Assembly (NCBI RefSeq): GCF_006345805.1 | Contig: NC_043006.1 | Coordinates: 36,890,001-36,954,000, forward strand | Source of the DNA: Octopus sinensis | Lineage: Eukaryota | DNA: 64,000 bases | Direction of reading: 5' to 3' | Shown: positions 1 to 64,000 of the stretch, piece after piece | Position numbering within the stretch: position 1 is the stretch's first letter | Layout of the letters: every line of letters starts with the position of its first letter | Position numbers and translations under genes: made by a program | Notes under the pieces: generated by a model | What the model saw: only the letters and a program-made list of their open reading frames with translations | The model's database searches: none | Told to the model about the DNA's origin: nothing

Positions 1-294
1 GTGACCCTATTCACCACATGCACACACATGCATGCATGCACACACACACACACGCATACATACACTTATTATATATACATTGGTTGGGTTTTTTTTTGTT
101 GTTATCATGCCTTTCAAAACAAACCAGTCACTGATCACGAAAAAGATAGAGAAGGTGAGAGAGAAAGAGAGAGAGAGGTGGAGAGAGAAGAGAAAAATTA
201 AACAAAAATTAAAAAAAAAAGTTTTCAGGAAGTAGAGTTATGTGTTACTGTCACGGTATGTATGAGAGAGAGAGTGTGTGTATGTGTGTGTGTA

Positions 295-330
<36 letters not shown>

Positions 331-530
331 TCTGTATTTAAATGTACTACACTGCACTTGATGCTGTCTGAGTTGACTTATTGTCAAAAGTAAGCTATAG
401 CATCTTTTGAGTTTTATTTTTTCATTAGATAATAAAATAAAATAATATTAACAATAATAATAATAATTAATAATAATATTAATAATAATAAAAATAATGT
501 TTATAGTGCAAGTGCAGCATTGAAATGTGT
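1..530 (-). other. TMEM198: Start of TMEM198 3'UTR (AT-rich, microsatellites), probably running off the window
   Basis: Directly downstream of the TGA at 533-531. Confidence 0.7.
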
Positions 531-650
531 TCATGAAACTTGGGTCAATGTAGTATTGGCACTCTCTAGGTCAACAACAGGTTCGCAGTGAATAGTAGTC
601 AGACTCCTCATGGCAGGAGACAGCTTGTGTTGGATGCTTTGTATGTAGTT
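531..650 (-). CDS. TMEM198: TMEM198 last coding exon (NYIQSIQHKLSPAMRSLTTIHCEPVVDLESANTTLTQVS*)
   Basis: Acceptor ttctcttctttatttttcag|AAC, phase 0; YIQS matches vertebrate SYIQS; TGA at 533-531. Confidence 0.92.
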   Translation of the reverse strand, partial: NYIQSIQHKLSPAMRSLTTIHCEPVVDLESANTTLTQVS

Positions 651-2259
651 CTGAAAAATAAAGAAGAGAAAATTGAGACTTACTCAAACAAATGAAGAAG
701 CAAACAAGCCTTGTACATATACAATTAGGGCCTCACATATGTATTATACAGTAGTGAGTTGAAAAACTTGAAAACCTCAACAAAGGACTTAAGAAGACAT
801 CTCCAACTGCAGGAAATTTTAAAATCTAAAAATAAAAACAAACAGACAAAGCAGCAAATAATTCAAATAAGTTTAATTAATGGTACGTTATTTACATTAT
901 TTACATTTGACGGATATTCGTCCTCATCTTGTTTGTTGCTAACACGTTTCTGCCAGCCTTCATCAGGTGTCTTAGGGAAATTTTGAACCTGGGTTCTCAT
1001 TCCTAAGGTATTATTATTATTATTATTATTCAGGTCACTGTCTGGAATAGAACTCGGAATCTTAGGGTTAGTAGCCCGTGCTCTCAACCACTATGCCATA
1101 TAGAACTTTGATTAATGGGTCGATATTTTTGGAAAATGCTGACAATGAAGACTGGAGATGGTCAGGCGCTTAACTCTTTAGCATTCAGATTATTCTGTGA
1201 AAAGTAATTCATATTGCTTTGAATTAATCTTGTAACTTTGAAATTTCAATAATGTGCTTGTATATTTTTAGAATGACATTGTAGGGTAGTTGTGAAAGGT
1301 CGGATCTGGCTGGTTTGAACATGAAACAGAATATTTGGGACAGTTACAGCCACGTTATAAGGTAAAGGGTTAAAGCTAACAAGTGGAAGTAATAGATACA
1401 TTTTGGTCTTATAAACCTCTTTGTTAATTTCAGTTAGCTTTTGGAAATATTGAAGAATTCAATTAGAATTTAGTAGAATTTATTTTGCTTAACTTTGGAA
1501 TTTTGATGGAAGATTTCATTTAGATGATTTTAAAACAGGAATTTTTTTATCATACAGCTAGGAGCAGTCTTGGACAGATAGGTATCAAAAGGTTAAACAA
1601 CCTCTGCAAAGAATTTTCAAATCAGTTTAAGTGCAATCAGTTTATTCACACACACACGTATATATTGCAGACACAAACTGGATGTGTCACTTCCTCACCT
1701 CTAATGACAGAAAGTAGTTGTCATTTCTTTCTATGCTGGCCAACTCTGACAAGCACTATTTTTAGACGAGTGCCTGGTTATCTAATATCCTGTGAGAAAC
1801 TGATTGGTAACATCAGTTGCAATCACTCTAAAATACTGTGTACTTCAATATATATATATATACGCACACACTAACTCACATATGGAAACACAAACAGACA
1901 AGCGGTGAACCGGCATAATCTTACCTGTAATGACTTAAAACACAATTTTTTTTCTGGTATTTAAGTTTAAATAATAGATTAATTAACTAAATTATCTAAT
2001 ATAAAATCAAAAATTTGGGAAGAAAACGAAGGAATTGCTAAAAGACTAAATATACATTAAAATGAAAAAATTACAGAAGAGTTAAAGAACAAACAATCAA
2101 ACAAGCAAGCAAAGAAAACAGTTATGGCACAAAATTAAATAAAATTGAAACAAAGAAATGAGCCAAATCATAAATATATAATTAACGAATTGATTAATTT
2201 TAATTATAAATTTGGATAACTTGAAATGCATCACAAAGTATATGAGAAATCAGAGAGTG

Positions 2260-2306
2260 TGGCTTTTGAGGAAGACCCTAGCTGGGCCTGAAACCTGGTC
2301 AAGCCA
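2260..2306 (+). ncRNA. Minimal type I hammerhead-ribozyme-like motif (Penelope-type), C3U variant
   Basis: TGGCTT-TTGAGGA-AGACCC tagct GGGCCT-GAAA-CC t GG-TC-AAGCCA: 6-bp stem I, 5/6 stem II, very short stem III, GUC cleavage triplet. Confidence 0.6.
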
Positions 2307-2445
2307 ATGTTGCATTCTCTATACATGGAAATGTTAAGAGATATTCATTCATCTACATTTGTCATAGCACATCTGCTTCACATACGCACCTGTATCTGTG
2401 CATGCATGCATGCATGCATGCGTTCGTGCGTGCATGTATGTGTGT

Positions 2446-2638
2446 ATACAGGGTTGGCCAAAAGTCACCTGACAGTAACTCAAAATTCCAGAAAAATTTA
2501 ATATTCAAGTTTATTTATTCATTTTTTTCAACATTTGTTTATTTATTAGCAAAGTCTCATATAAGATAATTTTTTTGTTTTAATCTTGGAATTAAGCACT
2601 TTTGAATTACTGTCAGGTGACTTTTGGCCAACCCAGTA
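2446..2638. mobile_element. Tc1/mariner-type MITE with TA target site
   Basis: ~37-bp TIRs: TA-CAGGGTTGGCCAAAAGTCACCTGACAGTAACTCAAAA / TTTTGAATTACTGTCAGGTGACTTTTGGCCAACCCAG-TA. Confidence 0.85.
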
Positions 2639-2642
2639 TGTA

Positions 2643-2682
<40 letters not shown>

Positions 2683-4410
2683 CTCAAATATCAAATGGTG
2701 AGTATTAGTGGATAAATAGTCTTTATTTTGTGGATTAGCAAAGCAGGCATACAATTGTGAAGATCTCTTCAAATGAAACCATTGGTTGGCTTTTTAACTT
2801 ACAAATAATGAACACACACACATATATTGTGTGTGTGTGTGTGTGTGTGTGTACTGCAGTATGTGTGTGATGTGTGTATACTGCAGTGTGTGTGTGTGTC
2901 TATATTTATATATACACTGTATACACATACACAGTGGAAATTGTTTATTGTGACTGGTTTGGAATAGGCACTTTTAGATAACAATATCCATTTGATAATA
3001 TTAATTAGAGTTTGTAAAACATAATCTGAGCATATTTGGGATCCACTAATGTTGATAACAATTGGCTGATAACATTACCATTGATTATCATAGGAAGTGG
3101 TTTCCACTATGTGTGTGTGTGTGTGTGTGTGTGTATGCTGTGAAGAAATGCATGCTGGGATAACAGGCATTGTACACAATGGGGTAAATTCTGTCTTAAT
3201 ATTACAAAAGCATTTGGAAACAAATATTGAAGTTGGTATAATTTCGTTTTCACTTTTGAATTACTTTCATATGATTACTCTTAAGATGACAAATTGCTGT
3301 GCCCTTGTTTTGCTACTACCCATATATGTGTGTGTGTGTGTGTGTGGTGGGGGGTACACACATGCTTTTCGCTCCAAATCAGTTCTAATGAAGAATAGCT
3401 TAGGAGCAAAGACATTCTAACCAAAACCATTTCGGTTTTATGTATGCAAATATGGAATATAATCTCAGACTATATTTGTGAATGTGTCCTTCCTTAATTA
3501 AAAATAGTGTGTTCTGAGGGGGATTTGGTTGTTATTTCTAGTAAGTGGAGAGACAGCATAATGACTTCTTCGTAAGCTATTTGGCTACAGTGTTCTTGAA
3601 GTCCAGGTCAACTCTGATTAAATAATTTTTGTGGCATTTTGTGAACAATCAACATTTTTGATGACAGGTTTAGAACAGGCCACTCCAGAAGGATGTCCAA
3701 AATCCATCCTTCTCACCCAGCAGGGTTGGTAGTGTTACCAGTTCAGTTACCTATGGTCTGACTATACAACAGGTTATACTGGGCAATATGCTAGCAGTAG
3801 CACACGAGTCACTGACCAACCTAAGGTTATTATGACAGCAGATACTTGCCAAACAGCTGTATGCCACACAAAATCCTAAAACCACAAGGTTGCGTGCGCA
3901 GGGAACTTCTTAGAGACATTCAAGCCATGATCATCCTACCTTTCTACAGCCATCAAAGTCACATTATCAAATACGTTCCTTTCTGTTTTAAATATAACAG
4001 GATGAAATCTGAAGAAATTTTATCAGTTATTTGTAGCATGTCCAGTGAGATTTTTCCTCATGCAAATAGCAGTGATGAGCAAGTAAGGGTATATAACTCT
4101 GCCTGACTTGGCTTTACTGGTTAATACCTATAAGGTAGAAGTGTCTGCCAATTTGGAAACAGGAGTAAAAGTTTAAATTTCTTTTTGTTTTTAGTTTTGT
4201 ATATAATTTTTTTTTTTTTTTTAGAATAATAATGATAAAATACTATTGCAGCATGGAAGGTGTTTATAAGCCATTTAAAAACACAAAAACCGTTAGACTG
4301 ATTTCAACATTTAAATTTAATTTGTCAAAATATTTTCGTTACTTTGAAACCGCGACCTGTTCACTGATAAAATTCCGTCTGAGACACACATATCAGTACA
4401 TAACATATGT

Positions 4411-5140
4411 TCACATGTACATACATACACACATACATATAGGCACACGTACGTATGTACATACATACATACATACACACGTACGTATGTACATACATAC
4501 ATACACACGTACGTATGTACATACATACATACACACGTACGTATGTACATACATACATACACACGTACGTATGTACATACATACATACACACGTACGTAT
4601 GTACATACATACATACACACGTACGTATGTACATACATACACACGTACGTATGTACATACATACACACGTACGTATGTACATACATACACACGTACGTAT
4701 GTACATACATACACACGTACGTATGTACATACATACATACGTACGTATGTACATACGTACGTACGTATGTACATACATACGTACGTATGTACATACATAC
4801 ATACGTACGTATGTACATACGTACGTACGTATGTACATACGTACGTACGTATGTACATACATACATACGTACGTATGTACATACATACATACGTACGTAT
4901 GTACATACATACATACGTACGTATGTACATACATACATACGTACGTATGTACATACATACATACGTACGTATGTACATACATACATACGTATGTACGTAC
5001 ATACATACGTATGTACATACATACATACGTACGTATGTACATACATACATACGTATGTACATACATACATACGTATGTACATACATACATACGTATGTAC
5101 ATACATACATACATATGTACATACATACATACATATGTAC

Positions 5141-5193
<53 letters not shown>

Positions 5194-5220
5194 TACATAC
5201 ATACATACATATATATATCA
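4411..5220. repeat. Complex ACAT/ACGT/ATGT satellite (24-28 bp units) ending in (AT)n
   Basis: Directly visible; explains six overlapping YVCM/HTYI pseudo-ORFs. Confidence 0.97.
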
Positions 5221-5879
5221 TGAACTAACTGTTACTTTCTCAGATGCAGCACAGAATTTTGTCAGTGAAGAGGTCACAGTTTCAAAGCAATGAAAATATT
5301 TTGACAAATTAAAGTTAAACGTTGAAGTGAATCTAACGGTTTTTGTGTGTTTCTTAAATGGCTTATAAACATGTTCCATGCTGCAATTGTTTTTGTTTCA
5401 GCACACCATCTTAGATCAGGTCACTTGCTATGCAAGTACATATCCATAATAATAAAATAATATAAATTAGAATTATACAATGGTACAGCAACAACAACAA
5501 CAACAACACTGATGATCATAATGATTACATAAAAGCTTAGATACAAACTTTGGATCATTGTAATTTAGAGTGAATAATGAATACATCACAAGTGTATTTC
5601 CTTAATTCTTGTAAGAGAGAAATCAGAACTAATCTCATATAGATTTCCACACCATTTGTGATAGTTACAATATGTCACCAACCCACAATGACCACCACCA
5701 CCACAGATAGAATTACTCTGGTTCTGGGAGCGAAACCGAAAGAACTGTTCATCAATGAAAAATAATTAATTAAACATGCAACAGAAACCAGGTAACTGAT
5801 TGGTTTAGTAACTACTGCTACTAGTAGTAATTAGTAACTATTACAACTGCTGCTACTACTACTATTTGTAGCAGTTAGT

Positions 5880-6440
5880 GATGAATGATGATGACGAGTG
5901 ATGATAATTGTGGTGAAGGTGGTGCAATGGTAGAGACAACAGGAGTGAGTGGAGATGATGATGATGCAGACAACTATGATTGTGAAGATGGCATCTATGA
6001 TGGTGGTGGTGAAGATATCAAAGATGATGGCAACGAGGGCGGTGGCAGTGATAATGGTGATGATGGTGGAGATGATGGCAACGAGGGTGGTGGCAGTGAT
6101 AATGGTGAAGATGGGGACATTAAATATGAAGGTGGTGAGATGACAATGATGATGGTGGAGATATCAAAGATGATGGTGGAGATGATGGCAATGAGGGCAG
6201 TGGCAGTGATGATGGTGATGATGATGAGGCTTACATGACAATGATGAGGGTGGTGGCGATGGTAATGGTGGAAACATCAATGATGCTGACAATAAGGTAC
6301 TGATGAGTGGTGGTGGTTGTAGCGGTGATAGATATCAACACCAATAATGGGAGATGCTGATGGTGATAAAGAAGGTGCTACATAATGCTAAAGGTATGTG
6401 ATGATAAAGATAATGAAGGGGTGCTGATAATGATGAGGGC
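5880..6440. repeat. Degenerate (GAT/GGT)n low-complexity tract with internal duplications
   Basis: GATGATGGCAACGAGGG.GGTGGCAGTGATAATGGTGA occurs twice, plus degenerate copies. Confidence 0.85.
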
Positions 6441-6899
6441 ACCATGTGAAAGAAGTTTATGAGAAGAAGAGTCGAGGGCATAAAAGAGGAAACTGGGCCC
6501 CTCTATTAAGGTCCAAACAATTCAGAAGAACAGTAATATGCTGTACTTGTAGACATAGCCAACCCATAAGAGTATACAAAGAATTATGGATATTGCAACA
6601 ATAATTATCATAAAGGATAACAAACTGGATGATAATGATGAAGATGTCTACAAACAGTGGATGATAAAGACATTAAATAATTGTGAAGGTGATTAGGATA
6701 ATAATAACGGTGACGGTGCCAATGGTATTATTTAACTGATTCCACAGAGAGTTAGACATTCCAGAAGAGGTGTAGAAACCAAGAATTTCCTGAACAGGAT
6801 TTTGGCGAAAGAGAATCATGCCAGACCAAGTTGCAAAGATGGAGAAAAGATGAGAGAGATGAGTTAGTTTGAGGTTAATAGAATCCCTGTCAACAGCCA

Positions 6900-7782
6900 G
6901 ACATCAGTCTCAGATTGGTTAGACATGCTACATTCCAGAAAACAGAGAAATAGGGGTTAGTGGAGGGACAGAAAGGGATGGATGGAAAGAGGGAGTGGGC
7001 AAGTAGAGAGAATAGGAGGATGACGTGAAATGCGAGAGAAAGAAAGAGTGCATGGGAGAGAGAGGGAGTGAATGAGAGGGTAGAGAGGGTGAGAGAATGA
7101 AGAGGAGTAAAAGAATGAAAAAGTGGAAGGAGATGAGGAGGGAAAGATAGAGATGGAAAGTGTGTGAGATAGAGAGGAAGGAGGGAAAGATAGAGATGTA
7201 AAGAAATGAGAGTGGTTGCTAACAGAGGCAGAGACAAGCAGAATGGAATAGGGGAAGTAGTAACAAGGAAAAGAAGTGGGTGTGACTTAATACAGAAAAG
7301 GAAAGGAGATGAAAGCCAGAAAGGGGCAAAAGACGAAGGATGGAAAAGGAAGAGGAGACCAAAGATGGAAAAAGAGGAGGAGGAGAGCAAAGATGGAAAA
7401 GGAGGAGAAGGAGAACAAAGAGAGAAAAAGAGGAGACTAAAGATGGAAAAGGGGAGGAGACCAAAGATGGAAAGGGGAGGAGAGGGAAGAAAGAGGGGAA
7501 AGGAGGAAGAGACAAAAGATGGAAAGAGGGGAGGAGACTAAAGAGGGAAAGGGAGAAGAGACAAAGGATGAGAAAGAGAGAGATGAAGGATGGGAAAGAG
7601 GAGGGGGAAGAAAGTTAGAAAAGGAGGAAAGAAGAGAGCCAGAAGTGCAAGGAATAAAAAGACAATGTCCCAAAAAATTTTTTTTAAAAAACAGGGTAAA
7701 TTGAAAAAGAAGAGAAAGAAGTGAAAAGATATGTAGAGTGGAAACTGAGCCAATGTGTTAGAGAGAGAGAAAGAGAGAGATA
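6900..7782. repeat. Polypurine (GA-rich) tract with an imperfect GGAGAC(C/T)AAAGATGGAAA minisatellite at ~7330-7570
   Basis: Directly visible strand asymmetry and reiterated motif. Confidence 0.9.
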
Positions 7783-10700
7783 AATGGGATAATGTTCCAG
7801 TTAGTACTACCTTAAAGTTGAACTTGATGTTGAACAGTGGTCATCAGGGCTATTGAGGGTAGCCTTCTCCATGGAGTGTGTGCCACTGCATACACTAGGG
7901 ATCTTCATAGATTGGGAGACAACATCAACATACACACGCACACAAACAATGAGAGAGAGAAAAAAAAAATGAAATTAAAGAATTATAAGATGAAGTAAGA
8001 AGTTTGTATGTAAAAAGATAGTGAAATGGTTAAGACATACTGCACTGAGAGATGAGAGTGGCCTTGTGGGGTCAAACAAGTAGCAAGAAGTTCATAGGAT
8101 ATATGTGGGCAGTACACTTGATTCTACAGCTACACTCCCGTCCCTCTCTGGTTCACCTGGTAGCATATCTTTGAGGAATAGACAAACAACTTATCTGGGA
8201 AAGAGATTAGATTGGTCTGCTAAGCACATCAACTCATCAATAGTGTAAAGGCCCCATTCGGTCATGAATGACCATGGTATTGCATCTAGAAAGTTCCCCT
8301 CCAAGGCACAAGTCTGGGGAAAGTTGTTTATGGAAGACTAGCAGTCACCTATGCATACCAACCTCCCACCTCCATGAAAGGCAAAGCTGACCTTGGTGGA
8401 ATTTGAACTCAGAATGTAAAGACAGACAAAATGCCACTAAACATTTTGCCTGGCCTGATAATGATTCTGCCAGCTTGCCATTTTAGTGGCATAATGTATA
8501 AACCACAGTCATTTTAACTGTTCTTTAGTCCAGTATCAATTTGGATTGATCAAACCTATAATCAAAGGCATTCCAGCCACGATCATCCCATCTCAGTATA
8601 ACCTGACAAAATATGTCCAGAACCTCATTGTTCTATGTATCTTCACATAACACTGCAGTGTGTTATTTCAAGGAAATTTGGCTGTGTTTTCTAGCAGGTC
8701 AAGCAAGCAACCATGTACAGGTTTCTTTAAACTATTTAGTTTTTGGACTATGTTAGCTAATGAATGTGACTTAAAAACTAATTTCATTGAGTATATTACT
8801 GGTACAGATTCCTGATTAGGTAAACTGAAGAGGTGTAGAATTAGAAGTGCATAGTCCAAGAACTGCATCAATGCACAACTTGCAGGCCATAGGCATCGTA
8901 AGCCCCTACACGTTGGCCATTCACACTAGCCTCTCCCTGGAGATACAGACTTCTAGATTCTGCCATTCAAAAAATAAACCAAAAGTCTCCGAAAGCATCT
9001 TAAATCAGTCAACAGTGTTGTTGACATTGAACTAAAATTGAATTATGAAAGAGAGCTGGATTGCCAGAGAAATGAAAATGAATGAAAGAAAGTAGAATGG
9101 AAGGAAGACAGACAGATAGCTAGACACACAGACAGACAGATGGATAGAGAAGAGAGTTAAATAATGAGAGAATTTAAACAACTGTTTGAATAGATAGCTA
9201 CACAGAAAGCTGGGTAGTCTTTAATTGATGTCCCATACTTATTGTATGAGTGTTGATTAAATGTATTTTGGGCTGCAGTATTTCATCCACAGAATGTTCC
9301 TTTAAGACATAAAGAGTTAAAGAGCACCCAAACCATCCCAAAGGCATTTAAATAACTCCCATAGTATGACATTATAATAATGTTTACATTATTGGAGCTG
9401 CTTCTAACTCAAAATTATATGCAGAGTCCTGGGCATGTGCCATGTAAAAAAGCCCCTGTGTAGCTCTACATGAAAGCGCCTGTGCAACGCTACACAAAAA
9501 CACTCAGAACACACTGTGAAGTGTTTGGCATTAGAAAGGGCATCCAGCTGTAGAAACCATGCCAAATCAGATTGGAGTCTGGTACAGCTCCCCAGCTCTG
9601 GTCAAACCATCCAACCCATGCCAGCATGAAAAACAGATGTTAAATGATGGTTGATATATATATATATGGCAATAAGAAAATGGAGGGAATCCAGAAGTTG
9701 TATTCATCAGCTGTTAGACGTTATATTATGTCTACTTATTTTAAACAGTTCAGATAATATATATATAAATACCTGTGTAAAGTATTGCTCTTCTTTCTTT
9801 ATTCTAGAAATTACTAATACTTTACACATGTATTTATATATATTATCTGAACTGTTTAAAATAAATAAATAGACATAATATAATGCCTAACAGCTGATGA
9901 ATGCTACCTCTGGATTCCCTCCATTTTCTTGCCATATAAATTAAGAGTAAAACCACTTATTACTCTCACCTAATTATCATACTCAGTAGTGTAATTACCA
10001 CTGAATAACCAACACTTGTGTATTAATAATTGGGTATTCTACCAGCAGTATATGGGATAGATTCTATCCTTAGTTGGTTGGATTCACAACCTCTAACTCT
10101 TTGAAAAAAAAAAAATACCGCTAAGCATTTCGCCCAGCATGCTAATGTTTCTGCTAGCTCACCGCCTTTGAATAAATTAATTCTATAACATACATTATTA
10201 AGTACTTATTTACTATTTGTACAGCCAAGTGTGTGTGTGAAAAGCATACACATATTTAAAAGAATCTTGTTCCAGACATTGGATTGCAACCATTGCTGGG
10301 GCATTGGCTTGAAGGTTCTTACTAGAACAAATCAATCCCAGTACGTTGTTTTTAATCTGATATTTATTTTATTGGTCAGTTCTACTAAACTGCAGGAATG
10401 TAAACAAACCAGACCTATTTATCAGGCCAGTGGTGAGGAACAAACACAAACACATAGGTGTGTGTGAGAGTGTGTGTATGTTATGGACTCTTCCATTGTT
10501 AGATGATGGATGAGAGTTCTGCAATTTCTGAGTTCCTTCACAAAGGATTCAAATGGATGTGTCGTACATTATATCACTCTCTCCATTGAATCAGTCTTGC
10601 TTGTACATTGCTTTTGTTTACTCATTAGAAATAGCTATCAATGGTTGTTCAGTGGACATGACTTCAAGAGATTAGGAGAATGTGAGATGTGATATTTACA

Positions 10701-11903
10701 TGTCTCCAAAGTAGGAAGGTTAAGTCTTGTGGCCTAGTGGTTAAGGTGCTGCATGCACAATCACAAGATCGTGGTTTCAATTCTTGGTCTGAACAATGTC
10801 TTGTTTTTTTTTAGCAAAACATTTCATTTCCTGTTGCTCCAGTTCATCATTATCATCATTTAATGTCTGCTGTCCATACTGACATGGGCTGCACCAGGCT
10901 CCAGTCTGATTGACATGATTTTCTATGACTGGATGACCTTCCTAATGCCAGCTACTCTGAGAGTGTAACAGGTACTTTTACATGCCACCAGCTCGGGTGC
11001 CATTTGTGTGATACCAGTATCTGTCACAACTGTGATTTTGCTTGGCTTGATGGGTTTTCTTCTCAAGCATGACATAGTACCAACAGTCTCGGTCATTGCC
11101 TCCATGAGGCCTGATGCTCAAAAGAAACTCAGCCACTTTACCTCCATGGGGCCCAACGCTTGAAAGGAACTCAGCCACTTTGCCTCCATGAGGCCTGGAT
11201 CATGACATTAAGAGCGAATGTCATGATCTTGGTCATTAATACCACGTGGAAACCAAGAAACAAGCCCTGTGAGTCCTAGAGCTTGTATTGATTTCTCACG
11301 TCGAAGTCACCAATTTATGTAGTGGGAATATATATTCAGTACCAGGTGTTGATGTGGCTGCATGTATATTATTATAAGAGTTCATATAGAGATGAAGAAT
11401 AAATTAAAGAACTATATATTTACTACATAATATATTTTATTTGCTGGTCAATGTTGAAAATAATCAAAATGTAGAATCTAGTTGAATGAAGTAATAATCT
11501 TTATAAGAAAGTTCACAGATAGGAAATACAGAAATAACAGCTAAGCAGTGGCTTTCAGTCATGTGGCATAGAGAAATAGATGGACATAGCAATGACATCA
11601 ATGGCTCCAAGTCTAATCGACTAAGAAGCAAAGAGCAGGGTTACGCTAGACATTCTAGAAACTTCCAAGAGAAACGCTAAGCTTCTTGAATAATTAAGTA
11701 TCACGTCTCATGACACAGACACTTTGAGAAACTTAGTAAAGGGAGGTTACTCTATATTCTTTCTTGCAAGGGAGATCATTCAACTATTTAGCTACCTACA
11801 CCACTACAAACTCAGGGCAATAATATCCAGGGAGTGGAAGGGGTGGTGATGAACGAAGCGAAGCACATAGAGTGCTTATGTAACAGCAACAGCGAGCTAG
11901 GTT

Positions 11904-11951
<48 letters not shown>

Positions 11952-12328
11952 GGAGACATACAAACAAACAAAAAACCCCACTCAAAATCTCATTTCATTT
12001 CAAAGACAAGTATCTGAAATAAGGGAAATTCTAAATCTAAATCTGCAAACATCCTTTTACATGTTTAGTAATATAAAACAAAAATCTCCCCTCTCCCACC
12101 TGTAACGGTTAAAATTAAAGTTTAATCTATAAAGGATAAATACAAAGCTTCTAATTTCTTATTCCCCATTCTACATTTAATCTGAAATATTGTATAAAAA
12201 AATTCATCAAAAGCTTCATGATTTAATGAAGAATGAACAATGACCAAAAAAAAAAACAAAAAATCACTACAAAAAGATAGATTTAGAATTAAATTTTATG
12301 CCGTTAACGACATTAAATGCAAAGAACT

Positions 12329-12361
<33 letters not shown>

Positions 12362-15356
12362 AGGGGAAGAGAGAAAGAAAGAGAAAAAAGGGGTTTGATC
12401 TGCATTTAACAATAAAGCAACAAAATATAGAAGAGTTTTGCAGCAAAGGGAGATAACAGATATAACTCTCAACTTCCAAAATTTGAGATTCTCTTCTAAG
12501 TTTCAGTCAGTGGACTATAGGTGGCCATATTGAGAGGACATTGCTTCCTAGGGTATATTTGAGTACATCAACAACACTCCTTGTTTTATTAGTTTCAGAA
12601 GAATAACATGCAAAGTGGGTTTGGAGAAACTGATTACCAAAGGATTATGCTGTGTGCTTGAGAAGAAGACCCATCAAGCGAAGTCAAATTGCAGTCAAAG
12701 CAGATACCGGTGTCACACAATGGGCACCTGTGCTAGTGGCACGTAAAAGCACCCACTACACTCTTGGAGTGGTTGGCATTAGGAAGGGCATCCAGCTGTA
12801 GAAACCATGCCAAATCAGACTGGAGTCTGGTGCACTCTCTCAGCTTACCAGCCCTGGTCAAACTGTTCAACCCATGCCAGCCAGCATGGACAACGGATGT
12901 TAAATGATGATGATGACGACGATGCACAGAATGTCATCATTGCTTTAACGTCTGCTTTTCCATGCTTCAAAGGTTCACAGTTTATTGATGCCCTTCTCGT
13001 TACTAACTCTCACCTGTTTCCAAACAAGGTAATATTTTCCCAAGGTCAGAAATCTTTTTTGCAATTTGCAGAATATTGGAATTGAATGATTCTACTTGTA
13101 TGACATTGACAACCATTTTACAACTATTGCACAATGTCAAAACAAGGAAACACACACACAACAGGCTTCTCTCAGTTTCCATATTACTATTATTATTTTT
13201 ATTATTTAAAAAGGCAGTGAGCTGGCAGAATTGTTAGTACACCAGGCAAAATAATCCAGAATCCTTGTCTGGCACCGGATCTCGATCCCAAAATATAATC
13301 AGTTCATGCCAGTCTTGAGGCCAAACATCCCTGAAAGTTTCAATCGAATACATCCAGCGGTTCTTGAGATATCTTGTCCACAGACAAGCAAAGAAACCAA
13401 CAAACAAACACAACTGAAAACAATACCTCTGCCTTAGCAAGAGCGGAAGTAATAATAATAATATTTGTTTAGGGACTCAGTCAATTAGATCAACCCCAGT
13501 ATGCAACTGGTACTTAATTTATTGACCCCGAAAGGATGAAAGGCAAAGTCGACCTTTGTGGAATTTGAACCCAGAACGTAAAGATGGGTGAAATACTGCT
13601 AAGCATTTTGCCTGGTGTACTAATCTTGGGATTGCATCTAGAAAGTTCCCCTTTGAGACACAAGCCAAGCAAGGTTGTTTATGGAAGACCAGCAGTTGCC
13701 CATGCATACCAACCTCCCCTCTTTATGCCACCAATGTTATCTAAGAGAAAGGCACCAGTGATGTCACAACTCATTTCTACAGCTGAGTGAACTGGAACAA
13801 CATGAAATAAAGAATCTTGCTCAAGAATACAACAGTCTGGTCTGGGAACTGAACCCACTAGCTTGTGATTGTGAGCCCAATGCTCCAACCACTAAGCCGT
13901 GCACCTTCATATATACATATACTCACCAAAATGGTATTTTCCTGAAGGATCTCTTGAGTAATGTTATTCCTTAGTGTGTGTGTAGCTTGGAGATCAGGAG
14001 TGGGGATCTCTCCATATCGAAACACTGCTTCTTTGCTTTGAGCAGTCACAGCTCTGGCACTGTGGATATGTGGTTAGAATGTTACAGGAAAGAAGTGCAA
14101 GATGGTTGGATAAGATCTGTCATTTCGGTTGGTTGTACTTGGGGATCTAGCTGGAAAGTATAATGACGGGTTGCATCTAGGACTCTACCCCTACGACCCT
14201 CCCAGGAATAGGGAATATTTGTGTTTGCTTTTACCCTAAACCACTTGAAAACCAATGTTGGTTTGTTAATGCCCCTATTATTTAGTGGTTTGGCATGAGA
14301 GACCAATGGAATAAGTACTACATGTTAAAAAAATAAACACTGGGCTTGATTTGTTTGACTATACCCTTCAAGGCAGTGCCCCAGCATGGTCACAGCCCAA
14401 TGACTGAAACAAGTAATAGATAAAAGAAAATCAAATAATGATTGGTTAAGAATGGAACCTCAAGAAGTCAGGAAGTTGGAGAGGAACAGGAAATACATAA
14501 ACATAAAAAAAAAAAAAAACGAAAACAACAACAAAATAAAGCAGATAATACACACGTATAAGCAGATTAAAACAATGGAACAACAATGAAATTTACTACA
14601 TTTCATAATAGAAACATAAAAAAATGAGGGAGGAAGTAAATATATTTATGTATATCTATTTCCCCAAACCCTCACATTCTTTTAAAACTAAACAAATTTT
14701 GATTGTGAAATGATTTAAAATCATAAAAATTTTGACAAGGGACACAACCCATTCTATTATGTGGAGACTAACTTTAAAAATATTGCTTTCTACTATAGGT
14801 ACAAAGCTTGGGGGAGCGGGGTGGCTAGTTCATAACATTGACCTCAATTCTGAACTGGTACTTATTTTATTGACCCTGAATTTGAAAGGCAAAGTCAACC
14901 TTGATGTAATTTGAACTTGGAATGTAAAAACAGATGAAATACCTCTAAGCAATTCATATGGTATGCTAATAATTCTGCAGCTTGCCACCTTGCTAACTCC
15001 TGAAATACAGGGTGTGGCAAAAGTAAAGCCCTTTTTTGGATTTCAGTTTTCTAGTTTCTAATGGAGTTTCTTTTCTACTTCCTAAAACTTCTGCAATTTT
15101 TTTCATTAGTTTATTATTTGTTTCTTTAAGTAAGGCAATAAATTTGTGTTCAATAAAAAATTACTTAATAAACATTTATATATATATATGTAGGTGCAGG
15201 AGCGGCTGTGTGGTAAGAATGCCATACATTTCCAATGTTTTGTGTGTGAGTGTGTATGATTATGATGGTCTGTTATCACTCTAAAAAATCAAGTGAATAG
15301 AGAAAAAAAGAACACAAATAAACAAACAACCTTTTCTAGCTTGTCTAGAGACATAC

Positions 15357-15487
15357 CTGAGATATAACATCACCATTGAAGCGCCGAACTTGATATAGAT
15401 GTCGGTACCTCGATTGTTGCTGTTCTCGTTTCTGCTTTGCTCGTATTCTTTGTAGGTTCACTTTGCGGCTTCGTTTGTTCTGTAAAA
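15357..15487 (-). CDS. TMEM198: TMEM198 coding exon (LQNKRSRKVNLQRIRAKQKREQQQSRYRHLYQVRRFNGDVISQ)
   Basis: Acceptor ttttgcag|TT, donor CAG|GTATGT; 131 nt, phase 1-0; basic stretch and RRFNGDV motif as in vertebrate TMEM198 (KRFNGDVLSP); missed by the ORF track. Confidence 0.93.
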
Positions 15488-15540
15488 CTGCAAAAAGAAA
15501 AGAAAAAAAAAGGGGTAGAGAAGGCTTATAATAAATAAAA

Positions 15541-15741
15541 TACCGTATTTTGATGGCACATAAGATGCACTTGTTTTCCCAAAAACCCTGACTCCAAAAA
15601 TATTACCCTGGGTTCTGTAAGTGAAGTTGGGCCTCTCATAAGCTTTAGTGCCCCAAAAGCATTTTTTTTTTTCTGAAAATATGTTGCTGAATTTGGGGGC
15701 AGCTAATACACCTGTGCATCTTTTATGCCATCAAATATGGT
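15541..15741. mobile_element. MITE (TACCGTATTT-type ends); related copies at ~53183-53589 and partial at ~44080-44125
   Basis: TACCGTATTTTGATGGCACATAAGATGCAC / GTGCATCTTTTATGCCATCAAATATGGT inverted termini. Confidence 0.75.
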
Positions 15742-17071
15742 TTAAAAAAGTAAGATATTAGTTCATTTATTGGTGGGTTTTCTTTCAACTCTTTCTTCCT
15801 GTTAACAGCAAATCTATGGCATTTTATGCATTATTTATATTCTGAAATTTTCATTGATTTGAAGGATCAGCAAATTTACACATTTCTACAAATAGTTTCA
15901 TTTCTACATGTGTGTGTGTGTGGTGGGCATATGTAGTTTCTCTTATTCTTAGCAAATTTGCTATTAATCCTATTTCCTTTACCAAATCATAATGGAATGT
16001 GTATAAAAAAAAATTTCTTAAATCCACATTATTAACACAACTACTACTGCTCTGTATGTATCAGGTATATGAGACTCGCAGGAACAACATACTGCGATTA
16101 TTACAACAACTACTAGTATTACTACTACTACTACTGCTGCTGCCATTGATTCTCAAATGTATCATTATTATTATTCCTTGCCCAGTCAAAGAAGATAAAT
16201 GACAAAAACTGATGAAAATTTTTAATGTTCTGTTTTTGTATTTGGCTTGCAAGATACTTGACATGAGCTCATGTGTTGAAACATATTTTGTTGTATCTTG
16301 GATGGGTCACTATGCCAATGATAAACACACACACACACACTGGTTCTATTTCACTTCTTTATTTGAGAATTGGTTAGCTGTTTAATTAACTACCTTATTG
16401 ATTGTTTGATTAATTATTACAGTTAAACTATTAATCAGTTATGCTTGGAATCACTTCAGTGACATAGCCTCACATGTGAGCTTTTAAATTATGACCAACA
16501 TAACTTATTGATTGATTAACCAAACAATCAATTAATTAACTGGCTAAAAAGCATACCAACTGATGAGTTAATAAAGAAGTGAAACACAACCAGTGTGTGT
16601 TTATTATTGGCATAATGACCCTCCCAAAATGCAACAAAATATATTAAGTTCTTAATGGTAATTACTTACATTCCATTTTATGTTCTCGGTTCAAATCATG
16701 TTGAAGTCAAATTTGCCTTTCATCCTTCTGTGGTCCACAAAATAAGTAGCAGTCAAGTGCTGAGCACTGATTTAACCAACATTACCCACCACCAATATAA
16801 TATTATGGCTTTGTATCAATGTTAAAAAAAAAAATCATTATTGTAGTAGAAGTACTACTATTAGTTGTTATCCTACCAACAAACCAAAATAACAATCCCA
16901 GACCACCATTAATTTTCCTTGGACCCAGCAGTTTACTTCTGCAATTATAATAGAGTTGAAGCCTTTGCTCCCCACCTATTTTTTTTTAGTAGTTTTCTTT
17001 TGCTTCACATTGGAACTAAGGACAAATATTAACAAACTTTCTGTCCCTCCACCTCCAGCCTTTTAAAAAGC

Positions 17072-17290
17072 TATTGGGTTGGCGCATAATAATTGTGGCT
17101 TTTTTTCAACAAAAACAATAACAATATTTAACAAAAACATTCTTAAATTACAGTCTGACCGTCTGCCAAGCAAACGGGAAGCAGTAATTGAAGTAGATGG
17201 TGAATATGCTCCAGAATAATCATTTAAAGATGTTTTTGTTACATGTTGTTATTGTTTTTGTTGAATAAAATTTGTTAAAAAAACCCAATA
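17072..17290 (+). mobile_element. Mariner-derived MITE / deletion derivative
   Basis: TATTGGGTTGGCGCATAATAATTG...AACCCAATA termini, inverted sub-terminal AT-rich arms, internal transposase C-terminus remnant DRLPSKREAVIEVDGEYAPE*. Confidence 0.75.
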
Positions 17291-17604
17291 AAAGCAAAAA
17301 ATAAATCTACTAGATTTGGAATATTTCTGAATGACTTACATTCTATCATTATTATTCATATCACCTTCTAAGGTGTGGCTTATAGGTGGTGTGGTTACAA
17401 GCGTAGGTATGGTTATAGGAGCAAGTGTGACTGTGCAGTTAAAAAGTTTTCTTCCTGGCCATGTGGTTTCTGGTTCAGTCACAATGCGTAACACCTTGGA
17501 CAAGTGTCTTCTACCATAGCCTTGGGCTGACCAAAGCCTTGTGAGTGAATCTGGTAGACAGAAACTGAAAGAAACCTGCCCTACATATGTACACACACAC
17601 ACAC

Positions 17605-17637
<33 letters not shown>

Positions 17638-17991
17638 TATATATATATATTGTCGGTATAATGTTAAACTGTTGTATGTCCAAATTTGGCCAAATGTGTT
17701 TTTTTCAATATTCATTTATTTCTGCTTGCAATAGCCGGTTCTTTTCATTAAACTATCGTATCTCCAGCTGTTTCAGATACCAAGAATTGTCAAAGTGTAG
17801 TACAATGATTTCGATATGGAATGGTGAAGCTACTTTTTCGTCTAATTTGATAATATTTAATATTATATACCTCTATCATAGATACTGTCTTTCAATGTTG
17901 ATCGAGTTGCATGGAGGTGGTTCTGTCTCTTAAACCAATCTATATATATATAACCCATGCTAGCATGGAAAACGGACGTTAAACGATAATG

Positions 17992-18022
<31 letters not shown>

Positions 18023-18392
18023 AAGTATCCATGAGTTAGGTAAATTCTAAACATGAATCAGCCTAAAATTACAAGTGTGCATGAGTATGACATTAAGTTC
18101 TAAGCATTTATTCCTACACACTCTCTTAACCAGAAGTCATTTGGGTGAAAATAGTAAATTTTTATCAAAGCTACTGTTTGTGCATACGCTAAAGTGCCAC
18201 AGATGTGAGATGGGTGAATGGCAAGTCACCACACCCTGTTTGTATATCAATGAATATGAAATCAATACAGATTATATTTGTACTAAAAGCAGGCTAGAAA
18301 AGGTCATCCAAGTATAAACAAATAAAAATCAGCAGAATTATTGAATTGAACACCAAAAACTATCCCAAAACTTTAGAAAAGAAATATCCAAT

Positions 18393-18447
<55 letters not shown>

Positions 18448-20980
18448 ACACACACACACACGCGCGCGCACACAATTATTATTCATAGCAGACGGAAATT
18501 ACAGAGTATCTTGAGAGCTGAGAGTTTCATGCATTAGCGCTTACCTCTTGGCTCTTGCATTACTCTGTAACTTCCGCAAATTATTAATAATAAAAAATTA
18601 TGTTTTGAGTTCCATTTTCCTGTTTGCATCACCAAACCTCTGTGTGTGTGTGTGTATGTATATGTGTGTGTGCGTGTGTATATGTGTGTGTGTGTGTATA
18701 TATATATATTCTTTTACTTCTTTCAGTCATTAAACTGCAGCCATGCTGGAGCACCGCCTTTAGTCAAGCAAATCGACTCCAGGACCTATTCTTTGTAAGC
18801 CTAGTTTTTGCCGAACTGCTAAGTTACAGGGACGCAAACACACCAGCATCAGTTGTCAAACACACACACACACACACATTGTTAATAAAATATAGTCAAT
18901 GAGTCTACAGTATACTGAATTTTGAATAAGTGCTGTTGGTAAGGAAATGTCTCAAACCTTAAAGGTATTTAGAGATTTAAAGATTTAATAAGAGTGATTA
19001 TATATCATAAAGAGCAGGAAAAATTACATTTATGGATTACATATTGATAAGAATGGAATTATGGGACTTCTATCTATACACAGCTATTATGGATTACTAC
19101 AAAGGATTTTACCATGGGTTTATATTTTTTCTAAATTTTTAGCCCTATGCACATCTGTACCAATAACTTTTTTAAACAACTTTATCACATGTTTTTAAAT
19201 AGCATCTCCCTCATTCGATTAACTACACAGAAATTCATCCTTTTCTCTGACGTGGATAATGATTATCAATTTTGGATTTCATTTTGAAGGGCAATACAGT
19301 CATGAAACGATAAGTAGGACTGAACCAGGAACAATGTGGTTGGTAAGCAAGCTACTTACCACACAGCCACAAATGTGTCTATACATACACATATATATAC
19401 ACACACACACACTCACATATACATATAATCATCATAATCTAATGTTTGTTGTCCATGTATTGGACATTTCAACAGGAGCTGGTAAAGCCAGGGACCACAC
19501 CAGGCTCCATTACCTGTTTTGGCGTGGTTTCTACAGCTGGATGCCTATCCTAAATACCAACCACTTTACGGAATGCACTGAGTCCTTTTTACAAGGCCCC
19601 AGCATCAGTGCTTTTTAGCATTAACCCTTACTGTGCAAAAGCTGAGCATTCACAGTTCTGTGCATGAGCACTTGAGATATGGGGACCAAATTACCTCGTT
19701 TTTGATAGTGAGATACTATCTGGAACTCTCCACATTTCATATGAGATAATATGCATATTATATTTTTTTTACTGGCCAACAGAAAGAGGTTGTATATTTT
19801 TAACATGCTAAATCATGAGCCTGTTGCATGTACTTAATCAGCACAGTGAGATTTAAGGGATTTCATCCTTTGCTACTCATCCAATATGTATATATATATA
19901 TATATATATGATTGATGTTTTGGACTAATAGGTATAAGTTGATTGGTGTGTTTAAGTTTTGAGCAGAGCACTGGCACAGTTTGGGCAACCTGTTTTCATC
20001 TGCAGTGTCAGTTGGGGTAATTATATTAATTAAGTAAAGAGAAGATGGTAGTTTGCACTACTTAATATACTTTTATATACATATACACACACATACATAT
20101 ACGTGGATCAAAACTGTTTGATTCAAATCCCTTGGTACTCTCAGTTTCAAGTGTTGTGCTAATCTTTGGCCAATGGCCAATGCCCAAAGCTTAGTGCCAC
20201 ACATGAAACTCAGAGTACCAAGGAGTCTGAATCAAACTGCTTTCATCCATGCTTTTAACTTTCAATAATGTGCCCTTCGACACACACAAACACACACATA
20301 TATATAGATACTTAATTTATTGTCTGTAACCAGGTAGTGTCTGGCTTCAAATCAATATGTCTGCTGTTATACTACCATTCATCTATTTTAACCCTTTAGC
20401 ATTTAATCTAGTCATAGTTGGCCCTAAACATTCTATCTGGTTCATAATAAAATTGATGAGATCCAACCTTTCACACCTACCCTTCAATGTCATTCTAAAA
20501 ATATACAAACACATCTTTGAAATCTTGAAGCTACAAGATTATGCCTGATAAATAAGTATTGCATTTGACAGAGTAATCAGAATGCTGAAGGATTAAAAGA
20601 TACACGATACACAATAAATGGCCAGCTAGAATTCAAGGAGATAACAATTAGGTGTGGAGGTGAGGAGACAGAATGCAATAATTATATGAATAAATTAATT
20701 AAATCACCAATAAAAAAAAAAAAAATCAATATAAAAATCAGAACCACATGAGTGAGTGCAAAGGTTAAAACAAGGAACGATTAGTCAGAAATCTCCAATA
20801 TCAGTTCATGCCTTTTCAGTGTTAACAACATGCTTTTGAAGTTTGCTATTTTATATAAGATTTTAACCATCACCTTGTTACAAAGAGCACAAAAGATACT
20901 ACTTCCTACAAACAGAGCAGTGTGTGCTCCACAGCCATGCTTACAAATGACCTCCTGTTATTGTCAGAAAGAGTAAAGTT

Positions 20981-23900
20981 CTAATAATAAAAAGCACTGA
21001 CAAACGATCTTTGGTCTGTACTGGCATATGAATCCTGGCTGCAATCAGTGCCAGAAAATGACCCTTTGAGATAATTAGTTCTGGCAAATAATTCTTGATC
21101 AAAGTCAGTCCCAGCAAAAGATTTCTGGTCATAATCAGTCCCAGAATTAGACCTCTTGTCAACGTCTGTACCAGAATAAGACCCCTGCTTAACGTCTGTA
21201 CCACAATTAGACTCCTGATCAATTTCTGTACCAGAATTAGACCTGTCGTCAATGTCTGTGCCAGAGTAAGACCCATTATCAACGTCTGTGCCAGAGTAAG
21301 ACCTGTCATCAACGTCTGTGTCAGAGTAAGACCTCCGGTTAAGGTCTGTGCCAGAAATAGACCCCTGATCAACGTCGGTACCTGAATCAGACCCTTGATC
21401 AACGTCAGTACCAGAATAAGATCCTTGATCAATGTCTGTACCTGAGTAAGATCCCTGATCAACGTCTGTATCTGAGTAAGACCCCTGATCAACGTCTGTA
21501 CCAGAGTAAGAGCTCTGGTTAACATCTGTACAAGAATAAGACCCCTGGTCAATGGCACTACCAGAATAAGAACTCTGGTCAACATTTGTACCTGAATAAG
21601 ATCCCTGGTCAACGTCAGTACCAGAATAAGATCCCTGATCAACATCTGTGCCAGAATAAGATCCCTGATCAACATCTGTGCCAGAATAAGAACTCTGGTC
21701 AATAACTGAACCAGAATAAGAACTCTGGTCAACATCTGTACCAGAATAAGAACTCCGGTCAACGTCTGTACCAGAATAAGAACTCTGGTCAACGACTGAA
21801 CCAGAATAAGAACTCTGGTCAACGACTGTACCAGAATAAGAACTCTGGTCAACGTCTGTACCAGAATAAGAACTCTGGTCAACGTCTGTACCAGAATAAG
21901 ACCCCCGATCATCGTCTGTGCCAGAATAAGACCTCTGATCACCGTCTGTGCCAGAATAAGAACTCTGGTCAACGACTGTACCAGAATAAGAACTCTGGTC
22001 AACGTCTGTACCAGAATAAGAAATCTGGTCAACGTCTGTACCAGAATATGACCCCTGATCATCGTCTGAACCAGAATAAGAACTCTGGTCAACCTCTGTA
22101 TCAGAATAAGAACTCCGGTCAACGTCTGTACCAGAATAAGAACTCTGGTCAACAACTGAACCAGAATAAGAACTCTGGTCAACGACTGTACCAGAATAAG
22201 AACTCTGGTCAACGTCTGTACCAGAATAAGAACTCTGGTCAACGTCTGTACCAGAATATGACCCCCGATCATCGTCTGAACCAGAATAAGAACTCTGGTC
22301 AACCTCTGTATCAGAATAAGAACTCCGGTCAACGTCTGTACCAGAATAAGAACTCTGGTCAACAACTGAACCAGAATAAGAACTCTGGTCAACGTCTGTA
22401 CCAGAATAAGACCCCCGATCATCGTCTGTGCCAGAATAAGACCTCTGATCACCGTATGTACCAGAATAAGAACTCTGGTCAACGTTGGCACCAGAATAAG
22501 AACTCTGGTCAACGTCGGCACCAAAATAAGAACTCTGGTCAACGCCTGTATCAGAATAAGACTCCTGATCATCGTCTGTGCCAGAATAAGAACTCTGATC
22601 ACCGTCTGTACCAGAATAAGAACTCTGGTCAACGTTGGCACCAAAATAAGATCCCTGGTCAACGTATGTACCAGAATAAGACCCCTGATCATCGTTTGTG
22701 CCAGAATAAGACCTCTGATCACCGTCTGTACCAGAATAAGAAGTCTGGTCAACGTCGGCACCAGAATAAGAACTCTGGTCAACGTTGGCACCAAAATAAG
22801 ATCCCTGGTCAACGTCTGTACCAGAATAAGACCCCTGATCATCGTTTGTGCCAGAATAAGACCTCTGATCACCGTCTGTACCAGAATAAGAACTCTGGTC
22901 AACGTCGGCACCAGAATAAGAACTCTGGTCAACGTCGGCACCAAAATAAGAACTCTGGTCAACGTCTGTACCAGAATATGACCTCCGATCAACGTCTGTG
23001 CCAGAATAAGACCCCTGATCAACGTCTGTACCAGAATAAGACTTCTGATCAATGTTTGTACTAGAATAAGACCCCTGATGAACGTCTGTACCAGAATAAG
23101 ACCCCCGATCAACGTCTGTACCAGAATAAGACCCCTGATCAACGTCTGTACCAGAATAAGACTCCTGATCAACGTTTGTACCAGAATAAGAACTCTGGTC
23201 AACATGTGTACCAAAATAAGACCTTTGGTCAACGTTTGTACCAGAATAAGATCCTTCATCAACGTCAGTGCCGGAATAAGATCTCCAATCAACATTGTTG
23301 CTAGAATAAGATCTCTGATTAACGTCTGTATCAGAATAAGAACCCTGCTCAACGTCTGTACCCGAATAAGACCCCCTATCAACATTTTTACCAGTATTAG
23401 ACCTCTGGTCATAATCAGCCTTAGCACGTAACCTCTGGTCAAAGTCAATCCTCAAATTGGATTTCTTGTCAAAATCTGTCTCAAACGATTCTGCCCTACT
23501 GAGAGATCCCTGCCCACTGCCCATTACAACAAACGACATCTGGTCACCATCTGTTCCAAAAACTGATGCCTGGTCAAACTCTACTCCAGGAAAGGAGCCA
23601 TGGTTGCTTTCTGTCCCAGCAAATGAATCTTGGTTATGTCTTTTTCCAACAAGTGACTCTGAGTCAACTTCAGTGCCACCAATGGAACCTGTCACAGCAG
23701 ATGAGTCTTGATTGAAAGCTAACCTGGGAAATGAATTCATACTGAGGTGTGCTCTTGGAAAAACCTCACGAGATATATCTACTCTTACAGGTGACTCCTT
23801 TACATAGCCTGTTGCCCCAAACAAACCCTGGGTGATGCTTGCCCTTGCAAGGGATGCTTCTACCCCATTTTTTCCAACAAGTGATTTAAAAGTATTGATG

Positions 23901-24154
23901 GTTGCAGTATAAGAACCTTGTGGTGTGTATATCTTTGAGAGTGATTTGCTGTAGTATTTTTCCCATCTGAAAACCAAGGTGTCTTCGTTTGTTCTGGTAA
24001 TGAGCCAAGCTCTGTTCCTTGTTGACCAAAATGACGGAATATTCGACAACACCAAAATCCTGATCAAAAAAAGGCAGAAGTATATAATACTGAAAAGTGT
24101 CAAGCTGGCAGAATCTGTGTTGGACAAAATGCTTAGCTGCATTTCTTCTGGCAC
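20981..24154 (-). CDS. Intronic ~1000-aa ORF, Ser/Asp/Gly/Tyr/Thr-rich decapeptide repeat protein (GTDVDQSSYS)n; true 5' end uncertain (acceptor at 24059, ATGs at 24142 and 23740)
   Basis: 1057 open codons, including ~230 codons outside the homogeneous array; degenerate 10-aa periodicity persists at both ends; no frameshifting indel. Confidence 0.7.
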   Translation of the reverse strand: MPEEMQLSILSNTDSASLTLFSIIYFCLFLIRILVLSNIPSFWSTRNRAWLITRTNEDTLVFRWEKYYSKSLSKIYTPQGSYTATINTFKSLVGKNGVEASLARASITQGLFGATGYVKESPVRVDISREVFPRAHLSMNSFPRLAFNQDSSAVTGSIGGTEVDSESLVGKRHNQDSFAGTESNHGSFPGVEFDQASVFGTDGDQMSFVVMGSGQGSLSRAESFETDFDKKSNLRIDFDQRLRAKADYDQRSNTGKNVDRGSYSGTDVEQGSYSDTDVNQRSYSSNNVDWRSYSGTDVDEGSYSGTNVDQRSYFGTHVDQSSYSGTNVDQESYSGTDVDQGSYSGTDVDRGSYSGTDVHQGSYSSTNIDQKSYSGTDVDQGSYSGTDVDRRSYSGTDVDQSSYFGADVDQSSYSGADVDQSSYSGTDGDQRSYSGTNDDQGSYSGTDVDQGSYFGANVDQSSYSGADVDQTSYSGTDGDQRSYSGTNDDQGSYSGTYVDQGSYFGANVDQSSYSGTDGDQSSYSGTDDDQESYSDTGVDQSSYFGADVDQSSYSGANVDQSSYSGTYGDQRSYSGTDDDRGSYSGTDVDQSSYSGSVVDQSSYSGTDVDRSSYSDTEVDQSSYSGSDDDRGSYSGTDVDQSSYSGTDVDQSSYSGTVVDQSSYSGSVVDQSSYSGTDVDRSSYSDTEVDQSSYSGSDDDQGSYSGTDVDQISYSGTDVDQSSYSGTVVDQSSYSGTDGDQRSYSGTDDDRGSYSGTDVDQSSYSGTDVDQSSYSGTVVDQSSYSGSVVDQSSYSGTDVDRSSYSGTDVDQSSYSGSVIDQSSYSGTDVDQGSYSGTDVDQGSYSGTDVDQGSYSGTNVDQSSYSGSAIDQGSYSCTDVNQSSYSGTDVDQGSYSDTDVDQGSYSGTDIDQGSYSGTDVDQGSDSGTDVDQGSISGTDLNRRSYSDTDVDDRSYSGTDVDNGSYSGTDIDDRSNSGTEIDQESNCGTDVKQGSYSGTDVDKRSNSGTDYDQKSFAGTDFDQELFARTNYLKGSFSGTDCSQDSYASTDQRSFVSAFYY
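21051..23450. repeat. 30-bp tandem array, consensus (+) CCAGAATAAGAACTCTGGTCAACGTCTGTA, about 80 units
   Basis: Units stay in column register across consecutive 60-nt lines from ~21121 to ~23400. Confidence 0.98.
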
Positions 24155-24320
24155 TCTGGCATTCTGAGTTCAAATCCTGCCATGGTCAACTTTACCCTAA
24201 GTTCCTTCAAGATCAATAAAATAAAGTACCAGTCAAGTACTGGGGAAGGAATTGGATGTTGACGCAATCAGCTTGCTGCTCCCGCCCTCAAAATCTGCTG
24301 GCCTTGAATCTTGCAACAGA
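24095..24320 (+). mobile_element. SINE family B copy overlapping the first ~20 codons of the long repeat ORF (antisense)
   Basis: AAGCTGGCAGAATC...AAAATGCTTAG...TTCTGAGTTCAAATCCTGCC...AATAAAGTACCAGTCAAGTACTGGGG. Confidence 0.8.
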
Positions 24321-25282
24321 CTAGCATACTGTTTAGGGGTACTGTTGCGATCTTGGTCACATATAGACCACAGAAACCAGGTAACTAGCCTGATGAATCC
24401 TTCCCTCCCCCAAATGGAAGCCCTAAACAACTTAGTTGCAGAGGTGTAGGGCTTAGTGGTTAGGGTGTTATGCTCATGATTGTAAGATTATTGTTTCAAT
24501 TCCTGGAACAGGAGATGTATTGTGTTCTTGAGCAAGACACTTCATTTCACACTGCTCCAGTCCACTCAGCTGGCCAAAATGAGTAACCCTGTGATGGATC
24601 AGTGTCCCATCCAGGGAGGAATATGTGTGTGTGTGTCAGAGAAACCAGCCCTGTGTTCCTCATAAAGTAATGTAGACTAAGCAACTCAAAAGTTTGTTTA
24701 GTCATCTCTGATTATGACAGACGTAGGGGTGGTTTGGGGGGGGGGGGGTTCGAGGTGGAGACATTATCATGTTTGCTTCTTTCTTGGCCATATAATTCAT
24801 AATTGGTCCATTATATCTGCTTTCACCCACACAGTTTCTTTCAGATGAAGCCATGCCCAGGATTCCAGCAGCACTGTTGAGAGACATTAACAGTTGTATC
24901 ATTCATATTTTACACTTGTTTCAATCCCTAGACTGTGGCTGTGCTGGGGCACCACCTTAAGAGGTTTTAGTCAAACGAATTGACTGCAGTATTGATTTTA
25001 TTGAGCCCTGCTACTTATTCTCAGTCTCTTTAGCCGAATTGCTAAGTTAAAGGAGAAAAATACAAACCAACACTGGTTAAGTAGTGGTGGTGGACAAACA
25101 CATACACATATATATACGACAGGCTTCCACTCAGTTTCCATTTACCAAATTCACTCACAAGGCATTTGGTTGTCCTGGGGCTATAGTAGGAGACACCTGC
25201 CTAAGGTGCTGTCTGGTGGAATTGAACCTGAAACCATGTGGTTTTGAAGCAAGCTTCTTAACCACATAACCATGCTTACACC

Positions 25283-25507
25283 CAGTGCCGTGGTGTAGGA
25301 GTCGTAGAGTCGGAGTTGGAAACAATTAAGGAGTAGCTAAAGTTGGAGTCGGTAAAACTATACCGACTCCGACTCACAATATCTTTACTGACATATAAGC
25401 CTACTCAAAGTACAAGCATATACATATACTTTATGAAATACGTAGACCACAATCACTTAATTACATAAAGAGGAGTTGGAGTTTTTTGTTTCGACTCCAC
25501 AGCCCTG
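25283..25507. mobile_element. hAT-like MITE with 8-bp TSD, inserted in a SINE end
   Basis: CAGTGCCGTGG...CCACAGCCCTG ends, GGAGTCGG sub-repeats, TSD CTTACACC/CTTACACT. Confidence 0.8.
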
Positions 25508-26249
25508 CTTACACTTATACATTTTTCTATTCTTTTGTTGGGGGCTGCCCTATTTTATGAAAGAAGTTTGATAGAAGTAAACTGTAATTTTAGTCTTACA
25601 TGAAAGCCATATTTAATAGTGACCTGCTTGCTGTTTAGACCTAACCGAGTAAACCTAAGATCAAAAATGGCCCGGTATAGTGTAGGTTCAGTCCCACTGT
25701 GTAGCCACTTGGGCAAATGACTTCTAATATACCATGAGGCTGACCAAAGCCTAGAGAGTGGATTTGGTAGAGAGAAACCCATCATATATATACATACATA
25801 CATATATTGTGTGTTTGTGTCTGTCCCCCACCACTGCTTGATAACCAGTGCTGGTGTATCTATGTCCCAGTAACTTAGTGGTTTGGCAAAAAAAAAAAAA
25901 GCAAAAAATACTGGAGTCAATTTATTTAACCAAAAAAATTCTTCCAGAAGAATGGGGGCAGTCAAATGACTGAAACAAGTAAAAGATGAAAGATGGGTAC
26001 TGAAAATTTGGCTGCTACTTCTAGCAAGTCAAATGACCACGTAGAGGATTGGTTAATGGAGGCAATAGTAATTACTAAATAGCTACACATACCTCTGCTG
26101 CACAGCTCAAAAGAACCTCTTGCTGTTGTTGTACAGGAACTAGTGACTTTTTAGTGAATGTCATATAGACACAGCATTTAACTCTTTAACATTCAGATTA
26201 CAGTCAAACGTAATGCCTATTTATTCACACTGTTTTGAATTAATCAGGT

Positions 26250-26550
26250 GATGGCATGTGGCTTGCTGGTTAGGGTATTCAGCTTACAACCATAAAATCA
26301 TAGGTTTGATTCCCGGCGGTGCACTGTGTCCTTGAGCAAGACACTTTATTTGACGTTGCTCCAGTCCACTCAGCTGGCAAAAATGAGTTGTACCTGTAAT
26401 TCAAAGGGTCAGTCTTGTCACATTCCGCATCATGCTGAATCTCCCTGAGAACTAGGTTAAGTGTATGTATGTCTGTGGAGTACTCAGTCACATGCATGTT
26501 AATTTCACAAGCAGGCTGTTCCATTGATCAGATCAAATGGAATTCTCGTG
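26250..26550 (+). mobile_element. tRNA-derived SINE family C (GTCCTTGAGCAAGACAC domain), nested in a TTAA MITE; other copies at ~24440-24650, 27640-27835(-), 40520-40725(-), 10725-10845
   Basis: GTGGCTT..TGGTTAGGGTATTC...GTTTGATTCCCGG head; flanked by the duplicated MITE sequence TTTTGAATTAAT. Confidence 0.75.
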
Positions 26551-29129
26551 TGCTAGATTTTGAATTAATTATGCATTAACTTGTAGCTTTGAAATTCTGA
26601 TGATGTGATGGTTTATTCTTAGAGTGGCATTGTCAGATAGGTATGAGAGACTGGATCTGACCTCTCATAAAACAAGTAGGTATGGCTGGTTTAAATGCTA
26701 AAAGGTTAAAAGATCACTGAATTTCAGTGAGCCCTACCACCAATGCCATCACCATACACTTCCCCTTCAAATTTCTCCTTTTTTGAAGTTGTGGTTACAA
26801 TTGTACTAAATTTAAAAGGAGAAGCAACAAAGATATTCCCCCACTAGTGTAATTTCAAGTAAAAACCAGTAAAACACTTTAGTATTTAAACTGGTCATAT
26901 ACAGCCAAAATATCCTTATCTGTTTTATGTTCAATCTGGTCAGATCTGACCTCTCAAACTTACCCTACAATGCCATTCTAAAAATAAACAATCACATCAC
27001 TGAGATCTTGAAGCTGTGAGATAATGCAAGATTTGAAAGAATTATCTGAATGCAAAAGGGTTAATATTGGGAATTGACAACTAAAATTTTCAATGCAACA
27101 GACTCACTGCAGGCCTGAAACCAATACATAACAATCACCTGGGGTGGTTTGAGTCCCATCACTGGCCTGTTTGCACTATACTTTTTCAAACTGGTGATTA
27201 TAATACCTTATACAGTTTTGGTTTAATATTGGTGTAGGCATGACTCTGTGGTAAGAAGTTTGCTTCCCAACCACATGATTTCGTGTTCAGTTCCACTGCA
27301 TGGCACTTTGTGTGAGTGTATTCAACTACATGGCCCTCAACAGAGCCCACAGGTAACCACAACAAATACAAAATAGATTGTTGTTGGTTAGTCAAAGAAC
27401 AGCTTTAAGTAAGCAGACCTATAATCAAAGATATTCCAGCCATGACTATCCCATCTTTTTGTGTTGTGTTTTCTACTGCAGTCATTGAGTATTTTAGGTT
27501 ATGTTATCCAACATGTAGTCTATTATAATCATATTCACACATCACTGTATCCACCAGATTATTGGATGTTTGTTACACACCGCGAGTTACAATACACTTT
27601 CCTTGGATTGTTGTATTGTTCAAATGATGGTACCCCACTGGCTTAGCGGGCAAGCCAATGATCTCCCTGAATGGAACACTTACCTGTCACAGGGTTACCC
27701 ATTTAAAGCCAAGTGAACTGGAGCAAGCTGAAATGAAGTGTTCTGCTCAAGAACACAATACACTGCTCAATCCAGGAATTGAACCCACAGTCACTAGACC
27801 ATGAGTACAACATCCTAACCACTAGGCTACACGCCTTCACATATTCACATCTAAAATCCAGCACTTGACTTTTTTCCTTATTTTACAGACTTCATAAGGA
27901 TGAAAGGCAAAGCCAACTTCTGATTTGAGCTCAGAAATATAAAGGGCCATTACTAAATACTTGTCTTTTTTTAAAAACCAGTGGAGTGTGAACCGAGAGA
28001 CTTGCTTACTATTTCTAACAGAAAAAGCATCCATATAGAAGTTCCTTGTTGATTTAAAATTACTTCTTCTTTATTGGTGGATATGTAAAAAAATAAAAAA
28101 AATAGAAAAAGAAACCCCATTGGTACTAGATTTCTAGCTAAAGGAAGGGCAAAGTAAAATACTTTATCATTCACACACACACATAGAGGGCCAGGTCTCT
28201 TGGGATTAGCATTCTGACACCATGTGTAACTCCCTAGATTTGACATATCACAAAATATCAGTTAGAGAGAAGAGGAGGGGTGAGGAAGAAAGAAATAGGG
28301 AAAGAGGGGGAGATTCAAACAGAAAGTTTTACCAGTGTTTCTGCTTTTATATGACTGGTTTTTTTTTTCCTTTTTTATTTTAAAATCTTTTTTCAAAGAA
28401 TCGCTCCCTTTTCCTTCACATGCAAAACAACAGGGCAGGATAAACTATTTGCAGAAGAAAAACAAATCTGGAAAATGCGAAGACAAAGGAGGGGGAAGAG
28501 GAAGTTAAGTGTTCAAATTTGTGGCAAAAACAACAGGCAACGGCCATATTTTCATTTATGTTGCAAAGAGAAACAAAACACTACTGCTACTACTACAAAA
28601 ATAAAATCAAATAAAAACTAAAATCTTAAAACAACTACAACAACAATAACATCAAGAACAAGCAGGGAAATTTACAAAGTAAACATAAGTAAAACATTTA
28701 ACTCCATTTCTGAAGGCAGCTGAATATTAATTATGTCTCCCCTCTAATATCTACAGAAACATTCCTTCAGCCTACCCCACTAACAACAATAACGACAATC
28801 ACTACACAATTTTAAACCCTGGATGGCCTTGTAGTTAAGAAGCTTTCTTGCCAGCCATCTGGTCTCCCAGGTTCAATCCTGCTGTGTGGTACCTTGGACA
28901 AGCCTCTTGGGCAAGTGTGGAAAACTGGGTGCTAAAATGATGAAGATAATAATATAAGAGCATATGTGGCTTTTTGGTAAGAAGTGTGCTTCCCAACCAC
29001 ATAGTTTTGGGTTCATTTTCACTGTGTGGGACCTTAGGCAAATGTCTCCTACTATAGTCTTGGGCTGACCCTTGTGAGTGGATTTGGTAGTCAGAAACTA
29101 GAAGTAATCCCAATGTCTCTCTCTCACTT

Positions 29130-29183
<54 letters not shown>

Positions 29184-29376
29184 CTTTTATTTGTTTCAGT
29201 CATTTGACTGCAGCTATGTTGGAGCACTTACCTTTAGTCGAACAAAATTGACACTAGGACTTATTCTTTGTAAGCCTAGTACTTATTCTATCAGTCTCTT
29301 TCGCCAAACCGCAAGTTATGGGGACGTAAACACACCAACAGCAGTTGTCAAGCGATGGTGGTGGGGACAAATACAG

Positions 29377-29456
<80 letters not shown>

Positions 29457-29842
29457 TTGTGTTTGTTCTCCGCTGGTGTTGGTTTGCTTACATCCCTGTA
29501 ACTTAGTGGTTCAGCCTAAGAGACTAATAATATATGTTCCAGGCTTGAAAAGAAAATATGTACAGGGATCGATTTGTTTAACCAAACCTTCAAGGCAGTG
29601 CCCCAGCATAGCCACAGTCCAATGACTGAAGCAGGTAAAGAATAATACCCAATTTAATTCGCACAAATTATAAAAAAATACAACTTATTTAGGCTGTGTG
29701 ATAAGTTGCTTGCTTACCAACCACATTGCTCCAGGTTCAGTCCCACTTTGTGACACCTTAGGCAAGTGTCTTCTACTATAGCCTTGGGCCAATGAAAGCC
29801 TTGTGAGTGGATTTGGTAAATGGAAACTGAAAGAAGCCCATC

Positions 29843-29911
<69 letters not shown>

Positions 29912-30499
29912 TTATTTGTGTGACTGTGTTTGTCCCCTCACCATCACTTGACAACCAATGCTTGTGTGTTTACGTCCTTGTAACTTAGCAGTTCAGCAAA
30001 AGAGACCAAAAGAATAAGTCCTGGGTTTGATTTGTTCAGCTAAAAGGCAGTGCTTCAGCATATATATATATTTTATTTTTCCTAGACTAGTGAAGATATA
30101 ACAAGCCTGTGATATAAATGTTTATGACTCCAGCATGGTCACTACATACTGGTTGAATCCAATAAGATAATGTTTTTCTCTCCAATTTTAGCACAAGGCT
30201 AGCAGATTTGCAGGGACAAGGCAAGTCATTTACATTGACCTCAGTATTCGACCGATACTTTATTTTATTGACCCTAAAGGGATGAAAGGTAAAGTGGACC
30301 TCTTGGGATTTGAACTCAGAACATAAAATGCCAGATGAAATACTGCTGAGCACTTTGTCCAAGTGTTCACAATTCTGCCAGTTTATTTGCCTTAAACCAA
30401 TAAAATAATAAACAGTAAAATATGTTTTAAAATTAGGGTCATCAGGGACATGCTTTACAGACCAATGTGATCAATAGATCACAGACCAATTCAATAGAT

Positions 30500-31349
30500 C
30501 AATGTTACTCAACCATTTTTTGTTTATTAACCCCCTTTGAATCCTATTTTACTCTGCAGGATTCTCATTCCCATTCAATGTTCTAAAAAAGTCCCATTAT
30601 ACTTTTATAATTAATTATTACTAGGAATTGTATTTTACATGTTTCAGCCCTAAGGCTGTAACTAATTTATTGGATATAAACATTAACACTAAAACCTTAT
30701 ATGGAATGGAACCCCAGGGGTCACGTGGACCCTGGTTGAGAACCATTGATATAAAGCGATCAGTGATACATAACCTTTTGCATCAGGTGGTTCATAAAAT
30801 TCACAAAAAAATACTTCACAGATCACCAAATATACAGGAGATTTTAAGTGCATTATGCAACACTGTAGGACATAAAAACTTGCCACAGGTCACCATAACT
30901 TTGGTGTGGATCATGTTACGCAGCACTGCAATAGATTAATGCAGAAAATGATGTGTACTAGACCAGAGTAGCAAGACACAAGAGGTGTCTGCTCACTCAA
31001 TGTGATCAGAGGCATGGTTAATGCATGATAAGAAATGTATTGGCTGGACCAGTACAGTCAGACATTATTCAAGCCAGTCAATTTCTTGAGCTGTGCTGGT
31101 AGGTTAAGCATATTTGTAAACTTAGATCAGTGGTTCTCAGCCGGGTCCATGTAAGATTTTATTGTTAAAATTTATGAGCAATAAACTTATTATACTTCTA
31201 CAATATGCGAAATAATTTAATTTTTCTTTATACAGTTCCTAATATTAAATTATGAAAATATAACAGGATTTTTCAAAGCATCAAGTGACTATGGGGGGTC
31301 CCACTTCAATAAAATAAGAATCAAAGGCAAAAATTGTTGAGAACCACTG
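30500..31349. mobile_element. Two oppositely oriented hAT/Charlie-like MITEs (~30500-30748, ~31128-31349); further copies at ~45523-45785 and ~60635-60790
   Basis: CAGTGGTTCTCA...TGAGAACCACTG type termini and shared internal AT-rich body. Confidence 0.7.
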
Positions 31350-31592
31350 AGACAGATAAACCTGGATGTGGTTCACTCACCACACTCATTTACATCAAAC
31401 ACTAAGCTACTCCTCGAAAACTTATGAATAGAATCGTTTAACACACAAAGCTGCACAAAAAAAGAGTTAAATAAATCATAAACGAAGAGAAAATATTTAC
31501 ATTAAAAACATTCAAATTGTCACAACAGAAGCAGGAAAAGAAGCTACAATTACATCATCAACAGAGGCACAAAGGATTTTGGAGGAAAAGGC

Positions 31593-31642
<50 letters not shown>

Positions 31643-31756
31643 ATATATACACATACATACATGAATGTATGTATGTATATATAAATATATAATTGAGGTT
31701 GCATGCATCATGCTACTAGGATAAACACATGTGATGCAATCAAACCAAAGTCTTAC

Positions 31757-31819
31757 CATCAACTTCATCAGAGCTCGGAGACCGATATTTGGCAGATGAG
31801 ACATTATTTCTATGTACTC
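31757..31819 (-). CDS. TMEM198: Probable 63-nt symmetric cassette exon of TMEM198 (R-VHRNNVSSAKYRSPSSDEVD)
   Basis: Polypyrimidine acceptor tttctttactctttag|GA, donor ATG|GTAAGA, length divisible by 3, open in phase 1 (the phase of the surrounding intron), non-repetitive sequence. Confidence 0.6.
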
Positions 31820-32678
31820 CTAAAGAGTAAAGAAATGCAATAATACTTACACAAATAACAAAAATTTAGAAAAAAAAGTGAAAATACAATTTCTCATAGA
31901 ATACATTTTTTTCTCGCAATCCAATAACATTCTGCAAAGCCAACATTTTGAAGAACTCACTCGTTAACAAATGTTTTCAATTAACCCTTCAAATACCAAA
32001 ACTCTATTTTTGTTAACGAGCATCCCTGCCATTACATCTTTAAATTCACTCAGAAACTTTTCTCTCTTATTCAACACTTTTTGGAATTGGTTCGCAAAGT
32101 TCTTGATGTGAATTTGTGTATTGAAACAGATTGTGTTGCCTCTCAGGAGGTTCATTATGTCATTACTAAACACACACATTGTTAACATTTCACCATTATG
32201 AATTTCTATTTCTCATACTGCCATTTAAAATTTTAAATCATTAATGAGACACTAATTACTTAAAAAAAGAAATTTGATAAATTAATATCTTCCAGACTGT
32301 AATTTATCTTATTTTTGTGTTTTACAAGACATTACAATCAGTTGAACCTCTGATGCTTTTCAGGAGACATTCCTTCCTATACACATTCCCACTTAACATA
32401 TGAAAGAGTCTATGCGGTTGCTTGATCTGCTAGAAACAGTAATCAACTCTCCTTTAAAATCAAGTGTCTTTGAAAAAGGCACATTAAATGATGTGATCCT
32501 AGGTGCACCATGCCCCCATCAGCATCAGAAAAGGTTGAGGTAGTCAGAGTTGGAATAAATGAGATCAGCTCAATTGGGACTGGAGTGAGGCTAAGCTAGA
32601 TATATATATATATCGTTCCTTTTTCGTTTAATGTCCACTTTAGCGGTGTACATGCACTTTGTTCTCTTATATGTAAGT

Positions 32679-32724
<46 letters not shown>

Positions 32725-32908
32725 GGAGCTTGCTTCCTAGCTACATGGTTTCGGGTTCAGTCCCACTGCGTGGCACTTTGGGTAGGTGTCTTCCACTATA
32801 GCCCCGATCTGACCGGAGCTTTGTGATTGAATTCGGTAGGTAGAAGTTACTGCCGTGTGTGTATGTGGGTGTATAGCTGCTTAGTGCCTCTCCGAAAGAG
32901 AGAGAGGG

Positions 32909-32941
<33 letters not shown>

Positions 32942-33454
32942 ATATATCACACACACACACACACACACTCTTATATGTAATATATATATATGTATATATA
33001 ATATATAAGAGAGAGTGAGTGAGAGAAAGAAATCTGTTTTCCAACCATGTGGGCTTTGGGGTCACTCCTCAGAAGGGGAATTTTGGGCAAGTATGCTCTA
33101 CTACAACTTGAGCAGACCAAAGCTTTGTGGAGTGGATTTGGTAGATGGAAACTGAAAGAAACCTGTCCAATATATCATCATCATCAGAATCTAACAAATC
33201 CACTCCACAAAGCTGTGGCTAGCCCAAGGCAATAGTAGAAGACATTTGCTCAAGGAGCCATTGCAGCAGGACTGAACCCAAAAGTACATGGATGGGAAAC
33301 AAGCTTCTTAACCACCCAGCCACATCTGCAACTATCGTATGCACAAAAATGTGGTGGTAGTGGTGGTGGTGGGTGGTTCTCTGCTAGAATTTAATTGTTT
33401 GGTCAACTGAACTGCTACTGCTCAGCAAGTTAGCATATAAACCTTTAAAGGAAG

Positions 33455-33915
33455 TACAGGTCATCATTGACTTACGACCAATCAACTTTATGACGATTGG
33501 TGTGCCAGTTTCCATTAGCAATAATAAATAGACCAGTTGAAATCTAATGAGTTTAATTTCTTAGAAATTAACCTGTCTATGGATGATGTCAGCTAACAAA
33601 CACTTCCTCTAGGTTTGGTTATCAATTGCCACTGTGGTTATCCCAAGTGTTGGATGAATATCCTGTCACAGAGACGTTGAGGCAACCTCGTATTTGTTTA
33701 TAAGATGACTGTTTGAAACTCTGAAATTTTTGTTTAACACCAGTATAATAGTATAATACAGAATGCTGTGTGTGACTTTTACCTGAGAATGTACCTTAAG
33801 AATGTAAAAATATAAAACAAAGCTATGTATAGGCCTATAGGCCGACTTATGACCAGATCGACTAATGACCAGTCAGTCGAAACCAATTGTGGTCATAAGT
33901 TGATGACAACCTGTA
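33455..33915. mobile_element. pogo/Tigger-like MITE
   Basis: TACAGGTCATCATTGACTTACGACCA ... TGGTCATAAGTTGATGACAACCTGTA inverted ends with TA flanks. Confidence 0.75.
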
Positions 33916-36900
33916 ATCCTCAAGCAGAATCATTGTCATACTGTATGTGACAAAGCTGGATCTTTTGAATTACAGGTACAATCCATCAGATGAGCTTCCT
34001 TACAGTTTCCATCTTCCCAATTTCACTCAGAAGGTTTGGGTTGATCCAAGGTTATTGTAAAAAAAAACACTTGTCCAAGACACCATACGTTGAGATTGAA
34101 CCTGAGATCTTATGATTGCAAACTGAACTTCTTAATCATCCAGCCATGCTACCTACAACAGCGAACTACCACTAACTGCACCAGCTGACCAAGTGTTAGG
34201 GTTGGGCTGTAATTTCACAAATCGGCTGGAAAGAAAGGAGTGGAAATATTCCATGACCTGTTCAGACCCACCAAGATGAATGGGACTGATGTATCTTATA
34301 GGAAGCCTGTGAATATCTAACAATCAATAGATGCAAAAAAGGGGAAAAAAAAACCTTGTGAGTGAAGAGAGGAGTGGGTCGGGGTGGAGATGTCAGAGAC
34401 TCTAACAGGGTCAGCTGCACTTAAAAACATCCTGACAGAACTTGTAACAGGCAGAGCTGTTAATCTTTAAAGTAGTCAAAACAGCCACCTGCTAAACAGA
34501 TGTTTTTTTCATAATATTCATCATGTAACATCCACCTTTCCATGCCCGCATGGGTCAGATAGAATTTGTTGAGGCAGATTTTCCATGAAAGGATGCCCTT
34601 CCTCACCCATTGCATGGTAAGTAGCTTGCTTCCCAACCACATGGTTCTGTGTTCAGTCCCACTGCATGTCACCTTGGGGGGGCAAGTGTCTTCTACTATA
34701 GCCTTTTATTTTTTATTTGTTTCAGTCATTTGACTGCAGCCATGCTGGAGCAACACCTTGAAGGGTTTTAGTTGAATGAACTGAGATTGGTATTTATTCA
34801 ATTAGTCTCTTTTGCTGAACTGCTAAGTTACAGGAACATAAACAAACCAACATTGTTTGTCTAACAGTGGTAGGGACAAAAACAAATATACCCCCCCACA
34901 CACATAATGATGAGCTTCTTTGAGTTTTCTTCCACCAAATCTACACACAAGACTTTGGTTGGCCCAAGGTTATAATAGAAGACACTTGGCCAAGGTTCCA
35001 TGTAGTGGGACTAAACACAAGACCACATGGTTGGGAAACAGGCCTCCTGACCATGCAGTTATGCCTGTGCCCATAAACGTTATCTGTTAGAAGTGTGCTA
35101 GGATCCCAAAATACATTGGATTGTTCCTAAATATTTGGTATGTCTGTGAGTGTGAACCGTAGAACTATGTCATTCATGTAGAGCTGATTGAGGTTATGCA
35201 CATAAGAATAAGGACCTTAACCTCACTTTGAGGTCAATTGGTGCAATTAGCAGCTTGCTGTCATAGGCAAGGCAGCATGGCCGAATGGTTTAAGTTCATT
35301 CTGAACAATACAGTAGAAACTCAAACTATGAGTGCCCCATTGTACAAGTAATTTTGCTGTACAAGCCAAGACGTGCAAATTTTTGTCTTGAAGTATGAGC
35401 AGAAATCCACAGTATGAGCACACAGTACATTCCATCTTTAAGGTGATTCAGTTAATAAAACCACTTTTGTATTCTCTTTTCTATAATTGTCACTTTACTT
35501 GTAATTACACCTTTTCTGTTTTAAAATCCATAAAAAATTATTTTTGAGTGGTTTTGTGGGGCTGGAATGGATTAATATTTTAGTTAAATTCAATGGGGTA
35601 AATTGATTTGTAAAATGAATAAATAGTAAGACAAGCTCGGTCATGGAATGAATTAAACTCGTACTGCGAGGTATCACTATAATCATGTATATAATGAAAA
35701 AGAAGAATTCTCAGATGTGTTGGTTTCAATCAAAAAGGTGGTTAATGCTGAGGAGTTCTAGGGAACAAGTTTAATTGCCTCATATGTTTCAATAAAAAGG
35801 TGCAGGCATGGCTACGAAGTTTGCTTTCAATCACAAGGTTTTGGGTTCAGCCCTGCTGTGTGGCACTTTGGGCAAGTGTCTTCTATCACATCTGCAGGCC
35901 AACCAAATCCTTTTGAGTGGATTTGGTAAATGGAAATGTGTGTGTGTGAGTGTATGTGGGTATGTTTGTGTCATCTTGAGTTGATGTCATGTGGTAGTTG
36001 TAAATGAGCGTGTTTTGAAACAAGTGAGGGTTGGTGATAGAAAAGAACCTTCAGCCATAGAAAATCTGCCTCAATAAATTACATCTGACCCATGCAAGCG
36101 TGAAAAGTGAACATTAAAAAAATGATGATGATGAAGATTATGTAGTTTGCGTGTGTAGGCAAAGTTTTTTGTTTTGACTCCACAACCCTGCATTTAAAGG
36201 TCTCAACAGAAGGTGCAAAACTAGAAACAGCTTTACCCCAGGTCAGCTCTCCTTCAGTTGATTCTGATTACAGACATTCCATCTGGTGTACTTTTTCTTA
36301 AGGCATAGTCTATCTAAGAGTACATTATCCACTATGTACTTCTTTGTTATTTAGTTGAGACCAAATCTTCTTATTGTATATCAGGCTCTATCTCCATTGT
36401 CTAATGTAACCTTCTTTATCTAAAACTGTAGGGTGGGGTTTAAATGATATCTGACTGCTATGTCTAGTACATCAAATGACTACCATACAACTGCTTCACA
36501 TAGTTAGCATACAACCTTTTCTAAATTTTCGAGGCAGTCCAAATCGTGACCATCCAGTCTTGTTGCACTCTGAAAACTACATTAGCCAATGTATTTCTTC
36601 CATTTTATTTTAAACCACAATGATGACTTTTGAGGGCGCTCTGGGTGCTATTTCTAGCAGGTCTAACAATCATGTAGAGGACACCTTATTTATTTGTCTG
36701 TTATGAATGTTGTGTGCCAGTGTTGTGCAATATCATAGGGGGGTGTCGGGGGGTGGGTGGGCACGATGGAGAGGATATTGTTGAAAAGGCAGGGTAGGCA
36801 TTCATATGCATGTATACGTAATTACACACACACACACGAAGAGTCAGCTGGCGTTTTTTTTTTTTATTCAACATTAATAAATAACCGAACATAAAGTAAA

Positions 36901-37809
36901 ATTGAATATCAATTGAGCATCTAGTAACAGCTGTGGGTGATAGTGGGAGGAGACAGAACAATAGGCAAATCCAATTTCCTCCCTCCCACCACCACCACCA
37001 CCAATGCTGCTGCTGCTACTGCAGTACAAAAGTATTACCACCACCACTACTACTACCACCATTATAAAAATGGTGTCGGTCTGTTGAAGAAGGAAAATTG
37101 TTATCATCATGATTTTAGTGTCTACTTTTCCATGCTTGCATGGGTCAGAGGCCGGTTTTTTGGAGTGGAGGTTTCTATAGTCAGATGCCATTCTTGATGC
37201 CAATCCTCATTTGTTTCCAAGCAAAGTAATAACCTACCAGTCTATTGACCAACAAACAGTTCAGACATGGTTGCATTGAGAACAAGAACCAAATGGACTC
37301 GTCAGTAAGACCCAGCCAAAGATGAAGAAGATATGAATTCATTCACTCACACACATACACCACTTTTCCATGCTTGCATGGGTTGGACAATTTACCAAGA
37401 CAGATTTTTCATCGGCTGGATGCTCTTCCTGTCACCAACCCTCATCTGTTTCCAAAGTAATACTTCCCCATAGGCAGACATGTTCTCTGCAGATGATTGG
37501 AAATGAATGACAATCATTTACATCAAGCTCATGATATTCAGAAGATGCAAACACATACACACTAATACACAGTTATATACACACACATATATAGATATAT
37601 GAAAGGCAGCTACTTTTAGCTTCCAGCAATCAATTTCACTTGCAAGGCTTTGGTTGGCTTGGTGCTCTCATTGAAGACCCTTGCCCAAGTTTCCACACAG
37701 TGGGACAGAACCTAAAAACATGTGGTTGGAAAATAAACTTGTTAACCACATGGTCATACCTATGCCTTGTCTGAGTTTCATATGTTAGTTACACAAAGTA
37801 ATAATAATA

Positions 37810-38320
37810 ATGCCCTGATGCAGTACCAGGCAGTGGCTCTGATTGGAAGAGTTATCATGTACATGTTTTGTCTTGGTATAAAAGATGGGCTACAACAAAT
37901 ATTCTGCTCAATACCACAGATTTGCTTGTCAGTTGCTTGACCTTAACTAGCTGAGCATGTCCCTTGGTGGCTGACGATATGTGCATCTCTGATCATAAGC
38001 AGAAGTAGTGGGGGAAGAATTCTTTGGAGTTTGGATAATTTACCTTTGGAAACATGGGTGTTTTGTTCAACATCCTTAAACAACCCTTATTTAGGGACTT
38101 TTTGAGCAGGATGGGCTACTCAACCTGAAGAAAATTCTAACTGGGCGCCACATGCAAGGTCATGCGCTGTGTATCTTGATACGAGATCACCATGTTGCGC
38201 ATATATGGTTGTGATGCATGTCCCCAATGTACCCTTATCAGATGGGTAGTCATGATGGGTATACTGGGTTTCATATATTTTACCCCAATGTCACATTGAT
38301 GGCATGCATTGCTCTCTCAA
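37810..38320. mobile_element. Probable non-LTR retrotransposon fragment between (AAT)n tracts
   Basis: GC-richer, non-simple block bounded by AAT repeats, resembling a recalled abundant octopus LINE fragment; no intact ORF. Confidence 0.4.
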
Positions 38321-38329
38321 GATAATAAT

Positions 38330-38545
38330 AATTCTTTCTATTAAAGGCACAAGGCCTGAAATTTGTGGGGAGGCTACTAGTTGATTACATCAACCCCAGT
38401 GTGTAACTGGTACATAATTTATCGACCCTGGAAAGATGAAAGGTAAAGTAGACCTTAGCAGAATTTGAACTCAAAATGTAAAGATGGATGAAAATGCCAT
38501 TAAGTATTCTGCCCAATCTGCTAATGACTCTACCAGCTCACTGCC

Positions 38546-38591
<46 letters not shown>

Positions 38592-39720
38592 TCTTCTTTT
38601 CTACTCTAGGCACAAGGCCCATAATTTTTGGGGAGGGGGCAGTCGATTTGATCGACCTCAGTACGCAACTGGTACTTAATTTATCGACCCCAAAAGGATG
38701 AAAGGCAAAGTCGACCTCGGTGGAATTTGAACTCAGAATGTAAAGATAGACATAATACTGCTAAGCATTTTCACTGCTAAAAAATGCTAACATTTCTGCC
38801 AGCTCACTGCCTTATAACAATAATAATAATTCTTTCTACTATAGGCACAAGGCCTGAAATTTGGTGGGAGGGGGCCAGTTGATTAGATAAACTCCAGTAC
38901 TTTACTGAATTTATTGACCCTAAAAGGATGAAAGGCAAAGACGAAATTTGAACTCAAAATATAAAGACAGACAAAATACCGCTAAGCATTTCATCCAGTG
39001 TGCTAACGATTCTGCCAGCTTGCTGCCTCATAATAATAATAATAATTTATAATATAGGTACAGAGTCAAACATATGAGGAAAAGGAAACAAGTAATGATA
39101 TCAAGTACAGTTCTTGTACGTATTTGATTGTCCTTGGAAAGATGAAAGGCGAAGTTGACTTTGCTGAGATTTGAACTAAGAACATATAGGGATGTAACAA
39201 TACTTGAATGTCTAACAATTCTGGCAATTCACTGACTTATCTGACCCCAGGACATAGTGAACAAAAACAAATAATACAAGGCATTTTGTCCAGCACAGTA
39301 ATAGTTCAGACAATTAACCATTATGATGATGATGATGATGATGTCCTGAATAATCCTTTCTACTATAGGCACAAGGCCTGAAATTCTTTAAGAGGTGGAG
39401 TTAAAACGATTACTTTGACCGCAGTACTTGACCTCAGCAGAATTTGAACTCAGAACATAGAGATAGGTGAAATGCCACTTAACATTTTGTCTGGCATGCT
39501 AACAACTCTGCAAGTTCACTGTCTTAATTATCATAGCATTATTTCTAATTTAGGCACAAGGCCAGCAGTTTTGAGTTGTGTGTGTGTGTGTGTGTGTGGT
39601 GTGTGTGTGTGTGTGTGTGTGGAAAGGGGGGGGGTAGTTGATTCAATTGATCCCTATGCTTTATTTTATAGATCTTGGAAAAGTGAAAGGCTAAGTTGAC
39701 ATCAGCAGTATTTGGACTCG
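38330..39720 (-). mobile_element. Head-to-tail cluster of ~6 SINE family B copies with (AAT)n/(GAT)n spacers
   Basis: Same motif as at 57470-58520, more CpG-decayed. Confidence 0.85.
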
Positions 39721-40788
39721 GAGTGTAAAGAGCTGGGATTTCTTTTATCATATTGTAAAGTTTATTTGCCAATGTAATGTGGAAGTCCTGGTTAGGACGA
39801 ATGTTGCTGCTATTTAGCCCCAGGAAAATATCTTCTCCAGCTGGCTATCGATGCAGCGTTGATAGGACTGCCATGTTATGTTGGCAAATAAACTTTACAC
39901 TATTGTGCTGTTGATGCATGTTTCTTGTTCAGAAATTTAGAACTAATAGTTTTTCTATTTTCTCATATTCTTTTATTAATAATGATCTTAAACATCTGTT
40001 TCCCAGTGAAGAGGGGTTTGTATGAAGTCACATGTGTGCTTATAAAGTGAAAATATCTTTCTTTTTCTTGTGAAGATAGCCAGACTACAAGTTGTAAAAC
40101 ATTAAAATAATTCAGTTGAAAGAAATTTCAAGTTAATGACTACTATTTTGACCTACAAGAAATAGCAACCAAATCTTCATAAAACCACACCCTACAGCTT
40201 AAAAGAAAACTAACATTGGATAAATTGATATGGGGTTAAACAACAACTCAGGCCAGCATTACAAACCTCCATAGAGAGCCTTTATAACAGTTACTTAATT
40301 TGCTAGAAATAGCAAGCAAATCTACTTCAGATCATACTTTGTCTTAAAAAAAAAAGAGGAACACATTAGGTAAAAAGCATCCACTACCTGAAAGGATGTG
40401 ATTTCCGATCTCTACAGAGCTACATCAGGCTAGGTGGTTTATTCAATGCCTTCTGTCTCAGAGAACAAAATGTAGGAGTCTTTGTGACAACATGCTTTCA
40501 TCAATTTTGTGTTTTTAACTCAATGAAGCCTTGGGTCCTAGGTACCCAGTTTCCATGGTGAATAAGCAACTGAGATCATAACATATCCCCTGGATGGGAT
40601 GCCCAGTCAGTCACAATGTGAAATGAAGTGTCTTACTCAAAAACACAATGCACTGCCCAGTTCAGGAATTGAAACCATGATCTTGCAACCATGAATGCAA
40701 TACCCTAACCACCAGGCCACATACCTTCACCATTTCCAATACATACATTCTTTAACTGAGCTGGCAGTTGTTAATACACTAGATAAAA

Positions 40789-40912
40789 CAGGGCTGTGGA
40801 GTCAGTAAAACTATACTGACTCTGACTTGCAGTATCTTTATTCTTATCACTTAATTACATGAAGAGGAGTCGGAGGTGCCAATAGTAGAGGAGTTTTGAC
40901 TCCACAGCCCTG
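40789..40912. mobile_element. Second copy of the hAT-like MITE, inserted inside a SINE head
   Basis: CAGGGCTGTGGAGTC...GACTCCACAGCCCTG perfect 15-bp TIR, TSD AGATAAAA/AGACAAAA. Confidence 0.85.
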
Positions 40913-41753
40913 AGACAAAATGCTTAGTGTTATTTCATCCGTCTTTAAGGTTTGAATTCAAGAAATAAGGACCAGTTGAGCACTAGGGCCAGAGTACACG
41001 ATTTATTCCCTCCCACAAATTTTCCATTGTCTTTTAAAGAATTTTTAAAACTAAAATTTTGAGGGATTTAGTAAACCAAGTAACTTATTTTTTGCTTGGT
41101 TGGAGTTTGAACACTAGTAAAAGGCTTCATAACTTAGCATTAATTATCTCTTATATAAATATCGATAGAAGCTTCTAATTGAGGCCCTTCACTCCTAATT
41201 ACATGACCATCATCATTTTAACGTTCATTCTTCCATTCTGACATGGAGTGAAGGGGTGGTTTACAGTAATTGATATTTAGCTGGATTGTGCATAAGCGTG
41301 TCTTTGTGTACGTGTGTGTGTGTTAGCATGAATGTGCATAAATGTATTTTGTGTGTATGTGTATGTTGTTTAGCCCTGATCAAGAAAATGTTTGGTTAAA
41401 GGCTTTCCACCTATGACCATCCATTCTAATTTTCAGACGGTCTACTATAACTATATTATTCAAATTGCTCTTCTTTTATGATATATGATTTGAAGGGGAT
41501 TTACTTGTACTTCTAGCAAAATAAAGCAACCATGCAGAGTCCCCTCATTAATTCTGTGATGTGGTAGTTTGTGTGTAAATATACTCTCTTCCATAAAATT
41601 AGATTAACTCCTTGGTTAACACCCTTGGTTAGTTATATCATAGATACACGCATACGCACACAAAGGTACAAGCACTCACATACACACAAAAACATACAGA
41701 CAAGTGCACAGACATACATTTACAGGCACACACATGTCTTAAAAATTACTTAC

Positions 41754-42317
41754 TTTCGTGATGGTCTGCGCTCTGTCCTGTTATTCTCCACTGGGTCAAG
41801 GAGCCTACAAGGAAACAGAAAGGCCAGCAACCGAGAATCAGCCAGCTGTACCAACAGGGAGGGTCAGAATCCTCCACTTTGATACACTCCCACACATAGT
41901 TCACGATCAGGAATTTTTCTATAAAATAGTCCAGGCAAATCGCCATCAAGGCAGCACCAAAGACGCTTGTACCGAGAATGGTGCCTGCCTTTTGGAACTT
42001 GAGAGTCAGCAGCGCAAATAAAATACCAACACCAATGAGAACACCGATTGGTATCCATTTGTTGGCAATGTTATAGAACTGGTCCACTGTGACCAACACT
42101 CCGGTCGAGAGACCGACGCCAAAGTGGAATCCGGTCAGAAAAAGTCCAACATACTGGACCAACATGGTAATTAGTCCGCAGATTATGCCGGCACCCACTG
42201 CAATGCCAATGTTTGCTTCTTTCGGCAATACTGTCTCTTCTATACAAACTATATATACAACCACTGTGCCAAAGATGAAACCAGTTAAGAACATGACAGC
42301 CTTGAAGAATCGGTAAC
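41754..42317 (-). CDS. TMEM198: TMEM198 second coding exon, multi-TM DUF4203 core (GYRFFKAVMFLTG...WRITGQSADHHE)
   Basis: Acceptor ctttcag|GT at 42318/42317, donor GAA A|GTAAGT at 41754/41753; 564 nt, phase 1-1; Gly-rich hydrophobic helices, DYFIE and CWYSW motifs. Confidence 0.95.
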
Positions 42318-43812
42318 CTGAAAGTAAAAGACAAAAAATATTTGTGGGTTTAAAGTATACATGTAACATGGTTATACATACGTAAATTATCAGCATCAAT
42401 TAACATCCAGTTTTCCATGCCTGAATGGGTCGGACAGAATTTGTTGAGGTAGATAACCTATGGTTGGGTGCCCTTACTGTCACCAACTCTCACCTGTTTC
42501 CAAGCAAGTAAATGTTTTCTCATAGCGACATGTTTTCCATGGAAGACTGGAAATAGTTATCTTTGATTGCATGTGGGTGATGCTTCTTTTTACAACCATC
42601 AAGTGATGTCAAGACAAAGGCAGACACAATCTACCGACCTATCTATCTATCTATCTATCTATGACAAGCTTCTTTCTATTTCTCTCTGTCAAGTCCTCTC
42701 ACAAGGCTTTGACCAACCCAGAGGTTATAGCAGAAGGCACTTGGCCAAGGTGCTTCTTATTTATTTTTTACTGCTCACAAGGGGCTACACACAGAGGGGA
42801 CAAACAAGGACAGACAAACGGATTAAGTTGATTATATTGACCCCAGTGCGTAACTGGTACTTATTTAATCAACCCTGAAAGAACGAAAGGTAAAGTTGAC
42901 CTCGGCAGAATTTGAACTCAGAACTAAGCATTTTGACCAGCGTGCTAACGTTTCTGCCAGTTTGCCACCTTTCTAGGTGCCTCTTGGTGGGACTGAACCT
43001 GGGACCACATGCTTGGGTAGTACACACTCATGCCTGCACATATGGTGTGTGTGTGTGTGTGTGTGTGTGTGTGCATATGGAGAGAGAGACTTTGTTTATT
43101 ATAATCACTCACAAAAACACATGATGGCAACCAAAGACCAAACTAATCCTTAATATAAAAGAAATGGTTTTATCTCTCAAACATAAGTCTAATAGTGTGA
43201 AATATTATAATCCCAAGACTTCAGAGCTTAGAGACAAAAGACCAAACAAGGTGACGAAGGAAATAGGCAGGTGTACTTGTGTTTATTTCTATGAAGGTCT
43301 CAGTATGAAAGCTGTTAAGTTTCATATTGAATAAGAATAAAAAAGGGCTGATTACTTAAACACAGATTTGTTAGAACAAAGCTGAAAAAAAGCTATAAGA
43401 ACATTATATATAATGATTTGATGATATAATATGGTATGCTAAGAAGCAAGGAGAAGTGAGTTAGTAATGCGTTAAACTAGGTTAAATTTTGTACAGCATG
43501 GTAAAATTTAAGGTTAAGAAGGCCTAGAGCATTTTCAGGGTGTTCACCAATAACATCTATGTATTTCAAAACAATTACATGAGCCATTGAGGAAATGTTT
43601 ATGAGGTCAGTAAACTTGCTAGAAATAGCAGCTAAATTTCCCTCGAATTACACCCAGTTGTTTTTATTTTTTTAAATGGTTATATAAAATAACAATATTT
43701 TAGATAAATTACCATATTTGATGGTGTATAAAATGTCCTTTTTTTTAAAAAAAACAATGTCTCGAAAATTCACACTGGGTCTTTGTTGCAAAGTTGGGCC
43801 TATATTACATGT

Positions 43813-44040
43813 TTAACCCTTTAGCATTTAAACCAGTCAAATCTGGTCCAAATATTCTCTTTATCTTATGTTCAATCCAGCCAGATCCAGCCTCTCACAC
43901 CTACCCTACATTGTCATTCAAAAAATGAGCAATCACACCAGCAATATCTCAATGCTACAGAATAAAGTATGATTAATTTAAAGCAAAGTCAAAAATAAAG
44001 CATTACATTTGACAAAGTAATCTGAATGCTAAAGAGTTAA
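43813..44040. mobile_element. TTAA-flanked MITE (TTAACCCTTTAGCATT...AATGCTAAAGAGTTAA); copies at ~1170-1373, 20388-20596, 26178-26710 (SINE-interrupted), 26870-27064
   Basis: Inverted termini with TTAA ends and near-identical bodies in several places. Confidence 0.75.
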
Positions 44041-46471
44041 TATACTAAAAACCTTTTTTTGACACTGCATCTGAAATCAGGATGTGCCTTATACCTGTGC
44101 ATCTTTTATGCAGTCAAATACAGTATTTGCAACAAAAAAAAGTGCAAACTTATAAGCAAAAATATTACAGTCATGACCATTTCATTTAACAAGACTGATT
44201 GGGCTAAAAAACAATACAAGAATATCACATTATGCCAAGTAAAAAGCACTTATGCTGGTGTCATGTAAAAGGCACTTGTGCTGGTGCCATATATAAAGCA
44301 GCCATGCTGGTGCCAAATAAAAACCACCCAGTATACCCCATAAAATCGTTGGCATCTAGCTGTAGAAATCATACCAGACAACTGGAAACTGGTGCAGCTA
44401 TTTGGTTTACCAGCTCCTGCCAAACCATGCAACTCATGCCAACATGGAAAACGGGTGTTAAATGATGATGAGGAGGATAATGAATGACAAAAGAGGCTTC
44501 AAATCCATCTGTATGAAACTACGGTCAGAGGCATAACATAAGCCATCAGATCTGTTTTAGAAAACGGTGTGAGGGTTAAGAACAGTCAAACTGACAACAG
44601 AACTGTTAAATGTCAGAGGTACTGTACCCAAACATTGTGTCTAAAACCTAATATCATTCTTTAATCACATACACACAAAAAACAAAGAACTGATAAAACA
44701 AATTTCTCAAGAGAGTGGTATTCATTCACAATCATTACCATTATTATTTCTCCTCCCCACCACCACCACCACTTGAGAACTGTTGTTGGTTTGTTTACAT
44801 TACCATGACTTAACAGTTCAACAAAAGAAACTGATAGACTTAAAAAATAAGGACTGGGATCAATCAGTTCAAGTCCCAACATGACTACAGCACAACAACT
44901 GGAACATGCACAAGATAACAGATTAAAGTTAAGTGTTATTTCTTGGTTTATTTCCTTTAAGACTAAGCCAAGTGAAATCAGTTGTGGCTAAGCTCCTTTC
45001 GAATGTTGGGTCTGGCATGCTAACAATTCTGCCAGCTCGCCACCTTAATAATAATAATAATATACTCTACTAGAAGCACAAGGCCTCACATTTGGGGGAA
45101 GGGGACAGTTGATTACATCGATCCCAGTACCTAACTGGTACTTATTTTAATAATAATAACAACAACAACAACAACAACCCAGTTGCTGGGACCTATTTAT
45201 AACATTTGTGATGTCATGGGGGCAGCTGACAGCTGTATGTATGGTTTCTATTGTTATAAATTATGTCAGGCTTAAATTTAAAGCTGAGATTATGGATAGA
45301 CAAGGAAAGAAACGATGGGAGGACAACTACAGACAAAAAAATGCAAAACAAGATACAAGATCTGAAAAAGTAATCTTCAACTCGGATAAATAGAAAAATA
45401 AAAAGTAGAGGGTGGTAAGCATCATCTTAATGTAAAGGATAACTGCTCCAGCAATTTGCATAAAAATCTCCAGAAGAACACATCACCATTTGATGTCTTC
45501 TGAATGCTTGGATGGGTTACACCAATGGTTCTCAACCCTTTTTTTTTTTAGCTATGGACCCTTTAGATTCCTATTTTACTTGGATGGACCTTCGTAACCA
45601 TTCAATGTTTAAAAAAGACCCTATTGCAGTTTTATAATTAAATATTATTAGGAAATGTATAAAAAAAAATTGTTAAAATATTTTGTGCCTTGTAGAAATA
45701 AAACCACTTTATTGCAAATAAATTTTAACAAAAAAATCTTACATGGATTGCTAAGGGCCATATGGATCCTGGTTGAGAGCAACTGGGTAATACAAAACTT
45801 TTTGAAGTAATATTCTACAGACAGATGCCTTTCCCAACACCCATCTTTAATTATTTTTAAGTAAGGCACGGCTGTGTGGTTATGAAGTTTGCTTCCCAAC
45901 CACATGGTCCTGGGTTCAGTTTCACTGTATGGCACCTTGGGCAGGTGTTTTCTGTCATAGCCCCAAACTAACAAAAGCTTTCTCAGTGGATTTGGTAAGG
46001 AGAAACTGAAAGAATTCTCTTGTGTATGTCTCCTTGTTTCAACACTGCGTGATTGTTGTAAAATGGTTGTCACTGTTAATCAAAGCTGCATCATTCATTT
46101 GCAGTATTCTGCAAAAGCATGTCTGGCCAAGGGAAAATATTACCTTGCTTGGAAGCAATTTTCAGCCATAGAAAATCTGTCTCAATAAATTCTGTCTGAC
46201 CCATGTAAGCATGGACAAGTGGACATTAATGTGATAATGATGATGGTAGATTCAAGAGGAAATGAAATCAAATGTCATCCTAGGAGCAATTTGAACTCAG
46301 AACTTGAAGAAACTCAATTTAAAATGGTAGTCCACAAGATGCCCCTTCCTGTCACCAGTCCTCACTTGTTTCCAAGTAAAGTAATATTTCACACAGAACA
46401 CTAGGAATGAACAACCTTACTTGTATGACAGTGATACTTTTTTACAACTACCATGTGATATTAAGACAAAG

Positions 46472-46508
<37 letters not shown>

Positions 46509-47328
46509 TGATGGCTTCTTTCAGTTTCCATCAAGCAAATCTGCTCGCAAGGAATTGATCAACCCAGGGCTATGGCAGAAGACACAAGCCCAAAGTGCCA
46601 TGCAGTGGGACTGAACCCAGAAACATTTGGTTGGGAAGAAACCTTCTCAACTGTACAGCCTCATCTTTACTTAAAATTGAAGAATAAAATCTGCAGGCAG
46701 AGTCTTGACTTACAGACAATGCCTTTGTGTTTGGGTGAGTTTGTATTATTGCTCCAGATCTTCTGTAGAGAAAGTTCTATTGTGTCCTCTTTTTGTAGGG
46801 GCTGATGATGAAGAAGGATCAAGTGATCCAAGTGGAAGGAGCTGTCAGAAGAAGTAGTCCAAAGGAGATGTAGAAAGCAGTGATGAAGGATATCTGGATA
46901 AAAGGAGCTCAAGAAGATAACAAAGGATTGCAACAAATCTCAAAATCCAGTGGTGGAGGATATTTGTCATACCCATGGGTAAATGGACATATGGTGATGG
47001 TGATGAAGGAAGATGAATAAAACAGGGGTGGGGGTGCATGCACAAGGTATAAGAATGAGTCAGCTAGGGAAATGGAAAGAAGTGAGAATGGAAGCTTAAG
47101 AACAAAAACCCAAACCGAAGCAGAATGCGTGTGAGAGAGGGCATAGGGGGAAAGAGAGTAAGAGGTAGAAGGAGAGAGCAAGAGAGAGGGTGAGAGTGTA
47201 AGAGAAAGAGAGAGAGAAAGACAGCAAGAAAGAGACAGAGCAAAGGAAAGAGAGAGAGAACAAGAAAAACAAGAAGAAAAAGGATAGGCAAATAAAGGGA
47301 CAAGATAAGGGTCAACTAGTAAACTTAC

Positions 47329-47533
47329 CAAAGAATGTGTAGACAATTCCAAAGAGAAAACACATGGAACATATCACAGCTGGAATGACTGTGTAGTCGT
47401 AATCAATCTTGGCACAGCGTGCAGGCCTCCGACTTGGGCTCATGCTTATATTGTTTGGGAACACTGTGGTTCTAAACATTAATTGTGGAAGTGGGTGGTT
47501 TACGTGTGGTGGTGACAGCTCTGATGTCTCCAT
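47329..47533 (-). CDS. TMEM198: TMEM198 first coding exon (METSEL...CAKIDYDYTVIPAVICSMCFLFGIVYTFFG)
   Basis: ATG at 47533; hydrophobic TM1 of TMEM198 type; ends TTT G|GTAAGT (phase 1) and joins the next exon to give FFGYRFFKAVMFLTG, matching the recalled TMEM198 motif FGYRCFKAVLFLTG. Confidence 0.93.
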
Positions 47534-47723
47534 AACTTCAATGGTTAAAACACATCAGAACTTTTTGGACAGATTTCTGTTATGTCTCTCTCTCTTTCAC
47601 CCCTTTCTTTTCTTCTTGTGAGAAAAAGGGGTTCTTTTTTTTATTTTTCCTCCTTTTTAGTTTTACTCGATTACTGTTGCCATAATAAACCAATGAATGA
47701 ATTGGTTCGTCAGGGTTTCAAAT
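47534..47723 (-). other. TMEM198: 5'UTR portion of the first coding exon of TMEM198
   Basis: Strong acceptor (long pyrimidine tract, tttccag|ATT) at 47724/47723. Confidence 0.7.
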
Positions 47724-48218
47724 CTGGAAATATACAAGAAAAGAAGAAAAAACAGTTAAAAACAAAAATAAATTATGTAAAAAGAAAACATTAAGGTAGT
47801 GCTTAAGCATGACCACACTCAAGGCAGTGCTCCAGCATGGTCACAATCTAATGACTGAAACAAGTAAAAGATACACAACAAAAGATAATCCTTTTGTTGC
47901 CATATTTTTGTTGAAATACATTGCTTTTAATTGATTTTGGAAATTAATGCAGAATTTAGTAACTTTGTTCTTATTAAGCTGTCATTTGCAACAGAAATGA
48001 ACATGGAATTTTAATGGAAGATACTAGATCCCTTAAAAACGGAAAGCTTGTATCAGAGAACTATGGGTGGTTTCAAGTAGATCGATATGAAAAGGATTAA
48101 AGAGCAATATGTCTATCTGTCTGTCTATATGTATATGAATGTGTGTGAGTGTGTATATGTATGTATATATATGTAAGTATGTTTAAATAAAATATTTATG
48201 TATATATGATATATACAT

Positions 48219-49043
48219 ACAAGGTGCTATGGACAAACTGTTGTCATTTTATATTCTAAATTTTGCGCATTGTTATTGATTTTGGTGATTACACAGTATA
48301 GTAGGGTCAGTTGAGCACAGTCTGTGAGAAAAACAGCACCATGATGCAATTCACTCTGTCAGAAATTTGGAAACAACATGCTGTACAGCTTGCCATTCAC
48401 GCCGGAAGATTCAATATGAACATTTCAGAGTGTTTGAGTGTCAACCTGAGGACAGTGCAGTCTGAAGACATGTACCGAGAGTGATAAAAATCTAACATTC
48501 TGTCAACATCATGGTGTTTGGAGTGGTCACTAGTGATGGTGACGTAATACCTTCATTCATCTTCCCACACGGCCTCAGACTCAACATGGAGGCCTGCATC
48601 AAGTGCCTGGAGAAGGTAGTCCTGCTCTGGATCAAGAGGGTACCTGCTGGAAGACCCTATGTCTGGCACCATGCCACACAAGCAGGAGATCCCAGTCATG
48701 GCTGTCAGACAATTTCTGTGACCACATCACCCCTAACATCTGGCCACCTAACTCACCAGACTGCAACCCCTTTGATTATTATGTGTGGGGTGCAGTTGAG
48801 CAAGAGACCAACAAAACTCCTTGCAATACCAAAGATAAACTGATGGCAAGGATTATGGCAGTATTCATCAGTTTTGTCCAGAAGAGATGCAGCAGATTCC
48901 GAAGTCATCTGAAGTCCGTGGTTGAAGCCAATGGTGATTTTATTGAATAAATTTACTCTTTAGTATTTCAAGATGTTTTTATGTAATTTTGGTAAGTTTG
49001 TGCATAATTCAGATGATAGCTTATTCACTTCACTGCAACCTAT
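48219..49043 (+). mobile_element. Decayed Tc1/mariner-superfamily DNA transposon with frameshifted transposase fragments
   Basis: ORFs 48511-48843 (MVFGVVTSDGDVIPSFIFP) and 48603-48950 (WPPNSPDCNPFDYYVWG...VVEANGDFIE) carry the third catalytic Asp motif; degenerate TACAAGGTGC / GCAACCTATA ends. Confidence 0.85.
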
Positions 49044-51729
49044 ATGTGTGCATACACACACACAAAATAAATGTGGGGTAGATGCAGGCATGGCTGTGTG
49101 GTAAGAAGTTTGCTTCCCAACCACAAGGTTCCAGGTTCAGTCCCACTGCATGGCACTTTGGGGAAAGTGTCTTCTACTATAAACCCAGGCCAACCAATAC
49201 CTTGTGAGAGAATTAGTTGACAGAAACTGTGTAGAACCTCATCATAAGTGAGTGAGTGTGTGCAAAACTGCTGGCGTTGATTTGTTTACATCCCTGTAAT
49301 TTAGCAGTTCGATAAAAAAAGACTGATAGAACAACAGATTTTAAATATATAAATAACAGGGTTGATTTCTTTGACTAAACTCCATCAAGGCAGTGCCCCA
49401 GCATGGCCACAATCTAATGACTAAAATAAATAAAAAATTAAAAGACTGGTTCAAATGTAGAACAGAATCCTCATTATCTCTCATTAATGTTGTAATGAGA
49501 CTTTTTTAATTGAGGTTTTAATTCAAATATGAACACTTAGTGAGTTGGTAAAAAAAAAGCTTAAAAGAGAGCATTAGTACATTACATATATTTTACACCA
49601 TCAGAGATAAAAGACAAAATAGATTCTCTCTCTCTCTCTCATCAATTAATTATCCAGAGAACAAAGCCTGTATTTTATATTGATTCCTTATATAGGACAG
49701 AGGAATAAGAGTCAAAAGAAATTGAATAAACAGGCACTTCAAAAAAAAAAATGTCTTTATGGCTGTGTGGTTAACAAGTTTGTTTTGTAACCATGTGGGT
49801 TTGGGTTGTCTCACTGCACAACAACACCTTGGGCAAGTGACTTTTATTATAGTAATGGGTCAACCAAATGCCTTGTGGGTGAATTTAGCAGAAACTGTGC
49901 GGAAGCCCATTGTGTGTGTGTGTGCTTGATCCACATGCTAGTTTGTTTACGCTTCCATAGCTTAGTGGTTCAGCGAAAAAGGCACCAGTAGAATAAGTAC
50001 TGAGGATGAGGCGTAGGAGTGGCTGTGTGGTAAGTAGCTTGCTTACGAACCACATGGTTCCGGGTTCAGTCCCACTATGTGGCACCTTGGGCTAGTGTCT
50101 TCTATTGTAGCCTCGGACCAAAGCTTTGTGAGTGGATTTGGTAGACAGAAACTGAAAGAAGCTTGTCATAAGTGTGTATGTGTGTATGCCCCCCCCCCCC
50201 ACGTCGCTTGACAACCGATGCTATGTTTACGTCCCTGTAACTTAGCTGTTCGGCAAAAAAAAAAACCCCCGATAGAATAAGTACTAGGCTTACAAAGAAT
50301 AAGTCTTGGGGTCGATTTGCTTGACTAAAGCAGTGCTCCAGCATGGCCACAGTCAAATGACTGAAACAAGTAAAAGAGGCATGACCATAGTCTAATGACT
50401 GTAAAAAGTAAAAAAAATAAAAGCTCGGTGAATGCAGTTAGAATCAGTGCATCCCAACTTTATCTTACTCACAGACCTGAGCCTGAATTCTTGCTACATA
50501 TTGGACTCTACTAAAAAGGTACCCAAGGGCTGAGTGATTGTGATTATCTGGGTTACCACTGTTGTGGGGGATTCAAAACCTAGCCGCCTAGATACTCGGT
50601 CAGATGCCATCAGTGAACTACTGCAATTTCATGTGATCATACTATAAACTGACCAATCACCATGAAACTGTGGAGTGATATAGTTTCCTTGAATGTTCTA
50701 AAGTTTGACTTGTCTCCTATAAGAACCGTTTTTGACATTTTCCTAATTGCTGCAAGTTGAAGGCGGCTAACTGACTCACACACCTCCATTCTTGCCAGGC
50801 AGATGGCCAATGGACTGCTGACTGCCTCAGCGATTTGTGCAGATGACTTCATATATTTTTGGACTGACCATATGATGTCACACAGATAGCTTTCTATATT
50901 TCCAGTGCAGTTTTCCTCTCCTCTCATTCAGCAATTATTAATGTTGCCAACACCAAATATCTTTATATCCAGCACAAAATATTACAGTTTACTTCAACTA
51001 TTATTCACGCAGCCAAAGGAATGTCTTCGTTGACCAGCTGAACTCAAGCATCAGCAAAACGCCTCGTGACACCACCCTAAAACATGTTCATCCATCTCTG
51101 ATAGACTTCTAGAGTTTTGTGAATCTAATTTCTCTCAAGTTTGGGTTGAGCTGAGGCCTTGAGAGAAGACACTGGCCCAGTGGCGTGTTGCACATTAAGA
51201 TCTATCCAGGAATTGTGGTTGCAAAAGGAACGCCAATAACCACACATCCAGGCAAGCGCACATTTTAACTAGGAACTTACTTGTTACTCTATAGTGATAA
51301 AAAAGAAGAAGAAAAAGATGTTAGTGAATACAGAATGCCACACACAAAGGCTTGCGTTCCGAATATATTATTAAAAATCCATATCTTCCTTTACCAAATT
51401 TATTTTCCATTTTTTTCTCTAAATTAAATAAGTTATGTATACACACACATTCTTTCACATGCACACTCACAAATGTACGTATATTATTTGTATGCAAGTA
51501 TAACAGACATATGTATAAACTTGTATACACATGCATAATTAAAATACACTTTTAGTTTTTTCATTTTTTTTTTTCAAAATTAAATAAGCAATGTATACAT
51601 ACGCAGACATACACACAAATGTATGGACAGCGTGTGCATATACATAACAAAATATGTATATATTAACGTGTATACATAATAAACATACAAGCGATAAACA
51701 GCTAAACTATATAAATATACATGTATGCT

Positions 51730-51785
<56 letters not shown>

Positions 51786-52699
51786 CATACATACATATAT
51801 AGTGCATTATAAGCATATACACACATGGAAGATTAATTTCTTTCTCAAATAGAAGCCACGAATATTTTTTATTTAGCATTTTCAATTTTATTTATTATTG
51901 TTGTGATTCTAATTTCTTGTTTATTCAAAAAATCTTCCAAAGTAAAAGAATTCCCCCCCACTTTTTTTTCGTTATTTCAGACAAGTAGATGAGATATAAG
52001 AAAGACTAAATAACAATAAAGGATTTCTATTATATCTCACATGTAAACAGTGTATGGATGGTGGGTTAGATGGAAGGGGGTGGAGGGCAGTCGACCAGGA
52101 TTTGACTTTCAGTTAGGATCTAGAGGAACCCCACCCCCTTCTCCCTTATTCAAATAAATCAGGCTCTGACACCGATTGGTTGAAATGTGTGTGTGTGTAT
52201 GTGTGTGCGTGTAAGTTTGTGTGTGCATGTAATAGATATGTGCGTGTAAGGTATGTGCGTGTGTTTGTACATTTATAATTTAAAGAACAAATGCGAAAAA
52301 AAAAAGAAAGATATTAAATAAAAGAAATAACGAGGATGTGAAGAATGAGAACTACGAAAAAATAATGATGATGATGTTCTCTTCAAACCAAACTACTAGA
52401 AGGAATGACGGAAAGGCTGAAGACTTAAAGACTTGTCATAACGATGTAGTTTCTTTTCTTGAATCCCCCCCCTCTCTAAATATTACAACATACACCTTTC
52501 TTACTTTTTGTCTTTTCCCTGCTTTTCTTTTCTTTGAATGAAGCTGATATTTAGGTCAAACACATTGTGTGTGCGTTTGCCTATACGGAATATGTGTTAG
52601 ATATTATCGTACTTGTTTGAATATTTATACGTATTAATTAAATTCCATGCAACAATTTATTAGAGAGAGAGAGAGAGGAGTGAAAGCGGGGAAGAAGAG

Positions 52700-54200
52700 A
52701 GAGGGGCTCATAGCAACAGAGACAATCAAGCGTACGCGCACACGAACAGACAGACAGGTAAATTCGCATAACACGAACACTCACATACATATATAGGAGA
52801 CAAATACATTTACACATACACACACATTTACACAGACAGACAATTAGACGCTTATAGACAGACGCTTCACACTGACAGGCACTGAATGACAGAAGGACCG
52901 ACATTCTGCAGTTTATTATTATTCAAAGTTAGTTACTGAGATCACTTGTTTGCCGTTACTTTTGTATACGTAGTTCAGTTAGTCGGATCCTAGGTTCAAA
53001 TAATCACAGTGCACCGAGAATATCTGTTTCGAGTCGGAACAAGTCAAATTATATTTATATATATAATAGGCTTCTCTTACCGACAAAAATGTCGCAAAAC
53101 TTGACTTAAAAATGACTCAACATATTTTATCGGGTGGTGTTACTAAAGTTAAACACGGCCTGGGCGAATCTTTGGCCGAAACTTACCCTATTTGATGGCA
53201 TACACAAGACACACGGGGTATATTTGATGCACCCTGATTTCAAGAGAACACGTTCAGTAAAAAAAAGTGAGCGCCAGTTACAAAATTAGCCTATGGGAAA
53301 TCAAACTTCGTATAGAAGACCCTGAGGGGCGTTTTGAAGTTTTGGGGGAGTGGTGCATTTTATAAGCCAGAGGACTCCAACCATCGGGCCAGGCAGTGGA
53401 TCATCTGGAACCGGGCAGCACAGAAAGAATAAATTTTAAAATTATACAGGCTGCGAGCTTGCAGGATATTTTTGCGTTGTATATGTAATAATTTATATAT
53501 TATGCATTTTTTGCGTTGTTACGAGCGTGGTTTCCCAGTCCGTGGTGCAAAAGTAGTCGGGAACCATTGATAAGCTATCAAATACGGTAGTTAAATATAG
53601 CCAGTTTATTATTTACAAAGTGATTGAAGTTGAAGTGTAAAAGTTCAGCTTGCAAAGAGAGGAGAGAGTGTGAGACAGCAAATAATAGAAATAGAAAAAC
53701 AAAGGTAGAGAGACAAACTGGCAGACAAAGTAAGATAGTCGGACACAGGGTCTGGGAGAGATGGGGGTATAAAAAGCAAGAAATTTTTACATAAGCTTTC
53801 TTACCTCAATTTTTCTATGATTTTGAAATGAACTCAATTTTTCTATGATTTTGAAATGAAATTAAACCAATGGCAGAGACCCAAGAAAACGGTTACTGGT
53901 GGTTACCATTGCCGGGCCCCACCCAATAAAGGAGACGGGTGAGTGAACCCTCCAGTGAGTAGCAGAGTTAGCAGGATCGGTTATTCAGTTACTATCAATC
54001 TAGTTAACGCAAATAATATACCACGTGAAACATTATCACCGACATTGCCAACCAACAATATTATCGACATAGTATCAAGTACTCACACCCTCCACCATCG
54101 TCCTTCCGTTAGGTAAGTTATAGCACTGACTGTGCAACTGTAGCTAGTTTCTAATGTCAAACATTCTAAGAGACAGTCTTAAATATCTGTGTGTGAAATA
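52700..54200. promoter_or_regulatory. Probable TMEM198 promoter / non-coding first exon region
   Basis: CpG content rises abruptly; mostly unique sequence; minus-strand donor GAG|GTAAGA at 53805/53804; Inr-like TCATTCAGT on minus near 52885; plus-strand donor AG|GTAAGT at 54112/54113. Confidence 0.45.
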
Positions 54201-55576
54201 TCTGTCCCTAAACACATTTCAGCAAAAATATTGGGATTTAGTAACTGGTAAAAGAGTACGGCAACTACACGAGTTTCTCTCTTTCTCTATAAATCCCTCC
54301 CGGTTTTTATCGTCTGAACAAACCTACAGACGATTAGAAACTGACTGGAGACAAAGAGAACAGTTAGTGTCGAACGTGCATGCATTATATAATATATATC
54401 ATTGATTTGTTTCAGTCATTGGCATGCGGCCATGCTGGGACACTTTCTTGAAGGGTTTAATCGAATGAATCGACTCCAGTTTTTTTAAATTTTTTTTTTT
54501 AAGAGTAATACTTATTCTATAGTTCTTTACATTACAGGGACGTAGACAAACCAGCAGCGGTTGTCAAGTGGTGGTGGACACACACACATACACGATGGGC
54601 TTCCTTCATTTTCCACCTACGAAATCCACTCACACGACTTTCGTCTGCACGGGACTCGGGGACCGAACACGGAACCACGTAGATGAGAAGCAAACTTCTT
54701 ACCATGTGTATCCCTCTGTCTGTCTGTCTGTCTGTCTAATTCGCATATACATCCATATATGCTTCGCTGTGGAAGTCCACTAAAAAATTCCTGTTCCCTT
54801 CACAGTATGTTTCTAATCATATATTAAAAGCTCACTACATAAAATGTTAACACTACCTTAGCTACTGCTTTACACGAGGACGGTGGGATTGAATAATTTA
54901 ATTCCAGCGATTTTTTTTTTTATTTAAAAAAAATTTTTTTGATTTTTTGATTATTATTTATGTATGTATGTATGTAAATAAACGCGCGCGCACGTGCCGG
55001 CGGTCAGTAGGAAAAGTAATGGTGACCCATTCAGTCTTGTGAGAAATTGCAGGAGATGGAGGCCCGAATTTTTGTCACAGAATAAGCATCACTCAAGGCA
55101 TCCAAGGACCGAGTGGTGATATTGAAGAAACTATTTTGCAGGGGTTTAAATTTTACTCAACCAAAACTGCAATGATAAAAATTATATTTAAAAAAAATCA
55201 AAACCTGTGAGAAAAAAAAAGCTAAGAAGGACTCCATTCCCCCTCACTGCACACTTCATGGTTGACTGGTTACCATTTAGACCATTCAATTCACACTTCA
55301 TTACACACAGACACATTTTTCTTGCAGATGTTCAGGCTGGGCTTCAGTCACTCTAAAAGCCATGACTCTTAAGATGATTATTGCCTTTCATTCAAAATGT
55401 TTCACACACACAACACACACAGTTGTGTAGGACTAACCATGTGCGTGTGTGTGTATAAATACACGTAACACTACCAGGAGGAGCGAGAGGTGAGGCACAA
55501 GCCTAAATTAAAACCTAGCCTCTCCAGCTAAATATTCATGTCCCATGCAACAGAAGCTGTACATCAAGGATTGGGA

Positions 55577-55947
55577 GGGCTGTGTGGTAAGTAGCTTGCT
55601 TTCCAACTACATGGTTCCGGGTTAAGTCCCACTGCGTGGCACTTTGGGCAAGTGTCTTCTACTATTGCCTTGGATCGACCAAAGCCTTGTGAGTGGATTT
55701 CGTAGACGAAAACTGAAAGAAGCCCGCCGTATATATGTATGTATGTAAGTATTTGTGTGTCTATCCTCCCGCCACCGCTTGACAACAGATGTTGGCATGT
55801 TTACGTCCCCGTAACATAGCGGTTCGGCTAAAATAACCGATAGAATAAGTACTAGGCTTACTAAGAATAAGTCCTGGGGTCGATTTGTTCGATTAAAATC
55901 TTTTACGGCTGTGCTCCAGCATGGCCGCAGTCAAATGACTGAAACAA
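55577..55947 (+). mobile_element. tRNA-derived SINE family A (CORE-like CCTTGGGCAAGT domain), well-preserved copy; many more copies, e.g. 24905-25282(-), 29690-30060, 49082-49430, 50010-50375, 56205-56545, 61447-61795(-)
   Basis: A/B-box-like head GGCTGTGTGGTAAG...GGTTCCGGGTT.AGTCCC, internal microsatellite, tail CCAGCATGGCCGCAGTC...TGACTGAAAC. Confidence 0.85.
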
Positions 55948-57348
55948 AAGAGTATAATACAAGTCCTGCTGTCTTGTGGGTAGTTAGTCCAAGAAGACAA
56001 AAGCTAGGAGAGAGCACATCCCAAGAAAATAAGCGGCAGCACTCAGCTTTAAGATCGTGTACCCACGACAAACTGAATTTCTGCAGCTGGGAGAAGGTTC
56101 TGGTTACCTTCGGTCTCCTATACCATAGGGTCCAGATGATACTTTCAGCCCCAATAATACTTCACTGACTTGGTAGTTTTTTTCTTATTTTATTTTATTT
56201 TAATTGCTTCCCAATCGCATGATTCCAGGTTCAGTCCCACTGCGTGGCACCCTTGGTAACCGTCATCTATTATAGCCTCGGGCCGACCAAAGCCTTTGGA
56301 GTGGATTCTGTAGACAGAAACTGAAAAAAGCCCGTCATGTATATAAACGTGCGTGTGCGCGTGAGTATGTGTGACCATCGATTGGCAAACGGTGATGGTC
56401 TGTTTACGTTCCCGTGACTTCGCGGTTCTGTAAAAATAAGTATCGATGATAAAAAAAAAGTACTAGGGCCGATTCGATCGATTAAAAACTCCTCGATACG
56501 GTGCCCCAGCATGGCCGCAGTCTAATGACAGACAAGTAAAAGATAAACCATAATAGCAAAGTTTTTGTACCTTGTGTGGGTCATTAAGATAAACACATGC
56601 TGGTTCTATTTAATTTATTATTACTACCAATTAAACAATTAACTAATCAATAAATTGATCGAGTGATTGGTTAATCAAACAAAACAAGTTTGATTAATCA
56701 ATCAAATGGTTAATTAGATAACTAGTTAACTATAATAATTTTTTCTAAATTTTGGCAGAAGGCCGGCAATTTTGAGAAGTGGGTTGTGGATTACACTGAC
56801 CCCCCAGTACTCAACTGGTACTTATTTTATCAACCCCGAAAGGTTGAAAAGCCAAGTCAACCTTGGTGGCATCTGAACTCTGAGTGTAAAACTTGAATGA
56901 AATGCCACTTCGCATTTTGCGGTCGCCTTAACCATTTAATAATAAAACGAGTGCGTGAGATATATTTTGCTAAGAGAGAAAGAGATGAAAAAATATTTGA
57001 TACATAATGTAGCAGAGCATATTCAGATTGAGGGTGGGGGGTGGAAGCTGAGCTTTGAATAAACAAACGAATACACATCACCGTCCTCGTCATTATCATC
57101 AGTTGATGCCTGTTTTCCCCTGCTGGTATGAGTCGTATGGGGTCCCTCTTGTTGCGACACAGCAAAGAAGAAAAGAAAACTGCAAATCCTTTGTTATTGC
57201 ATATGTCATTTTTGTTTAGTTTGGGACTTTTTTTTCCGGCTGGATGTCCGTTTTACAGGATGCACTGGGTACATTTTATCATACATACAGAACGCTGACT
57301 AAAAAGATACTTAGAAAACAATATCTGCGAATTGAATGTGCTGCTGCT

Positions 57349-57351
<3 letters not shown>

Positions 57352-57413
<62 letters not shown>

Positions 57414-57470
57414 TAATAATAATAATAATAATGATAATAATAATAATAATAATAATAAATTAAAATAATA
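57352..57470. repeat. (AAT)n microsatellite, ~35 units
   Basis: Directly visible. Confidence 0.97.
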
Positions 57471-58520
57471 ATCCTTTCTATTAAAGGTGCAAAGCCTCAA
57501 AATTGGCGGGAAGGAACTAGTTGAGTACATCGACCCCAGTGTTTCACTGGCATTTAATTTATCGACCCCGAAAGGATGAAAGGCAAAGTCGACCTCGGCA
57601 GAATTTTAACTCAGAACGTAAAGACGGACAAAAAACATTTTTCCTTTACTACCCACAAGGGGCTAAATACAGAAGGGACAAACAAGGACAGACAAACGGA
57701 TTAAGTCGATTACATCGATCCCAGTGCGTCACTGGTACTTAATTTATCGACCCCGAAAGGATGAAAGGCAAAGTCGACCTCGGGGGAATTTGAACTCAGA
57801 ACGCAGCGGCGGACGAAAAAGCATTTCGCCCGGCGTGCTAACGTTTCTGCCAGCTAGCCAATAATAATCACAACAACAACAATAATAATGATTTCAAATT
57901 CTGGCACAAGGATAATAATGTCGGGGTGAGGGGGTAAGCCGATTACATCGACCCCAGTGCTCAACCGATACTTATTTTATCAACTCCCGAAAGGATGAAA
58001 GGCAAAGTCGACCTCGGCGGAATTTGAACTCAGAACGTCAAGACAAACGAAATGTCACTAAGCACTTTGTCCGGCGTGCTAACGATTCTGCCAGTTCAAT
58101 AATACTTTCTACTATAAGCACTAAGACTTCAATTTTGGACAGGGGGCTAATCGATTACATCGACTTCTGTACTCGACTGGTACTTATTTTATCGAAGGAC
58201 AAAATCGACCTCAGCGCTATCTTGAACTCAGAACGTAAAGCCAGAAGAAATGCGGTTAAGCATTTTCTTTCCCGATACTTTAATGATTCTGCCAGCGCGT
58301 CGCCGTCTTAATAACAATGGTTTCAAATTTTGGCAAAAGGTCAGCAAGTTTAGCGGGTGGAGCATGTCGATTCCAATGATTGCTCCCAATCCCCCAGTAC
58401 TTATTTTATCACCCCCGATCCCCCAAAAGTATAAATGGCAGGGTCGACCTTGGCGGAATTTGAACTCAGAATGTATGAAGGCGGAAGAAACGCTACTGAG
58501 CATTTTATCCGGCATGCTAA
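57470..58520 (-). mobile_element. Head-to-tail cluster of ~5-6 SINE family B copies with (AAT)n spacers
   Basis: Repeated ATCGACCCCGAAAGGATGAAAGGCAAAGTCGACCTCGGCGGAATTTGAACTCAGAACG; tRNA-like head on the minus strand. Confidence 0.85.
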
Positions 58521-61500
58521 CCATTTTGTGATAGACAAAATATCTGAAATGTCATCATGGGTATATTTTAATTCTTTGCGATGTGTATGTGTGTGTGGGG
58601 GGGGGGGGGTGCGATGTGACTCCCACAGTTTTCTGTGTCATTTAAAATATATGTTAGTTATTTAGTAAAATGTTTAAATTTGCCTTCTAACATTCAGAAC
58701 ATCCGGTTACAACCAACACAGTACACAAGCAGTATTATGTGCATGCATGCACGCACAAACACAACGAAGATGCTAGTTGATTGCAATTAAAATCTCCTCA
58801 AAGAGTTGACACCAATTTACCACTGAAAGAAGCAAAAATGGGAAAAGTCACTTTGGCATTCAAAGTAACCAGCTCAAAACGATCCAACGAAAAAGACTCC
58901 CTTTACTGCGTGGTCTTTCGATCTGCTAGAAATATTAGGCAAATCTCTCTCAAATAAGTATACCGTCTTTTAAAAAAATCATATTAGATAATGTAGTCCA
59001 CGTCCTAAAAGACATGATGGTCATGGCTTGAACGCTTTTGCTCATAAATCTATTCGATCAGGGTTGACCTCGAGTAAATAACAATATTCTCATCAAAGAA
59101 ACTGAAGGAATGGTCGTTCTGCCACTTAATATTACGAAATTAAACATCACATTCCAAAACTTAGGAGATATATTTTTACAACCTAGTTTATTACGTGACA
59201 TCAAAATAGGTAGAATTAAATATTTATCCCCAAGTCAAAAATGACCTGGATACGGATTGATGTTTTTTCTCTTTTCTTTTCAGATAATATTTTGCCTGGC
59301 TACAATTTTTCTTTTTTTTTTTTCCTTCTTGCACAGAGGAGAGAGACAGACAGATGAGAAATATCAGAAAGTGTAAAAATGAAAGTGGCTCCAAATTTTC
59401 AAAAGACTTTCTGGGGCTGTGCTTAACTCAGGTTTCATAGCGAATATGCACAGGAGATAAAATTCCTCTGGATAGGCTGGCCATCAACTAAAAACCAATC
59501 TCCGGTAAAACTGAGGGCAGTCTATGTCAGCCAAAAGGAAAATAATAATAATAATGATGATGTACGCAAATTTAAGTAAGCTCATGTGCCATGGAAGTAG
59601 GAAGGAGGCAAAAATCCAACGTTCCATGCTTAGCCCTTTACTGGGAGCCTTTAAGAGCTGCAATTTGGCCCCAGTGAGCCAGTGATAAACGGTTAAGAGA
59701 TAACTATCATTCCAAACATTCCGCTAGGATCTAGTACCTGTTTTTGATAAAGAACTTTGCAGGAAATGTCAAGATTCTTGACTCCCTCCGTCATAATAAA
59801 CCTTATTTAAATTTTGCGAACTTTACTGCTTGTAAATCAAGGCATCATAAGTTACAGCACGACACATACACGCACGCACGTTTGTTTGTGTGTGTCTTTG
59901 TGTTTGTGTGTTAGTCCAAGACTATATCTAATCCATTGTTTCACTTCTAAATGTTAGACGTGTTTCAGAAAGAGGTCAGTTGTAGTCTCTTGAGAGAAAC
60001 TGATTGTGCAACGTTATCTACTCTGAACCGTACAGCGCATACAGAGCATTTGCATAGCTTACGTGTCCGCACACCAACTAGTTCTTGAACCTGACTGAAG
60101 GCCGGTATGGAAAGTGACCAGATGGCAATGACAAGACATAAATTTGGATACCAAGAAATACACGAAAAGTGAATTTAACAGGTGTTGTGTGTTGGCTGAA
60201 GTTAAAGCTTCATGTAATGTAAACGCTGTCTTCAAAGCTCAAAAGAGAAAACACAGAAATAAAGGAGACAAAAAAAATCAAACAATGGGTTGGTAACTGC
60301 ATGAAACCACGTTCGGTGTTAACGTTCTTTTGAGAGGAAACTTCGAAACGGATCTCAGCTGAGGTGGTTTGGAAATGCTATTTGGCCACACAGTAGTAGC
60401 ATAACTAGGGAAGCAATGGGGATAGTCTGTCCCGGGCAACGTTTTTACGGAGGCGGAGGAAAACTCGAGGGCCACTCGGGATGCACACACACTGGTGCTT
60501 GGAAATGCTAGTTGGCGCACTATTCGTCATTTGTCTTCTACCTTAATCATAGCCCACTCCTCAACAACGAGAATTTGTGGAAACTACAACTTCAACCTAT
60601 TACAGAGACAAGTCAATGATAGAACATCTATAGTAGTAGTTCTCCACTGGGGTCCATATAAGGTTTTATTGTTAAAATTTATGTGAAATAAATTGTTTAT
60701 ACCTCTACAAACACATTTTAATAATTTTTTTATACGGTTCCGAATAAGATTTAATTACGTAAAAAAAAGTTTTTTAAACGTCCACTGATCTATATAGTCG
60801 CTTGACCTGTCAGAAATAGCAGGAAAATTCCCTTAAATAACACAAAGACACATTAAACAAAGTATTTGATTATAGGTCTGCTCAATCGGGATTGATCTGA
60901 GGATACAAGGAGGCAGAGTGATCAACCCAAATTGTAAGAAACAACAGTCGAATCATATCCATTCGCCTTCAATATACAAAGAACACATTAGATAATACAG
61001 TCATTAGCCTGAAAAAGACAGGATGAACATGGATGGAAAACTTCCGATCATTGACTGTTCGGTCATGAATGACCGGTGGCGGGGCTAAACAATATCAAAT
61101 ATATAGTTTGCAAAAACCCATATAGGCACACGAATGAAATCATACATTTGTTCAAAATCTATCTTCAAAGCTGAAGAAAAAAAAAAAAACGCATAAGTCA
61201 AACAGTTTTCTGCTAATACTGCTTGCGACACTGTATGTCACTTTAAAAATCATACATTATTTCGATATATGCTGATAGATGAACACACGCTGCTAGACAT
61301 TTTTCGCCTACTGCTGCTATATTTTTTATATAACACAAAACATCTCTACGAGATACTTTCTCGAGACGAATACTGCAGTTTCCATGCTTTATACAGTCTA
61401 TCTGCGTTAAGTATGATATACAGAACGATTCTCTCTCTCTCTCTAGAGCACCGCCTTTAGTCGAGCAAATCGACCCCAGGATTATTCTTTATAAGCCTAG

Positions 61501-61870
61501 TACTTATTCTAGCGGTCTCTTTTGCCGAACTGCTAAGTTACAGGGACGTAAACACACCAGTATCGGTTGTGAAGTGATGCTGGGGGGAAAACACAGACAC
61601 AAACATATACACACCCATTTGTTTATAAATATATATGACAGGCTTCTTTCAGTGTTTGTCTACCAAATCCACTCACACGGCTTTGGTTGGCCCGATGCTA
61701 TAGACACTTGCCCAAGGTACTACGCAGTGGGACTGAACCAGGAGCCATATGGTTGATAAGCAAGCGTGTTACCACACAGTCACTCCTGCGCCTGCCTATA
61801 TATATATATATATATATATAGATAGTATTACATATCCTTTTACCTTAATGCTACACACACACACACGTGT

Positions 61871-61902
<32 letters not shown>

Positions 61903-62362
61903 ATTGCACTCATGATACATGTATTAATGATTTTTACATTCATTTCTACATATAATGTGTAATTGTAATACGGTTGTATCATGAGCAGAAGTCTGATTGT
62001 TCAACAGAATTCCACTCTTTACAAGAGTAAAGAGCAGATTCACCTGTAAAAACAATTGCTTCAGTTACATACTCATGGAAGACACTCTAATTCGTCTGTC
62101 GGCCTGTTAGAAATAGCAGCCAAATTTTCTTCAAACTACACCCCACTATCTTGAAAGAGAGAGAACACGTTGAAAAGTGAAAATCCAGATATTGTAAAAG
62201 ACAAGCTTGGTCAATGGTTTGAAAGCTGTCGGTAAATCTGATCGGTCGGGCATGAATTAGGGCACAAAAAGGAAAAAGAAAGTGCTTCAACTTTATGCAA
62301 ACATTCAAAATTTGTATGATTTATGGAGAATGAATGGGAGGGAGGGGGAGAGAGAGAGAGAG

Positions 62363-62404
<42 letters not shown>

Positions 62405-64000
62405 TGGACACGCGTGCCTAGACGAAGAAAGGTAAAAGAACTTCACAAAAATAAGTTCAGAAAATGATGTTGCCAACATGCTTTGAAATTCCATCTTTAT
62501 GTATTCTGATCAGACTGTCTGTCTCTTTCTCTTTGCAATGCATACACATGCACGCCTATGCACACAAACAAGCGCACATACTTGCTCCCATCAACCCCAT
62601 ACACGTGCGAGCGAGCGAGCACACAAGAGCCCCATACGTGCAGAATAAATCTATGCACATAACTAGTTCTGTGCACAATAGGTGTGTGTGTGTGTGTGCA
62701 GAGAGAAAAAGAGAGAATGTGTGTGTGTGTGTGTACACAGGTGTATAACACATCACACCAACACCCCTCCTACAGACCCCACAGCTTACAACACCATATA
62801 CCGTTAAATAAATAAATAAAATTTCACTAATTTTCCCCAAATGTATATAAAAAAAAATAAACCGTCACAAATAGCAAACCCAATTCGGTTAAAACATAAA
62901 ACCCCTTTTCTACTCTCCCTTAAAAATAAAAATAACCCACTTCAAGTACGACGATGACAATACCAGAAGATTCCCCCACCCACCGTCTACACTTCCATCC
63001 TTACCGTCATCTCCTAAAAAAAAAACCCTTAATTTATGAAACATGATTACAGGCCAGGTGAATGTTTTCGATGACATCATTTTGAAATATAAACAGCATA
63101 GCCTTGTTAGCATGTGTCTAACCTTAAACTCTGTGTGTGTGTGTGTTCCTGGTGGTGGTGGTGGTGGAGGAGGTCTCTTAGCTTGTACCCCCTCTACATA
63201 CACACTCCTTAAACCGCCCTCTTCCTCTTTTCTCTCTCTCCCTCACACATACATATATATATATACCTCTATGTTTACCTTTTATTAGAAACATGAGCTC
63301 AGCTTGCAACCATTTCGGTGTTGATGCATCAGAAAAGCCAAGAGATGCTGTTATAGATTGAGAGAGAGAGAGAGAGAGGAGCTAATAAAAGACGAGTGAG
63401 GCAGGTAAAAAGAAACGGTGATGGGAAGAGGTGGTAGGTAAGAGAAGTGAGGTCAGAGGTGGGTGTAGCGGTAGGGGGGGAACTGAAAGAGTGAGAAAAG
63501 GGGAGTGTGATGACGGAGTGACTGTAAGGTAGAGACGGATGGATTGCAGAGAAGGGGAGGAGAAGGAGAAATAAAAAAAATAATATAGGGGGTGAGGGGT
63601 GGAGTGGGCAGTAAAGAAAGTAATGAAAGTAGGTGGAAGAAAGAGCAAATGGAGGGGGTGGGGTGAGATGGGACAAAAGATTTTTAAAAAAATGTGATAT
63701 TAGCAAGCAGAGAGGAGGTGAGGTATGTGTGGGGGAAACCAACGTGACACTTCAAGAGCCTCGATGGGAGACAATACCAGTGGGGACCAGTTGCCCGTAT
63801 CCCTCCCATCCACCTCATCCAGTTAACTCTAAACCCAGATGTTGGAATGAAGGAAAAAGTATGCTGCTAGCTTTAAGCCTGCCTAATTCCGGAGCTGTTA
63901 TTGTTGCTGCCAGTTGCTGTTCATATGTGCACATTCTCGTAGTAGCAGAGGGCGGGAAACATTATCAGATTGTGGAATTGGTTAGACGTTGGAGTGAGCA

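Follow-up and report, generated by a model that had tools for sequence, protein, structure and literature searches.

An acidic decapeptide-repeat open frame within an octopus TMEM198 intron as a candidate alternative last exon

In the 64,000-nucleotide stretch of the Octopus sinensis genome analyzed here (the window), an intron of TMEM198 contains, on the coding strand of that gene, a long open reading frame composed largely of decapeptide repeats. We consider it about an even prospect that this frame serves octopus TMEM198 as an alternative last exon missed by annotation, exchanging the short basic tail of the protein for ~1026 acidic residues. The splice to 24059 would start either at the TMEM198 exon 41755 or at the cassette exon at 31757, the latter being the slightly better candidate, and by arithmetic the product would measure 1282 aa, or 1303 aa with the cassette. 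The features on which this reading draws are collected in Table 1.

Table 1. Positions in the window of TMEM198 exons and of the elements of the repeat-bearing open frame
Feature	Position	Strand	Basis or remark
TMEM198 first coding exon	47327..47533	-	tblastn with protein P0123
TMEM198 transmembrane-domain exon	41755..42317	-	PF13886, E 4.9e-37; phase-1 donor; candidate upstream partner
TMEM198 63-nt cassette exon	31757..31819	-	In the intron of the repeat; phase-1 donor, last base G; possible upstream partner
Dispersed (SINE-like) repeat	24100..24245	-	blastn: 18 matches besides this one within the window; the originally predicted GTG start and the ORF's first ATG lie in it
Polypyrimidine tract and AG acceptor	24060..24089	-	14/17 pyrimidines, like the annotated cassette exon; corresponds to the hydrophobic stretch of the ORF
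Proposed alternative last exon, coding part	20981..24059	-	Acceptor; end of X2 alignment at 24060; extra base in 4/4 runs; ~1025 codons after the split codon if the base is real
Interval where the window lacks one base present in the runs	23867..24037	.	Contigs of 4/4 runs; candidate homopolymers at 24031, 23973, 23961, 23891, 23873
Degenerate decapeptide units	23375..23947	-	~51% identity to core letters; stop-free in the ORF frame only
Core array	21005..23374	-	79 units, 63 distinct as DNA; pattern xSYSGTDVDQ
Possible 3' untranslated part	20321..20980	-	Motif scan only: ATTAAA at 20407, AATAAA at 20321; GT donor-like site at 20944
TMEM198 exon that normally follows (basic cytoplasmic tail)	15356..15487	-	Would be replaced by the candidate exon

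The host gene was assigned from the match of Pfam family PF13886 to the transmembrane-domain exon, and 187 aa of the TMEM198 encoded in the window are 100% identical to Octopus sinensis TMEM198. Further 3' exons lie downstream of 15356, and the 3' end of the gene varies among isoforms; the alternative 3' exons of TMEM198 isoforms X1/X3 map to 7810-7905 and 611-667 (minus strand), and a matching alternative tail occurs in the cephalopod-like protein P0131. The cassette exon is present in Argonauta and cuttlefish proteins as well. The candidate exon appeared in no annotated isoform among the best 120 of 140 TMEM198 relatives and 21 cluster members.

The original prediction had described a 1057-codon ORF on the sense strand of the intron, with ~80 units of GTDVDQSSYS that diverge toward the ends while keeping the frame and a 10-aa rhythm, and with SLVGK occurring twice in the 'unique' N-terminal part. 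The ORF is indeed present: its GTG start at 24154 falls within a stop-to-stop open frame of 1062 codons (minus strand, 24169-20981) that sits between the exons 31757 and 15487. The array is there too, the approximate count giving way to 84 units that keep a precise 30-nt register over 23494-21004, without a frame-breaking indel, and to 77.1 copies of 30 nt (21099-23411, 83% matches) by Tandem Repeats Finder. Likewise, the divergent units hold their rhythm, which extends to ~23947: the autocorrelation of the DNA peaks at lags of 30, 60, and 90, and the two register shifts in this degenerate part are each a multiple of 3. SLVGK recurs as an exact 16-nt repeat. Both the non-repeat part and the exact unit pattern were found at a single locus in the 2.72-Gb genome (G000). 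If the exon is real, the gradient from half-decayed to homogeneous units documents how a coding repeat expanded at its own locus.

The whole array can also be read without a stop in a second frame of this strand, so that openness of the core is by itself weak evidence for coding. This frame (20941-23451, minus strand, 836 codons) terminates at the GT donor-like site at 20944; considered as coding, it was rejected as a by-product, with a pN/pS of 0.99 and no NCBIfam family. Its openness over 836 aa is nevertheless what might be expected of an intronic minisatellite, non-coding or formerly coding and now decaying, that undergoes occasional cryptic splicing and yields no functional protein. Other arrays of the genome with open frames on both strands, the lack of a protein on record in the searches made, and the contigs of sequencing run X1, which cover intron and ORF alike, all speak for the same explanation. 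A neutral minisatellite should show no frame preference in its substitutions, however, whereas among the distinct units the ORF frame has a pN/pS of 0.51, against 0.99 and 1.23 for the remaining frames. In simulations on a tree of the 63 distinct 30-nt units, which ignore gene conversion, five neutral models reached the observed pN/pS of 0.53 in 0, 6, 5, 5, and 24 of 250 runs, the last of these counting in favor of the minisatellite; stop-free runs numbered 2, 3, 4, 6, and 14 of 250. The half-decayed flank argues against it as well. Over 191 codons its three frames contain 0, 10, and 19 stops, with the ORF frame being the open one; none of 20000 shuffles matched this, and when 17 degenerate units were decayed neutrally to the observed 51% identity, 43 and 44 of 20000 trials (~0.2%) kept the frame free of stops. 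The unbroken register of the 84 units and the shifts by multiples of 3 point the same way. The degenerate units showed no significant conservation by codon position (p 0.26). The frame-specific pN/pS, the neutral simulations, and the stop-free decayed flank support purifying selection that favors the ORF frame only, as the original prediction of selection on the protein had it, and we regard the minisatellite as unlikely, if still a serious contender.

The start of the ORF has to be placed differently. Its first ~37 codons are most likely intron, because they comprise part of a dispersed repeat and a polypyrimidine tract with an AG acceptor; codons 24-37 are the tract in translation, with the AG at 24061-24060. 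The GTG at 24154, inside the repeat and upstream of the acceptor, is therefore probably not the true start. Contigs pile up very deeply in the bin 24007-24195, contig depth being uninformative on expression level. Elsewhere in the window, a 135-aa ORF fragment at 48543-48950 (plus strand) presumably resembles the C terminus of a Tc1/mariner-type transposase. The CAG acceptor at 24060 is canonical and belongs to 11 sites that pass a simple rule in the 26-kb intron, the annotated cassette included. From this acceptor, 65 codons in TMEM198 phase are stop-free, the longest such run among the 11 candidates; all three frames are open over 24059-23890. An exact 14-nt match connects the 5' part of the new exon (23983-23996) with the normal next TMEM198 exon (15469-15482, minus strand); its score was reached in 0 of 300 shuffles, its frame differs from the proposed one, and it represents either chance or the trace of an exon duplication.

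Possibly, the repeat belongs to a separate gene nested on the same strand, as first proposed, with its own promoter and either an unfound phase-1 coding exon in the intron or initiation at Met 23740. Such a gene would account for a repeat unlike any TMEM198 tail among the relatives compared, and it would suit an acceptor whose partner exon we only infer. Yet the start named in the original prediction is upstream of that acceptor, inside the dispersed repeat; the repeat path has no Met from the acceptor to 23740, and initiation there would leave ~7 degenerate units untranslated although they are stop-free. By eye, the ORF list over 24170-41800 held no convincing upstream coding exon but the TMEM198 cassette. 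Because the acceptor is good, no usable start lies upstream of the degenerate repeats, and the donor phase matches once an extra base is counted, a nested protein outside TMEM198 is less likely than the alternative exon, and we think it improbable.

The extra base comes from public sequencing runs. As the window is assembled, the acceptor requires two upstream bases to enter the repeat frame, but both TMEM198 donors supply one. We aligned to 23440-29100 the contigs of 4 runs, among 24 listed, which stem from 4 studies and carry 3 organism labels; 8 of the 24 carry part of the stretch, and the runs found are near-identical genomes only. All four (X1, X2, X4, and X8) have one base more than the window, with one gap each (contig/window lengths of 338/337, 223/222, 172/171, and 710/709 letters), and the gaps share the interval 23867-24037. 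Since the window is one base shorter than 4/4 runs, the frame upstream of this interval is probably different. Single-base loss at homopolymer runs is typical of long-read assemblies, and the missing base is a probable assembly error. Counting it, the acceptor requires one upstream base, which is the phase of both upstream TMEM198 donors, an agreement expected by chance in 1 case in 3. Wherever in the interval the base belongs, the frame is continuous, since the TMEM198-phase frame is open for its 65 codons.

The shorter sequence could instead be a true allele of the animal or species that was sequenced, in which case TMEM198 would acquire a 65-residue tail ending at ~23862, the repeat would go untranslated, and the long form would be a feature of relatives. 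The open 65 codons are compatible with this, and none of the runs listed covers every sequence word of the stretch (at best a fraction of 0.86), so that the reads behind the window are not among them. All four runs disagree with the window, however, and the interval holds several homopolymer runs, which makes a true allele quite improbable.

Record 9 of run X2 bears on the splice that the alternative last exon would require. We take this record to be RNA by guess, no run being recorded as RNA among the 24 listed. Its letters 16-238 align to 23839-24060, and 15 letters are unaligned, on a side that we assigned from our reading of the record numbering. An alignment that ends at 24060 with 15 loose letters fits a spliced transcript with a presumed partner exon; the end would agree with an upstream exon terminating in G, the cassette sharing 1 base and the 41755 exon 0. 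In run X1, a contig at 23781-24117 crosses the acceptor unspliced, and intronic contigs occur at 27787-27963 and 28648-28925. The absence of X2 and X4 contigs over 23440-23817 proves nothing either way.

Searches for relatives of the protein were largely empty. ORF residues 37-300 had no homologue among proteins of 584-1859 aa, nor did the 64-aa piece in TMEM198 phase among proteins of 113-2000 aa. HMMER returned 3 weak, repeat-only matches from 1.84 billion representatives (E 2e-5 to 4e-4), and the best score in the ESM Atlas, 0.78, lies under the quoted chance level. In the literature searched, with supplements and subscription journals outside its range, no paper contained both cephalopod and TMEM198 and none dealt with the candidate exon. 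Paralogues in the same genome were considered and dismissed: the 3 weakly matching loci inspected, of five, are unrelated repeat arrays. Long open frames did occur in 3/3 of the other 15- and 30-nt arrays inspected. One of these loci (L025, G000:C16:42976500-42981500) is a 15-nt array that encodes, on the plus strand, ~130 KDV(A/P)A pentads, interrupted by a frame change near its start; it could likewise represent a repeat exon affected by a one-base error of assembly. A second (L027, G000:C10280:11500-15000) is a 30-nt array of diverged units (TGTDMSSTAC-like and VHAVEDMSVP-like) that is open for ~350 codons on either strand, and a third (L026, G000:C8905:47500-51000) is a homogeneous 30-nt minisatellite immediately before an exon that, we assume, resembles a laminin-G domain.

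The decapeptide unit resolves into two pentads, 157 of which stand in register. Position 1 of the pentad is a small residue (G counted) in 87% of the 157, position 3 is hydrophobic (Tyr counted) in 89%, and charged residues fill 21/395 even unit positions vs 156/395 odd ones. NCBIfam profiles for PipB2 (E 2.9e-28) and HetL (E 4.4e-13) match in the ORF frame and in neither of the other two, both below the curated cut-offs and with E-values inflated by the repeat. Pfam scores fall short of their cut-offs too (Pentapeptide_4, 36.5 bits vs 38; Decapeptide, 24.4 vs 45). Sequence matches in the PDB were to DotG (E 1.7e-6) and to designed solenoids. Of five models computed from in-register array segments, one folded, as an all-beta structure of low confidence (pLDDT 53.4) that matches many beta-helices (Z 8-11, rmsd ~3); its scores of 8.9 to 6fls and 9.0 to SV2A are tied with those of other solenoids, and Foldseek gave nothing at E<=0.001. 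The single-sequence prediction for 23947-23195 showed no fold (pLDDT 34.2). The beta-solenoid of the original prediction hence stays plausible, as a weakly predicted, pentapeptide-like one. The likeness in composition to ice-nucleation or biomineral repeats, noted there without a claim of homology, fared worse: the 3 Pfam families found at E<=1 include no ice-nucleation repeat, and the candidate exon would join directly after the last helix, which would make the repeat a cytoplasmic tail and not a secreted biomineral or ice-nucleation protein.

In the literature, TMEM198 is described as a protein with seven helices and a cytoplasmic tail of ~110 aa (PMC8494741) and as a scaffold that recruits casein kinases to LRP6 (PMC8494741, PMC3278829, PMC12157921). 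The long isoform would keep the seven-helix anchor and trade a cytoplasmic tail of ~85-110 aa for the ~1026 acidic residues. Folded as proposed, these may form a long rod with one uncharged strand face of S/T/V/Q and another of D/Y/R, and the rod, tethered to the membrane, polyacidic, and open to phosphorylation, might serve as a spacer or as a decoy for the casein kinases reportedly recruited by TMEM198. The repeat tail contains 125 CK2-type motifs, an enrichment that is marginal against column shuffles (of 5000, 335 for CK2, 1330 for CK1, and 274 for both). As a spacer or decoy of this kind, the long isoform would, on this hypothesis, be likely to weaken LRP6 activation in some tissue or to redirect it. 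We put forward the complete picture tentatively, as one that is rather unlikely to hold in every part: a tissue-specific octopus isoform of TMEM198, built from a 30-nt repeat that expanded locally and missing from the protein sets searched, whose cytoplasmic Tyr/Val pentapeptide-type beta-solenoid of ~1000 residues and ~100 units retunes Wnt/LRP6 phosphorylation and is not descended from bacterial pentapeptide proteins. If the isoform is real, a highly conserved seven-helix Wnt scaffold has gained an octopus form almost four times the usual length, and its cytoplasmic tail would carry a pentapeptide-like solenoid, a situation rare among animals. It would also illustrate how annotation can overlook a 3-kb exon owing to a repeat and the loss of a single base.

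Among known systems, the Ser-Asp stalks of staphylococcal ClfA/Sdr proteins and the dentin-phosphoprotein-type acidic phosphoproteins are S/D-rich and very acidic, as is the repeat tail. The NCBIfam match to ClfA (E 2e-20) and the top Atlas score reflect this likeness, although the former is compositional and far below the cut-off; in contrast to the proposed tail, both groups are extracellular and have no fixed Tyr/Val rhythm. The pentapeptide-repeat set, with its right-handed quadrilateral (Rfr) beta-helix, for which we compared PipB2, HetL, Qnr, DotG/IcmE, and the SV2 luminal domain, comes closer in rhythm. According to PMC8145042, such proteins have at least 8 contiguous pentads and a consensus of L or F at pentad position 3. 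The 157 pentads and their small first residues agree with this family, but the third place is occupied by Y/V, and 17% of the pentads are charged at an inward position. Because L/F make up 3% at the third place, we do not file the array as a member, even though it may work like a pentapeptide-repeat protein; the best structural matches, likewise, are mixed solenoids (CAP, TBCC, SV2A, pectate lyases) and no single family. TMEM198 itself offers the remaining comparison. Its relatives (329-658 aa among the best 120 of 140) and its octopus isoforms (339-365 aa) carry no repeat tail, and the normal tail is basic, whereas the repeat tail has a net charge of -120. What the candidate exon shares with the known gene is its place, adjoining the last helix, where the cassette exon already sits.

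Follow-up and report, generated by a model that had tools for sequence, protein, structure and literature searches.

The window analysed here, a stretch of 64,000 nt of octopus DNA, holds the gene for TMEM198 and, in the intron between its exons B and C, a long open reading frame of ten-residue repeats. TMEM198 is a conserved membrane protein, linked in vertebrates to Wnt-receptor phosphorylation. The question raised by the locus is how the repeat frame could be entered. The intron probably contains an alternative last exon of TMEM198 (exon X) coding for about 1,000 residues of these repeats, and the repeat frame is readable only through an off-frame splice, most likely at a second splice site four bases off the normal one, or through a one-base sequence error. 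What is directly observed in this reading are the exons of the gene, the acceptor, the coding constraint that acts on the repeat frame, and the poly(A) signal.

The exon map (Table 1) was compared with a set of TMEM198 proteins (O. sinensis isoform X4, O. bimaculoides X2 and X4). Translation of exons A-B-C-D is identical to P0001, while that of A-B-B2-C-D differs from P0003 at two aligned positions, one of which is the terminal stop. The peptide of cassette exon B2 is found in proteins of O. bimaculoides (X2), Argonauta and cuttlefish, and its skipping is attested by the 339-aa X4 protein. No usable phase-2 donor occurs in B2. The exon list of the original prediction contained neither this cassette nor the phase-2 tandem donor at 41750.

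Table 1. Positions of the TMEM198 exons, the repeat ORF and associated signals in the window.
Feature	Position	Strand	Remarks
TMEM198 coding exon A	47329..47533	-	acceptor 47723; main ATG 47533; phase-1 donor
TMEM198 exon B	41754..42317	-	564 nt; entered and left in phase 1; codes for the membrane core (Pfam PF13886)
Tandem donor of exon B	41748..41753	-	second GT 41749-41748; lengthening exon B to 41750 brings its end into phase 2; TAA|GTAATT
Cassette exon B2	31757..31819	-	63 nt; phase 1/1
SINE-like repeat copy with ATG 24142	about 24097..24245	+	antisense to the gene; stops ~35 nt short of the acceptor AG
Polypyrimidine tract and AG acceptor	24060..24085	-	outside the SINE
Exon head without TAA, TAG or TGA in any frame	23889..24059	-	171 nt; open for 57, 65 and 1025 codons on phase-0, -1 and -2 entry
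Phase-1 reading: 66-aa alternative TMEM198 tail	23860..24059	-	whole protein 322 aa via B or 343 aa via B2
Repeat ORF after the acceptor	20981..24058	-	1025 codons and stop
Degenerate 10-codon units	23390..23923	-	register from 23923; six units above ATG 23740
Repeat array	21099..23411	-	30-nt unit present 77 times without indels; encodes the consensus DQSSYSGTDV
AATAAA, then GT-rich tract	20316..20321	-	
TMEM198 exon C	15357..15487	-	carries RRFNGDV; entered in phase 1, left in phase 0
TMEM198 last coding exon D	531..650	-	

A strong acceptor had been proposed near the head of the ORF, and this was borne out. Its AG occupies 24061-24060 on the minus strand, so that 24059 is the first exon base. 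On a generic splice matrix, built from approximate frequencies and not trained on octopus, it reaches 8.5 bits, where the four real TMEM198 acceptors range over 6.2-11.9. It ranks third of the 1571 AGs in the B-C intron, only three of which reach this score; another of the three (38427) sits inside a SINE copy. The phase puzzle posed by the original prediction also stands: after this acceptor the repeat frame requires phase 2, while each canonical TMEM198 donor, at 47329 (A), 41754 (B) and 31757 (B2), is in phase 1. Translation agreed with the 66-aa tail expected from direct splicing, which consists of a junction codon and 65 further codons before the TAG at 23862-23860. None of the 16 candidates from a protein search with this tail was confirmed, which is weak evidence. 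A second AG suggested as an entry point (first base 23966) is a poor acceptor at -3.3 bits, and the phase-1 AGs inside the ORF head are all weak. Editing of the TAG at 23862 to sense was likewise rejected, as the same frame stops again about 20 codons on and never meets the repeat frame.

Two features of the sequence bear on coding constraint. The first is the head of exon X, where a stop-free run of 171 nt in three frames was matched by 0 of 5000 dinucleotide shuffles; the openness of all frames was noticed post hoc. Under synonymous recoding such a head arises with P 0.00035 if the repeat frame alone is constrained, and with a conditional P of 0.008-0.23 if two frames are constrained. The stop depletion exceeds single-frame models. 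The codon score shows no phase-1 signal (repeat frame 0.4, phase 1 -7.1, phase 0 3.6), although this crude score clearly picked the true frame in just two of four control exons. The phase-1 and repeat frames are both open over 195 nt, reachable via donors 41754 and 41750, respectively. Duplication of TMEM198 exons was rejected as the origin of the head: unrelated windows beat its alignment to exon B, and protein tests were non-significant in all three frames.

The second feature is the zone of degenerate units, which has no stops in the repeat frame as compared to 10 and 16 in the other frames (0/5000 shuffles). Upstream of ATG 23740 there are 106 stop-free codons (P 0.0008, shuffles), and the six units in that part keep their register at 43% identity, with identity flat across the codon positions (0.38/0.47/0.43). 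Coding constraint on the repeat frame thus reaches far above ATG 23740, and translation would have to begin above 23923. A start at ATG 23740 alone, one of the routes in the original prediction, is therefore unlikely. In the array core no clear synonymous excess was seen in the allele spectrum; the core is open in two of three frames owing merely to the unit sequence.

The first poly(A) hexamers past the acceptor are an ATTAAA at 20407 and the AATAAA at 20321. None occurs between 24059 and 20408, as compared to 2.1 per kb upstream. A poly(A) site near 20321 would give a terminal exon of 3.7 kb. GT repeats are common across the window, a caveat on the GT-rich tract after 20321.

We tentatively propose, with a probability of roughly 0.3, that exon X, running from 24059 to about 20300, serves octopus TMEM198 as an alternative last exon missing from the annotation and is entered by the +4 donor of exon B. 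When X is chosen and B2 skipped, exon B would sometimes be cut at the second GT, 4 nt downstream (41750), which would put X in phase 2. This junction is in frame and encodes 1283 aa: the TMEM198 membrane core, a short linker and an acidic Ser/Gly/Tyr decapeptide tail of about 980 aa that would replace the RRFNGDV tail. Joined to B2 or C, the same donor would lead to an early stop (260 or 296 aa) and removal by NMD, so that only its pairing with X would survive. The main donor spliced to X would yield the 322- or 343-aa short-tail form. The head of X would then be translated in both frames, and its lack of stops would be accounted for. A membrane protein with a repeat tail of about 1000 aa had been among the original suggestions and is still the leading outcome; the route to it, however, is the tandem donor of exon B, which had not been considered.

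Among the 24 phase-2 GT and GC sites in A, B, B2 and their read-through, 41750 is the sole donor that keeps the whole membrane core, and only two truncating sites outscore it. One internal exon-B donor (42155, 1.0 bits, 1148 aa) was rejected because it truncates the membrane core. The +4 site is joint fourth of 21 comparable +4 sites in the window. Against it, the site is weak (-1.0 bits as compared to 4.55 for the main exon B donor), 293 of 1672 intron GTs score as high, and 21 of the 42 strong donors in the window have a +4 GT merely from the consensus. Neither a TMEM198 isoform with the long or the short tail nor a protein of the repeat ORF turned up in protein searches, and among the matches listed (120 of 128, 329-2000 aa) there was no octopus TMEM198 isoform longer than 361 aa.

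In human data (PMC8055015), shifts of 4 nt in either direction are the commonest among minor donors, and those that disrupt the frame are cleared by NMD; the minor sites with significant expression include fewer +4 shifts than expected. The +4 tandem donors described in the TASS catalogue of that study resemble the candidate octopus site in that the second GT lies within the GTAAGT consensus, disrupts the frame and is NMD-sensitive with the usual downstream exon. In contrast, the octopus site would be rescued by a specific terminal exon that opens a 1025-codon frame. Exons read in two frames with a short and a long C-terminus are described for non-triplet splicing and alternative C-terminal or dual-coding isoforms (PMC13247117; bioRxiv 10.64898/2026.05.28.727796), and splicing-accessible coding 3'UTRs are a related non-triplet case (PMC7392665). 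The octopus overlap exceeds the 60-nt threshold of PMC13247117. Unlike in these cases, the long reading predicted here would run through a tandem-repeat array that is restricted to the lineage, encodes about 1000 aa and sits in a last exon within an intron. It could be speculated further that by wobbling over 4 nt the donor toggles the product between a short-tailed form (322 or 343 aa) and a membrane protein of 1283 aa with a newly evolved, acidic Ser/Tyr decapeptide tail of 77 units, with the all-frame stop-free head maintained and NMD pairing each donor with its exon; we regard this fuller scheme as doubtful.

One alternative is that X is an ordinary phase-1 last exon in which one base is missing between 24057 and 23924, through an assembly error or a recent loss-of-function allele, so that the true product is TMEM198 with the repeat tail via normal donors. 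Phase 1 at every upstream donor and a phase-1 frame open over the whole head are consistent with this. Candidate sites are the A5 run at 23961-23957 and the T4 runs at 24057, 24031 and 23973; the A6 run at 23873 was rejected, as it lies inside a 16-mer duplicated in frame 228 nt downstream. A frame switch raises the likelihood of the stop-free head up to about 10-fold (0.0014-0.0038 for switch points 23997-23922, as compared to 0.00035). On the other hand, no indel was found in 4020 coding nt of the window, the 77 repeat units included, and the phase-1 frame has the worst codon likelihood. We consider a missing base rather unlikely, but a close rival of the +4 reading.

Another possibility is that X is entered from an unseen phase-2 exon, which might be a weak cassette that shifts the frame or else the opening exon of a distinct nested transcript, and which may lie beyond the window. 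It would account for a strong acceptor and a constrained frame while leaving TMEM198 unchanged, and 11 of the 75 donors of at least 2 bits above 24100 do close an ATG-started phase-2 frame. However, none of the 11 is convincing, and the top-scoring one (48757) belongs to the remains of a DDE transposase. The 92 acceptors yielded 14 open phase-1-to-2 cassettes, all weak. The phase-shifting exon envisaged earlier thus found no credible candidate, the best intronic one reaching 9.1 bits combined on a SINE-like acceptor as compared to 10.7-18.4 for real exons. The openness of the other two frames (P 0.00035) would also be left unexplained, and we think this explanation unlikely, although it too is a close rival.

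It is less probable that splicing at 24059 is followed by initiation at ATG 23740, for a product of 919 aa that lacks a signal, or that the exon is a recent relic no longer translated. This ATG has an A at -3, no protein or transcript-derived record was found, and the array core has two open frames and lacks a clear synonymous excess. These points are set against the in-register units and open codons above 23740, the stop-free degenerate zone, and three out-of-frame ATGs that come before ATG 23740.

An unspliced nested gene starting at the SINE-derived ATG 24142 (1053 aa), with the apparent pyrimidine tract coding for a signal anchor, is improbable. The frame is open from 24169 and the best 19-residue hydropathy is 2.56. 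However, six of the 12 other SINE copies covering that position share the ATG, which is an inherited triplet of the ancestral SINE sequence; the DNA upstream is a mosaic of repeats; and the all-frame stop-free run starts at the acceptor, not at this ATG. The recomputed length of the product of ATG 23740 and the SINE origin of ATG 24142 agree with the original prediction, and so does its suspicion that the hydrophobic run is a pyrimidine tract read as codons.

Exon A spliced straight to X is about as improbable. Its donor is real and strong (4.8 bits) and the junction is in frame; the main ATG would give a 134-aa single-pass stub and the out-of-frame ATG 47372, open to donor 47329 in phase 2, a 1040-aa repeat protein with a hydrophobic, signal-peptide-like N-terminus (best 11-residue hydropathy 2.36), again implying that the head is read in two frames. 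However, exon A has five ATGs upstream of 47372, such an ATG arises in 31% of synonymous recodings, and the hydrophobicity probably follows from T-rich membrane-helix codons. A programmed -1 ribosomal frameshift from the phase-1 tail into the repeat frame at TTTAAAT (23890-23884), which we take to be of the slippery-heptamer class, can almost be dismissed: frame and direction are right, but an in-frame slippery heptamer is present in 19% of shuffles, pseudoknot-free models place no stimulatory structure after it (z +0.9; -0.5 to -1.9 in four more windows), and the repeat profile is matched in the repeat frame as early as the unit at 23923, which precedes the slip site (p 0.0001).

As to the tail itself, the repeat ORF is 22% Ser and 15% Asp with a net charge of -120. 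No annotated protein, homologue or confident fold was found for it in the protein sets searched. None of 1179 candidates among proteins of 563-1794 aa passed as a homologue, and 18 weak matches among 50% representatives all fell on repeat-like stretches, the four inspected being unrelated repeat-bearing proteins. In bacterial and archaeal genomes none of 14 pattern matches was confirmed, and there is therefore no sign of transfer or contamination. No Rfam family was found in 15000-48000. Matches in the PDB were of low complexity (eIF3a) or to weak beta-solenoids, and two AlphaFold2 runs, both of low confidence, gave pLDDT 39.7 with periodic strands and 34.5 without structure. The closest Pfam families are PF13599 (E 3.5e-9) and PF25296 (E 2.2e-5), pentapeptide or decapeptide repeat beta-helix proteins, both below their gathering cut-offs (37 bits as compared to 38, and 24.7 as compared to 45). 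The octopus 10-mer splits into two pentamers resembling the consensus [STAV][DN][LF][STR]G (PMC8145042), but the central residue is V or Y, not L or F. Most probably the tail is disordered, with many kinase-type sites. It could be speculated that it serves as a casein-kinase substrate or scaffold, by extension from the link between TMEM198 and LRP6 in vertebrates.

If a one-base error is the right explanation, the locus would still hold an unannotated large isoform of TMEM198 and call for a correction of the assembly. If the +4 donor is used, octopus TMEM198 would have gained a kilo-residue repeat tail that is absent from the protein sets searched, turned on by a kind of shift in splicing that is mostly regarded as noise, and the locus would illustrate cleanly how non-triplet splicing can capture a minisatellite as coding sequence.

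The minus strand of the window carries octopus TMEM198. Phase 1 is the exit phase of its exons A, B and B2 as well as the entry phase of exon C. The interval from B2 to C holds, also on the minus strand, a repeat ORF (24169-20981) of ten-residue units with a 77-unit core array. From 24059 onward this ORF falls within exon X, a candidate alternative last exon that starts there and in which the repeat frame is the phase-2 reading. Judged from its sequence, exon X is a real, unannotated and constrained repeat exon, its phase conflict with TMEM198 is genuine and its first part (the head) is open in all frames. The original prediction had the coordinates and phases of the acceptor and the repeat ORF right, as a recheck confirmed.

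TMEM198 exons in the window
Feature	Position	Strand	Basis
Exon A	47533-47329	-	translation identical to O. sinensis X4 protein
Exon B	42317-41754	-	translation identical to O. sinensis X4 protein
Cassette exon B2, 63 nt	31819-31757	-	found via O. bimaculoides, Argonauta and cuttlefish homologues
Exon C	15487-15357	-	translation identical to O. sinensis X4 protein
Exon D	650-531	-	translation identical to O. sinensis X4 protein

Splice sites were scored with a generic, not octopus-specific matrix of approximate frequencies. The acceptor at 24060/24059, earlier described as good, scores 8.5 bits, a level reached by 3 of 1571 intron AGs, while the real TMEM198 acceptors score 6.2-11.9 bits; the second AG put forward (23966) reaches only -3.3 bits and does not hold up. 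The acceptor lies outside the neighboring upstream SINE copy (19 aligned SINE copies extend no lower than 24087). Between 24059 and 20408 there are no poly(A) hexamers (upstream intron, 2.1 per kb), and a GT-rich tract comes after the AATAAA at 20321; exon X therefore fits a terminal exon of ~3.7 kb. We put the probability that acceptor 24059 is used, as that of a terminal exon, at roughly three in four.

Strong decoy acceptors (7.5-9.7 bits) at 38919, 38427 and 30273 on the minus strand of the same intron come from further copies of that SINE family, in sense orientation. Inside exon X, 336 nt in, a donor at 23724 (minus strand, CAG/GTTAGC, 4.0 bits) would, with the normal phase-1 donors, yield a poison cassette, its stop lying 138 nt ahead of the exon C junction. 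A weak donor at 21382 (minus strand, 1.5 bits) is phase 1 relative to the repeat frame; a transcript running from exon B cut at 41750 through X to 21382 and on to C and D would be wholly open (1233 aa) and retain the normal RRFNGDV tail of exon C. An exact 14-mer common to the head (23996-23983) and the start of exon C (15482-15469) is probably due to chance; it ranks first among 276 intron windows (blastn E 0.25) and lacks significance at the protein level. Elsewhere, TMEM198 may have non-coding 5' exons or a microexon at 63005 (donor, 5.5 bits) and ~63279 on the minus strand, below a CT-rich tract, and upstream of exon A (48496-48950, plus strand) lie the broken remains of a DDE-family transposase (Pfam DDE_3, E 0.002, under the cut-off). 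The C-D intron holds a duplicated GATGGT-rich tract of 110 nt and a 25-nt purine-rich repeat, with short low-complexity ORFs (6007-6285 and 7331-7628).

From the acceptor onward, no frame has a stop triplet for 171 nt; the nearest one upstream is at 24066, within the acceptor. This run ranks fifth longest of 3378 on the minus strand, all four longer ones lying in microsatellite or pyrimidine-rich tracts, and 0 of 5000 dinucleotide shuffles left the head open in all frames. Under synonymous recoding the head was open with P 0.00035 (repeat protein held fixed), 0.0035 (phase-1 protein held fixed) or 0.0002-0.004 (frame switch, 11 switch points); given two open frames, the third was open in 0.8-23% of cases. 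The pattern, spotted post hoc, favours two frames having been read. Codon scores of the head do not single out a frame, with 0.4 (repeat), -7.1 (phase 1) and 3.6 (phase 0) on a measure that was clear in only two of four control exons. Dual- and triple-coding exons are already known (excerpts of PMC13247117; bioRxiv 10.64898/2026.05.28.727796; PMC7392665).

The 77-unit core alone is weak evidence of coding, because two of its three frames are open and no clear excess of synonymous changes is seen among its distinct variant alleles. Strong evidence that the repeat frame codes comes from the degenerate zone at 23922-23390, with 0 stops in 177 codons (the other two frames have 10 and 16), an openness matched by 0 of 5000 shuffles. 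The 30-nt register of the units is kept exactly as far up as 23923, and six of them stand above ATG 23740; every one of these six ranks in the top 5% of a shuffled null, in the repeat frame only, with 43% identity to the core consensus and no net indel. Simulated neutral decay left these six stop-free in 5% of runs and indel-free in <0.6%, assuming 1 indel per 10-20 substitutions; their flat codon-position identity counts against coding constraint. The 106 codons at 24058-23741 are open as well (P 0.0008). Given these in-register units and open codons, translation most likely enters the repeat frame above 23923, and ATG 23740, earlier suggested as a start, is therefore disfavoured as the sole one.

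An exact 16-mer found in frame at 23884-23869 and 23656-23641, 228 nt apart, marks what by sequence are two degenerate units of recent common ancestry. At 22960-21700 higher-order blocks of several units recur, which points to recent unequal crossing-over, and the edges have diverged more than the middle. The +1 frame of the array (20941-23451, minus strand) is also open, for 836 codons, with a hydrophobic VLILVQTL-type repeat that has no Pfam match; its openness probably just follows from the unit sequence.

Each candidate mechanism for reaching phase 2 is of a known kind, one being an artefact, and the weights given here are judgements from likelihoods and our own priors rather than computed posteriors. 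Our preferred mechanism, held tentatively, would cut exon B at its second GT, 4 nt downstream (41750), and join it to 24059 to give an in-frame 1283 aa. Joined to C or B2, the same donor leads to a stop at 296 or 260 aa. It is a weak donor, at -1.0 bits equalled or beaten by 293 of 1672 intron GTs, and ranks joint fourth among 21 such +4 sites. Among human minor donors, according to an excerpt of PMC8055015, shifts of +/-4 are the commonest, NMD suppresses those that disrupt the frame, and the +4 shift is rarer among significantly expressed sites.

It is unlikely, though next in order, that exon X is an ordinary phase-1 exon with one base missing in 24057-23924; indels are absent from 4020 other coding nt. 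The unseen phase-shifting exon of the original prediction is a doubtful source of phase 2: candidate cassettes do exist (14 from 92 acceptors) but all are weak, and although 11 of 75 donors have an ATG-started phase-2 frame, no hidden first exon is convincing. Translation from ATG 24142 is improbable; this ATG is indeed SINE-derived, as had been claimed, and is common to 6 of 12 SINE copies. Slighter still is the chance that the exon A donor is joined to X, which would supply phase 2 for the out-of-frame ATG 47372 and give a 1040-aa protein with a hydrophobic N-terminus; this ATG comes after five others, and a start of its type appears in 31% of recodings. Frameshifting into the repeat frame at a slippery heptamer (23890) is very improbable, since the heptamer has no stimulator and occurs by chance in 19% of shuffles.

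In a protein database with one representative per 90% cluster, neither the ORF head nor its 66-aa phase-1 reading had a match, and no octopus TMEM198 exceeded 361 aa among the listed 120 of 128 matches. Assemblies often mask or break up repeat ORFs; for this reason, and because of the clustering, absence from protein databases is weak evidence against the product. No bacterial relative of the repeat ORF was found. The non-subscription literature yielded nothing on octopus TMEM198, and among the matches listed TMEM198 was absent from work on cephalopod, mollusc and squid isoforms; the matches listed for orphan repeats were unrelated.

The repeat resembles pentapeptide repeat proteins, but we do not assign it to them because its matches to the pentapeptide and decapeptide models of Pfam stay under the cut-off and the AlphaFold2 predictions were of low confidence. 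A 10-residue repeat of like rhythm, with 43% identity to the octopus units, occurs in an unrelated DENN-domain protein (database entry P0125, residues ~250-355); the likeness is likely convergent. Ser makes up 22% and Asp 15% of the predicted product, which has a net charge of -120 and 125 S/T-x-x-D/E motifs. Its hydrophobic segments (five) are all in the TMEM198 part and none in the repeat tail; the C-terminus of TMEM198 is cytoplasmic. TMEM198 has been linked with LRP6 and casein kinase (excerpt of PMC12157921).
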